Assembly: GCF_006345805.1 (NCBI RefSeq)
Contig: NC_043025.1
Coordinates: 13,454,001-13,518,000 of the forward strand
Source of the DNA: Octopus sinensis
Lineage: Eukaryota
Reading direction: 5' to 3'
Length of the DNA stretch: 64,000 nt
Below, in pieces: positions 1 through 64,000 of this stretch. How positions within the stretch are numbered: position 1 is the first letter of the stretch; each line of letters starts with the position of its first letter. The notes below the pieces were generated by a model. The model was not told where the DNA came from and ran no database searches. It saw nothing but the letters and a program-made list of their open reading frames with translations. Both the position numbers and the translations under genes were made by a program.

Positions 1-545
1 AACTCCGGGAAATTTACAGTTTACGAGATATGGAATGCTGAGACAGATCAAATGATGTGAGTTGCCTATCGACTTGAGTATATAATCTATATTCATCTGT
101 CTGTCTATCTCTACATCTGGTTTTTTTTCTCTATGTCTGTTTATCTATCTATCTATCTGTTTATACGTCTGTTTGCCTGTCTGATTGTCTATCTATGTAT
201 CTTTTTGTCTATCTATCTATGTATATGTCTCAGTTTGTCCACCTGTCTGTTTACCTGTTTGTCTATACCTCATTTTGTCTACCTGTCTTTCTATACAGTT
301 GTCTGTCCGTGTGTCACTATATCTGTCTATGGCGGCAAGCTGGCAGAAACGTTAGCACGCCGGGCGAAATGCTTAGCGGTGTTTCATCTGCCGCTACGTT
401 CTGAGTTCAAATTCCGCCGAGGTCAACTTTGCCTTTCATCCTTTCGGGGTCGATTAAATAAGTACCAGTTACGCACTGGGGTCGATATAATACACACACA
501 CACACATATACTACTACTTCTATTTTTTTTTTGTTTGTTTGTTAG

Positions 546-637
546 ATTTTTCAAGAAGTCCGTCAACAAGATCTTCTCCAATGATAGCAACAGTATGTTA
601 AAAACGACCCCTGTTGTCAAGACCATGAGCATCCCAG
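546..637 (+). CDS. Candidate internal exon of a gene starting upstream of the window: FFKKSVNKIFSNDSNSMLKTTPVVKTMSIP
   Basis: Long T-tract plus ttag acceptor, CAG|gtaacg donor, open frame, non-repetitive composition. Product not recognised. Confidence 0.5.
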
Positions 638-813
638 GTAACGTCTAGAATCACTGTGTGTGTTTACGTCATCATCATCATCATCATCTGTTGTTTATTA
701 AACTGCTAATCTATATATATATAAAATAATAATAATAATAATAATATTAGGGAGTAAATCCAAACTTACAGAGAAAAATTAGATTTAGGATTAAATCTAA
801 TTTTATAGTATAA

Positions 814-1034
814 ATATATATTATATTAAATTAGAGATAAAACCACTATTAGGCAAATCAAACAGTGAAAATCATAAACCAATACATAGAAATAAAATTA
901 ATTAAAAAAATATAAAATATAAAAAAAATTTTTTATATTTTTTTAATTAATTTTATTTCTATGTATTGGTTTATGATTTTCACTGTTTGATTTGCCTAAT
1001 AGTGGTTTTATCTCTAATTTAATATAATATATAT
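814..1034. repeat. Perfect AT-rich hairpin (~100-bp arms)
   Basis: 814-914 is the reverse complement of 934-1034; a related family occurs at 20406-20948. Confidence 0.85.
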
Positions 1035-1404
1035 ATATATAAAGTATAGAAGCCATCTTAACATGGCTAACCACATAGGGGAGGGGGTGTTACTGTAGCT
1101 TTATAGCCCCAGGAGATCGGCGTCTCCAGCTGGCTTTAGACACCATTTCAGTGCCCTTGAAGTATTTGCAAAGGGAGGCCATCCCTTCCTCGCAAGCCTG
1201 AGTGATACGCTCGGACTAGTTTCGGGATTTTTGTCCCTTGTCAGCGGGCGGTAACCACCAGGTCGCGATGGGAGGGGGTGTTAAGATGGCTTCTATACTT
1301 TACATTATCGAGCGATTACTGTTTCAATCTCATTCTGAGATTTAATTATGCTATATATATATATATATATATACGCGAGAAAGAAGCAACAAGAATGGAT
1401 AGGT

Positions 1405-1495
1405 TTTTAGTACGATCGTTTCATACAAGGACAGGTTTTATTAAAAGTTGCAAAGATTACAGCATATAAACGAGTCCCGTACTCATCAGCTAAAA
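1405..1495 (-). ncRNA. Type I hammerhead ribozyme motif (Penelope-like element type)
   Basis: UUUUAG-CUGAUGA-GUACGGGAC...GUCCUUGUAU-GAAAC-GAUC-GUA-CUAAAA. Stem I is 6 bp, stem III is palindromic (ACGAUCGU), the cleavage triplet is GUA, and stem II closes with G.U. Confidence 0.6.
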
Positions 1496-1658
1496 TACAT
1501 GTAAGTTCTCTAGACATCCTAGTGTTTGAGGCTATACTCATGAAGTAATGTAGATAATTAAACACATTTCTAAAGTTCATTAAAGTTCTTTAAAGATGAT
1601 GTACATTACTTCATGAGTATAGCCTCAAACACTAGGATGTCTAGAGAACTTACATGTA

Positions 1659-1749
1659 TTTTAGCTGATGAGTACGGGACTCGTTTATATGCTGTAATCT
1701 TTGCAACTTTTAATAAAACCTGTCCTTGTATGAAACGATTGTACTAAAA
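1659..1749 (+). ncRNA. Inverted second copy of the hammerhead motif
   Basis: Same as 1405-1495 except for one C>T in the stem III loop. Confidence 0.6.
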
Positions 1750-4278
1750 ACCTATCCATTCTTGTTGCTTCTTTCTCGCTTATAATCACCCCACATTACT
1801 GTATTGTTAAAACAGTATAGTTTTTTTTGGTGCATCTAAGTTAGGTACCATATTCAAGTAAATTCATTTAAATTAACTTGAATCTTTATTGCTCTTTGTA
1901 TATATATATATATATATATATATATAAGAAATGCTGTACGTTCGTTTAAATAATTAAAAACCACCGGTCACATGGTATGCACGAGTTTTATGTGAACTTG
2001 TCAGGTTTTTTTGGGGTTTTTTAAATTTTCTATTTCAATCAAAATAATCAGGGACACACAATTAATTCCATTGCTACAGAGTTACAGATGAGATAATGTT
2101 GCCAGGAATACCTGCATCGGGCATGGTTTTATTCAACATATTCCCCCTCTCAGAATCACACACTTATTGCAGTGGTCCTTCAGTTTTTCTAAGCCCTGTA
2201 AAAGAACTTGGAAAGTTGTGCCCCTGCCACCCTCAAGAAAAGAAGTGTGCCCTTCTAACCAAAGTTATTATGCTCTTTTCTTCTAGAATTGTATTCCCTT
2301 CTGGCTTTGTGCCCTCCCTTCGGAAAATTCTAGGGACCTTGTCCGATACAGGTATTCCCTGCAACACTATAATTGCACACACACACATACATATTTACAC
2401 GCACATCTGTAGTGATGATGATGATGATGATGATGATGATATAAATGCCTTTTTTCCATGACCCCCCCCTTTTTTTTTTACATATTTATCTTTCTTTTTT
2501 AGATATATTTTAATGCCCTTTTTTTCCTTCTTTCGCAGCTTCCTGGTGGCAAAAATGCAGCTAATTTTATCAACCAAAGAATTTACTACTACAACTACTA
2601 TTACTACTACTACTACTATTACTATTACTACTACTACTACAACCATTACTATTACTTTACTATTATTACTGCTGATTACGCTATTGTCCTATAACCACCA
2701 CCACCACCACCACCACCACTACCACCATCGCGCTACTGACTATACCACTATGATGACGACAACCTATTTGGGTCTTGTTTTCCCTCCACCACCACCACCA
2801 CCACCACTACCATTACTACAACCCCCTCAACTATCACCAGTGCCACCACCAAGGAAAAACCATCTGTCACCTTTGTGTTACCTCTCGATTCGTTTTAATG
2901 AAGATTTGTAATTAACAAAGATTCGTTTAGCTGTGCTGGTGTTGTTTGTTGGGTTTTTTTTTAAGATGTTTTTGTTTTTCGTTTCTTTCTTTACATCGTA
3001 ATCTTTTCGTGATATTCTTCTTCATAATGTTCGTCTCCTTGGACGTTTGTCATTGTTTAACAATCACAATGCTGACGTTGGCATTATCATCATCATCATC
3101 ATCATCGTCATCATCGTCATAATCACCACCGTCATCGTCTTTGTTTCCTTCATTGTTATCATTGCCATTTAAAGCAATGACACACAGTCACTGACAGTGA
3201 TGACGACGACGAGCCCCAGTCACCATGCTCCACCACCCCAACCTCGCCCTCTCCATCGCTGTTGCTGTCATTGACCAAAACATCGACGATGACAACACCC
3301 TCTTCCCCTTTTTCCACTGTTGTCTTCGTCGTCATCTTCATTGACATCCTCTTCACCATCTTCATTTTTATCATTACCATTTGTCGCAGCAACCTAACAC
3401 CATCACCGACAATGATGACGATGACAATAAGAAGCCTCAACTACCCTCACTCCCACCCCACCCTCTCCTTTCCACCCTATCATTGTCTCTCATCGTCATC
3501 ATTGTTGTCATAGTCAAAAACATCAACAATGATGATGGTGACGGCACATTGCCCTCCCCGTCATCATTGTTGTCATAGTCAAAAACATCAACAATGATGA
3601 CAGCGACGGCGCCTTGCCCTCCCCTCTACTGTCGTTTTTGTCATGATCATCATCGTTGCCGTCATTTTTGTCATTGACATTTTCATTGTCGTCTTCATTT
3701 TCATCATTGCCATTTGTAAGGAACAAGACATCGCCATTGCTGATAGCAACGACCACCCCCACCCACCCGTCACTCCCCCTTCATCTCCGTCTTTTTTGTC
3801 GCCGTCGTGAATATCATCGTCGTCATTGACCAAAGAACCATCATTTACAATGTCGACATCACCTCCCCTTTCCCTCTAATGCTATCATCGTCATCGTCAT
3901 TATAAACATCTTCATTGGCGTCATCAGACATCGACGACGAGATCACCACCACCAATGACGAAACATCCCGTCATCATCTTCGTTGTCAGTGACAATGAAC
4001 ATGATGGATGAATTGACCTCCACCCCACTTCACTGCTTCAATGAAAATAAAATACCATTTGTTCTTGTTATTGTTGTTGTTGTTTCTTTCAACCCCAATC
4101 CAGTAGGACCTACATTCAGAGCCTCTCCATCCATGACCTTTCCATTATTTTCCTTTTTTGTAAGTGAAAAGCAACTAGGACCGAATGGAGCTTGTAAATC
4201 ATATTCTATTTTTAATCGTGGAAGCAAAACTCTTATTTGATTGTTGGTTCTTTGGTTGATTTATATGTGATTGTTTAA

Positions 4279-5255
4279 CCCTTTCGTGACCACCCCGGCT
4301 GAAACCAGCTCTGGCTCTGTAGTACAAATATCTTGTTTTCATAAGTTTTGAATTAAAATCTTCCACCAATCCTTAGTCACAATTTATGTTCCTAACACTA
4401 GCTTAATGATAACTAAGTTATTTTACTAAATTCTTTGTTATATTTAAAGTAATTGAAAGAAACACAGAGCATCTCAGCAGAAATATGGTAACAAAAGGGT
4501 TAAAATATATAATAGAGAAACAATTCTTAACCCTTTTGATACCAACCTGGTTGAAACCACCTCTGGCTCTGTGGTACAAATGTCTTGTTTTCATAAGTTT
4601 TGAATTAAAATCTTCCACCAAACCTTAGTCACAATTTATGTTCCTAACACTAGCTTAATGATAACTAAGTTATTTTACTAAATTCTTTGTTATATTTAAA
4701 ATAATTGAAAGAAACACAGAGCATCTCAGCAGAAATATGGTAACAAAAGGGTTAAAATATATAATAGAGAAACAATTCTTAACCCTTTTGATACCAACCT
4801 GGCTGAAACCACCTCTGGCTCTGTAGTACAAATGTCTTGTTTCCATAAGTTTTGAATTAAAATCTTCCACCAAACCTTAGTCACAATTTATGTTCCTAAC
4901 ACTAGCTTAATGATAACTAAGTTATTTTACTAAATTCTTTGTTATATTTAAAATAATTGAAAGAAACACAGAGCATCTCAGCAGAAATATGGTAACAAAA
5001 GGGTTAAGATATATAATAGAGAAACAATTCTTAACCCTTTTGATACCAACCTGGCTGAAACCACCTCTGGCTCTGTAGTACAAATGTCTTGTTTTCATAA
5101 GTTTTGAATTAAAATCTTCCACCAAACCTTAGTCACAATTTATGTTCCTAACACTAGCTGAATGATAACCAAGTTATTTTACTAAATTCTTTGTTATATT
5201 TAAAGTAATTGAAAGAAACACAGAGCATCTCAGCAGAAATATGGTAACGAAAGGG
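4279..5255. mobile_element. Four tandem piggyBac-like MITEs (221 bp each, 252-bp period)
   Basis: Each unit is TTAA|CCCTTT...AAAGGG|TTAA; starts at 4279, 4531, 4783 and 5035. Confidence 0.85.
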
Positions 5256-6497
5256 TTAAAAAGGGTGAGAACAACAATGCTAAAACGTATTTGAAACAAT
5301 GGACAACAGTCGAAATATCATAATGGGTGGGTAAAGCAGCATCCTTAAAACTTTGGTGAGGCACAAGGAAATTTTCATCCTGAAAATGCGACCCCATGAA
5401 AAAAGAAAAAAAAAAGTCTAGGAACTACTGCTATAGGCGCAGGAGTGGCTGTGTGGTAAGTAGCTTGCTAACCAACCACATGGTTCCGGGTTCAGTCCCA
5501 CTGCGTGGCATCTTGGGCAAGTGTCTTCTACTATAGCCTCGGGCCGACCAAAGCCACTCCTGCGCCTATATATATATATATATATATATAGGCGCAGGAG
5601 TGGCTGTGTGGTAAGTAGCTTGCTTACCAACCACATGGTTCTGGGTTCAGTCCCACTGCGTGGCATCTTGGACAAGTGTCTTCTGCTATAGCCCCGGGCT
5701 GACCAATGCCTTGTAAGTGGATTTGGTAGACGGAAACTGAAAGAAGCCTGTCGTACATATGTATGTGTCTGTGTTTGTCCCCCTTAGCATCGCTTGACAA
5801 CCGATGCTGGTGTGTTTACGTCCCCGTCACTTAGCGGTTCGGCAATAGAGACCGATAGAATAAGTACTGGGCTTACAAAGAATAAGTCCCAGGGTCGATT
5901 TGCTCGACTAAAGGCGGTGCTCCAGCATGGCCGCAGTCAAATGACTGAAACAAGTAAAAGACTATAGAAGAAAACAGATGCCCAAGGTGGCATGCAACCT
6001 CCTTACCACGCCCCCAAGCCTGTGTCTGAGCACAGAAGTAAATAATGCCACCCTGTGGTACCTACTTACAGCCAGGTGGACTGCAACACTCTTTAAGAAT
6101 CATGGTGCAACACAATTAACAACAACAACAACACAAAAGAAATAACAAAAAAGACATTGCTGTTATTATTATTATTATTATATCAATTTTTAAATACTTT
6201 TTGCAGTTTATTTTTTATATTTATTTACTGGCCAAATTGAGAATTTTATGAGAGAGAGAGAGAGAGTGTGTGTCTCTGAATGTGTATGTTTATTTGTATG
6301 TGTGTGTGTGTGTAATCCTGTCTCTGTTTGGATATGTTTGAGTGTGTGTGTGTGTGCCTCTTTGTATCTGTGCATGTCTGTGTGTTTGCATATGTGTATA
6401 ACTGAGTGTGTGTGTATATATATGTATATATATATATATATACATACATACATATAGATGCATGTATATATGTGTGTGTGTGTGTACACATGTTTGC

Positions 6498-6536
<39 letters not shown>

Positions 6537-6763
6537 CATATATATGTGTGTGTACATGTTTGCGTGTGTGTATATATATGTGTGTGTGTGTGTATAAAAA
6601 ACTATCAGGGTGTATCTATGTATGAATACTTGCATCTATATATGTGTATAACAAACCTTAAGTATCTGTATACACACATGTATATATGTGTTGTATATAT
6701 CTGTGTGTGTGTGTGTGTATAACTGTCTATGTGTATGAATGTATGAACGTGTGTGCATGTGTG

Positions 6764-7762
6764 TCATTGCTCTGTCAAGAGAATATTGTCACATTTCTTG
6801 AGACTGGCGCCGAGTTCGTTGACCAGTTTCTGTCTCTTCAACAGAGCAATGTCTTTCTCCAAAGCGATCACCTCCATTTTGGCAAGATGTTCCTGCGACA
6901 TAAACGCCATCCGTTGTTCGTGTTCGGCACGATGGAAGTCCAAGAGGTGTTCCTCAAAGCTCAGACTCTCCTCCACCACCTCTTCCAAACCGCCAACCCC
7001 GCCGACGCCAATTCTGCCGCTTTTCCCGACCGCCGCCGCCTCCGAGAAGTCCATCGCGGTGGCAGCGGCAGAAGCGGCTGCAGCGGCCGCTGCTGCCGAA
7101 GACGCAGTGGAAGCCGACGACAGCGGTAGCAGCCGGACCATCCCGGCCGCGGCGGCAGCAGCAGCGGAGGAAGCAGCCGACGCCACGGCGTTGCTGCTGC
7201 CATTGCCGCTGCCGGTCTTGATGTTGCTGTTGTTGACAATGAAGTTGTTGTTGTTGTTGGTGTTGCGGATTCCATTGAAATTCATATTAATGATGCTGGA
7301 ATATCCGTCATCAGCAGTGTCATCATCTTCGTTATTGTCATCTTCATCATCATCAACAACCCCACCACCGCCGCCGCCACTAACAACAATACCACAATCA
7401 TCAACAACATTACTACCACCGCCGCCACCAGCACCAATACCACTCCCTCCGCCATGACCACCACCACCACCATGCTGATGACCACTATCTATATAATAAT
7501 CATCGTAGTCATCGCAGAGTTCCACCTTCTGGTACACCATAGAGTTCTGATTGGCCGCGGTGGGGCCGGCAGTGGAATATATGGGCAGTTGGCCCGAGGG
7601 GCTGCTGTTGCAGTTGTCCATTTGGTCGTTGTTGGTCGGAAATTCTTCGAAGGCTGCCTCTTCTTTCTGGACGAACATCTGGGACTGAATCTGGCTCAGC
7701 TGTGAAGACGATAGTCCGCAGAGGTTGCTGGACTCCATGGTTAACGGGGTCGACTTCTCAAA
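6764..7762 (-). CDS. Exon 3 (terminal) of the Cys/His-domain gene: G/D/N/A homopolymers, then LDFHRAEHEQRMAFMSQEHLAKMEVIALEKDIALLKRQKL coiled coil
   Basis: tttaatttccag acceptor; 999 nt to the stop codon. Confidence 0.88.
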   Translation of the reverse strand, partial: FEKSTPLTMESSNLCGLSSSQLSQIQSQMFVQKEEAAFEEFPTNNDQMDNCNSSPSGQLPIYSTAGPTAANQNSMVYQKVELCDDYDDYYIDSGHQHGGGGGHGGGSGIGAGGGGGSNVVDDCGIVVSGGGGGGVVDDDEDDNNEDDDTADDGYSSIINMNFNGIRNTNNNNNFIVNNSNIKTGSGNGSSNAVASAASSAAAAAAAGMVRLLPLSSASTASSAAAAAAAASAAATAMDFSEAAAVGKSGRIGVGGVGGLEEVVEESLSFEEHLLDFHRAEHEQRMAFMSQEHLAKMEVIALEKDIALLKRQKLVNELGASLKKCDNILLTEQ

Positions 7763-10700
7763 CTGGAAATTAAAAAGAAAAGGAAAACGATATATATATA
7801 CTGGAAAAAGTATATGTATTTGTGAAGGGAACCGACTTCTTGTCGACAACTATGATTGTCACATGCCGATGACGGGTCAATACCCTGAAACTCGAGTCCG
7901 TGTGTATCATAAGTTGAAGACGGGAAGGATGACTTCCCTTTGCAAATACTGATAGGGCACAGAAAGTGTATCTATAGCCAGCTGGAGGTGTCCTCCTGGG
8001 GCTACAAACTACAGTAGCATGCACCCTTAGGGGTTAGCCATATTCAAATGGCAAATATACGATACATATATATATATACACATATGTTTTGCATATACAC
8101 GTATAAAAAAATCAACATGAATGGAAATTGTAGCTGTGATACCAGTGCCGGTGGCACATAAGAGAACCATCCGAACGTGGCCGTTGCCAGCGCCGCCCCA
8201 ACTGGTTTCCATGCCGGTGGCACGTAAAAAGGACAATCTGATTGTGGCCGTTGCCAGCCTTGCCTGGCCTCTGTGCCGATGTCATGTAAAAAGCACCATC
8301 CGATCGTGGCCGCTTGCCAGCTTCGTCTGGCACCTGTGCAGGTGACACATAAAAAGCACCCACTACACTCTCGGAGTGGTTGGTGTTAGGAAGGGCATCC
8401 AGCTGTAGAAACACTGCCTTATCAGACTGGGCCTGGTGCAGCCTTCTGGCTTCCCAGACCCCAGTTGAACCGTCCAACCCATGCTAGCATGGAAAGCGGA
8501 TGCTAAACGATGATGATGATGATGATACACACACGTTTTGCATATACATGTATACATATCTGTACATAAATACACATACATACATACATATATACAGTCC
8601 AGCTGTGTCTTTTACAATAGCCTTGAGCTGACCAAAGCTTTGTGGGTGGATTTGACCCTTTCCTTACTGTATTTATTTTGAGGGGCTCTCCGTTTCTGTC
8701 ACTTACTTTAAATATAACAAAGAATTTAGTAAAATAACTTATAAACACTCACAATGCCCGGTCTGGGAATCGAAACCGCGATCCTACGACCACGAGTCCG
8801 CTGCCCTAACCACTGGGCCATTGCACCTTCACGGAGACTAATTAACTCACAGGTAATTGCAAACGAAGCTACAAAAATACTCACGGAATTTGTCTGGATC
8901 AAGAATTCTGTGGTTTCTTTCTTTTCAGCTGCAAAATTTGGTTTCAGGGGCCAATCGAATTGCAGAACTGAATTCTTTCTGTGTTGGAGAGCCTTCTTCA
9001 GTGCCTTTGTGTGGGAATGAACCTGAAATTGGTAAAATGCTGCTTAGTTCCATATAAAGATTGAACTCACTACCTCGTGATTGTGAGCGCGGCACTCAAA
9101 CCACTGTGCCATTGTTTTCTTTGGTTGCTTCTGTGTCTTCCAACATAGAAACAATGCAACAGAGACTTTAGAAATAAGATTTACACTCTGAACAATCTAA
9201 GAAGGTATGTGCAGGGTTAACAAATATTTTTACTGGGCAGAGTAGCAACAGGTATTGACCTTTTAAAAAGCGGTGAGCTTGCAGAACGGTTAGCACACCG
9301 GGCGAAATGCTTTGCGGTATTTCGTCTGCCGTTACGTTCTGAGTTCAAATTCCGCCGAGGTCGACTTTGCCTTTCATCCTTTCGGGGGTCGATAAATTAA
9401 AGTACCAGTTACGCAATGGGGTCGATGTAATCGACTTAATACCTATGTCTGTCCTTGTTTGTCCCCTCTATGTTTAGCCCCTTGTGGGTAATAAAGAAAT
9501 AGGTATTGACCTAGTACATAATAATAATAATAATTAATTCTTTTTATTGGCCACAAGGGCTGACAAACATGATTGGAAAACATAAAGGGACAAAACAAGA
9601 CGAAAGGTTACAAAAGGTTTTGTCCGATTTTCGAAAGAAAAAAGGGCCGTGTAAAACAAGCTTTACAACAACGAAAAAATTCAACAATTTACAAAACTCC
9701 CAATAGAGGAGACGCTTCGAAAAAAGGAAAGGCCTCATGTGGAAAAACCCATAAAAGCCACGGGAGCCTGGTCAAAAGGGGGGGGGTAGAGAGCCCCTTT
9801 CTCCTTTTATAATACCTTTTTCAATTACAGGCGAAACCTCAGAATTGGTCCAGACAGAAAGATAGATGCGAATAGGCCAGACATCATATTGAAAGACCTC
9901 AAACAAAAATCATGCCTCCTCATTGATATGACTGTCCCAATCGATATAAACGTATCTGTCAAGACCTACCAAGTATAAAGATCTTGAAGACTAAAACAAT
10001 ACCTATTTCTTTACTACCCAGAAGGGGCTAAACACAGAGAGGACAAACAAGGACAGACAAATGGATAAGGTCGATTATATCGACCCCATTGCGTAACTAG
10101 TACTTATTTAATCGACCCCGAAAGGATGAAAGGCAAAGTCGACCTTGGCGGAATTTGAACTCAGAACGTAGTGGCAGACGAAATACCGCTAAGCATTTCG
10201 CCCGGCGTACTAACGACTCTGCCAGCTCACCGCCTTCTAAACAATACCTGTTGTCATAGGTGCCCTGGGAATGATAGCAAAAGGGGCTGATTGCTACCTA
10301 GTTCAGATACCAGGAAACCCCAAAAATGGCAGAAATTCAAAAGATAGTGCTCATGGGAACTGCTCATATCCTATGCAAAATACTTTAAACCTTTAGTGTT
10401 TGCATTACTCTGCCAAAATAATGCTTTTTCATCCAATTGTTTTGAACTAATCATTCATTAATCTTGTACTATAAGATTTTGATGAGGTAGCTGTTAATTT
10501 TTAAAACGATATTGTAGGGTTGGTGTGAGAGACCAGATCTGGCCAGTTTGAACATAAAACAGGCAGAATACTTTTGGCCGGATTTGGCCGGTTTAAATGC
10601 TAAAGGGTTAAAACAAACAAGTCCTGGGATCGATTTGTTCAACTAAAACCCTTCGAGGCAGTAAGCCTCCAGCAGGGCCACGGTCAAATGACTGAAACAA

Positions 10701-12637
10701 ATAAAAGAGTAAAAGAACAAAAAAAAAAGATACCTTTCTCCATTTGACTTTCTTTATGGGTGGCACCCACGCGTACTCCGGCTCCACGTGGCTTCCTATC
10801 AGTTTCACCTCCCACATACCTATCTGGTCGGAATGCATGGTGAGGAGAACTTTGAAGGAGCAGCGGTGGCCCATCTTGGCCCGTTCGGTCTTCTTCGGAC
10901 AATCTGGCAAAAAAAAAAAAATGAACACAATAAAAGAATTATATTAGACACGTAGTCCAGTCCCTGCCAGAAAAAACAACATATGATGATGATGATTATG
11001 ATGGTGGTGATGACGATGACGATGACGGTGATGATGCTGTCATCATCATCATCGTTTAATGTCTGCTTTCCATGCTAGCATGGGTTGGACGATTTTGACT
11101 GAGGTCTGACGAACCAGATGGCTGCACCAGGCTCCAGTCTGATCTGGCAGAGTTTCTACAGCTGGATGCCTTTCCTAACGCCAACCACTCCGAGAGTGTA
11201 GTGGGTGCTTTTACGTGCCAATCAGGCGGTACTGGCAATGGCCATGCTCAAATGGTGCTTTTTACGTGTTACCTGGAGCCAGTCCAGCGGCACTGGCAAC
11301 AACCTTGCTTGAATGTTTTTTTCCACATGCCAGTAAGGCAACGCTGGTAATGATCACTCTCGAAATGGTGCTTTTTACGTGCCCACAGGCACAGAAGCCA
11401 GACAGCTGCTCTGGCAGTGATCCTGCTCGGATGGAACTGTTAGCGCTCCACTGGCACGGGTGCCAGTCATCGAATTTGATTTCAATTTCGATTTCACTTG
11501 CCTCAACAGGTCTTCACAAGCAGAGTTTAGTGTCCAATGAAGGAAAAGGTACGCATAAGTGGGCTGGTTACGCCCCTGGCATAAGCCACGAGGTAAATGA
11601 TGATGACGATGATGATGACATGTTAAAAGCACTGATGATGGTACCACATAAAACGCACTCAGTACACTATATAGAGTGGTTAGCATTAGGAAGGGCATCC
11701 AGCTGTAGAAACCAAGCTAAAACAGACTATGGGACTAGATGTAGTACCTGACATTGCCAGTTCCTATCAAACCGTCCAACCCATACCAGCACAGAAAAAC
11801 AGACATTAAATGGTGATGATGGCATACAAGCAAAGATATCGAAAGATCTGAGAGACTTACCAACAATGCAGTCCCCAATTCCTCCACATTTTCGTCGACA
11901 GCTTCCTTCGCCGTTGCACAGGAGATCCTCTTTCACAACAATGCACCTCCTGGAAGGGGTGATTGCGAACACGGGATGGAATATATCGGTAAGAAATCCG
12001 TTGGGCCCTTCTTCGATACCCACCAGATCTTTGCGCATAATTTGCCTGCCTTTCCTTATCATGACGGCCTGGTTGAATTTCGGCTTGCTCGCCAAAAACT
12101 CCACCAGTTTCTCCTGCGGCACACATTCAGAGTCACACTTCAACAAACCGAACGTCTTATCGACATGTTTGTTGTTGTTTCTGTAGTTGTTGTGAGTGAT
12201 GGTCGTGGTGGCGGTGGTGGTGATAGCATTTGTGGTGGAAGCGGTGGTGGTGTTGGAGGATGAGGCGGAGGAGGGCGTGTTTAACGATGATGATAATGAC
12301 GATGGTGATGATGATGATGGCGATGACGATGTGATGCTGCGGCTGTTCACGTGGCGCTGTTGTTGTCTCTGTTGCTGGAGGTGGCGATAGCGCTGCTCCT
12401 GGAGGAGATAGTGCTGGCGGCGGAGCTCACTGTTGGCGGTGCTCGTTGTCGTGGTGACGTTCGAAGCACCGCTGCTGTTGTTGCTGCTGCTGGTGCCGTT
12501 CGTATCGACGAGGTGGTCCTCAACGGAATTAACTGTGGTGGTCGCGGTCGGAGAGTCGTCTTCAATGTGAATAACATGTTTGTTATCGTCGTCGTCATCG
12601 TTCTTACTAATAATAATATCAATGTTACTATTATTGC

Positions 12638-12668
<31 letters not shown>

Positions 12669-12716
12669 GTTGTTATTGCTAATACTATAGTTTTCAGATT
12701 TGATGTCGCAGTCCAT
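6764..12716 (-). CDS. Uncharacterised 674-aa protein, putative transcription factor: low-complexity N-terminus, Cys/His-rich domain, C-terminal coiled coil
   Basis: join(complement 11861-12716, 10734-10903, 6764-7762) = 2025 nt. Junctions GTTG|gtaagt..ttgccag|AT and AAG|gtatct..tttccag|TTT keep frame. An in-frame TGA at 12741-12743 supports ATG 12716 as the start. Confidence 0.85.
9272..9505 (+). mobile_element. tRNA-derived SINE family A (copies at ~331, 10003, 15076, 27770, 28450, 50700, 60725)
   Basis: Head gcggcgagctggcagaa..gttagcac...gagttcaaattcc; TSD aggtattgacct. Confidence 0.8.
9838..10383 (+). mobile_element. R4/Dong-type (RLE endonuclease) non-LTR retrotransposon 3' fragment, interrupted by a SINE
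   Basis: DRKIDANRPDIILKDLKQKSCLLIDMTVPIDINV ... TIPVVIGALG...EIQKIVLMGTAHIL; SINE at ~10003-10236 with TSD aaacaatacct. Confidence 0.8.
10734..10903 (-). CDS. Exon 2 of the Cys/His-domain gene: (D)CPKKTERAKMGHRCSFKVLLTMHSDQIGMWEVKLIGSHVEPEYAWVPPIKKVKWRK
   Basis: Poly-T tract plus cag acceptor, gtatct donor; 170 nt; non-repetitive island among repeats. Confidence 0.85.
11861..12716 (-). CDS. Exon 1 of the Cys/His-domain gene (poly-N/S/T/Q region, then KTFGLLKC...LLCNGEGSCRRKCGGIGDCIV)
   Basis: 856-nt open frame ending at a gtaagt donor, phase 1. Confidence 0.85.
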
Positions 12717-13859
12717 CTCTTCTTCGCATTCTCCCTTTCTTCACAAAAGGCCCCCAAGTCCAGTTTGGCTCTGACCTAGTCCGGACTCGAATCTCCCTCC
12801 TTTAACATAAAACTCCAGCCTGGCTTCACCTGGTCTCGAACTGCCGTCCTTTACACGAAGCTCCAGCCTGGCTTTACCTGGTCTTTAACTGCCGTCCTTT
12901 ACACGAAGCTCCAACTTGGTCTTGTCCCGGTCTGTAGCCTGCTCGGTTTGGTCTTTTCTGATTGTCAAGCACTTTCCCTTCTATGCCGAAGTCCAGCCTC
13001 GTCTCGCCCGGTCTTACGTGAATTTTATTTACGTAAAAGTCCACTCTGGCTCTTCTTGATCTTCGGCCAGTCCGGTCCGCCCTTATTTGATCCTTAAATT
13101 CTACCTCCACATAAAACTCCAGCCTGGCTCACCCCTGGTCAATAACCTGCTCGGCCCGGTTTTCTCTGCGCTCGAACCGGCTTCCTTTAATGTAAAATTC
13201 CAGCCTGGTCTTGAAGCCGTCCGGCCATTTCCTTCTATAATTTCTAACGTAGCACTGGCTGTCCCTGGTCTTTAGCCTGTCCGGCCTGGCTTTGTCCTAG
13301 TACACAGCCAGTCCGGCTTGGTCTTGACCGGTCTTCCTTTAGTGTAAAACTCCAGTTTAAATCCTGTCCTGATCTGTAACCAGTCCGGCCAGGACTTCCT
13401 TGATGTCCAACCTCTCCCTGCCTTGTCCAGTTTTTAGCTAGTCCGGCCTAGTCTACAGATTGTCCGGCCTGGCTTTGTCCTTATCACTGACCTGTCCAGC
13501 GTGGTTTTCTCGAGTCTGGAACCGCTTTCGTTTAATGCAAAACTCCAGCTGGGCCTTGTTATATTTCCGACCAGTGCAGCATGGCCTCTAACGCCTCCTT
13601 TTACACTCAAGTCCAGTTTGGCCTGGCTCGCTTTGGCCATTCAACATATTCCTTTATGTCAAAGCCCGGTGCTGTCTTCAACCGTTCCCCTTCGTATAAA
13701 AGGTCCGGCCTCGGTTAATCATTAATAGAACCTGCTATACTCGCACACACACACACAGACAGACACACACACACACACACAGACACACACACATACACAC
13801 ACTTCAGTCTTGAACAATCTTTACATATTTTTCAATATTTCATCTCATATAAAATTTAA

Positions 13860-14192
13860 GGTACTACTCGAGAACAGTGGTCCCGGTGCGAGCACTCGCG
13901 TACTCGCGCTAGCTAGTCGTGACTAGTCGATCCTACGACTACCTAGCAGGTACTACTTGAGAACAGTGGTCCCGGTGCGCGTACTCGCGTTAGGTAGTCG
14001 TGACTAGTCGATCCTACAACGACCACCTAAGCAAAGTAAATAAAACACAAAATAAATATTTATTTTTTACACCAAGTAAATAATTTTTTTTAAACAAAGT
14101 AAATAAAACACAAAGTAGGGATCGATTAGTCACGACTAGCTAGCCCGAGTACGCGAGTGCGCGCACCGGGACCACCGTTCTCAAGTAGTACC
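13860..14192. mobile_element. Merlin-like MITE with 8-bp TSD and duplicated left terminus
   Basis: Termini GGTACTACT(C/T)GAGAAC.../...GTTCTCAAGTAGTACC; AAATTTAA at 13852-13859 and 14193-14200; second left end at 13949. Confidence 0.65.
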
Positions 14193-14380
14193 AAATTTAA
14201 TTTTCGAAAAAAAAAACAGTCTTTCTTTCTCTAAATCATCCAGCCCTAAATTTTTGAAAATTCATATATATACACATATATATATATATATAAGTGGAAC
14301 TTTTAATGCTTTGGTCTGAGTCGAATCTTTCGATAACGGTCATGAATTCAACCGGTGTCGCACGTAAATAGGTTCAAAAC

Positions 14381-14395
14381 TATTTATACTTCCGG
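14381..14395 (-). promoter_or_regulatory. Adjacent ETS site (CCGGAAGT) and TATA-like box (TATAAAT) oriented toward the Cys/His-domain gene
   Basis: Minus strand reads cccggaagtataaatag, ~1.7 kb upstream of ATG 12716; could belong to a repeat instead. Confidence 0.25.
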
Positions 14396-14486
14396 GTGAA
14401 TGAATTGCGGGAGTTTTGCGAAAGTTTTTTTTGTTTTTTTCAGTATATAATTTGAAATCCCTGGAGGGAAAAAATTAAAATATCCG

Positions 14487-14923
14487 GGCGATCTTTCGTC
14501 TCTAGTAGACCTTTCCGTCGATTTCCGTAAAAAAAATTTTTTTTTTTTACATAGGGCTTGCGGGAACTTTTGAAGTAATATACATACATATACACATACA
14601 TACATATACACATACACCGAGTAAAAAATTCAGTTATCTCTCTCTTTCACACATTACTCTGTCTCTTCACACACACTAACAGAAGCACTTCACTTACACA
14701 ACATACCGTCTGTCTCCCACACCCCATCAAACACACACACACACATGTACATCAATGCTTCACATGCACGGTAACTTCAAAAGAACTTCCCTCGTCATAC
14801 AATCGCTTTCTCTTAGTCTCTTTCGCTCTCATTACTTCAAAAGTTCCCGCAAGCCCATATGTAAAAAAAAAAATTTTTTTTACGGAAATCGACGGAAAGG
14901 TCTACTAGAGACGAAAGATTGCC
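14487..14923. mobile_element. Foldback element (~90-bp inverted arms) flanked by a 14-15-bp direct repeat; a partial copy lies at 34921-35044
   Basis: 14487-14579 vs 14831-14923 are inverted; aaattaaaatatcc(g) occurs on both sides. Confidence 0.6.
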
Positions 14924-17900
14924 AAATTAAAATATCCGTCACTTCCATGAATATTTTGAATACGAGTAATCACTATCATATCGAGAAACCTTTTGCTCGA
15001 CCTGCAAGAAATAGCAGCCAAATCCCTTTCGTATCACACCCTACTATCTTTAAGTATAAATGTATGAGCCAAATGCGGCGAGCTGGCAGAACCGTTAGCA
15101 CGCCGGGCGAAATGCGTAGCCATATTTCGTCTGTTGTTACGTCCCGAGTTCAAATTCCGCTGAGGTCGACTTTGCCTTTCATCCTTTCGGGGTCGATTAA
15201 ATAAGTGCCAGTTACGCACTGGGGTCGAAGTGATCGACTTAATCCCTTTGTCCTTGTCTGTCCCCTAGTGGGTAACCTTGTACTTCCTCTACAAGACACC
15301 TGTATCTTTGAATTATCACCTCCTCTTAAAAGTGAAATTTGGATATGTGTGCATTGGGTGGGATACAACTGTCTTATTGCTAACATTGCGTTCTTTGATA
15401 ACTTTTACTTGTTACTGCGGCCATGCTGAAGCACCGCCTTTTTTAGTGGAGCAAATCGACCCCAGGACTTATTCTTTGTAAGCCTAGTACTTATTTTATC
15501 GGCTTCTTTTGCCGAATCACTAAGTTACAGGGATGTAAACACACCAGCATCGGTTGTTAAGCGATGTTGGGGGGGACAAACACAGACACACAAACATATA
15601 CACACACATACATACATACGACAGGCTTCTTTCAGTTTCCGTCTACCAAATCCACTCACAAGGTTTTGGTTGGCCCGAGGCTAGAGTAGAAGACACTTGC
15701 CCAACGTGCCACGCAGTGGGACTGAACCCGGAACCATGTGGTTCATAAGCAAGCTACTTACCACACAGCCACTCCTACGCCTATTCATAGTTTAAAAACA
15801 AAATTTTGCAAAAATGGAAATTTTAAGATTTCTTGGAGGTGGGGTTGGGGTAAAATCCCATTTTTCATAACCATATGAATTCCTGTGTGTAGAACACAAA
15901 TTTGCAAGAATTTTCTGAAAATTCCCAAAATTATAAAAGTTAGGAAGGGTTACATGGGGTTACCTGCTGTGCTTACCTTGGATCGTAGGGCAACCTGCTG
16001 TGCTTGAAGAGACCTATTGAGTCAAGTACATCATCAACATAAATATCAAATGGAAATTGTAGTTGTGATACCTGTGCTGGCAGAACGTAAAAAGCACCGT
16101 CTGAATGTGGCTGATGCCAGTGCCGCCTTGACTTGCTTCTGTACCAGTGGCACGTAAAAAGCACCAACTGATCGTGGCCGCTACCAACATCCCCTGGCAC
16201 CTGTGACAGTGGCATGTAAAAAGCACCCACTACACTCACGGAGTGGTTGGCGTTAGGAAGGGCATCCAGCTGTAGAAACACTGCCAGATCAGACTGGAGC
16301 CTGGTGCAGCCTCCTGCCTTCCCAGACCCCAGTCAAACCGTCCAACCCATGCTAGCATGGATAACGGACATTAACCGATGATAATGATGATGATATTCAA
16401 CCCACAGCCCTAGAAAAACAAAACACCCATATAAAAATCAGTTTAACTCCAGATTTAATTTTTAAATTAAACTTTAATTTATTTGTAACATTAGTGTGAA
16501 GTTGTGGAGGTCATGCATGGCTTGAACTATTGTTGTCAGGAACTGGTGGGTGTGAGACAGATAAACAGATAGATAGCTGGGTAGATGAGCAGATAGATAT
16601 ATAGACAGGTAAATAAATATATAGCTGTATAAATATGGATATATGTATGTAGACAATTAGGTGTGTATATATGGATGTATATATACATATGTATGGATAT
16701 ATGTATGTATATAAATGTATATATACATACGTATGTATATATACATATGTAAGTATATATATGTACATATACATATGTATGTATATACATATGTGTACAT
16801 GTATAAATATATGTTTATATATATATATATATATGTAAATATATATATGTGTGTGTGTATATATATATATGTGTGTGTATATATGTATATATATGTATAT
16901 GTATATATATATGTATGTGTATATATATATATATGTGTATATATATATGTATGTATACATATGTATGCATATATATATATAAATATACATATATATATAT
17001 ATATGAATGTATGTATATATGTATGCATATATGAGCATATATGAGTATATAAATGTGTATATATATATATACCGGAGTAAACACATAAATGTGAAACAAG
17101 GTTGAAAAAAGAGTACTCAAATACCAGTGGTAGAGTAATATGCTTTATTTTAAGCAGCAGAAAATTCAACAAAATCTGTTGAATTTTGTTGAATTTTCTG
17201 CTGCTTAAAATAAAGTATATATATATATATATAAATAAAGACAGATATATTTATATTTATGTAGAGAAATAGAGATTTATGTATGTAACTAGATAGATAG
17301 GTATGCGTGTATGTAAATATGTATGTATAGAGAGATATATAGATATATATTTTAAATGATAACATGAGGGCCAACAATTGGATTCGTAGCTGAATACTGG
17401 GTTTTATGTATCATGAACCCTAGTCACAAGTTCATACCTTCACAGTAATAAGTTACTTTTGTTAAACATGCAATTGGTTTATTGTAAAAACAAGTTAATA
17501 TTAATATATATGCGTTAGGTGCAGCCGACACTGTTTTAGATAAAAATAGTCTTGTGTGTATCATACTAAATGCATATACATCGTGACAGGCAAATTACAG
17601 TGGTGTTCATCTGAAGTCATTATCTATCATAGATGTATTCGCATTATTCTGCCAAAATTAATCCTTTTTCATCCACATTGTTTTGAACTAATAATGCATT
17701 ATCTTGTAGCTATGAGATTTTGATGAGGTCGCTGTTAATTTTTAAAACGATATTGTAGGGTTGGTGTGAGAGACCAGATCTGGCCAGTTTGAACATAAAA
17801 CAGGTAGAATACTTTTGGCCGGATATGGCCGGTTTAAATGCTAAAGGGTTAAAGGGAAAATAAGCAGAGAAAGGGGAAGGATGATACGGATGTCAAGCTT

Positions 17901-19946
17901 GATGAAGTGGTTGGAAGAAAGAGATATTAAATATCAGGATGTGGAACTGGTGTAGAAAATAAAGAATAAAGAATTATGGTGGGACATGACCCCACCCATG
18001 TCCTACATTCTGGACATGATACCTAGACAAAAAGATAACATTCATAAGGGATATTATCTCTGGACAAATACCATGGTGAAATTTGCCTTTTGTAATGCAT
18101 CTACATTAGATATGATACACAGGTAGCTATTCTTATATACAGGACGTCCAATAATTACATTTACAATTTCTGAGATTCAGAGAAAAAAAATGGAAAAAAT
18201 AGGGGTAACTCAACAGGGTGCATACAACCAATGGAGCCTGCATGGAAGGGTTCGGAAGCTTCCTATAAAACATTGTTTTAATTCTTTTATTTGTTTCAGT
18301 CATTTGACTGCAGCCATACTGGAGCAGTGCCTTAAAGGGATTTTTAATTGAAGGAATTGAGCTTTGTAAGCCTAGTACTTATTCTATTGTTCTCTTTTGC
18401 CAAACTGCTAAGTCATGGGGACATAAACATACCAACATCGGTTGTCAAGCGATGGTGGTAGCGACAAACACAGACACAAATATATACATACATGCACATA
18501 TATATATATATGTGGAGGTGCAATGGCCCAGTTGTTAGGGCAGTGGACTTGTGGTCATAGGATCGCAGTTTCGATTCCCAGACCGGGCGTTGTGAGTGTT
18601 TATTGAGCGAAAACACCTCGAGGCTCCGGCAGGGGGTGGTGGTGATCCCTGCTGTACTCTTTCGCCACAACTTTTTCTCACTCTTTCTTCTGTTGGCCTG
18701 CTCACTTAGCCAGTGGGGTGGCGTCATTTGAAGGCTAAAACAATGTGAAGCGCATTGTGACCAGCGATGTGTAGCAACATCTGATAGCCTGATATATAAA
18801 TATATGACAGGCTTCTTTCAGTTTCTGTCTTTCAAATCCACTTCACAAGACTTTAGTTGGCCGGAGTTTATAGTAGAAGACATTTGCCCAAGGTGCCACA
18901 CAGTGGAACTGAACCCAGAAGCATGTGGTTGGTAAGCAAGCTTCTTACCACACAGCAATGCCTGTGTCTATGTCTGATTACATTTTCCAGTAAATACTGC
19001 TGAGTCATCCCTATTTTTCAAATTGTAAAGGTAATTTATAAACAGCCTGTATAAATGTTTATATACGCAGACACACACACATAGCATGTTCATAAATTAT
19101 CTTTACAACTTCCACAATTTATTGTCTAAATGTGTTGCGTGCAACCAACGAAGCTTGAATGGAAGTGTTCTGATGTTTGTAATAAAACTTTATTTTTTCG
19201 CCTATGTTTTCCAATAAACTCTGTTGAGTTATCCATATTTTTCATATTTTCCTGAATTTTTCAAATTGTAAAGATAATTTATGGACACTATATATATATA
19301 TATATATATCAATATCAGGGTAGCAAAAAATTCAAGAGAAATTTTTCGCCACCAGCGGTCCAGTGAGAAAGAAAAAATAGTCAACAGACTATATAATATA
19401 CAATCAACAATATTAAGGAATGGCCTTGATAGGCCATTCGACCCACTAGAAAGAGCAGGGTAAATGTTTTTATTTTCCTTTGGTTTCTGAATTACAACTA
19501 TTTAGCGGTTTGAGTTTAGCTGCTCTTTCTAGTGGGTCGAATGGCCTATCAAGGCCATTCCTTAATATTGTTGTATATATATCTCTCTCTATATAAACGG
19601 CAGTTTGTCTGTGTGTGTGTCTGTTAGGTTGTACCCTCACCCTGACCACGGCTTTCAACCGATTCTGATGAAACTTGACACACACATAGCCCAATGTCAT
19701 AATTCAAAACTAACGCAGCGAAAATTTTGAAAAGTTCCCCCAGTTCTGAAAAAAATCGATAAATTCGACATGGGGTCGAGAATCAGAAACACAAACCACA
19801 GACTGTCTAGGGGACGCAACTCGACCTTTTTAACTCTCAAAAAAAATTTACCATAATTTTTTTTTCCATTTTTTGGTTATAACTCTCTAAAAATGCTTTA
19901 TAGTTATTTCCCTTACAAACCCGAGCAACGCCGGGCGATACTGCTA

Positions 19947-19978
<32 letters not shown>

Positions 19979-20134
19979 CTATTAAAAGCGCGAATTGGTC
20001 CCTGATAAATATAAATATGCAGGTAGATTGTGTGTGTGTTTGTATGTGTGTGTATGTTACTTGATTTCGATTCAAGAGGTTGCATCCAGAGGTTATGGCC
20101 ATGCTGGAGCACTGCCATTAAAAATTATGTCGAT

Positions 20135-20342
20135 ATACAGAGTCTACCCCCAAAAAGATGTACAGGCACTTCAGAGAAGGAAATAAAAATCTGTATAAAT
20201 ATTCAACTCGTAATAACTACCTCTACAAATATAAATATTTCTCTTTCGATGTTTTATCAAACTGCGATAACACTGAATAACAATAATTATACAAATTCTT
20301 CCTTTTCTGAAGTGTGTATACATTTTTTTGGCAGACCCTGTG
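20135..20342. mobile_element. Tc1/mariner-like MITE
   Basis: Degenerate TIRs CAG(A/G)GTCT..CCAAAAA.ATGTA..C.CACTTCAGA.AAGG, TA at the left flank. Confidence 0.5.
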
Positions 20343-20352
20343 TATGTATGTG

Positions 20353-20387
<35 letters not shown>

Positions 20388-20945
20388 ATAATAATCATAA
20401 TAATAATATGAGGGAATATTATTCCAAACTTATAGGGAAAAATTCAATTTAGAAATACTAAATCAAATTTCACAAAATATAATATATATATATAAATTAG
20501 AGAAAAAAACACCTTTTATCAATTAAATTATACTATTTAGAAAAATTACATATTATAGAAAGATTAAATATAAGATAAAACATATAACGATGATTAAGTA
20601 ACGTGCAAAATAATAAATAAAACGTATATATTTGGTAGAATTATTTTGCACATTAGTTAATCATTGTTATATGTTTTATCTTATATTTAATTTTTCTATA
20701 ATCTTATTTTATTTTTTTTCTTATTTTATCTTATTTTATCTAGTTTCAGCTCACGAGCTGTGGCCATGCTGGGGCACTGCCATAATATGTAATTTTTCTA
20801 GATGGTATAATTTAATTTTTCATTATTGAATTGATAAAAGGTGGGGTTTTTTTCTAATTCATATATATATATTATATTGTGTGAAATTTGATTTAGTATT
20901 TCTAAACTGAATTTTTCCCTGTAAGTTCGGAATAATATTCCCTCA

Positions 20946-21000
<55 letters not shown>

Positions 21001-21307
21001 TATTGTTAATGTAGGTAGTTCTCTGTAAACTGCTTTTTGATTCAATTGGTCCTTTTTGAGTCACATCACATGGAAAGACAAGCTGTTTGAAGGATGGGGG
21101 TGAAAGCAGGATATATTTGTGAAATAGAAAAAAAGAAAAAGAAAAAAACAAGCTTTGAGCTACACCATCCAACCCCCATTGTCCGATATGGGAGAGATTT
21201 TGGCACGATGAAACATCTGCTATTTTGGACGCGTCCTGAATGTCCAGATAATGTGGGACAAACAGAATAGGAATTTTGAAAGCAGTTTCTATAAAACTAG
21301 CTTTTAA

Positions 21308-21527
21308 CCCTTTAGCATTCAGATTATTCTGTAAAATGTAAAGCTTATGTATTCACACCACGTAAAATTAATCTTGCATCATTTCATGGCTTTGAGATTT
21401 CAATGATGTGATTGTTTATTTTTAAAAAGATGCAATAAGATAGCTATGAATGACCAAATCTGACTAGTTTGAACATAAAATAGGTAGAATATTTTGGCCG
21501 GATAGGGCCGGTTTAAACACTAAAGGG
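21308..21527. mobile_element. piggyBac-like MITE, second family (related copies near 10385-10610, 17640-17850, 51120-51335)
   Basis: TTAA|CCCTTTAGCATT...CACTAAAGGG|TTAA. Confidence 0.75.
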
Positions 21528-22251
21528 TTAAACATCAAATGGCTCTTGGTGGGGGGGGGGGGAATTCACCAGAATAAAATAATGATAAAAGGGGTCCATA
21601 GATAAGGAATGGTTGAGAACCACGTTTTACATGGTTCAGCCTAAACAAGGGAATGTGGGAAAAACCAAATAGGAATTTTACATCAAATGGCTACAGGGGT
21701 CCAACCAGAATGAAACAGTAATCAAAGGGGTCCATAGATAAAAAATGGTTCAGAACCACTTAGTGTAAGCTGTTCAATAATCCTGTTTTTAATCTGTTTG
21801 TGTCCACTTATGTCCAGCATCTTCAACATTTGACCTTTCTAAAAAAAAATAAAAATAAAAAAAAAACATATCCATTGCTGCAAATATGTTTGCTTAAATG
21901 TGAATTGCTTTCCTCAAAAAAATCAGCAGTTTACTATGATGACTGTGATGATTTAATATGTTTAGTATAAAACACTCCACAAAAATATCTTAATGTCCTC
22001 CGTTGTCCTTTGACCTCTGTCTTCTTTGACATCTATCTTTTACCATCTATACCGTCAAAAAGGAATATCCCGATTCTGACCCCCACCGTCAAACAAGCGC
22101 ATTGTTCTTAAAAGCGTGAAGCAGTTTGCAGTTTTATCGAAGTCAGCGCTTCATCGTGATGTGACGTGATGTGACGTGACGTGATGTAACATGATGTGAC
22201 ATGATGTGACGTGTGATGCGACAGAGGTCTCGGTCAGTCGGGTGTGACGGC

Positions 22252-22404
22252 TCACATGGCATACACAAAATTATAGTTGTCCGGTTCTGGAGGTATGGCT
22301 GGTGGCTTGGCTGGGATTCGAACACCTTCTGTGTCCAGCAACCGTAGTTTGATCTCCATCCCAAGAAGCATCTCCATATCGCTCTTCTCCTGTGTGCTGA
22401 CCAT
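22252..22404 (-). CDS. ELMO: ELMO terminal exon: [50 protein letters not shown]
   Basis: ttccacag|ATG ... TGA at 22252-22254; 153 nt; not in the ORF track. Confidence 0.95.
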   Translation of the reverse strand: MVSTQEKSDMEMLLGMEIKLRLLDTEGVRIPAKPPAIPPEPDNYNFVYAM

Positions 22405-23677
22405 CTGTGGAAAGACACAAGTGGACAATGGTCAAAGAACAATGGCCAGATAATAGAATAATGAACAAAGCAGAGAGGACAGTAGAGAAAGGGTGGTCAG
22501 AAATAGATGACAGTGGACAGGGCAAGATTATGGACAGAGGACAGTAATTACAGTGGTGAATTGAAAAGCGAGAGTAGTGGACAGGGGTCAAAGAACAATG
22601 GCCAGATAATAGAATAATGAACAAAGCAGAGAGGACAGTAAAGAAAGGGTGGTCAGAGGTAGATGACAGTGGACAGGGCAAGATTATGGACAGAGGACAG
22701 TAATTACAGTGGTGAATTGAAAAGCGAGAGTAGTGGACAGGGGTCAAAGAACAATGAACAAAGCAGAGAGGACAGTAGAGAAAGGGTGGTCAGAGGTAGA
22801 TGACAGTGGACAGGGCAAGATTATGGACAGGGGACAGTAATTACAGTGGTGAATTGAAAAGCGAGAGTAGTGGACAGGGGTCAAAGAACAATGGCCAGAT
22901 AATAGAATAATGAACAAAGCAGAGAGGACAGTAGAGAAAGGGTGGTCAGAGGTAGATGACAGTGGACAGGGCAAGATTATGGACAGGGGACAGTAATTAC
23001 AGTGGTGAATTGAAAAGCGAGAGTAGTGGACAAGGGTCAAAGAGAAGAATACTGGACAAAAAGAAGTGCACAGTACAAAAAAGGCAAATAGAGAGAGACA
23101 ATAGTGGACAGAGGACAGAAATCATAATGGAAAATTGAAAACATAGAGTAGTGGTCAATGGTCAGAGAAAAGGAAATTGGACAAAAAAAGAGTGATTGAG
23201 AAAGAGAGAGAGATATTACAGTGGTGGAAGCACTCCGTCGGTTACAATGACGAGGGTTCCGGTTGATCCGAATCAACGGAACAGCCTGCTCGTGAAATTA
23301 ACGTGTAAGTGGCTGAGCACTCCACAGACACGTGCACCCTTAACGTAGTTCTCGGGGATATTCAGCGTGACACAGAGAGTGACAAGGCCGGCCCCTTTGA
23401 AATACAGGTACAACAGAAACAGGAAGTAAGAGTGAGAGAAAGTTGTGGTGAAAGAGTACAGCAGGGATCACCACCATCCCCTGCCGGAGCCTCGTGGAGC
23501 TTTTTAGGTGTTTTCGCTCAATAAACACTCACAACGCCTGGTCTAGGAATCGAAACCGCGATCCTATGACCGCGAGTCCGCTGCCCTAACCACTGGGCCA
23601 TTGCGCCTCCACAGATATTGCAGTAGAGAAAGAGACAAAAGAGAGAGACACAGAGACAAAGATAGAGATAGAGATAG

Positions 23678-23720
<43 letters not shown>

Positions 23721-24084
23721 ATATAGAGATTGGTGTAAACATAAGCTGTAGGTATGTATACACAGACACACACACACACAGACACACACAGACAGACACA
23801 CACACACAGACAGACAGACACACACACAGACAGACAGACAGACAGACACACACAGACAGACAGACACACACACACACACACACAGACACACAGTTCAAAT
23901 TTGCAGAAAACAAAAGTACGAAGACAGGTGAAATAACAACAAGCAGGTGTGTTCGGCCAACGCTTGGGAAGAATGGAAAAGTTTTTGACATTTTGAGCCT
24001 ACGCTCTTCTTCAGAAAGGAATAAGAGGAAAAACAAGAAATGGAGACTGTAAAAAGACAGAAAGAAAATGTGTAGAGATTAACA

Positions 24085-24163
<79 letters not shown>

Positions 24164-27100
24164 TACCTTGTTGTTCAGTAAAGCATTGATGCCATCGGTC
24201 CACATGTCAAACTCTAGTTGGCTGCCAGCCAGGAAGTTCTGTGGAATTGTGGTCACTGGAATGACGGAGAAACACATCTCTGCTGCTATGTTCTGCAAAT
24301 ATAACAACAACAACAACATCAACAACGTTGGTGTCATCATCATCATCATTACCACCGCCCCCCAAACACCATCACAACCACCACCGCCGCCGCCACCACT
24401 ACCATCAACACCACCGCCGCCACCACCACCACCACTGCCGCCGCCACCACCACCACCGCCGCCACCGCCGCCACCACCACCACCACCAAAACCACCACCA
24501 CCACCACCACCACCGCCGCCACAACTTTAACGTAAAATAACTTCGTAAATATAAGTTTTTCTCAACAACGCTAAGAGTAAGTTTTACGTGACACATTCTA
24601 CCAGTAATACAAAGTTTTAAAGTGTTTAGTTACAAAAAATTATTTTCTAAATCTGCCGGTCAAAAGGTTAAAGACCCCAAATTCTTCCTCTCAGAAATAC
24701 AGAATTGTGTAACACACTCACCTTTTTCCGATTCTCTTTGACGTGGGAGCAATCTTTGCCGACAACCAGAGACTTTATATCAACAACTGACACTGCAATA
24801 CAAAGAAAATACAGGGAAATGAATGAATGCCACCACACACCAAAATACAATAGCATTCCATTGTGGTAGAGGTAGACCCAGGAAGACATGGGATGAGGTG
24901 GTGAAGGATGGTGTTTGATGGTATCAAACTTGAAATCTTCAAAGCCACAGTCGAACCAATTCTACTATATGGCTCAGAAACCTGGATGTTATCAAAGAAG
25001 CTTGAGAGGCAGTTGGATGGAACCTCCACTCGCCTCCTTATGAGAGCTCAAAATCTCTCGTGGAAGCGTCATCCAACCAAAATGCAAATATATGGGAAAC
25101 TACCACCTGTGTCATCTCTTGTGAAAAGTAGGAGAGTCCAGTTTGCTGGACATTGTTGTGGAACTGAAAAAGAGGTAATTTCTACTCTTCTCCTCTGGAA
25201 GCCATCTACTCGCAATACCAGAGGGCGCACACTCTCCTACCCTGATGTAATCTCCAGGGACACAGGCATCCAGCAACAGGACCTCCGTAATGCTATGATG
25301 GACCGTGAAGTCTGGCGCAGCATGGTAAATTCCATTGTCTCGACCACGGTTGAACAATGATGATGATGATGGTGTTTGAATGTTGGGCCTCGTTGAAGGA
25401 ATGACTAGTGACTGAGAGGTTTGGTAATGTGCTGTGTTTGAGAAGACCCATCAGGCCAAGTGATATCGTAGTCATGGCCAATGTTGCTGTCACATAACTG
25501 GCACTATTGCTGGTGTCGTGTGATCGGCACCCATGCCGGTGTCACGTAACTGGGACCTGTGCTAGTGGCACGTAAAAAGTACCATTTCAGTGATGAGCCT
25601 CGAAGAGGCAATGTGACCGATGCGAGAGTCACGTAACTGGCACGTAAAAAGCACCCATTACACTCTTGGTGTGCTTGGTGTTTGGAAGGGCATCCAGCTG
25701 TAGAAATCATGTGAAATCAGGCCACTCTTTACTCTTTTACTGGTTTCAGTCATGTGACTGTGGCCATACTGGAGCACCGCCTTTAGTCGAGCAAATCGAC
25801 TCCAAGATTTATTCTTTGTAAGCTTTGTACTTATTGTATCAGTTTCTTTTTGCGAACCGCTAAGTTACGGGAACGTAAACACACCGGCATCGGTTGTCAT
25901 GCGATGTTAGGTGGACAAACACAGACACGCAAGCACACACGCATATATACATATATACAATGGGCTTCTGTCAGTTTCCGTCTACCAAATTCACTCACAA
26001 GGCTTTGGTTGGCCCGAGGCTAGAGTAGAAGACACTTGTCCAAGTTGCCGCACAGTGGGACTGAACCCAGAACCATGTGGTTGGTATGCAAGCTACTTAT
26101 CACACAGCCACTCCTATGCCTAGTCATTTAACAATCACATTATCAAGATCTCAACGTGACAAGATAACACTTGATTAGTTTCCAACAATATGAATTAAAA
26201 AACATTACATTTGACACTATAATCTGAACACAAAAGGGTTGAAGTTACATCTTGGATATCTACACCTATACATACACAAGCACAAACACATACAACAATA
26301 AAGGATCAACAAGGACATACACTTATTGGGCAGTTGTTCCAAAGTAGGGGTCTCTTCGCTGTTCCAGTCTCCGTAGTGAAAGGTTTTTAGGTTAGGTGCA
26401 AGCTGCCACCAATGTTTCTCTGAAAAATACGATATTACAAGGGGATGAGTCAGAGAGTAATGCAATTTTTATTTGCTTTAATTTTTGATTTAGCTTTGTA
26501 TACACGAGAGAGAGAGAGAGAGAGTCTAATAGAAATGCAGGTAAAATGTGTGAATCTGTGTGTATGTATGTATGTATGTATGCATATATGTATGTAATGT
26601 GTTTGTATGTATGTATGTATGTATGCATATATGTATGTAATGTGTTTGTATGTATGTATGTATGTATGTTTGTATGTATGTGTGTGTGTGTGTGTGAATG
26701 TGTTTATGTATGTTTATGTGTGAATATATGTGGCTTTATAACTATGTGTATTTGTACTGCTTTTTATGTGTATATGAAAGTAAGGAAGAAGGAGAGCATG
26801 AGGGAGAGTGAAAGGAAGAGGGAGAGCATGAGGGAGAGTGAAAGGAAGAGGGAGAGCATGAGGGAGAGTGAAAGGAAGAGGGAGAGCATGAGGGAGAGTG
26901 AAAGGAAGAGGGAGAGCATGAGGGAGAGTGAAAGGAAGAGGGAGAGCATGAGGGAGAGTGAAAGGAAGAGGGAGAGCATAAGGGAGAGTGAAAGGAAGAG
27001 GGAGAGCATAAGGGAGAGTGATAGGAAGGTGAGTGTGAAAAAAAGATGTTTGAGAGAGAGAAAGGAAGAGAGAATCTGAAGATAAGTGAGTGTGATATAG

Positions 27101-27968
27101 TAAAAGAGAAAGGGAGAGATAAAGAGGGGTGGGGAAAATAGGTGAAAGTAATAAGGAGAGTGAGATAGATAGAAAGACAATGATAAAAGAGAGAGGGAGA
27201 GAGAGAAGTGGTGGTTGTAAAGATTTGGTTATTTATGGAAGGGAGCTAACTGCTATATCCAACCTCCACACCTGCTGTGTGTATATGTGTGTGTGTGCCT
27301 GTGTATGTATATGTGTCTGTGTTTGACTGTCTGTGTATATGTGTGTGTGTGCCTGTGTTTGACTGTGTATGTGTCTATGTACGTATTTGTAAATATATAT
27401 ATATGTCTGTCTGAGAGTGCGTGTGTATGTGTGTGTGTATGTGTGTATGCGCGCGAAAGTCTTTGTACATTTGGAGACAATTGATCAAGATAAACATAGC
27501 GTGGTTCAACAATTAGTTTAATTAATGCAAACTTTGAAAATTGTTTTACTTCTGTTTTTTCTATGCTAGCATGGGTTATAGGGATGCCCCTTGAGTGAGT
27601 GAAAATATGATTGTGAAGGTGAGAGAGAGAGAGTGTGTAATTTTGGGGGAGGGGGTCTACTCAATTACATCGAAACCCCACCAGTATTATCAACCCTGAA
27701 AGGAGGAAAGGCAAAGTCAACCATAGCGGAATTTGAACTCAGAATGTAAAAATGTTCAAAAATAATAATAAGAATAATTCTGAAATTTTGGGGGAGAGGG
27801 ATAGTCGATTACATTGACCCCTGTGCTTCACTGGTACTTAATTTATCGACCCCCAAAAGATAAAAGGCCAAGTTGAACTCGGCAGAATTTGAACTCAGAA
27901 TGTAGCGACGGGCGTAATACCACTAAGCATTTTGTCCAGCATGCTAACGATTCTGCCAGCTCGCCACC

Positions 27969-28010
<42 letters not shown>

Positions 28011-28784
28011 GTGTCGGTGGCACGTAAAAAGCACCATCCGAATAGTGGCTGAAGCCAGTGCTGTCTCGACTGGCTTCCGTGCAGGTGGCACGTAAAATGC
28101 ACCAATCCGACCGTGGCCGATGCCAGTCTAGCCTGGCACCAGTGCAGGTGGCACGTAAAAAGCACCCACTACACTCACGGAGTGGTTGGCGTTAGGAAGG
28201 GCATCCAGCTGTAGAAACATTGCCAAATAAGACTGGAGCCTGGTGCAGCCTCCTGGCTTCCCAGATCCCCGGTCGAACCGTCCAACCTGTGCTAGCATGG
28301 AGAACGGACGTTAAACGATGATGATGATGATGATGATGAATAGTAATAATAATAATAATAATAAAAATGGTAAAAATGGTAATAATAATAATAATAATAA
28401 TGATTTCAAATTTTGGCACAAGGCCAGCAATTTTGGGAAAGGTGGGTATGTCAGTTGGTACTTATTTTATCAACCCTAAAAGGATGAAAGGCAAAGTCGA
28501 CCTTGGCAGTATTTGAACTCAGAACATAAAGATGGACAAAATGCTGCCTAGCATTTCACCCAGCATGCTAAGGATTCTGCCAGTTTTCTGTCTGATAAGA
28601 ACTCTGAGTGAGAGTCCGTGGATCCTTCCCGATTCCACAGAGTCAGCCCCAGTCCTGGTTTTTACCTTTCAATTTGCCTCCTTTTGTTGTAATTTTACAA
28701 AACAATGTTCCGGCCATCAGGTAATTCATCCTCTGTCGCTTGATCATCTCTCGTATATCTGGGGTGATTTGTTTACGGAGTTCA
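22252..28784 (-). CDS. ELMO: Engulfment and cell motility protein (ELMO/CED-12), C-terminal PH domain and Pro-rich tail; five 3' exons
   Basis: join(complement 28666-28784, 26321-26419, 24722-24792, 24167-24292, 22252-22404), all GT-AG and in phase. Reads [28 protein letters not shown]...[12 protein letters not shown]...[16 protein letters not shown]...WTDGINALL...[38 protein letters not shown], which closely matches the ELMO1 C-terminus. Confidence 0.96.
22431..23040. repeat. 156-bp tandem repeat (4 units, one with an ~18-bp deletion) in the last ELMO intron
   Basis: gtcaaagaacaatggccag... recurs at 22431, 22587, 22743, 22880 and 23037. Confidence 0.9.
23225..23612 (-). mobile_element. tRNA-derived SINE family E (related copies at 18512, 53198, 8745, 33030)
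   Basis: Head ggaggcgcaatggcccagtggttagggcagcggactc...ggtttcgattcc. Confidence 0.75.
24167..24292 (-). CDS. ELMO: ELMO exon: [42 protein letters not shown]
   Basis: atttgcag|AAC ... AAG|gtaaca; 126 nt. Confidence 0.92.
24722..24792 (-). CDS. ELMO: ELMO exon: (L)[23 protein letters not shown]
   Basis: tattgcag|TG ... AAG|gtgagt; 71 nt. Confidence 0.92.
24919..25367 (+). mobile_element. 5'-truncated RTE-clade LINE in an ELMO intron; a near-identical fragment lies at 59853-60075(-)
   Basis: Encodes [17 protein letters not shown]...RRVQFAGHC; (GAT)n tail; 12-bp TSD gatggtgtttga; inserted into an older LINE 3' end ([14 protein letters not shown]). Confidence 0.88.
26321..26419 (-). CDS. ELMO: ELMO exon: (E)[32 protein letters not shown]
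   Basis: tttttcag|AG ... AAGT|gtatgt; 99 nt. Confidence 0.92.
26780..27030. repeat. 30-bp purine-rich minisatellite in an ELMO intron
   Basis: (gagcatgagggagagtgaaaggaagaggga)n. Confidence 0.9.
28666..28784 (-). CDS. ELMO: ELMO exon: [39 protein letters not shown]
   Basis: ttccacag|T ... AAAG|gtaaaa; 119 nt. Confidence 0.92.
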
Positions 28785-29935
28785 CTGTGGAAAACAAAAC
28801 AACAACAAAACATATAAAAAAAAAAATATATATATTGCTGCAGCATGGCCACAGTTAAATCACAGAAATGAGCAGAAGAATAAAAGAATATGGAGACCTA
28901 TTGAGTCAAGTACATCAACATCAACAGCAATATCAAAATCAAATCAAATGGAAATTGTAGTTGTGAACCCCCGTGCCAGTGGCACGTAAAAAGGACCATC
29001 CGAACATGGCTGATACCAGTGCCACTTTGACTGGCATCTGTGTTGGTGGCACGTAAAAAGCACCATCTGATCATGGTTGATGCTAGCTCCTCTGGCCCCT
29101 GTGCTGGTGGCACATAAAAAGCACTCACTACAATCTCAGAGTGATTGGCATTAGGAAGGGCATCCAGCTGTAGAAACACTGCCAGATAAGACTGGGGCCC
29201 GGTGCAGCCTCCTGGCTTCCCAAAGACCCAATCGAACCATCCAACCCATGCCAGCATGGAAAACGGATGTTAAACAATGATGATGATGATGATATATATA
29301 GGGACAGATGATGACAATGATGTAGTTGTTGGTGGTGGTGGTCATGTTTGGGTTGTTAACACTAAATAAAGTTAAGATAGGTGCAGGTGTGGTTGTATGC
29401 TTCCCAACTACATGGTTCTGGGTTCAGTCCCACTGCATGGCACCTTGAGCAAGTTTCTTTTACCAACAGCCTTGGGCTAACCAATCAGACACCATTATCT
29501 TACCCAGCATTCACGACAATACGTGAAGACAGACACCAAATCCGATTCAAAGACAGAAAGTTTGGTTTTTTTTAAATTTTCACCATGGCATGTAAAAAGC
29601 ACCATCCGACCATAGCCGTTTGCAAGCCCTGTCTGGCACCTGTGCCAGTGTCACGTAAAAAGCACCCACTACACTCACGGAGTGGTTGGCGTTAGGAAGG
29701 GCATCCAGCCGTAGAAACTCTGCCAGATCAGACTGGGCCTGGTGCAGCCTTCTGGCTTCCCAGATCCCCGGTTGAACCGTCCAACCCATGCTAGCATGGA
29801 AAGCGGACGCTAAATGATGATAATGATGATGATGATGATGATCTTCGTCTCTCCCTGATTTTACACTTGATGTTACAGAAATTTACAAATGAAACGGATA
29901 AGGGCCGCAGGGCCGCGAGAGAAGGCCCCAGTGAA

Positions 29936-30035
29936 NNNNNNNNNNNNNNNNNNNNNNNNNNNNNNNNNNNNNNNNNNNNNNNNNNNNNNNNNNNNNNNNN
30001 NNNNNNNNNNNNNNNNNNNNNNNNNNNNNNNNNNN
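29936..30035. other. Assembly gap (100 N)
   Basis: Exactly 100 Ns, the usual placeholder for a gap of unknown size. Confidence 0.99.
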
Positions 30036-30873
30036 AGGGGGGTTTAGGGAGGGGCTGGAGGTGAGGACCGGGGGGGGGGGTCATTGGGAAAAGTGAGTTC
30101 CCTTCAGATTAAACATGAGACAAGAAATACTAAGAAGGGACGGGGGGGTGTAAGGGCAAAAATATGCCAAAAACAAACAAACAAAAAATGAAATAGAAAA
30201 ATAAAAATATCATATAATTAAATAAATAAATAAACAAATACACAAACTGACTATTAACACATTTCCTTTTTAATAATTAATTGTGTATCCACCACCAGCA
30301 ACAACAACAACAACAACAACAATAACAACAGCAACAACAACAATAACAACAACCACTACCCACCTTTTGTTCAAGAAAAATGTAAAAAAAAAAAAAAAAG
30401 AAGTCGGTGAGGTATTACTGAAATATGTATGCCAAGGAGTTGTGAAAGGTGGCTGAATGGTTAAGGTGTTTGGTTTGAAGTGTCAGGGTTGTGGGTTCGA
30501 TCCCATTGCTAGGCACCTTCGTTAAATGTCAAATTTTCATGGATAAACCAATTCTTATGAATATGTACATGGCTGGTTATAGAGTGACCATTGGTTTTGC
30601 TCCTATAGGTCACTCTATGGGTCACTCTATGGGTCACTCTATGGGTCACTCTATGGCCTGGTCTCTTACTCTTTTACTTGTTTCAGTCATTTGACTGTGG
30701 CCATGCTGGAGCACCACCTTTAGTCGAGCAAATCGACCCCAGGACTTATTCTTTGTCAGCCTAGTACTTATTATATCGGTCTCTTTTGCCGAACCGCTAA
30801 GTTACGGTTGTCAAGTGATGTTGGGGGGGGGAGGACAAACACAGACACTGTTATAGCAGAAGACACTTGCCCA

Positions 30874-30916
<43 letters not shown>

Positions 30917-31542
30917 GTGTGTGTGTGTGTTTATCTCCATACCATCGCTTGTTGGCCATGTTGGTATGTTTATGTCCCCCATAACTTAGCGGTTCGGCAA
31001 AAGTCACTGATAGAAAAAGTACTAGGCTTACAAGGGGTGGTGCTCCAGTATGGCCACAGTCAAATGACTGAAACAAGCAAAAGAATAAAAGAATATATGT
31101 GTGTGTGTGTGTTTGTGTGTATGTATGTATATATATATATATATACTTATATTTATATTTACTTGTATTTATATTCTCTTTGTATATATCTACGTATTAT
31201 ACAACATTACTCTTTTATGTACACTTTTTATGTACATTCCTTTTGTACACTGATTTGTTCTGTTTTTATTTAACCCTACAGTCTCTTATGTGGTGGTTTA
31301 ATAAAGTATGTGATTGAGTATTATCTGGTAGTTGATAATTGATTTAGATGTATTCTCCATTTTCTTATCTTGTATATATCATATCATCATCATCATCATC
31401 ATTTAACGTCCGCTTTCCATATATATATATATATATATATATACCGGAGTAAACACATAAATGTGAAACAAGGTGGAAAAAAGAGTACTCAAATACCAGT
31501 GGTAGAGTAATATGCTTTAAGCAGCAGAAAATTCAACAAAAT

Positions 31543-31580
31543 CTGTTACTCTGAGTTTCTCGTTGCCGTTCATCAGACAG
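31543..31580 (-). ncRNA. Minimal hammerhead-like motif in a Penelope-like remnant
   Basis: CUGU-CUGAUGA-ACG GCAA CGA-GAAAC-UCAGA-GUA-ACAG; stem II closing pair is mismatched. The flanks (31443-31670) recur at 17070-17215. Confidence 0.45.
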
Positions 31581-31666
31581 TTTTTGCTAGAATGGAACCG
31601 ATATATCAATTCAATCTAGACTCTTACAAACGCTACTTTGTTGAATTTTCTGCTGCTTAACATAAA

Positions 31667-31707
<41 letters not shown>

Positions 31708-33580
31708 CACACACACACACACATAAACATATTCTGTTGTGTATTGGGAGGGTCATTCTCTTTTGGTGCCTTATAATTTAACACACGCACTGGTAAAATT
31801 TCCATTTATTTCTTTTTTTTTCTTTTTATTTAATTTTCATCAAGTCTATTGAAAAGGTTGCAAGACGCAACGAAAATTTTAGAAAATAAAAATAAGAGAA
31901 ATAAGTGTAAATTTTACTGGTGAGTCTGTTAAATAATAAGGCACAAAAAAGAAAATGACTCTCCCCAGACACAACAGAACATGCTTCAAGACACGAACTC
32001 ACATAAAGAATCTTGCAAACCAAATCCCAAAACGAAATATATATATAAAAGAAAATTATATAAATACAAATACAAAACCCTTACAAAGGTCACTAGTTAC
32101 TCACCCAGTAAACCTTCAAAAAATATATCAAGAGATCCCTTTACGGAACATCATCCAATATGGCATCCTTCGTTATGAAAAGGTGTTACTTAATGAGATT
32201 TTTGACTTAATTATGTTATTTTCTTTTTGTTTGGTAATTAATATGCTATTCTGTTGTGAATTAAATTCTATTAACGTGAGTTGAATGAAAGGTGATATAA
32301 GGTGGGTGAGAGAAACCTGAAATCAGATAAGATTTCTTAAATGTTGACGTAGTCACTGCAAGGAAGTGTCTGCAGATATTTCTGTTTTTTGTTGTGTTTT
32401 AAATGGTGACCCATATGATATCTTTGAATGAGGACAGTAGCTAAGTGATGGAAGGCATAGCTGCGTGGTAAGTAGCTTGCTTACCAACCACATGGTTCCG
32501 GGTTCAGTCCCACTGCGTGGCACCTTGGGTAAGTGTCTTCTACTAAAGCCTCTCAGGCCAACCAAAGCCTTGTGAGTGGATTTGGTAGATGGAAACTGAA
32601 AGAAGCCCGTCGTATTGGCGCAGGAGTGGCTGTGTGGTAAGTAGCTTGTTTACAAACCACATGGTTCCGGGTTCAGTCCCACTGCGTGGCACCTTGGGTA
32701 AGTGTCTTCTACTATAGCCTCGGGCCGACCAAAGCCTTGTGAGTGGATTTGGTAGACGGAAACTGAAAGAAGCCTGTCGTATATATGTATATATATATAT
32801 GTGTGTGTATGTATTTGTGTGTCTGTGTTTGTCCTCCTAGCATTGCTTGACAACCGATGCTGGTGTGTTTATGTCCCCGTTACTTTGCGGTTCGGCAAAA
32901 GAGACCGATAAAATAAGTACTGGGCTTACAAAACAATAAGTCCCGGGGTCGATTTGCTCGACTAAAGGCGGTGCTGCAGCATGGCCGCAGTCAAATGACT
33001 GAAACAAGTAAAGAGAGAGTATATATGTGAAGGTGCATGGCTCAGTGATTAGAGCGTCAGGCTTGCGATTGTGAGGTTGTGAGTTCGAATCCCAGACCGG
33101 GCTGCGTGTTGTGTTCTTGAGCAAGACACTTTATTTCACGTTGATAGAAAGACAAACAGATACCTCCCCCACACACGCACACACTCTCTCTCTCTCTCTC
33201 TTTCACCCACTCACACATACATACATTGAAGTACTTTTATCTTCCTGTCAAACATCATAAAATGTTGTTTACATGCCATAAAAAGACATTAAAAAAAACA
33301 CATAAAAATTGCTGATAAAAGTAAAGAAAAACAACCATTTTTGTGTCAAATCCTGACCCAATAAAAGAACGTTTTATTACTCTATATTCCTTCATCCCTC
33401 TATTCCTTCATTCCTTTATTCTGTTCTCTTGTTTTATTGCCTTATTCTCTTGCAGTCAATTTCTTTATTGACCATGAGGTTGAGAAAAAAAGGGGCCGAT
33501 ACCAGGACAGACAAAACAAACGTTGGGGTCAGGGGATCGAATGAGACGAACCGTATGAATAAACAATTAAAATATATAAA

Positions 33581-34083
33581 ACTAGCAGTATCACCCGGCG
33601 TTGCTCGGTTTTGTAAGGGAAATAACTATGTAAGCATTTTTAGAGAGTTATAGCCAAAAAATAGCAAAAAAATGCATTAAAAATGGGGAAAAAATTATGG
33701 TAAATTTTTTTTAAATCGTTGACTCATCGTAGACATTTTTAGAGAGTTACTTCCCTTATATAATAGCAAAAAAATGCATTAAAAATGGAAAAAAAATTAT
33801 GGTAAATTTTTTTTTAAATCGTTGACTCATCGTAGACATCTTTAGAGAGTTACTTCCCTTATATAATAGCGAAAAGAATGCATTAAAATGGAATAAAAAA
33901 TGATGGTAAATTATTTTTAAAATCGTAGACTCATCGTAGACGCGCGCTAATACCCAGAAGGGCTCGATATGAATCACGACTATAAGATACCCGACTTTGG
34001 TTAAACTGCACCGCAAAATGTGGGAGTAGTTAGGAATCTAAATCGTAGGAGACAGACACAACCTTTCTTTTATATATAAAGAT
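33581..34083 (+). mobile_element. Helentron-like element (same termini, different internal tandem repeats); another copy at 19582-19948(-)
   Basis: ACTAGCAGTATCACCCGGCGTTGCTCGG ... TTTTATATATAAAGAT. Confidence 0.55.
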
Positions 34084-34219
34084 TAAATGGGAATGAGTAA
34101 TTTTCAAAAAATGGAGCGGAGGACGCGGTTGACCCCACAAACCACAGACTCACACTGAAGACATTGCTTTCTCCTTTTTTATATTCTGGATTAAACAGGT
34201 TCTTTCATTCGCAACATAC

Positions 34220-34375
34220 TTGCTATAGACTTTGCGACGGGCATTTCTTCTCCAGCCTTATTTTCCGTTTCATGTGGAAAACGAAAAAGTCGATTAGCTC
34301 GAGACTGGAGATAAACATGGCCTGTTGCAATTTCTTTCACCCTTGTCTTCCACACTACTTCTTTCGCCATAGCAA
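34220..34375 (-). CDS. Candidate exon (VAMAKEVVWKTRVKEIATGHVYLQSRANRLFRFPHETENKAGEEMPVAKSIA); possibly the first coding exon of ELMO
   Basis: ttttcggtag acceptor, GCAA|gtatgt donor, one open frame; unique sequence between repeats. Confidence 0.35.
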
Positions 34376-35384
34376 CTACCGAAAACATAAGTCCAGAGTT
34401 CAGTCACCAGAGTTCAGTGTCTTCTACTATGGCCTTGGGCCGACAAAAAGCCTTGTGAGTGGATTTGGTAGACGGAAACTGAAAGAAGCTCGTCGTATAT
34501 ATGTATATATATCCATGGGATAACATATATCCAATATACTGCTAGAGAAGTACCCAACAAAGCTAATACATAAATGTTAAGAATTGCGATGCAATTAATT
34601 CATTTACTGTATTAGGTGGGCAAAGGTAAAATTATTTTTTACCATAAATTAATAATACAAAATGAGAAAATGGAGAAATATATCTAAATCAATCATCAAC
34701 TATCAGATAATACCAAATCATATACTTTATTAAAACACTACACAAGAGCATTAAGATTAGACATTAATACAGTACAATAATTACAATCAATATAATGAGA
34801 TACAACTAAATAAATATAACAAGATATAAAAATACATATACATTATAACTGACAGCTGTTTCGGCCATGCACATACTTATCTGCATGGCCGAAACAGCTG
34901 TCAGTTATAATGTATATGTATTTTTACTCGGTGTATGTGTATATATGTATGTATATTACTTCAAAAGTTCCCGCAAGCCCATATGTAAAAAAAAAATTTT
35001 TTAGGGAAATCGACGAAAAGGTCCACTAGAGACGAAAGATCGCCCTGCTAAGGTATCGGCTGCTCTCCACCAGGTTTATGGTCGAACCTGTGACAGGGGA
35101 CACCTCCAATGATCTCATCCCTTGGACCATATCCCTGCTCACTGCTTTCAGGGTGGGGCTGGCTGTCCTCAGGTGAGAGCCTCATGAGCAGGGCCGGATT
35201 AAGACCTGCCAAGGCCCTAAGCACTCAAAAGATTCTGGTGCCCCCATAAAAGATTACGTAATTCAAAATATAAATAATAACAAACCCTGAAATAAATTTT
35301 TATCTTTCAAAACGAAACAAAAACAGTAAAAGGGAAAATAAGGTTCATTTTTGTCTCCTTCCAATTTTTATTTATATTTGAAAA

Positions 35385-36085
35385 GTTTCCTCCTACTTTT
35401 TTTAATTGCAAAGTCTTTGATCAGATCCTCAAAATTAATCTTAGGTAACACATCTGCATCTATACTTAGTAGAGATAAAGGCATCCCGAATATTATTTTA
35501 GCAAGGTGAAAGTGATTTCATTTGTGCCATAAACCATTTACCGTTTCTGTGGTGCCCCCCTCCTTCCCTTGATGCCCTAATCACGTGCTTATTCTGCCTA
35601 ATTCCTCCTACTTTTTTTAATTGCAAAGCCTTGGATCAGATCCTAAAAATTAATCTCAGATAAACACATCTGCATCTATACTTAATGGAGATAAAGGCAT
35701 CCCGAATATTATTTGAGCAAGTTTAAAGTGATTTCTTTTGTGCAGTAAACCATTTACCATTTCTGTTGTGCCCCCTTCCTTCCCTTGATGCCCTAATCAC
35801 GTGCTTATTCTGCCTAATTCCTCCTACTTTTTTGAATTGCAAAGCCTTGGATCAGATCCTCAAAATTAATCTTTGGTAACACATCTGCATCTATACTTAA
35901 TAGAGATAAAGGCATCCCGAATATTATTTCAGCAAGTTGAAAGTGATTTCTTTTGTGCCATAAACCATTTACCATTTCTGTGGTGCCCCCTTCCTTCCCT
36001 TGATGCCCTAATCACGTGCTTATTCTGCCTAATTCCTGCTACTTTTTTGAATTGCAAAATCTTGGATTAGATCCTCAGAATTAAT
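35385..36085. repeat. ~215-bp tandem repeat (~3.3 units) inside a hAT-like remnant starting CAGGGCCGGATTAAG at ~35189
   Basis: tcacgtgcttattctgcct at 35581, 35797 and 36012. Confidence 0.75.
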
Positions 36086-36125
36086 CCTTTAGATATAATG
36101 AAGACGTTCTTTGACAATAGCATAC

Positions 36126-36470
36126 CGCTTTCACTTTATCAATCTGTAGTTGTCATATTGTTTTGACGGTTGTGGAAGAACTTTTTTTTTATTGTTTAAT
36201 ATTTTTGATCCGGGTGGGAGCAGTTTCAACGCTTGCTGAGGAAAGAGAGAAAGAGATACACACACACAGTAAAAGAGAAAGAAAGAAAGAAAGAAGGGGG
36301 GGTTAATCTTGACAGATATACGGTTCCGTAGGATAAAATGCGTATAAATAAAATTCAATGACCGCAGACTAAAATCGAAACCGCATCGTCTATAGCAATT
36401 TTCTTTGCGCTAACGAACGATGGAACACGTGGTTTGTGCCTTTACTGCGTTTGTTTGATGACGTCACAGA
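36126..36470. promoter_or_regulatory. Promoter-like CpG-containing segment with an E-box (CACGTG 36426-36431) and a full CRE (TGACGTCA 36459-36466); minus-strand donor AAGCG|gtatgc at 36125
   Basis: Motifs read directly from the sequence; lies between the divergent ELMO(-) and orphan(+) loci. Confidence 0.35.
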
Positions 36471-38999
36471 AGTGAAGGAGATAGTGTGAGTGTGTATGCT
36501 TGAATGAGAGAGGGAGAAAGAAGAGCGATGGGAGTGGTGGTGGAAGTAGATATTTCTGAGTGAGAGTGTAAGTGAAAGGTAAGTAGACTGTGTGAGAGAG
36601 AGAGAAGGAAAGAGAGGAAGAAAGAGAAAGAGAAATAGCGAACGAGAGAGAGAGAGAGAATGTTGATGTGTAAGAGAGTGAGAGCGGGAGGGAAGAGAAA
36701 GACACAGATAAACTGAGAGGGTATAAGAGAGTAAGGGAGGAGAAAGAGAGAGGCAGACAGAGAGAGTTAAGGTTGACATGAATATAGAAGAGAGAGGGTA
36801 AGAGAAAGATATAGATAATGAGAGAGGGTGTGTTTGAGAGACATAGAAAGGCTGTGAGAAAGAGTGAAGGGGGTTTAGTTTTGTGTGGAGGCAGAGAGAG
36901 GGAGGCTTGTGTAGAATTAGAGGGGGAAATCGGTGATAGTGAAAGAGAAATAGATAAAGAGAGGGTGTATGAGAGAGAAAGAGAGGGAGAGAGATCAAAG
37001 AGTGACAGAGAGGGAGAGAGAAGAGAACGTATGAACTGCGGAGAGAGGGGAGAGGAAGATATAGATAAGGAGAATGTGACAGAGAGAGGAAGTTAAGATC
37101 TCTATGTGAATAAATAAGAGGGATAGACGGAGGGAGGAAAAGATAGAGTGAGAGAGAAAGAGAGAGTTAGTATGTAAGTGCATGAGAGGGGGAGAGGGGA
37201 GACGGAGAGGCGTGAAAGTATGAGAAGGGAAGACAGAGGGAAGAAAAAAGAAAGATATAGATAAGCAGAGAGTGTATGTGGGAGGGAGAGTTAAAGTTTA
37301 TGTGTGACTGTATGAGGGAGGGAAAGCGAAAGATAAAAGAGAAAGAAAGAAAAGAAATAGAGAGTGTGTGAAAGAGGGAGAGTGTCTGTAGGTTAAAGTT
37401 TGAGGTGGGAATGTATGAAAGGGGGAGAGAGAACGAGACACACACATTCGCTATTTCTCTCTCTCTCTTTTTCCCTCTGTCCTTCTTCCTCCCTCTCTCT
37501 CCTCCTCTTTCTCTCTCTCTCACACACACAGTCTACTTACCTTTCACTCTCATTCAGAAAGCGAGAGGTAGAGGCAGTAAAAGCGAGTGAGAGAAGGGGA
37601 GAGATGAGAAAGACAAGGAAAAAGTATAGAGGGAAAGGAGGAGGAGGTACTGCTGTGATTTTATGAGAGGAAGAAAGAGAGAGAGATAAGCAAAGACTTT
37701 ATGACATAGAAAGCGGAAGAGACCGATAGAGAGATAGATAGAGTGAGAGGGTAGAGAGGTAGATAAGCAGAGAATTTATGAGAGAGAAGGAGGAAGAGAC
37801 CGATAGAGAGATAGATAGAGGGAGAGAGTAGAGAGGTAGATAAGCAGAGAATTTGTGAGAGAGAAGGGGGAAGAGTCTGAGAAATATATATAGGGAGGGA
37901 GAGAGAGGTGCAGAGAAAGAGATAGAGTGGAAGAGAGAGGCAGAGAAAGAGATAGAGTGGAAGAGAGAGGCAGAGAAAGAGATAGAGTGGAAGAGAGAGG
38001 CAGAGAAAGTGATAGAGTGGAAGAGAAAGGCAGAGAAAGAGATAGAGTAGAAGAGCAAGGCGGAGATGGTAAGTCTTTGAAAACTTGTTTCTTTTCTTTC
38101 TTTTCTTTCTTCTGGATTCGAAGACGAAGGCAAAAATGTACGCAAGATGAACCAAAAGGTCCATTGCTTTGTATGTGAGTTTGTAATAGGGGGCTGCATT
38201 TAAAATGTAGTTTGAACACATTACAACAGAAAGGGACTCGAAAGAATAAGACCCCCTGCTGAAGATATCCTAATTAGGGGCCGTTGGTTTTATGCCAATA
38301 TTCATTCATTCATAACCAAGAAAGAAAGAGCAAGAAAAACGTCTTTTTTTCCCCCTTTTATTATTATTTTTTCTCTCGGTTTAAATTATGAGAGACCATT
38401 TTTTACGAAGAAATAATGCCATCGTCCTTGAATTGTGGATTTAAGAATTTTCCTTTATTTTTCTGGATTGAAATGAAAAAGAAAAAGAAGTAAGATCGAC
38501 CGGGGGTGAATTATTTTTTATCGTTTTTCGTATCCATTAATTTTCGTTTTCGCTATTTTTTCCTCACAAAAATTGAGGAAAAAATATCAAATATACTACA
38601 TATATATATTATCGTAAATATAAAGAGATAAGAAGGTGTATATATATATATATATATATAATAAAGTGAGATAGCTACCGACGTAGGGTTGATGATGCCG
38701 GTAGTGAGTTAAGTGGGGGGCAAGAAAGAAAATAAGGGAAAACGGGAAAAGAAATGTATACGATAGAGAATAAAAGTTAGATTAAAAGACAAAAGTGTTG
38801 GATTGTGGACGGAATAATATCGAAGTTTTGAACAAGAAGGAAAAAGTGAAAGAAAACGCGAAACCGGGGAAACAGGAACGAACGAAATCAGAAGGGTAGA
38901 AGGAAGAATAAGAGTTGAGGAACTTAAGAGAACGGAGACATAGGATTGGAAGAACTGAAGCAGAAGGGAAAATAAGGTTGGAGGAAGTGAAAAGACTGG

Positions 39000-39350
39000 G
39001 AGAAATTAGATTGGAGGAACTGAAGAGGAAGAAGAAATTAAACTGGAGGAATTGAAGAGAAAGGATAAAATAAGGCTGGAGGAATTGAAGAGGAAGGATA
39101 AAATAAGGCTGGAGGAATTGAAGAAAAAGGGAAAATAAGGCTGGAGGAATTGAAGAGGAGGGATAAAATAAGGCTGGAGGAATTGAAGAGAAAGGGAAAA
39201 GAAGGCTGGAGGAATTGAAGAGGAAGGATAAAATAAGGCTGGAGGAATTGAAGAGAAAGGGAAAACTAGGGGAAAATTGAACCAGAGAAATTGAAGAGGA
39301 AGGAAAAAGGAGGTTGGAGGAATTGAAGAGGAAGGAAAATAAGTTCAGAG
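39000..39350 (+). repeat. 32/33-bp purine-rich minisatellite upstream of the orphan ORF
   Basis: (aaaataaggctggaggaattgaagaggaagg[at])n, ~10 units. Confidence 0.85.
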
Positions 39351-39610
39351 AGAAAAAGGTGAATAAAAAACAGGATTGAAGAAAATAGAAGAGGAATTTA
39401 AGAGGAGAAGAAATTGAGAGAGGAAGAGAGAAGGTAAAAAGAGTAGGAGCAAACAGAAGGAAGGAAAATAAAACAAATAAATTGCAGAAGACCAGAAGAG
39501 GAATACAAAATAAAATGAAGAGGAATCAAAGAAGGGAAAGAAACAGAGAATTCTAGATTGCACAGTGTCTGTATAATTTATGAATATTTCCATTTTGTAT
39601 TTGGTCGTGT

Positions 39611-42600
39611 ATGGAAATGTATGTGTTAAACTCTTTGGAGTTTGATGTCTTTGGTATTGTGTTCTTCTTGTACTTGTTCTACCACGTGTTCGCAAAATGC
39701 GTTGGGGAAGCAACAGACTCGTCGCACCAGGTGAACTTGATGAATTACATTTACGACAGCGAATCCGAGGAGAAGACGACGAAAGGTAAGCCTCGGAGAA
39801 GACGTACCCGCCGCAAGAAAAAACAGAAGCGTGATGGGGACTACACGAAGAAAGATGTGTTGCATATGATAAAGCTGTTACTACAGTCGAAACTGGTTAC
39901 CAAGAAATACCCAAAGTACAGCGAACTCCCACCTGAGTTTGGGACGGAGTATTACAACCAGAAATCTGATATAGAATACTACCCTGAACCGAAAACTCCA
40001 CAAGGCAGGAAACCGTTACCCGCTCCCGTGACCAAAGTTAAGTATCAGTTTCCACCAAGCATTCACTACACCGGAACCCGCCACCCTGTGAATGAGGCTG
40101 AGCGCAAAAGCACCCCTCCACCCGAGTTGTACTTTGTTGAACCCAGTGTTCAGCCGGAGGTCCCACCGGAGCCAGAGACCAGACAGCCTAAGCCAAAAAT
40201 TCAGCGAAATGGCCCACCCCAACCAAGGCCTCAACCTATGGAAACATACCACTTAGAAAATTATGTTGAAGTTTATCCTGAACTGAAGTTCCCATCAAGC
40301 AGTGAGCCCCAACTGGAGCCGGAGATCCAGCACGATAGCCCACCCCCACCTAAGCCTGAATCCAAGATTACATACAGCTTAGAACCTTATGTTGAGGCTT
40401 ATCCTGAGCTAAAGTTCCCATCTATCAGTGAGCCCCTACCGGAGTCAGAGCCCAGTATCGAATACCGTGAGCCTAGGCCAGAGATCCAGCATGATAGCCC
40501 GCCCCCAAGTAAGCCTGAATCCAAGATTACATACCATTCAGAACCTGAATTTGAGGCTTCTCCTGAGCTAGAGTTCCCATCTAGCAGTGATCCCCGGTGG
40601 AAGCCAGAGATCCCTGAATCAGAACCTTATGTTGAGGCCTTTCCTGAGCTAGCATTCCCATCTAGCAGTGAACCCCCACTGGAGCCAGAGACCAAAATCA
40701 AATACCAGTCTCTACATGATATTGAATCCCATAAGTCTGATCCAAAGATTACATACAGCTTAGAACCTTATGCTGAGGCTTATCCTGAGCTAGAATTCCC
40801 ACCTAGCAGTGAGCCCCCACTGGAGCCAGAGACGAAAATCGAATACCAGTCTGAACCTGATGTTGAATACCATGAGCCTGGGCCAGAGGTCCAGCCCAAA
40901 GGCCCTCCCCCATATAAGCCTGAACCTAAGGTTACATCTCCTGAGCCAGCATTCCCATCTAGCAGTGAGCCCCCACTGGAACCAGAGATCAAAATGAAAG
41001 ATCAGTCTCTACCTGATATTGAATACCGTAAGTCTGATCCAAAGATCCAGCCAGAAGGCTCTCCTCCACAAAAGCCTGAATCTAAGGTTAGTCTCAGCTT
41101 AGAATCTGATGTCGAGGCTTCTCCTGAGACAAGCTTCCCATCAAGCAGTGAGCCCCCACTGGAGCCAGAGACCAAAATCGAATACCAGTCTGAACCTGAT
41201 GTTGAATACCGTGAGCCTGATCCAAAGATTACATACAGCTTAGAACCTGTTGTTGATGCTTATCCTGAGCTAGCAGTCCCATCTAGTATTGAGCCGCCAC
41301 AGAAACCAGAGATCAAAATGAAAGATCAGTCTCAACCTGATATTGAGGCTTATTCTGAGCCAGAATTGCCATCTAGCAGTGAGCCCCCACAGAGGCCAGA
41401 GACTAAAATCGAATACAAGTCTGAACCTATTAGTAAATACAGTGAGCCTGGGCCAGAGATCCAGCGTACCGGTGTATCCACACCTGAGCTCAGGCACGAG
41501 AGAATTCCTTCACCTGAGCCCAAAATGGTGTCCAAGTTTGATTCTGATATTAATGTCTATACTGATCAGCCAGGGCCTGTTATCAAACCTGATATACAGC
41601 ATGATACTAAACCCCGAGATGAGCCCATGACTGATGTTAAGTCTGAACCTGAACTCGCACCCAAGATGTATTTTCAGCCTGAGATTGAGTACGAAATGCC
41701 ACCAGCTCCAGATACACCCATGACCCAGCCTCAACAGGAGACCAGTGATGAACCTCAGCCTGTGTCTGAGCCCCGGCTTAAGAGGAAGGACCAAAAGAAG
41801 ACTGTGGCAAAACGCAAGTTTAAGCCGAAGCTTGAAACAGTATCGGAGCCTATTTTTGAACATGAACCTGATCTTGAGCCTGAGTCTAAGCCTGAGCCTG
41901 CTCTCCTGCCTAAGCCTGAGCCTGAGCCTGCTCTCCTGCCTAAGCCTCAGCCTGAGCCTGCTCTCCTGCCTAAGCCTCAGCCTGAGCCTGCTCTCCTGCC
42001 TAAGCCTCAGTCTGAGCCTGCTCTCCTGCCTAAGCCTCAGTCTGAGCCTGCTCTCCTGCCTAAGCCTCAGTCTGAGCCTGCTCTCCTGCCTAAGCCTCAG
42101 TCTGAGCCTGCTCTCCTGCCTAAGCCTCAGCCTGAGCCTGCTCTCCTGCCTAAGCCTCAGCCTGAGCCTGCTCTCTCTGCCTAAGCCTCAGCCTGAGTCT
42201 GCTCTCCTGCCTAAGCCTGAGCCTGCTCTCTGCCTAAGCCTCAGTCTGAGCCTGCTCTCCTGCCTAAGCCTCAGTCTGAGCCTGCTCTCCTGCCTAAGCC
42301 TCAGTCTGAGCCTGCTCTCCTGCCTAAGCCTCAGCCTGTTCCCCAGCCTGAGCTTGAGCTTGTGTTTCAGCCTGAGCTTGTGTTTCAACCAGAGCCTGAG
42401 CCATCTCCGGAACCTGAGATTCAATATGAGATTGAAGTGAAACCTCAGTCTGAGCCTGACATTGAGCTGCCACATAAAGTTTCTGAGCCTGAGATCAAAC
42501 TGCAGACTGAGATGGAGACTCAGACTGATGTTGAGCTTGAGTTTGAGGCTGGGCACCATCATGTGACCAAACTGCAGCTCGAGACCGACGCTGAGCATCA

Positions 42601-44182
42601 GCACGTCACCGAGCTCCAGCTGAAGACGGCGTGTCAGCGTCTGAGTGAATTCCAGCTTGAGACTGAGTGTGAGCACGTGACGGACCTGCAGCTTGAGTTT
42701 GTGTCTCAGCACTTGACCAAGTTGCAGATTGTAACCGAAACCAAGCACAAGACCAGCACTGACCACCGACACGTGACCGAAGTCCAGCTCAAGAATGTCG
42801 CTCCACCACAACCACACGAAACCAAACCCGAGTTCCAGTGCAAAACTGAGCCTGAGCCTCAACATTCTCCTGAACCTGAGTCTAAGACGATAACCAAGTA
42901 TGAGCCCAAAATTGACAATGAGACCCAAACTCATCACCAACATCATGATCTTGAGGCTGAGCTTCTGCACATGCGTGAGCACCAGCAAGAGACTGAGTAT
43001 CAGCTTGAGGCTGATTCGAACACTGACATCCACCTTCAATTGAAGTCTTATGCTGTGTGTGACCGCACGACCAGGATTGAGCTGGGTAGAGACAGTGTGT
43101 ACCAATCTGAGCCTGTGCTCTGTCAGGCCCACAAACTGAAGTACGAGACGGCACCCAAGCGCCCGTGGCACGCCTCCGAGACCCTTCTCCGGCAACGTAC
43201 TCAGCATCGATACATACCTGAGAGGACGTGTGAGCATGGCAACGAGACCTGGCTCAAAACGGTGAAGAGTGATCTGGACAGGAATGGAGTTCAGGTTGAG
43301 CCTGAGTGTCAAGATGAGGACGTGGCTCTGCTCAAGGGCTGCATTAGACCAGTATACGTGACTCAGTGCAAGTCAGATACTGATAGCAGTGATCAACTCT
43401 CGACTGAGCTTCGGTTTGGGACGGATACTGAGTCTGAGGCATCGTATCGCGTTGAGGCCAAGACTTGGTGTGAAACGCTGGCTGAGCTTCAGTTTGATAC
43501 GGAGACTGAGAATGAGACTGAGAGTGAGTATGAGCTTGAGAGTGAGTACAAGGCTGGGAGAGAATATCCTCAAATTGGGGTCTGGTGCCCGTCTCCGGCC
43601 AAGAAGACTGACAAAGAATGTGGGATCAAAACTGAGCACCTGCATCCAGTGACCCTCCGGCCTGAGGTGGAGCCTAAGCCATGTGGTGGTGTGACCACAT
43701 ACCAAGTCAAGAATGAAACTAAGTGCTCAGACGAGGCCAAGGCTGAACTTGAGCAGAAAAGTAAAACTGACCACCTACAGCCACCTTCTATGTCTGATTT
43801 TCAGATTGACTCTGTGCCCAGTTCTCATTTATTTTCTGAACTTCTGGCTGCAAGAGACGCCGATCGTTGGAATACCTCGAATCTCTTGTCAGATGCCCAA
43901 ACTGACCGTCAATGTGGTACGGTCCAAAATTTGCCTCAGTGTAAAACCAAGGACGACCCTTGTATTGTAGTACAAGCTGACCATCGACACGTCTCTGATT
44001 CCGAATCCGTAACAGATGTTGACCCTTCACACTTGACCGACTCCCAACATGAAACTCATTGTCCATTTGCGACTACTCAGATCAGAGACCAACCCAGGCC
44101 CTGTTATCCGCGTGTGTGTGAAGAATCTAACCAAAACAACGCCAACCGGTTCATCGTAACATTAATAATCCCCTATTCATAA
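39611..44182 (+). CDS. Intronless orphan Pro/Glu-rich repeat protein (~1523 aa), interrupted in this assembly by a compensating +1/-1 indel pair at ~42175 and ~42230
   Basis: ORFs 39611-42184 (857 aa) and 42362-44182 (606 aa) are in the same frame. GC is higher than in the flanks, and there is an AATAAA at 44419-44424. N-terminal hydrophobic segment VFGIVFFLYLFYHVFAKCV, followed by the basic run KGKPRRRRTRRKKKQKR. Confidence 0.75.
41891..42334 (+). repeat. 30-bp coding minisatellite (~15 units), (PEPALLPKPQ)n
   Basis: Unit (c/t)ctgagcctgctctcctgcctaagcctcag. Confidence 0.95.
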
Positions 44183-45603
44183 TGAACTCTCTTCACACAC
44201 ACATGCAAAGCAGCTCCAGTCTGACCACGTTCCTTTGCTACCTGAAAATTTTGATCATTAAAATTGCCAACACTATGCACAATACAGGGATATTTGAATA
44301 CCTCATTGAATTTTTCTGTGAAATCTTATATGAACACATTATGTTGTTCACCCCAGTTTGTAATTTGATAAGGAGGACTTTACCCGAAAAATTGTTGAAA
44401 AAAATTAAAACTATTGATAATAAACCTTTTATACTCTAATTTTTTTTCTTTAAAAATATGGAAAAGAAAAGAGAATTGTGTTTTGTATTATTCATTATTT
44501 ATTATTAGTGAGTTTGATTCCCAGACCGGGTTGTGTGCTGTGTTCTACTCAGCTGTAGAAATGAGTTGTGACTTCAATGGTGCCAAGCTGTATCGGCCCC
44601 TTTGCTTTTCTCTTGGATAACATCAGTGGCATGGAAAGGGGAGGCTGGTAAGCACGGGCAACTGATGATCTTTCATAAGTAACCTTGCTCAGACTTGTGC
44701 CTTGGAGGGGAACTTTCTAGGAGCTATCTCATGGTCATTCATGAATAAAAGGGGTCTTGTAGCCAGGTAATGAACATTTTTCTCCGTGCCGATGGCACTT
44801 TGAAAACACCGTTCAAGCGTAATCGTTACCTGCGTCACCTTACTGGCACTTGTGCTGGTGGCACATGACAAAAACATTCGAGCAAGGTCGTTCCCAGTGC
44901 CGCTGGACTGGCTCCTGTGCCGGTGGCACATAAAAAGCACCATTTGAGCGTGGCTGTTGCCAGTCCCACCTGACTGGCCCTCATGCCAGTGGCACGTATA
45001 AAGCACCCACTACACTCTTGGAGTGGTTGGCGTTAGGAAGGGCATCCAGCTGTAGAAACTCTGCCAAATCAGATTGGAGTTTGGTGCAGCCTTCTGGCTC
45101 CCCAGACCTCAGTCAAATCGTCCAACCCATGCCAGCATGGAAAGCATACGTTGATGATTTAAGCCCTTCACTCCTATGGAGCATAGACCATCTACAACTT
45201 TTCTCCACTGCTTTTGGATCCCTGCTTTTCCAACTCTATCTCATTATCCTACCTCTAGTTACCTTTAGCTCTTTCTCACTTCCAACTCCCTTGTAGACTC
45301 CTGATGTCCCACCCCCAGCTACACTCAGGTTCAGTAACTTGGCCCTTTTTCTAAGTAGGGACGTTGGTCCTTTTAATTACACAGGGCAACAATTTTGGAA
45401 TTGGTACTCTCTTTTACTCTTTTACTTGTTTCAGTCATTTGACTGTGGTCATGCTGGAGCACCACCTTTAGTCGAGCAAATCAATCCCAGGGCTTATTCT
45501 TTGTAAGCCTAGTACTTATTCTATCGGTCTCTTTTGCCGAACCGCTAAGTTACAGGGACGTAAACGCACCAACATCGGTTGTCAAGGGATGATGGGGGGA
45601 CAA

Positions 45604-45634
<31 letters not shown>

Positions 45635-46539
45635 CATATATATGATGAGCTTCTTTCAGTTTCCATCTACCAAATCCACTCAAGGCTTTGGTCGGCCCGA
45701 AGCTATAGTAGAACACACTTGCCAAAGATTCCACACAGTGGGACTGAACCCGGAACCATGTTGTTGGTAAGCAAGCTACTTACCACACAGCCACTCCTAC
45801 GCCTATATATATATATATATATATACGATTGGCTTCTTTCAGTTTCCATCTACCAAATCCACTCACAAGGCTTTGGTCAGCCTGAAGCTATAGTCGAAGA
45901 CACTTGCCCAAGGTGTTACGCAGTGGGACTGAACCCGGAACCATGTTGTTGGTAAGCAAGCTACTTACCACACAGCCACTCCTACGCCTATATATATATT
46001 TATATACGATGGGCTTCTTTCAGTTTCTGTGTACCAAATCCACTCAAGGCTTTGGTCAGCCTGAAGCTATAGTCGAAGACACTTGCCCAAGGTGTTACGC
46101 AGTGGGACTGAACCAGGAACCATGTTGTTGGTAAGCAAGCTACTTACCACACAGCCACTCTTCAGTAGTAGTAGTAGTAGTGGTAATAGCTGGCCTTGAA
46201 CATCGTGCATTATTAATCAGGGAGATTATGGAAGTGTTTTTCTCAATTAACGAGACACTGCTTAGACAGAAACCTATGCTAATGAGGGAGAGGACACTTG
46301 AAGAAGCCTTCGAAAATGCCCTCTCCCTCTTAATGCTACTTCCTCAGTTGAGAGTCCTATTCCTGGCCCACCATTGGAGGTTTACCTGCAACCTGATCAC
46401 AGATCCTGTTCTACAACTTACCTGCGGCTGCATATTTATCCTAGTTTGAACTAATTTATGGCTCTGGCAATATAAGTAAACGGAAATAGCACATGCAGTC
46501 TTTCTTTACTCAAATTAGCGTGATTTTTATGCATCTTAT

Positions 46540-46949
46540 AGGCGTAGGAGTGGCTGTGTGGTAAGTAGCTTGTTTACCAACCGCATGGTTCCGGGTTCAG
46601 TCCCACTGCATGGCACCTTGGGCAAGTGTCTTCTACTATAGCCTCGGATGGACCAAAGCCTTATGAGTGGATTTGGTAGACGGAAACTGAAAGAAGCCCG
46701 TTGTATATATGTATATGTATATATGTGTGTGTGTGTGTGTTTGTGTGTCTGTGTTTGTCCCCCCCCCCCAACATCGCTTGACAACCGATGCTGGTGTGTT
46801 TACGTCCCCGTCACTTAGCGGTTCGGCAAAAGAGACCGATAGAAAAAGTACTAGGCTTACAAAGAATAAGTCCTGGGGTCGATTTGCTCGACTAAAGGCG
46901 GTGCTCCAGCATGGCCACATTCAAATGACTGAAACAAGCAAGAGTAAAA

Positions 46950-46950
<1 letters not shown>
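46540..46950 (+). mobile_element. tRNA-derived SINE family B (most abundant; copies at ~5436, 5591, 15400, 25730, 32455, 45410, 49725, 57140, 61655)
   Basis: Head ggcgcaggagtggctgtgtggtaag...gggttcagtccc; central (TA/TG)n; tail caagtaaaagag. Confidence 0.85.
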
Positions 46951-47590
<640 letters not shown>

Positions 47591-47859
47591 TAGGTGACCT
47601 CTTCCTTGTCACAGCCAAAGTGCAGGAACGTTGACCTCCGCTTCTCCAACCTTGGTGCCTGTTCATTTCACTAACAAAAGACTTTAAGAGTTCTTTGAAC
47701 TTTTTTTTTTACCGTTTCCATGTTTAAATAGAATTTAGAAGGATTGGAGTGAACTGGGAGGTGGGGGGGGGTGCACTTACACAGGGTTTGCAGATGTCAA
47801 AGCCATGGTGGTGGTGGTGGTGGTGGTGGCAGTGGTAGATGTGATGATGGTGTTAGCAG

Positions 47860-48470
47860 TGTAGTGGTGTTGGTGATTGTGATGGTTGTAGTAGTAGTAG
47901 TGGTGTTGGTGATTGTGATGGTTGTAGTAGTAGTAGTGATGTTGGTGATTGTGATGGTTGTAGTAGTAGTAGTGGTGTTGGTGATTGTGATGGTTGTAGT
48001 AGTAGTAGTGATGTTGGTGATTGTGATGGTTGTAGTAGTAGTAGTGGTGTTGGTGATTGTGATGGTTGTAGTAGTAGTAGTGGTGTTGGTGATTGTGATG
48101 GTTGTAGTAGTAGTAGTGGTGTTGGTGATTGTGATGGTTGTAGTAGTAGTAGTAGTGTGTTGGTGATTGTGATGGTTGTAGTAGTAGTAGTGGTGTTGTT
48201 GGTGATTGTGATGGTTGTAGTAGTAGTAGTGGTGTTGGTGATTGTGATGTTGTAGTAGTAGTAGTGATGTTGGTGATTGTGATGGTGTAGTAGTAGTAGT
48301 GGTGTTGGTGATTGTGATGGTTGTAGTAGTAGTAGTGGTGTTGGTGATTGTGATGTTGTAGTAGTAGTAGTGGTGTTGGTGATTGTGATGTTGTAGTAGT
48401 AGTAGTAGTAGTGTAGTGGTGTTGGTGATGTGATGGTTGTAGTAGTAGTAGTGGTGTTGGTGATTGTAGT
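47860..48470. repeat. 36-bp GTA/GTG-based minisatellite
   Basis: (gtagtagtagtagtggtgttggtgattgtgatggtt)n. Confidence 0.9.
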
Positions 48471-50564
48471 AGTAGTGGTAGTAGTGGTGGTGGTGGTGGT
48501 AGTAGTAGTAAGTCAAGTTGTGGTGTTGGTTCTAGTATGCTTGTAACATTCCACATTGTATGTTTCATACACACACCAAACACCAAATCTGCTAGAAATG
48601 GCAGCCAAGTTCCCTTCAATTTATAACTTTATTCCACCATGTAAGGCTTGGGATCACAGCCCCTTTTAGGAGTCAAAAATTTTGGTTGCTGGACTGGAGG
48701 AAAGTTATCCCATATCGCAAAACTCTGGGGTTCAAATCATTTCAGCAGAGTGGGCCCTAAATACAGGTATATAATCCTTTATCCGGAAATCTAAAATCCA
48801 GAAAGCCCCCCAAAACTGAAGCATAGTGTGTGTGTGTGTGTGTGTGTTTATGCTCCAATAAGAATCCCCAAAGCAGTCTCGAAATAGCAACCAAATTTCC
48901 CTCAACAAAGAGATTGTTTGTGTGTGTGTGAAAAATGGGTCTCAAGACAGCCTTGCCATAGTTACCAAATCTTTTCATTAAGCACAAAAATTTAAATATC
49001 TTTATTTTTTTATCCCTTAACATTGTTGCTGTTTTGTCTGTTAAATGGTGGTTTGGGTTTCAATTCCTTCCTGGTCTAAAAAAATTTTTTTTTTGTTAAT
49101 ACCTGAAATGAATTTAAATATCTTTTTTTTTTTACCCCTTAACATTGTTGCTGCTTTATCTGTTAAATGGTGGTTTGGGTTTCAATTCCTTCCCAGTCTA
49201 AAAATTATTTTCTTGTTATTAAGTGAAGTTGTATTATGATAAGAAATTGTGTGTGTGTGTGTGAAAAATGGGGTTTTTTAACTTCTCAAGCAGTAAAAGG
49301 AACTGATAAAAACAGACAAAAATATTTTATTTATCACAAAAGAATGTATAACGCAATGATAATATAAAATTTATGTATATATGTATATACACACACACGC
49401 GCGCACACACTAGTGTGGAGAGAAAAGCCATTTAATATCCGTGTGGTATCACGCAGCAAACCTGTGGGAAATGTTAAGCTAATAAGCCAACACACACACA
49501 CATATATATATATACACACACACCAGTGTTGCAAAGCGTGTATACAACTATATATATGTCACAAAGAAAAAAAATTGGGGTGTATATAGTTTAACACAAC
49601 GGAGATGATTCAGCCATATATCATCTGTAATTATATACACAGGCTGGTATATAAAGACTATGCAGAAAAACCAGTGTGTAGAGTGAGAAAGGGGGGAAAA
49701 AAAAGGGACAGGTGAAGGAAAACTCTCTTTTACTTGTTTCAGTCATTTGACTGCGGCCATGCTGGAGCACCGCCTTTTAGTTGAGCAAATCGATCCCAGG
49801 ACTTATTCTTTGTACGCCTAATACTTATTCTATTGGGGTCTTTTGCTGAACTGCTAAGTTTACGGGTACGTAAACACACCACCATCGGTTGTCAAGCAAT
49901 AGTGGGAGGACAAACACAGACACACATATATATGATGGGCTTCATTCAGTTTCCGTCTACCAAATCCACTCACAAGGCTTTGGTCAGCCCGAGGCTATAG
50001 TAGAAGACACTTGTCCAAGGTGCCACACAGTGGGACTGAACCTGTAACCATGTGATTTTATTATTACCCACAAGGGGCGAACATAGATGGGACAATACAA
50101 TCTGATGATGGGGTCAGACAAACGAATGGGTTGGTAAGCAAACTACTTACCACACAGCCACTTCTATATACGTATATATATACATCTGTGTGTATATATA
50201 TATATATGTATATATATATATGCATATATATATATGTATATATATATATGTATATATATACACAAAATGAGACAAAATCGCAAAACATCCAGATAGCCGA
50301 TACAAAAAAACAAAGACGGGTCATTCGAAGCTATATATATACACACACACATACATCTACATATATATATATACATCTAAATGGATTTGGTTTCTGAGAT
50401 TCTTTATGCGAGCTCATGTGTTGAAGCAAATTCTGTTGTGTCTGGGGAGGGTCATTCTCTTATAATGTAATATATTTTGATTATAATCACCCCATTTTGA
50501 ATTATATGGATAATACCATACTAAATTCTGGTGCCTTTAACTTAGGTACCACATTCAACTGACT

Positions 50565-50599
<35 letters not shown>

Positions 50600-51873
50600 A
50601 GCAATGAGGGTGACCTCTACATGGTGGCCAGTCCTATTAGAAATACCAGCCAAATCTTCCTTAAACCACACCTTACTGTTTTATGTGTGTATAACACTTT
50701 ATTTCTTTATTGCCTACAAGGGGCTAAACATAGAGGGGACAAACGGATTAAGTTGATTACATCAACCCCAGTGTGTAACTGGTACTTATTTAATCGACCC
50801 TGAAAGGATGAAAGGCAAAGTCGATCATGCATGGAATTTGAACTCGGAACATAACAGCAGATGAAATACCTATTTCTTTATTACCCACAAGGGGCTAAAC
50901 ATAGAGGGGACAAACAAGGACAGACATAGGTATTAAGTCGATTACGTCGACCCCAGTGCGTAACTGGTACTTATTTAATCGACCCTGAAAGGATGAAAGG
51001 CAAAGTCGACCGTGCATGGAATTTGAACTCAGAACGTAACGGCAGATGAAATACCGCTAAGCATTTCGCCCGGCGTGCTAACGATTCTGCCAGCTCGCCG
51101 CCCCTATATACGTACAACTCTTTAGCATTCAGATTATGCTGTCAAATGTAATCCTTATTAATCCACATTGAGATAATCCTGCATTATCTCGGCTTTGAGA
51201 TTCTAATGATGTGATTGTTTATTTTTAGAATGACATTGCAGGATAGGTGTGAGAGGCTGGATCTGGCCAGTTTGAACATAAAGCGGACAGAATACCAGGG
51301 CCAAGTGTGGCTGGTTTAAATCCCAAAGGTCTAAACTTTTGTAGGTCTCTTAAAGAAAACCTAGATTGTTCTGTTTGTCCACTCACTTGTGTATATATGT
51401 GGATATATCTTAACATTAACTTTGGCCATGCTGGAGCAACATCTTAAAAATCCTAAGTAGAATGAATCGACCCCAGGACTTATTCTCTTTTCTCTCTCTT
51501 TTTTTAAAGCTTGATACTTATTCTATCAGTCTCGTTTTGCTAAACTGCTAAGTTGGGGTGGTGGGGTGTAACATACACTGACATCAGTTGTCAAGCAGTA
51601 GTGGGGGACAAACACACATTATATACGATGGGGCTTCTTTCAGTTTCCGTCCACATCCACACACAAGGCTTTGGATGGCCTCAGTGTATGTGTGTGTGTG
51701 TGTGTGTATATATATATACATATACACACACATACACTTATGTATATATATACACACACGTGTATAATTCCATGTATAATTCCGTGCTAGTACGGGAAAC
51801 GGACATTAAACAATGATGATATATATATGTATATATATATATATATATGTATATATGATTGCACATATATGTA

Positions 51874-51936
<63 letters not shown>

Positions 51937-51952
51937 GATTGCACTATATGTA

Positions 51953-51987
<35 letters not shown>

Positions 51988-52058
51988 TATATATATATGA
52001 TTGCACATATATGTATGTGTATATATATATATATATATATATGATACATATATGTATG

Positions 52059-52104
<46 letters not shown>

Positions 52105-52442
52105 AAAGATGTGTGTGTATACATTGATGTATATATGTGTGTGTGCGTATATATATATGAGTGTGTATATATATATATTGATGCGTGTGTGTGTGTAATT
52201 ATGATATACATAAGTTTTGCATGTCATACATATTTATATATAAACAATTGTTTGTCTATTCAGTTTTACCTCTGAATTTCCACGCAAGCATGGGTCAGAA
52301 GAGTACATGGAAAAATGGATGTTAAAACAACAATAATAAAAACGGTGATGATGTCCCTGTGCTGGAAGCCACAGTTTCCGTGAGAGGGGGTCAGCAGACA
52401 TGCTCTAGCCACACACACACACATGCGCACGTGCAGTGTCCT

Positions 52443-52689
52443 TCACTGCAGGAATTCATCCACGGCCACGGGTTTCCGGACCCACCCCCCAATGCTCGAC
52501 TCCACGCAGTGTTCGTAAAACTTCGTCTTCGCTTCCTGGTACGCCGCGGCCGACTGCTTCGTCTCGGCGTACGACAGGCTCGGGTCGACGTCAGTCATGT
52601 GCGACTGCTCGCAGTACTGCCGGAACCGTCGCAGCATCGCGGCTTTGCACAGTCGGCTGGACATGGTCGCCCCACTCTGGGTCGGGGAT
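52443..52689 (-). CDS. ADAR/D-like: ADAR-like terminal exon: SPTQSGATMSSRLCKAAMLRRF...YAETKQSAAAYQEAKTKFYEHCVESSIGGWVRKPVAVDEFLQ*
   Basis: Acceptor ccttgcag|A, TGA at 52443-52445; typical ADAR C-terminus (SRLCK, YxExK, YQxAK, GxWxxKP). Confidence 0.93.
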
Positions 52690-55600
52690 CTGCAAGGGAG
52701 GATAAATAAAAAAGTTACGTTAACCTCAAAAGGCATGAGAAAACCAGTATGGACATACATATCATCATCATCATCATCATACTATTATTATCACCCCCTC
52801 CAATGGCCCTGCCCCTCTCAAAATTCCTTCTCTGTGCTGGTGCCATGTAAAAAGCACTCAGTCCACTCTGCTGGGTGGTTGGCATTTGGAAGGGCATCCA
52901 GCCATAGTATGTACAGTATATATAGAGAAGCATATGTGGTGTGTATAAGACAGAGAAGGGCGTATAATAATCAATGTAGAAGTCAATAAGTGTATGGTAT
53001 TCGTGTGTGTGTGTATATATATATATATACAGAACACTATATGAGGTGTGTATAAGGTACAGGAGGGTATATATGAGGGGTGGTGATAAGTTCCTGGCTT
53101 TTAGGTATCGTGATAGGCCTGGCTTCTTCTTGAGCACAATGTAATGCCAAAGGTTTCGGTCATTCGTCATTGCCTCCGTGAGGCCCAACGCTCAGAGTGG
53201 AGGTACATGGCCCAGTGGTTAGAGCAGTGGACTCGCAGTTGAGGGATCGTGGGTTCGAATCTCAGACCGGGCGATGTGTGTGTTTATGAGCGAAACACCT
53301 AAGCTCCACACGACTCCGCCAGAAAGTAATGGCGAACTTCTGCAGACTCTTTTGCCACAACTTTCTCTCACTCTTTCCTCCTGCATCTTGCAGCTCACCT
53401 GCGATGGACCGGCGTCCTGTCCAGGTGGGGAACCTATACGCTGAGGAAATTGGGAAACTGGCCCTTATGAGCCAAGCATGGCTCGAGAAGGAACAAACAA
53501 CACTCAGAAGGTGCTTTTCACGTGCCACCAGCATTGGCCATTGTGCCTCTGTGAGGCCCAATGCTCAAAAGGCACCTCTTATGTCCAACTGGCACAGACG
53601 CCAGGCATCATATATAAAAAAACAAATGTTAAATAAATATAAAAAGGGATCATGCTACTCACTCTGTTACGATGCGTCCAGTCAATCCGTTGGTCAGTTC
53701 AATCTTGTCTTGACCTTTGGCCCAATTCAAAGCAAGCTCGGTGGATTCAGCATTCCTGAGATCATGGATCGGTGGTATAAACGACTGGTACAACCAGGGG
53801 TGGTTGATGCTGTAGCCGCGGGGCAACTGCGAGTTCAGTTCATCATAGAGTCGGCAGCAAACGGCTCGGGACAGATGACCGTGGTCAAACTGACTGGCTG
53901 GAAAATGGATGGAACAGAGATAAAAACAGAAAAGAAAAAAAAACATGCTGACATCATCATCATCATCATCATCATCGTTTAGCGTCCGTTTTCCATGCTA
54001 GCATGGGTTGGACGGTTCGACCGGGGATCTGGGAAGCCAGGAGGCTGCACCAGGCTCCATTCTGATCTGGCAATGTTTCTACAGCTGGATGCTCTTCCTA
54101 ACGCCAACCACTCCGAGAGTGTAGTGAGTGCTTTTCACGTGCCACTGACACAGGTGCCAGGGGAGGCTGGCAAACGGCCACGATCGGATGGTGCTTTTGA
54201 CGTGCCACCAGCACGGAAGCTAGTCAAGGCGGCTCTGGCATTGGCCACGTTCGGATGGTGCTTTTTACGTGCCACCGGCACAGAAGCCAGTCGAGGCGAC
54301 GCTGGCATCGGCCACGTTCGGATGGTGCTTTGGCCACGATCGGATTGGTGCTTTTTACGTGCCACCGGCACGGAAGCCAGTCTAGGCGGCGCTGGCATCG
54401 ACCACGTTCGGATGGTGCTTTTTACGTGCCACCGGCACAGAAGCCAGTCGAGGCGGCGCTGGCATCGGCCACGTTCGGATGGTGATTTTTACGTGCTACC
54501 AGCACGGAAGCCAGTCAAGGCGGCGCTGACATCGGCCACGTTCGGATGGTGCTTTTTACGCGCCACCGGCACGGAAGCCAGTCAAGGCGGCGCTGGCATC
54601 GGCCACGTTCGGATGGTGCTTTTTACATGGTCCCTACATTAGGGGACGACATTCCAGCTTTTATCAACATAAAACAGGAAGAATATTTTGAGCTGGAAAT
54701 GGTTTAAAACTGCAATTTCACAAAGGGTTTCCTTAATTGGTCCGACCCTGGCGTTTTTGTGCATGGTCGCACTCTAACGAACAAAACCAGAAATATAAAA
54801 ATAAAAAACATTAAAAAAACGAACGAACGACAAATGAAAGGGTATTTACCAAGGGTGATGCTTGAAAAGTAAAAGGGTGCCATGATTTTGGTGAGGAGAC
54901 AGCCTTGGACCCCTAGCACGTTCCACTTAAGGATTTTATCACAGGTTGACATCACCTGAAGCTGCTCTTGGCGACTCTGCGTTATGTCCATCGTCTCTCG
55001 AACCACTGTGTTTTCAATGATGTGTTCCAAGCTACCTGCAGAAGAAAACCACCATCAAATTAATCTTTATTATTTATCTATATATATAAAACTGTAGTTG
55101 CGTGTGTGTCTGTCTACTCCGATTTAGATTCCTAACTACTCCCACATTTTGCAGTGCAGTTTAACCAAATTCGGGTATCTTATAGTCGTGATTCATATCG
55201 AGCCCTTCTGGGTATTAGCGCGCGTCTACGATGAGTCTACGATTTTTAGAATAATTTAACATCATTTTTTATTCCATTTTAATGCATATTTTTTCGTGTG
55301 TCGATGGCGGCGGAGTTGGCGTCCATGGTCACACCTGCACCTGTTTGCTTCTCCCCCTTCTTCCCTCCCTCGTGAAGCTGTGGGGAAGGGAGTGTAAGGA
55401 AATCAACGTCGTAAAGCGTTGTCAAGGAGACCAGCGTTCTTTTAGAACAACGACTTCATGGCTTGAAGACACCAAAACAGAAATGGCTAAGAAAGCCCGA
55501 ATTGGCATCTATAAGGGAAGTAGCTCTCTAAAAATGCTTATATAGTTATTTCCCTTACAAACCCGAGCAACGCCGGGCGATACTGCTAGTTAATTATAAA

Positions 55601-57475
55601 AGAGAAGCCTGATCTTCATGTCTGTCTGTCTGTCCCGACGTATCTTAGAGGGAGGAGACAAGGGAAGGAATCAGAAGGGGAGATAACTCCTGTCACACCG
55701 TTTTGTTTTTGTTTTTTAGAAAGGAAAAAAGCTGTTGAGAGAGAAATAGTGAGAAAGAGAGATAGGGAGACAGACAGACAGGGAAACAGTATTCACCCGG
55801 GGTGGGTTGAGCTGGCTGACAAACCACCAAAGTACGGATCTACCAAGCACTAGTGCGAACGATTCTCCTTTACGGCAGCGAGTCATGGCCAACGAGGGTG
55901 GAAGATATTAAGCGACTACAATCCTTCGATCACCTCTGTCTACGCCGCATCCTTCGTGTCCGATGGCATCACTTTGTCTCCAACAATTCGGTGCGACACC
56001 AGTGCAAAATCACCTCCCTCCGACAAGTCTGCGTTGGCTGGGTCATGCCCTCCGTCGTCAACCAGGAGAATTCATCTACAAAGCAATTGCCCCAGCTCCC
56101 CTTCAGGGTTGGCGAAAGCAACGTGGTGGACAATGAAAAACCTGGCTGATGACGGTCAAGGCTGATCTAGAACCCAACCTACGAAGCAATTGCCCCAGCT
56201 CCCCTTCAGGGTTGGCGAAAGCAACGTGGTGGACAATGAAAAACCTGGCTGATGACAGTCAAGGCTGATCTGGAACCCAACCTAGGCTCCCATGTCTACG
56301 GCGTTCACCGCTGGAATAAGGAGTGGTTGGAGATCATGCGGTTGTTAGCCTCAAATCACCAGGCCTGGTCGGCGTTTGTGAGAGATGCAGCATTGAGGAT
56401 GAATGAAGCCAGCTCAACCCACCCTGGGTGGATGCTGTCTCCAACAATTCAGTGCGACACCAATGCAGAATCACCTGCCTCCGACAAGTCATCCTAACGA
56501 GACGTCCGCGTTGGCTGGGTCATGCCCTCTGTCCTCAACCAGAATTCATCTACGAAGCAATTGCCCCAGCTCCCCTTCAGGGTTGGCGAAGGCGATGTGG
56601 TGGACAACGTGACATTACCACATTTTATTTAGACACGAAGGAGTCACATTCACGCTGTGTGTGTGCATTCATAAACACACTAGGGCATCTACGTTCGGTG
56701 ACCGCAGTCACCTCCCCGGGACCTGGTCCCATGCCCAGCAACCGAACTCATAGGCGAAGAGGAACCCGGGATGCCGGTGTATTAAGGTGGACGGCTGCCA
56801 CCCGTCGAGGGTTAGAGCTCCCCATCGAAGCGAACTAAGAGCATGTCCACCGCGGATGGATTCACCCCCTGGCCGCATGGCTTCGTCCACTCAAGTCAGG
56901 GGCCCTACATGATTCCCCGCTGGTTCGCTCGGGGACATGCAGACAATCGGCGCACACACTTCATGCACAATATGCACGGAGAAGGACTCACCATCTGTGT
57001 ACCGTAAACTCAAGGCCCCATGATCTGATTCTTCAAATGCTGGTTTGTGAACTCCTCTGGCAATTTCTTCGTTATCTTCATGGGTAAGCAGTGCACTTGG
57101 CCTACAATCGGAAAGAAAAAAAAACATCAAACAAAAATATAAAGAGTGGCTGTGTGGTAAGTAGCTTGCTAACCAACCACATGGTTCCGGGTTCAGTCCC
57201 ACTGTGTGGCACCTTGGGCAAGTGTCTTCTACTATAGCCTCGGGCCAACCAAAGCCTTGTGAGTGGATTTGGTAGACGGAAACTGAAAGAAGCCCGTCGT
57301 ATATATGTATATGGGCGCAGGAGTGGCTGTGTGGTAAGTAGCTTGCTTAAACCACATGTTTCGGGTTCAGTCCCACTGCATGGCACCTTGGGCAAGTGTC
57401 TTCTACTATAGCTTCGGGCCGACCAATGCCTTGTGAGTGGATTTGGTAGACGGAAACTGAAAGAAGCCCGTCGTA

Positions 57476-57514
<39 letters not shown>

Positions 57515-57927
57515 TATATATATAGAGACAACCACTATTTTGAAGGAAAGAATTAATATATAAAATTTTAATATAGTCAAAAAACCGCCACTACAATCGT
57601 TTCTTTCTGATAATATTTACTATAAAATTGGAATCCTAAATCGATTTTTCCCTGTAAATTTGGATTATTTTATATATATATCATACATGTCTTTGTATGA
57701 GGTATTTTAAGAAATGCAGATATTTAACAACAGCAAAAATATGTACAAAGAAAAAAAATCAACTTGTCCCTCCCCCATACATATGCATGTATGTACACAC
57801 ACATACATACACAGATATATGCATACATTCATCTGTACATACACACTTGCACATTCACAGAAACACACTTTTAAACATACACATGCATACACACACACAC
57901 AAATGTACACACATATACACACACCCA

Positions 57928-57964
<37 letters not shown>

Positions 57965-58043
57965 GCACACACCCATGCATATTATATATATACACACACA
58001 CACACTTATAAACATACACATGCATACACACACACACATATAC

Positions 58044-58090
<47 letters not shown>

Positions 58091-61000
58091 ACACACACAC
58101 ACACACACACACAGAGGTCACGCAAGATGCCATGCACTGGCAGACTGAATCCTGGGACTGTGTGGTTCAGAAGTCAAATCCTCGACCATCCAACCATGCC
58201 TGTCCCTATCAATTATCTTGACGGATTACAATAAAACAAAAACCAGACACTGGACTTACTTGCTCAAGAAGATACTATAGTCACCGGAGGGGGGGTCACT
58301 GAGGAAGAGGTGAAAGGTCACGTCCTTTTTTACATTCAAAAGACCCCCACTTTCGGGTGACATTTCGTATATACAGATGGGGGAATTCGGCTCAGCCAGG
58401 TAGCGTTGGAGTTCTAAATACAGGTACCTGAAAAAGATGAAATGAAGAAGGAATGTGTAGGAATCTGTATTTTTGTGTGTGTGTGTGTACACATCTAGGT
58501 ATGTGCTTCTTTATATATATATACTAGCAGTATCGCCCGGCGTTGCTCGGGTTTGTAAGGGAAATAACTATATAAGCATTTTTAGAGAGCTACTTCCTTA
58601 TAGATGCCAATTCGAGGCTTTCTTAGCCATTTCTGTTTTGGTGTCTTCAAGCCATGAAGTCGTTGTTCTAAAAGAACGCTGGTCTCCTTGACAACGCTTT
58701 ACGACGTTGATTTCCTTACACTCCCTTCCCCACAGCTTCACGAGGGAGGGAAGAAGGGGGAGAAGCAAACAGGTGCAGGTGTGACCATGGACGCCAACTC
58801 CGCCGCCATCGACACACGAAAAATTATGCATTAAAATGGAATAAAAAATGATGTTAAATTATTTTTTAAAATCGTAGACTCATCGTTGACGCGCGCTAAT
58901 ACCCAGAAGGGCTCGATATGAATCACGACTATAAGATACCCGGTTTTGGTTAAACTGCACCGCAAAATGTGGGAGGAGTTAGGAATCTAAATCGAAGGGG
59001 ACAGACACTCACACAACTACAGTTTTATATATATAGATATATGTTGGTGTAACATATGGATGCGAGACCTGGACACTAAAGAAAGCTGACCAGAAGAGAT
59101 TTAATGCATTCGAGCTTTGGTGTTGGAGAAGACTTTTGCGGATTCCATGGACAGCAAGGCTCACCAATGGAGAAGTTCTTAAGCAGATCAGGCCGAAAAT
59201 GTCGCTGGAAGCTAGGATCACCAAGCATAGATTGGCATATTTTGGTCATATTATGCAGAGGAAATCCCTGGAGAAGGACATCATGCTCGGAATGGTCAGT
59301 GGCAAGAGAGGAAGAGGCCGACCAAGAACCCGCTGGCTTGACACCATCAGGAGTGATACCGGAATGGACATGGCCAATCTGAAAGAAGCGGCCCAGGATA
59401 GAACTGACTGGAGGACACTGATCCAACGAGTGACCGAGAGTCGACTTTGACTGAACGGATAGAGAGATGTTGGTGTGTGTACATATATACAAGTGGATGC
59501 TGAAAAGCTCCTGGCTTTGGATAAAAGAAAATACAGAAAGATCAGTGAATTATGATTTTATTCAACATATTCCCCTCTCAGATTCACATACTGAGATTGC
59601 AGCGGTCCTTAAGTTTTTATAAGTCCTCTAAAAGAACTCAGGTTGCCACCCATTACACTCATGGAGTGGTTGGCGTTAGGAAGGGCATCCAGCCTTAGAA
59701 ACATTGCCAGATCAGAGTGGGCCTGATGCAGCCTTCTGGCTTCCCAGACCCCAATTGAACCGTCCAACTCATGCCAGCATGGAAAGCAGACGCTAATCGA
59801 TGATGATGATGATGATGATGTACATACACACATATATCTATCATTATCATCATTGTTCGACCGTGGTCGAGACAATGGAATTTACCATGCTATGCCAGAC
59901 TTCACGGTCCATCATGGCATTACGGAGGTCCTGTTGCTGGATGCCTGTATCCCTGGAGATTACATCAGGGTAGGAGAGTGCGCGCCCTCTGGTATCGCGA
60001 GTAGATGGCTTCCAGAGGAGAAGAGTAGAAATTACCTCTTTTTCAGCTCTACAACAATGTCCAGCAAACTGGACTCTTTTATTTATTTATATATATATAT
60101 CAACCAGTCGCTATGATAGATTGTTAGCCACTACACACATTTTTTTCTCTCTTTGTTTCTTCTGTGTCCCTTTCTGTAGAAGAGCGTAGGCTCGAAACGT
60201 GGAGTAGATGAAACCATGGCGACTGAAGAAGGGGTTTTTTCCTTGTGTTATTTGTCCTGTACTCTATTTTTGTTGTTGTTTAAGAAAAATGTCCAGTTCC
60301 TTGGGTTTGTGTTTATGTTTTCGTTTCTCGTTGTGTTCGACGTTTTTTTTGGTGTCCTGTACCCATATATGCATGTATATATACATGTAGAGGTAGGTAC
60401 GTACATATATGTATGTATATATGCATATGCTTTATTTATTATTTATATATGGTTTTGTGTACATGCACAAATGTGTATGGTGAATGAGTGTAGACAAAGC
60501 TAGAAGGTACATTATTTACATCATTTACATTTGACGGATATTTGTCCTCATCTTGTTTGTTGTTAACACAACGTTTCGGCTGATATACCCTCCAGCCTCC
60601 TTCAGGTGTCTTGGGGAAATTTTGAGCCTGGCATATAGCGTAGTGGTTAAGAGTGCGGGCAACTAACCCCAAGATTCCAAGTTCAATTCCAGGCAGTCCT
60701 GAATAATAATAATAACATAAAAAAATACCTATTTCTTTATTACCACAAGGGGCTAAACACAGAGGGGACAAACAAGGACAGACATAGGTATTAAGTCGAT
60801 TACATCGACCCCAGTGCTGTACTTAACTGGTACTTAATTTATCGACCCCGAAAGGATGAAAGGCAAAGTCGACCTTAGTGGAATTTGAACTCAGAACGTA
60901 ACGCAGATGAAATACCGCTAAGCATTTCGCCCGGCGTGCTAACGTTTCTGCCAGCTCGCCGAGAACCCAGGTTTGAAATTTCCCCAAGACACCTGACGAA

Positions 61001-63302
61001 GGCTGGAGGGTATATCAGGCGAAACGTTAAGTGTTAACAACAAACAAGATGAGGACAAATATCCGTCAAATGTAAATAATGTAAATAATTCTTCATTGAG
61101 GAAGAGAGAGAAAGAAGGGACAAGCCCTCTACCTGCGAAAGGCTCTGCATGCCAGCACTGCTGCATCGCTGTCGATTAAACATCGACCGTCGCTACTCAG
61201 GTTGCCGGGGGTCAGACACTGGTGACCGATCGCCATGGAGATTACTTCTGGTTTATTATCTGAAGAACACAAACGAGAAAACATTTCGGATATGAAAAAG
61301 GTCCATCAATAATGGCTTAAAAAATCTGGCATCTTTTCTTCCACCCGTCCACCCATTTTAACCCACCCTGGAGGGATTTAGGGGTAGAATCCACAGAGCA
61401 GAATATCTGGGCTGGATATGGGCTAAAAAAGTTATATATCTATACATGAAGCAATGAAGAAGTCCTGTACATGGTAGCTAGTCCTGTTAGAAATAGCAGC
61501 CAAATCTCTCATATTTGTTCATTGCAGGCAAACTAATGGTCAAAACCACTAAAAATTTCAGAAGAATAACAATAATAGGACTATCTCTCAATTGCTGGAT
61601 ATGTGAGGCAAACTAATGGACAGAATCACAATGACTTTTTTCTCCCATATGACATAGGAGTGGCTGTGTGGTAAGTAGCTTGCTTACCAACCACATGGTT
61701 CTGGGTTCAGTCCCACTGTGTGGCACCTTGGGCAAGTGTCTTCTGCTATAGCCCCGGGCCGACCAAAGACTTGTGAGTAGATTTGGTAGACGGAAACTGA
61801 AAGAAGCCCATCGTAGATATGTATGTGTATATATATATATATATATATATCTACATATATATATACATATATACATTTATATATGTAGGAGTGGCTGTGT
61901 GGTAAGTAGCTTGCTTACCAACTACATGGTTCCGGGTTCAGTCCCATTGCGTGGCATCTTGGGCAAGTGTCTTCTATAGCCATGGGCCAACCAAAGACTT
62001 GTGAGTGGATTTGGTAGACGGAAACTGAAAGAAGCCTGTCGTATATATGTATGTATATATATATATCCATCTGTCCTCTGTCTATCTATCGATCAGGAGA
62101 ATAACAATAATAGGTCTGTCTCTCAACTACTGGATTTGTTAGGCAATCTAATGGACAGAATCACAAAAATACCGATTAAAATGGAATCCAGCAGAGATTA
62201 TGTTTAAGTTATTCCTGGATTACCAAGCACACAATGCAATGGGACTAAATTAATGACCAATTATGTCATTGAAATCTCAAAGCTACAACATAACAATTGA
62301 TTAATTCAAAACGAGTCAAGTACATCAACATCAAAATAAAAATCAAATGGAAATTGTAGTTGTGATACCCGTGCTGGTGGCACTTTGGGCCTCACAGAGG
62401 AAATGACGAAAAACCGAGACCGCTGAGATATGTTGTGACTGCGAAGACTCGACATGAAGTGAGTTCATGGCTCGCAGGACAACCTGCTGTGCTAACCTTG
62501 GATCGTGGAGTGACCCACTGTTCTTGAGGAAACCTATTGAGTCAAGGACATCAACACCAACATCAAAATAAAAATCAAATGGAAATTGTAGTTAAGATAC
62601 CTGTGCCCGTGACACGTAAAAAGCACCATCCGAGCGTGGCCGTTTGCCAGCCTCTTCTGGCCCCTGTGCCAGTGGCATGAAAAAGCACCCACTATACTCA
62701 CTGAGTGGTTGGCATTAGGAAGGACATCCAGCTGTGGAAACATTGCCAGATCAGACTGGAGCCTGGTGCAGCCTCCTGGCTTCCCAGACCCCGGTGGAAC
62801 CGTCCAACCCATGCTAGCATGGAAAGCGGACGCTAAATGATGATGATGATGATGAATTAATATTCCTTTCATTGCCATGGTTTCTTTTTAGTATGTACTT
62901 TGGTATGTGTCGTTAAGTGTCCGACTGGGCCTGGTGCAACCTCCTGGCTTGCCAGACCCCAGTTGAACCGTCCAACCCATGCTAGGACGTTAAATGATGA
63001 TGACCAGTTTTTCATTGGAGGGCAATTAGAAAATTTTACTGTGGGATAGATAAAATTTGTGTACCACACGTACCCCATCGCCCACCTCACACCAGACCGC
63101 CATTAAAAAGAATAAAAGGGGATGAAGAACAAAAAAAAAACGGAAGAGAAAATGAGAATTTCTCACCGGACACAAGGATGACGGCTGCCACAGACTTCCT
63201 TCGATAACGTAAGACTGAATACTGTTCGAGATACATGTACAGGTGGTTGTAGACGAGGTCGGTGAACTGTTGGCCCAAACTTTTACCTTCTGGTGCCACT
63301 TC
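52443..63302 (-). CDS. ADAR/D-like: ADAR-family adenosine deaminase-domain protein, predicted catalytically inactive (ADAR/ADAD-like); 3' seven exons, 5' part outside window
   Basis: join(complement 63167-63302, 61133-61259, 58260-58427, 56992-57101, 54850-55035, 53663-53897, 52443-52689) = 1209 nt, all AG/GT flanked, phases compatible, no internal stops. Recognisable motifs: RRKSVAAVIL, VISMAIGHQC, FHLFLSDPPSGD, MSTCDKILKWNVLGVQG, GHLSRAVCCR, SRLCK, YAETK..YQEAK, GWVRKP. Confidence 0.93.
53663..53897 (-). CDS. ADAR/D-like: ADAR-like exon: SQFDHGHLSRAVCCRLYDELNSQLPRGYSINHPWL...LALNWAKGQDKIELTNGLTGRIVT
   Basis: Acceptor ttttccag|CC, donor ACAGA|gtgagt; 235 nt; aligns to GHLTRAICCR...VNHP...SVNW...EILDG..G. 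Confidence 0.92.
53950..54630 (-). mobile_element. LINE 3'-UTR-derived dispersed repeat with an internal 67-bp VNTR (~7-8 units) and (GAT)n tail; other copies at ~8110, 11040, 16000, 28010, 28890, 29585, 44770, 59650, 62530
   Basis: Shared core ggcgttaggaagggcatccagctgtagaaa...ccatgctagcatggaaagcggacg; unit number varies between copies. Confidence 0.8.
54850..55035 (-). CDS. ADAR/D-like: ADAR-like exon: SLEHIIENTVVRETMDITQSRQEQLQVMSTCDKILKWNVLGVQGCLLTKIMAPFYFSSITL
   Basis: Acceptor ttctgcag|GT, donor CTTG|gtaaat; 186 nt; aligns to [20 protein letters not shown]. Confidence 0.93.
55076..55590 (-). mobile_element. Inverted, near-identical copy of the Helentron-like element, in an ADAR-like intron
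   Basis: Reverse complement of 58523-59038 over its whole length with few differences. Confidence 0.6.
55840..56610 (+). mobile_element. Rearranged RTE-type LINE fragment with internal duplications
   Basis: VRTILLYGSESW...DHLCLRRILRVRW...RWLGHAL. Confidence 0.8.
56992..57101 (-). CDS. ADAR/D-like: ADAR-like exon: PSALLTHEDNEEIARGVHKPAFEESDHGALSLRYTD(G)
   Basis: Acceptor gattgtag|G, donor GATG|gtgagt; 110 nt; HKPAFE..G.L matches ADAR1 HYPVFE..GKL. Confidence 0.85.
58260..58427 (-). CDS. ADAR/D-like: ADAR-like exon: YLYLELQRYLAEPNSPICIYEMSPESGGLLNVKKDVTFHLFLSDPPSGDYSIFLS(K)
   Basis: Acceptor tttttcag|G, donor AGCAA|gtaagt; 168 nt; aligns to FLYTQLELYL...VQFHLYISTSPCGD. Confidence 0.92.
58523..59038 (+). 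mobile_element. Non-autonomous Helentron/Helitron-like element (HINE-type), in an ADAR-like intron
   Basis: 5' ACTAGCAGTATCGCCCGGCGTTGCTCGGG, 3' TTTTATATATATAGAT, no TSD seen. Confidence 0.6.
59051..59467 (+). mobile_element. 5'-truncated RTE/BovB-like LINE
   Basis: TYGCETWTLKKAD...WCWRRLLRIPWTAR...YFGHIMQR..LEKDIMLG...GRGRPRTRWLD; TSD atgttggtgt. Confidence 0.9.
60520..61089. mobile_element. Inverted pair (~105-bp arms) of Penelope-like termini, each with a degenerate hammerhead, enclosing SINEs
   Basis: 60520-60622 is the reverse complement of 60976-61089. The plus copy reads gacac-CTGACGA-aggctg...caggc-GAAACGTT-aagtgtt. Confidence 0.6.
61133..61259 (-). CDS. ADAR/D-like: ADAR-like exon: (D)NKPEVISMAIGHQCLTPGNLSSDGRCLIDSDAAVLACRAFR(R), the degenerate HAE region
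   Basis: Acceptor ttcttcag|AT, donor CGCAG|gtagag; 127 nt; not in the ORF track; aligns to VISVSTGTKC...LNDCHAEIISRR. Confidence 0.9.
63167..63302 (-). CDS. ADAR/D-like: ADAR-like exon (start of deaminase domain): EVAPEGKSLGQQFTDLVYNHLYMYLEQYSVLRYRRKSVAAVILVS
   Basis: Acceptor tcttctag|GAA, donor TCCG|gtgaga; 136 nt; matches the ADAR 'RRKVLAGVVM' segment. Confidence 0.85.
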
Positions 63303-64000
63303 CTAGAAGACAGGGGAAGGAAAACAATGACACACACACAAAACATGTTTACAGAGTGGGCCAAAAGTCATGCACCTAAACCATCCGACATTACATCATT
63401 GTTATTCACTGCAACATGGTCTTTGCTCAGAGATCTTGGTGCATGACTTTTATATTAGATTATATTAGATGGTGGACAAAAAAATATATTGTTGCATTTC
63501 ACTGAAATAGTTAATTCTGGGAGACAGCATGTGTGCCTCAGCACACCATCCTCATCCTTAAATGTCTGTCCAAATACACCTACATACATACACATGTATA
63601 CACATGTATGTACACACACGTGTATGCATATACACTTGTACACACACATACATACATATGCACATACACACACACACGTGCAGATACATACATATATATA
63701 CATGCATCATACACACACACACTTATATAGACACAAACACACACTTGCATACATACATATACACACATACACATGCACGCACACACACGTGCAGGCACAC
63801 GCACACGTGCATAGATATATATATACATACATATACATACACACACACGTGCATAGATACATTTATATACACACATGTATGCACACACACACTTATATAC
63901 ATACTTATATAGACACACAAACACACACACACGCATAGATACATACATATATACATACATATATATACACACATGCATACACACACGTGCATAGATACAT

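What the first reader, a model, noticed from the sequence alone, without database searches (positions are those of the whole stretch)
53663..57101. ADAR1-type second (structural) zinc site and IP6 pocket are kept although catalysis is lost
Seen: HKPAFE (56992-57101 exon), AVCCR and INHP (53663-53897 exon), plus DKILKW, and in the terminal exon just outside this interval (52443-52689) SRLCK, YAETK, YQEAK and WVRKP. Established (from memory): human ADAR1 binds a second Zn through H988 (HYPVFE), C1081/C1082 (AICCR) and H1103 (VNHP). IP6 is held by ADAR2-equivalent R401, K519, R522, W523, K629, Y658, K662, Y668, Q669, K672, W687 and K690; all are retained here except R522->K, and R400 and S531 are Cys. 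Inference: selection preserves the fold and cofactor core, not the chemistry. The signatures point to an ADAR1-related paralogue rather than a decaying pseudogene.
Basis: partly seen in the sequence, partly recalled or inferred. Interest (0 to 1): 0.75.

Follow-up and report, generated by a model that had tools for sequence, protein, structure and literature searches.

The report
Octopus ADAD: dead ADAR-like deaminase domain
These exons encode the C-terminal domain of the octopus ADAD ("ADAR/D-like") protein, an already annotated, catalytically dead relative of RNA-editing enzymes that has kept the residues for a structural zinc site and the inositol-phosphate core, so the gene is known and only the zinc-site detail is new.

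Summary
On the minus strand, seven exons with canonical AG/GT borders (63302-52443) splice into an open 402-aa A_deamin domain. It is 100% identical to residues 236-637 of RefSeq "adenosine deaminase domain-containing protein 1" of Octopus sinensis.

- **Catalytic site:** all four positions are replaced (H394/E396/C451/C516 become D312/A314/S370/T446).
- **Second zinc site:** the four ADAR1 ligands are present (H988/C1081/C1082/H1103 = H397/C491/C492/H510).
- **IP6 pocket:**

Across 20 mollusc ADAD-like proteins only 7.5% of columns are invariant. All four second-site ligands are among them, while the catalytic positions each carry 6-10 different states. dN/dS is about 0.1 between two decapodiform orthologues, so this is not a pseudogene.

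The gene is not new. It belongs to the bilaterian ADAD clade, which a published tree places as sister to ADAR1. Its squid orthologue, sqADAR/D-like, was shown to be inactive, and its IP6 residues were tabulated in 2023.

The part I did not find described is that invertebrate ADADs keep the second zinc site, while vertebrate ADAD1/2 and ADAR2 have lost it. Zinc and IP6 binding themselves remain untested.

The parts
63167..63302 (-). First exon of the gene inside the window (P0001 residues 236-281); start of the deaminase-domain region. The N-terminus and both dsRBDs (residues 1-235) lie beyond position 64000.
   Evidence: Canonical ag/gt borders and in-frame splice. tblastn of P0001 finds only residues 236-637 in the window.
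61133..61259 (-). Exon with the degenerate HAE motif 'DSDAAV': H394 to D312 (61167-61165) and E396 to A314. IP6 contacts R400 to C318 and R401 = R319.
58260..58427 (-). Exon with the degenerate PCGD motif 'PPSGD': zinc ligand C451 to S370. This 168-nt in-frame exon is absent from the O. vulgaris model P0002.
56992..57101 (-). Exon for the loop that corresponds to the ADAR 5' binding loop, with HKPAFE. H397 (57049-57047) corresponds to hADAR1 H988. The motif G-[AG]-H-x-P is kept in all but one (Q-G-H-x-P) of the 20 mollusc ADAD-like proteins.
54850..55035 (-). Exon with 'STCDKILKW': C516 to T446, with a non-conserved Cys447 one residue later. IP6 contacts K449, K452 (R522 to K), W453 and C461 (S531 to C). 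Also the degenerate flipping loop and TWDG dimer motif ('TMDI').
53663..53897 (-). Exon with AVCCR and INHP. C491/C492 (53859-53854) correspond to hADAR1 C1081/C1082. H510 (53802-53800) corresponds to H1103.
52443..52689 (-). Terminal exon with the stop codon. C-terminal IP6 contacts K571, Y596, K600, Y606, Q607, K610, W625 and K628.

Best explanation
The interval is part of the octopus ADAD gene, annotated 'adenosine deaminase domain-containing protein 1' and orthologous to squid 'sqADAR/D-like'. The protein has two dsRNA-binding domains followed by an ADAR-type deaminase domain, and it is a pseudoenzyme.

**Shown here**
- The active-site zinc ligands and the proton-shuttle Glu are all replaced.
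- Most RNA-contact residues, the base-flipping loop and the TWDG dimer motif have diverged.
- The four ligands of the ADAR1-type second (structural) zinc site and most IP6-contacting residues are strictly conserved under purifying selection.

**Inferred**
- The domain still folds around IP6.
- It still binds one structural zinc, which pins the long loop after the former PCGD motif onto the core.
- It binds no catalytic zinc.

**By analogy with the squid orthologue and vertebrate ADADs**
- The protein acts without catalysis, as a dsRNA-binding protein that can compete with or modulate active ADARs. The folded dead domain would serve as a scaffold or interaction surface.
For: - **Gene model.** Seven exons with canonical splice sites give an open 402-aa frame. 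It is 100% identical to RefSeq O. sinensis ADAD1 isoform X1, P0001. P0001 carries two dsrm domains plus A_deamin.
- **Residue mapping.** Mapping onto hADAR1 and hADAR2 is.
- **Conservation.** H397/C491/C492/H510 are invariant in 20 of 20 mollusc ADAD-like proteins, while the catalytic positions are highly variable.
- **All-or-none pattern.** Among 150 family representatives, the three core ligands C-C-H are all present in 113, all absent in 31 and partly present in only 6. This is independent of catalytic status.
- **Purifying selection.** dN/dS is about 0.10-0.14.
- **Expression of the orthologue.** The cuttlefish-cluster orthologue (P0004, identical CDS in P0267) is found on unspliced 2-3 kb contigs in six public run assemblies.
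- **Fold.** The AF2 model has pTM 0.84, and its best Foldseek hits are hADAR1 9b83 and hADAR2.
- **Clade.** ADAD clade membership has NJ bootstrap 88%. Clade members are named ADAD1-like by NCBI.
- **Literature.**
  - Squid ADAR/D-like has no deaminase activity and inhibits sqADAR2 in vitro (PMC10278661).
  - The hADAR1 second zinc site is defined in PMC7550611 and reported again from a cryo-EM structure in a preprint.
Against: - No metal or IP6 binding was measured.
- pLDDT around H397 is only about 65, and residues 172-206 of the domain are below 50.
- Two IP6 contacts are neutralised in octopus (R400C and S531C), and R522 is Lys.
- K690 is replaced by M, V or A in 11 of the 20 molluscs, so IP6 affinity may be lower.
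- The loop that carries H397 is acidic (THEDNEE), unlike an RNA-binding loop. Its role may therefore differ from that in ADAR1.
- The functional role is borrowed from squid in-vitro data and vertebrate ADADs, not shown for octopus.
Confidence: 0.82

Rival explanations
1. The locus is a decaying pseudogene of an ADAR, and the retained motifs are leftovers.
For: All four catalytic residues and most RNA-contact residues are lost.
Against: - The frame is open over seven exons with canonical splice sites, and a RefSeq model is identical.
- Orthologues with 56-59% identity occur as intact transcript-length contigs in public run assemblies.
- dN/dS is about 0.1.
- Thirty columns, including all four second-site ligands, are invariant across molluscs.
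- The squid orthologue is expressed and can be purified (PMC10278661).
Confidence: 0.02
2. It is a lineage-specific duplicate of cephalopod or mollusc ADAR1 that lost activity, not a member of the ancient ADAD family.
For: - The best PDB sequence hit is hADAR1: 164.7 bits against 144.4 for hADAR2.
- In the whole-library phmmer search, long proteins carrying the full HECC and H-C-C-H sets (ADAR1-type by motif and tree position) score 180-227 bits. In the same search the only vertebrate ADAD1 listed, P0102, scores 144 bits.
- It has the ADAR1-type H-C-C-H site.
- The squid paper could not place it with confidence.
Against: - NJ bootstrap of 88% supports a clade that joins mollusc, brachiopod, echinoderm, hemichordate, amphioxus, tunicate and vertebrate ADADs.
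- Published Bayesian and ML trees recover a lophotrochozoan or bilaterian ADAD clade (PMC6651903; PMC9989829).
- There is no Z-alpha domain.
- Higher scores to ADAR1 are expected if vertebrate ADADs evolve fast.
Confidence: 0.08
3. The four His/Cys residues are conserved for a reason other than a static structural zinc. They might form a redox-sensitive Cys pair or a protein-interaction patch, and the domain might bind no zinc at all.
For: - Binding was not measured.
- Park et al. themselves raise oxidation-sensing and interface roles for the site.
- The loop carrying H397 is acidic and modelled with modest confidence.
Against: - The same four positions coordinate zinc in human ADAR1 by ICP-MS, and a cryo-EM preprint reports the same site.
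- The ligand set is all-or-none across the family.
- The only common natural variant at the first position is Cys, also a zinc ligand.
Confidence: 0.1
4. It is a cryptic active deaminase that uses non-canonical residues.
For: Asp312 and Cys447 lie near the old active site. ADAD-clade proteins of Lingula and amphioxus keep the full HECC tetrad.
Against: - There is no His/Cys triad at the aligned positions, no Glu proton shuttle and no flipping-loop E488.
- Cys447 is not conserved even in squid.
- The squid orthologue showed no activity even at 5-fold excess (PMC10278661).
Confidence: 0.02

Closest known systems
sqADAR/D-like of Doryteuthis pealeii (Vallecillo-Viejo et al. 2023, PMC10278661)
   Same: - It is the orthologous cephalopod gene family. 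Two decapodiform proteins in this data set, P0003 and P0004 (the latter clusters with a Sepia pharaonis protein), share 56-59% identity in the deaminase part.
- The architecture is the same: two dsRBMs plus a dead deaminase domain, in a highly fragmented gene.
- E396A and loss of C451 and C516 are shared.
- The IP6 contacts are largely kept, including R522 to K.
   Different: - Octopus has also lost H394 (Asp) and has Cys at R400 and S531.
- The squid paper does not discuss the second zinc site ('zinc' occurs once, for the catalytic site).
- Activity and ADAR2 inhibition were tested for squid only.
Vertebrate ADAD1 (TENR) and ADAD2
   Same: - They fall in the same clade in the NJ tree (bootstrap 88%).
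- They combine dsRBD(s) with a dead deaminase domain.
- E396 is replaced by a hydrophobic residue.
- The IP6 contacts are essentially all conserved.
   Different: - Vertebrate ADADs have lost the second zinc site: C1081/C1082/H1103 are replaced by [KN]-[QRKD]-[RKQEN].
- They keep H394.
- They have one dsRBD.
- Identity to the octopus domain is about 30%.
- Their testis-specific role is not known to apply to molluscs.
Human ADAR1 deaminase domain (PDB 9b83)
   Same: - It is the best sequence and fold match.
- All four second-site ligands sit in the same motifs (HxPxFE, xCCR, xNHP).
- The IP6 core is shared.
   Different: - ADAR1 is catalytically active (HECC), with a basic RNA-binding surface, the flipping residue E1008 and Z-alpha domains.
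- The octopus protein has none of these.
Human ADAR3 and C. elegans ADR-1 (inactive ADAR-family regulators)
   Same: They are non-catalytic ADAR relatives that modulate editing through RNA binding or protein contacts (PMC7360552; PMC10278661).
   Different: ADAR3 keeps all catalytic residues and belongs to the ADAR2 lineage, which lacks the second zinc site. ADR-1 was not examined here.

Membership tests
ADAR-family deaminase fold (Pfam A_deamin, PF02137) | Significant match to the A_deamin profile over its full length | tested here: met
   E = 4.2e-71, 240 bits against a cutoff of 27, profile positions 1-329 of 329. Foldseek TM 0.73-0.80 to ADAR1 and ADAR2 structures.
Active ADAR (ADAR1/ADAR2) | Catalytic tetrad H394/E396/C451/C516 (hADAR2 numbering) | tested here: not met
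   The octopus residues are D312/A314/S370/T446.
Active ADAR (ADAR1/ADAR2) | Base-flipping loop (G487-E488-G489) and basic RNA-contact residues (R481, R510, K594 and others) | tested here: not met
   The loop reads G416-S417-L418. R481 is Ser, R510 is Gln, K594 is Glu.
ADAR1 type | Second zinc site ligands H988/C1081/C1082/H1103 | tested here: met
   H397/C491/C492/H510 by phmmer and MAFFT alignment. This holds at sequence level only. Metal binding was not tested.
ADAR1 type | Z-alpha (Z-DNA/RNA binding) domain N-terminal to the dsRBDs | tested here: not met
   A Pfam scan of full-length P0001 finds only dsrm, DSRM_2 and A_deamin.
ADAD (adenosine deaminase domain-containing) family | dsRBD(s) plus a deaminase domain with degenerate catalytic residues | tested here: met
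   The dsRBD exons lie outside the window.
ADAD (adenosine deaminase domain-containing) family | Phylogenetic placement with vertebrate ADAD1/2 rather than within ADAR1 or ADAR2 | tested here: met
   An NJ tree of 150 deaminase domains gives the ADAD group 88% bootstrap and the mollusc subclade 94%. It is distance-based and has no outgroup, so support is moderate. It agrees with published trees.
ADAD (adenosine deaminase domain-containing) family | Germline or testis-restricted expression and a role in spermatogenesis (vertebrate ADADs) | not tested
   No octopus expression data were examined. Squid ADAR/D-like is expressed at low level in nervous tissue and gill (PMC10278661).
IP6-dependent ADAR/ADAT1 core | Basic and aromatic residues lining the buried IP6 cavity | tested here: met
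R319, K571, K600, Y606 and W625 are invariant in 20 molluscs.
IP6-dependent ADAR/ADAT1 core | IP6 actually bound and required for folding | not testable with these tools
   This needs native MS or a structure of the recombinant protein.

The most novel reading that the evidence does not exclude
The ADAD lineage may have begun as an active, two-zinc ADAR1-like enzyme. Brachiopod and amphioxus members of the clade still carry HECC plus H-C-C-H.

Catalysis would then have been lost independently in molluscs, echinoderms and vertebrates. The structural zinc and 5'-loop module stayed invariant in most invertebrate lineages and was discarded only in sea urchins, tunicates and vertebrates.

That would make the zinc-pinned loop, rather than the active site, the carrier of the conserved non-catalytic function of invertebrate ADADs. 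It might, for example, be a protein- or RNA-docking surface that modulates ADAR2.
Probability: 0.3. Interest if true: 0.5.

Novelty: already known. Interest (0 to 1): 0.3.

Why it matters
The gene itself is ordinary. It is an annotated ADAD1-like gene whose squid orthologue has been cloned, shown to be inactive, and tabulated for IP6 residues.

The modest added value is comparative. The zinc site thought of as an ADAR1 peculiarity is also strictly conserved in catalytically dead ADADs of molluscs and other invertebrates, yet it is absent from vertebrate ADAD1/2. This separates the structural cofactors from the chemistry in a natural experiment.

It suggests that invertebrate ADADs are good material for asking what the second zinc and its loop do apart from editing. 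It also gives a simple marker for sorting ADAR-family pseudoenzymes.

Cephalopods are the animals with the most extensive mRNA recoding, so a conserved inactive family member that can inhibit ADAR2 in vitro is of some interest to that field.

Tried and rejected
- **First MAFFT alignment.** Aligning whole proteins with the reference domains scattered terminal residues, and the HMM built from it was unusable. I replaced it with domain excision by phmmer followed by L-INS-i.
- **Deep nodes of the NJ tree.** The midpoint-rooted tree placed some H-C-C-H sequences next to ADAR2. Their names show they are bivalve ADAR1-like and nematode proteins, so the deep NJ topology is not trusted. I do not claim that H-C-C-H is ancestral to all ADARs.
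- **Distances between the four ligands.** I wanted to measure them in the AF2 model, but no coordinates are exposed.
- **dN/dS, octopus against decapodiforms.** Synonymous sites are saturated (pS above 0.85). Only the decapodiform pair was usable, and even there dS is about 1.3. P0004 and P0267 have identical coding sequences and are uninformative.
- **Hydra ADAR and C. elegans ADR-2.** A short-segment PDB search did not print their alignments, so the state of the second site in them was not read.
- **Other long ORFs in the window.** Pfam scans found nothing.
Full report
**What is in the sequence**

The finding lies on the minus strand.

I extended the gene model by eye and by script. Seven exons each have an AG acceptor, and the six internal ones a GT donor:
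- 63302-63167
- 61259-61133
- 58427-58260
- 57101-56992
- 55035-54850
- 53897-53663
- 52689-52443

They splice into one open frame of 402 codons ending in a stop.

Pfam assigns the product to A_deamin over the full profile, with E = 4e-71. The best solved relatives are human ADAR1 (9b83, E = 3e-47) and human ADAR2 (1zy7, E = 5e-41).

**Identity of the gene**

The 402 residues are 100% identical to residues 236-637 of RefSeq [quoted passage not shown] (P0001, 637 aa). That protein has two dsRNA-binding domains in front of the deaminase domain and no Z-alpha domain. The dsRBD exons lie beyond position 64000.

The closest relatives are:
- two decapodiform cephalopod proteins at 56-59% identity, one of which clusters with a Sepia pharaonis protein;
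- bivalve and gastropod "ADAD1-like" proteins at 35-41%;
- many other ADAR-family proteins.

**Residue-by-residue check**

I rebuilt the human ADAR1 and ADAR2 domain sequences from the printed alignments and anchored the numbering on the HAE motif. That numbering reproduces C966, C1036, H988, C1081, C1082 and H1103 in ADAR1, and H394, E396, C451 and C516 in ADAR2.

In a MAFFT alignment the octopus residues are as follows.
- **Catalytic positions:** D312, A314, S370 and T446. All are lost. Cys447 is displaced by one position and is absent from the squid and cuttlefish proteins.
- **Second zinc site:** H397, C491, C492 and H510. All are kept.
- **IP6 contacts:** R401, K519, W523, K629, Y658, K662, Y668, Q669, K672, W687 and K690 are kept. 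R522 is Lys. R400 and S531 are Cys.

The remembered ADAR1 ligands are those established by Park et al. 2020 through mutagenesis and ICP-MS (PMC7550611), and a cryo-EM preprint reports the same site.

**Is the pattern selected?**

Several comparisons say yes.
- Among 20 mollusc ADAD-like proteins only 30 of 402 columns are invariant. The four second-site ligands are all among them, which has a chance of 2.6e-5 for four given columns.
- C491 and C492 are the only invariant Cys out of 11.
- The four catalytic positions show 6, 6, 9 and 10 different states, the last count including one gap.
- Five IP6 contacts are invariant and four more are nearly so.
- Between two decapodiform orthologues dN/dS is 0.14 overall and 0.10 in the deaminase part. 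dS is about 1.3, so the ratio is approximate.
- The cuttlefish-cluster orthologue lies on intron-free 2-3 kb contigs in six public run assemblies, and one such contig carries the other decapodiform orthologue.

A pseudogene is excluded.

Across 150 representatives of the whole family, the three core ligands C-C-H are all present in 113, all absent in 31 and partly present in only 6. Their presence is independent of whether the catalytic tetrad is intact: 86 are active with the site, 27 dead with it, 23 active without it and 14 dead without it. This all-or-none behaviour is what one expects of a single metal site.

**Fold**

An AlphaFold2 model of the 402 residues has mean pLDDT 79 and pTM 0.84. 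The weak parts are residues 172-206, which correspond to the former flipping loop and dimer helix, and the loop carrying H397, where pLDDT is about 65.

Foldseek finds only ADAR deaminase domains, with human ADAR1 9b83 first (TM 0.76/0.80) and ADAR2 practically equal.

**What else has decayed**

Most ADAR2 RNA-contact residues are replaced: R481 to S, E488 to S, R510 to Q, K594 to E and K376 to Q. The dimerisation motif TWDG reads TMDI. These positions vary among molluscs.

The loop bearing H397 is acidic (THEDNEE), and G-[AG]-H-x-P is kept in all but one of the 20 molluscs. The domain therefore probably does not engage dsRNA the way ADARs do. The zinc site more likely pins this loop as a structural or docking element. 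That last point is inference.

**Family placement**

In a neighbour-joining tree of 150 deaminase domains:
- the three cephalopod proteins group together (100% bootstrap);
- they sit inside a mollusc clade (94%);
- that clade sits inside a group (88%) which also holds proteins NCBI names ADAD1-like from Lingula, Branchiostoma, Acanthaster, Lytechinus, Saccoglossus and Styela, a Ptychodera protein named 'double-stranded RNA-specific adenosine deaminase-like', and vertebrate ADAD1/ADAD2.

This agrees with a Bayesian tree of lophotrochozoan ADARs (PMC6651903). It also agrees with the ML/Bayesian analysis of Zhang et al. 2023, which places ADADs as the sister group of all ADAR1s (PMC9989829).

So "ADAR1-related paralogue" is fair. 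The precise name is ADAD, and the H-C-C-H signature is shared by ADAR1-type and ADAD-type proteins rather than diagnostic of ADAR1.

Within the ADAD group the second site is kept in molluscs, brachiopod, starfish, hemichordates and amphioxus. It is lost in sea urchin, tunicate and all vertebrate ADAD1/2 examined. Human ADAR2 lacks it (Y-Q-K). The deep nodes of my tree are not reliable.

**What is already known**

Vallecillo-Viejo et al. 2023 cloned the squid orthologue as "sqADAR/D-like" (PMC10278661). They reported that:
- it has no deaminase activity;
- in excess it inhibits sqADAR2 but not sqADAR1;
- E396, C451 and C516 are lost;
- its IP6-binding residues, including R522 to K, can be tabulated;
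- it resembles mollusc ADAD-like proteins.

Loss of catalytic residues in mammalian ADAD1/2 is also published (PMC7360552).

None of the papers I could search mentions ADAD together with the ADAR1 second-site ligands. The conservation of that site in invertebrate ADADs and its loss in vertebrate ADADs therefore appears not to have been described. The search covers only open-access text.

**Verdict**

The object is a known, annotated pseudoenzyme gene whose orthologue has been characterised. Only the second-zinc-site detail and its phylogenetic distribution are new. Interest is modest.

Noticed in passing
window 58260-58427 (-): The O. vulgaris protein model P0002 (571 aa) is identical to the O. 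sinensis protein except that it lacks its first 10 residues and exactly this 168-nt in-frame exon, the one with the former PCGD motif. This is either an exon-skipped isoform or an annotation gap.
   Followed up: no
related proteins P0125 (Lingula anatina) and P0128 (Branchiostoma lanceolatum): These proteins fall in the ADAD group of the NJ tree and are named ADAD1-like. Yet they keep the complete catalytic tetrad HECC as well as H-C-C-H. The ADAD clade may therefore contain active enzymes, and catalysis may have been lost more than once.
   Followed up: partly
related proteins P0223, P0229, P0244 (unnamed, ENA assemblies): These natural variants have Cys instead of His at the H988 position (C-C-C-H). 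Park et al. 2020 found that this same substitution raises human ADAR1 activity.
   Followed up: no
related protein P0221: An ADAR-like protein with HECC and H-C-C-H is filed under the green alga Cymbomonas tetramitiformis. ADARs are regarded as metazoan, so this looks like contamination or a transfer.
   Followed up: no
window 57179, 57356, 61693, 61923 (-) and 12 further sites: About 16 copies of a tRNA-derived SINE-like repeat (core GGTTAGCAAGCTACTTACCACACAGCCACTC) are scattered over the window. Four of them lie in introns of the ADAD gene.
   Followed up: partly
window 24905-25357 (+), 59037-59447 (+), 59853-60086 (-): These are short open stretches that resemble one another and look, by eye, like the C-terminal tails of retrotransposon reverse-transcriptase ORFs. 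Two of them lie in an ADAD intron. The two scanned (24905-25357 and 59037-59447) gave no Pfam match.
   Followed up: partly
window 6767-7849 (-), 11730-12740 (-), 42221-44179 (+): These are long open stretches of 361, 337 and 653 codons with low-complexity runs (poly-N, poly-G/A, PKPQSEPALL repeats) and no Pfam match. They may be exons of neighbouring genes or repeat-derived.
   Followed up: partly
window 29936-30035: An assembly gap of 100 N.
   Followed up: no
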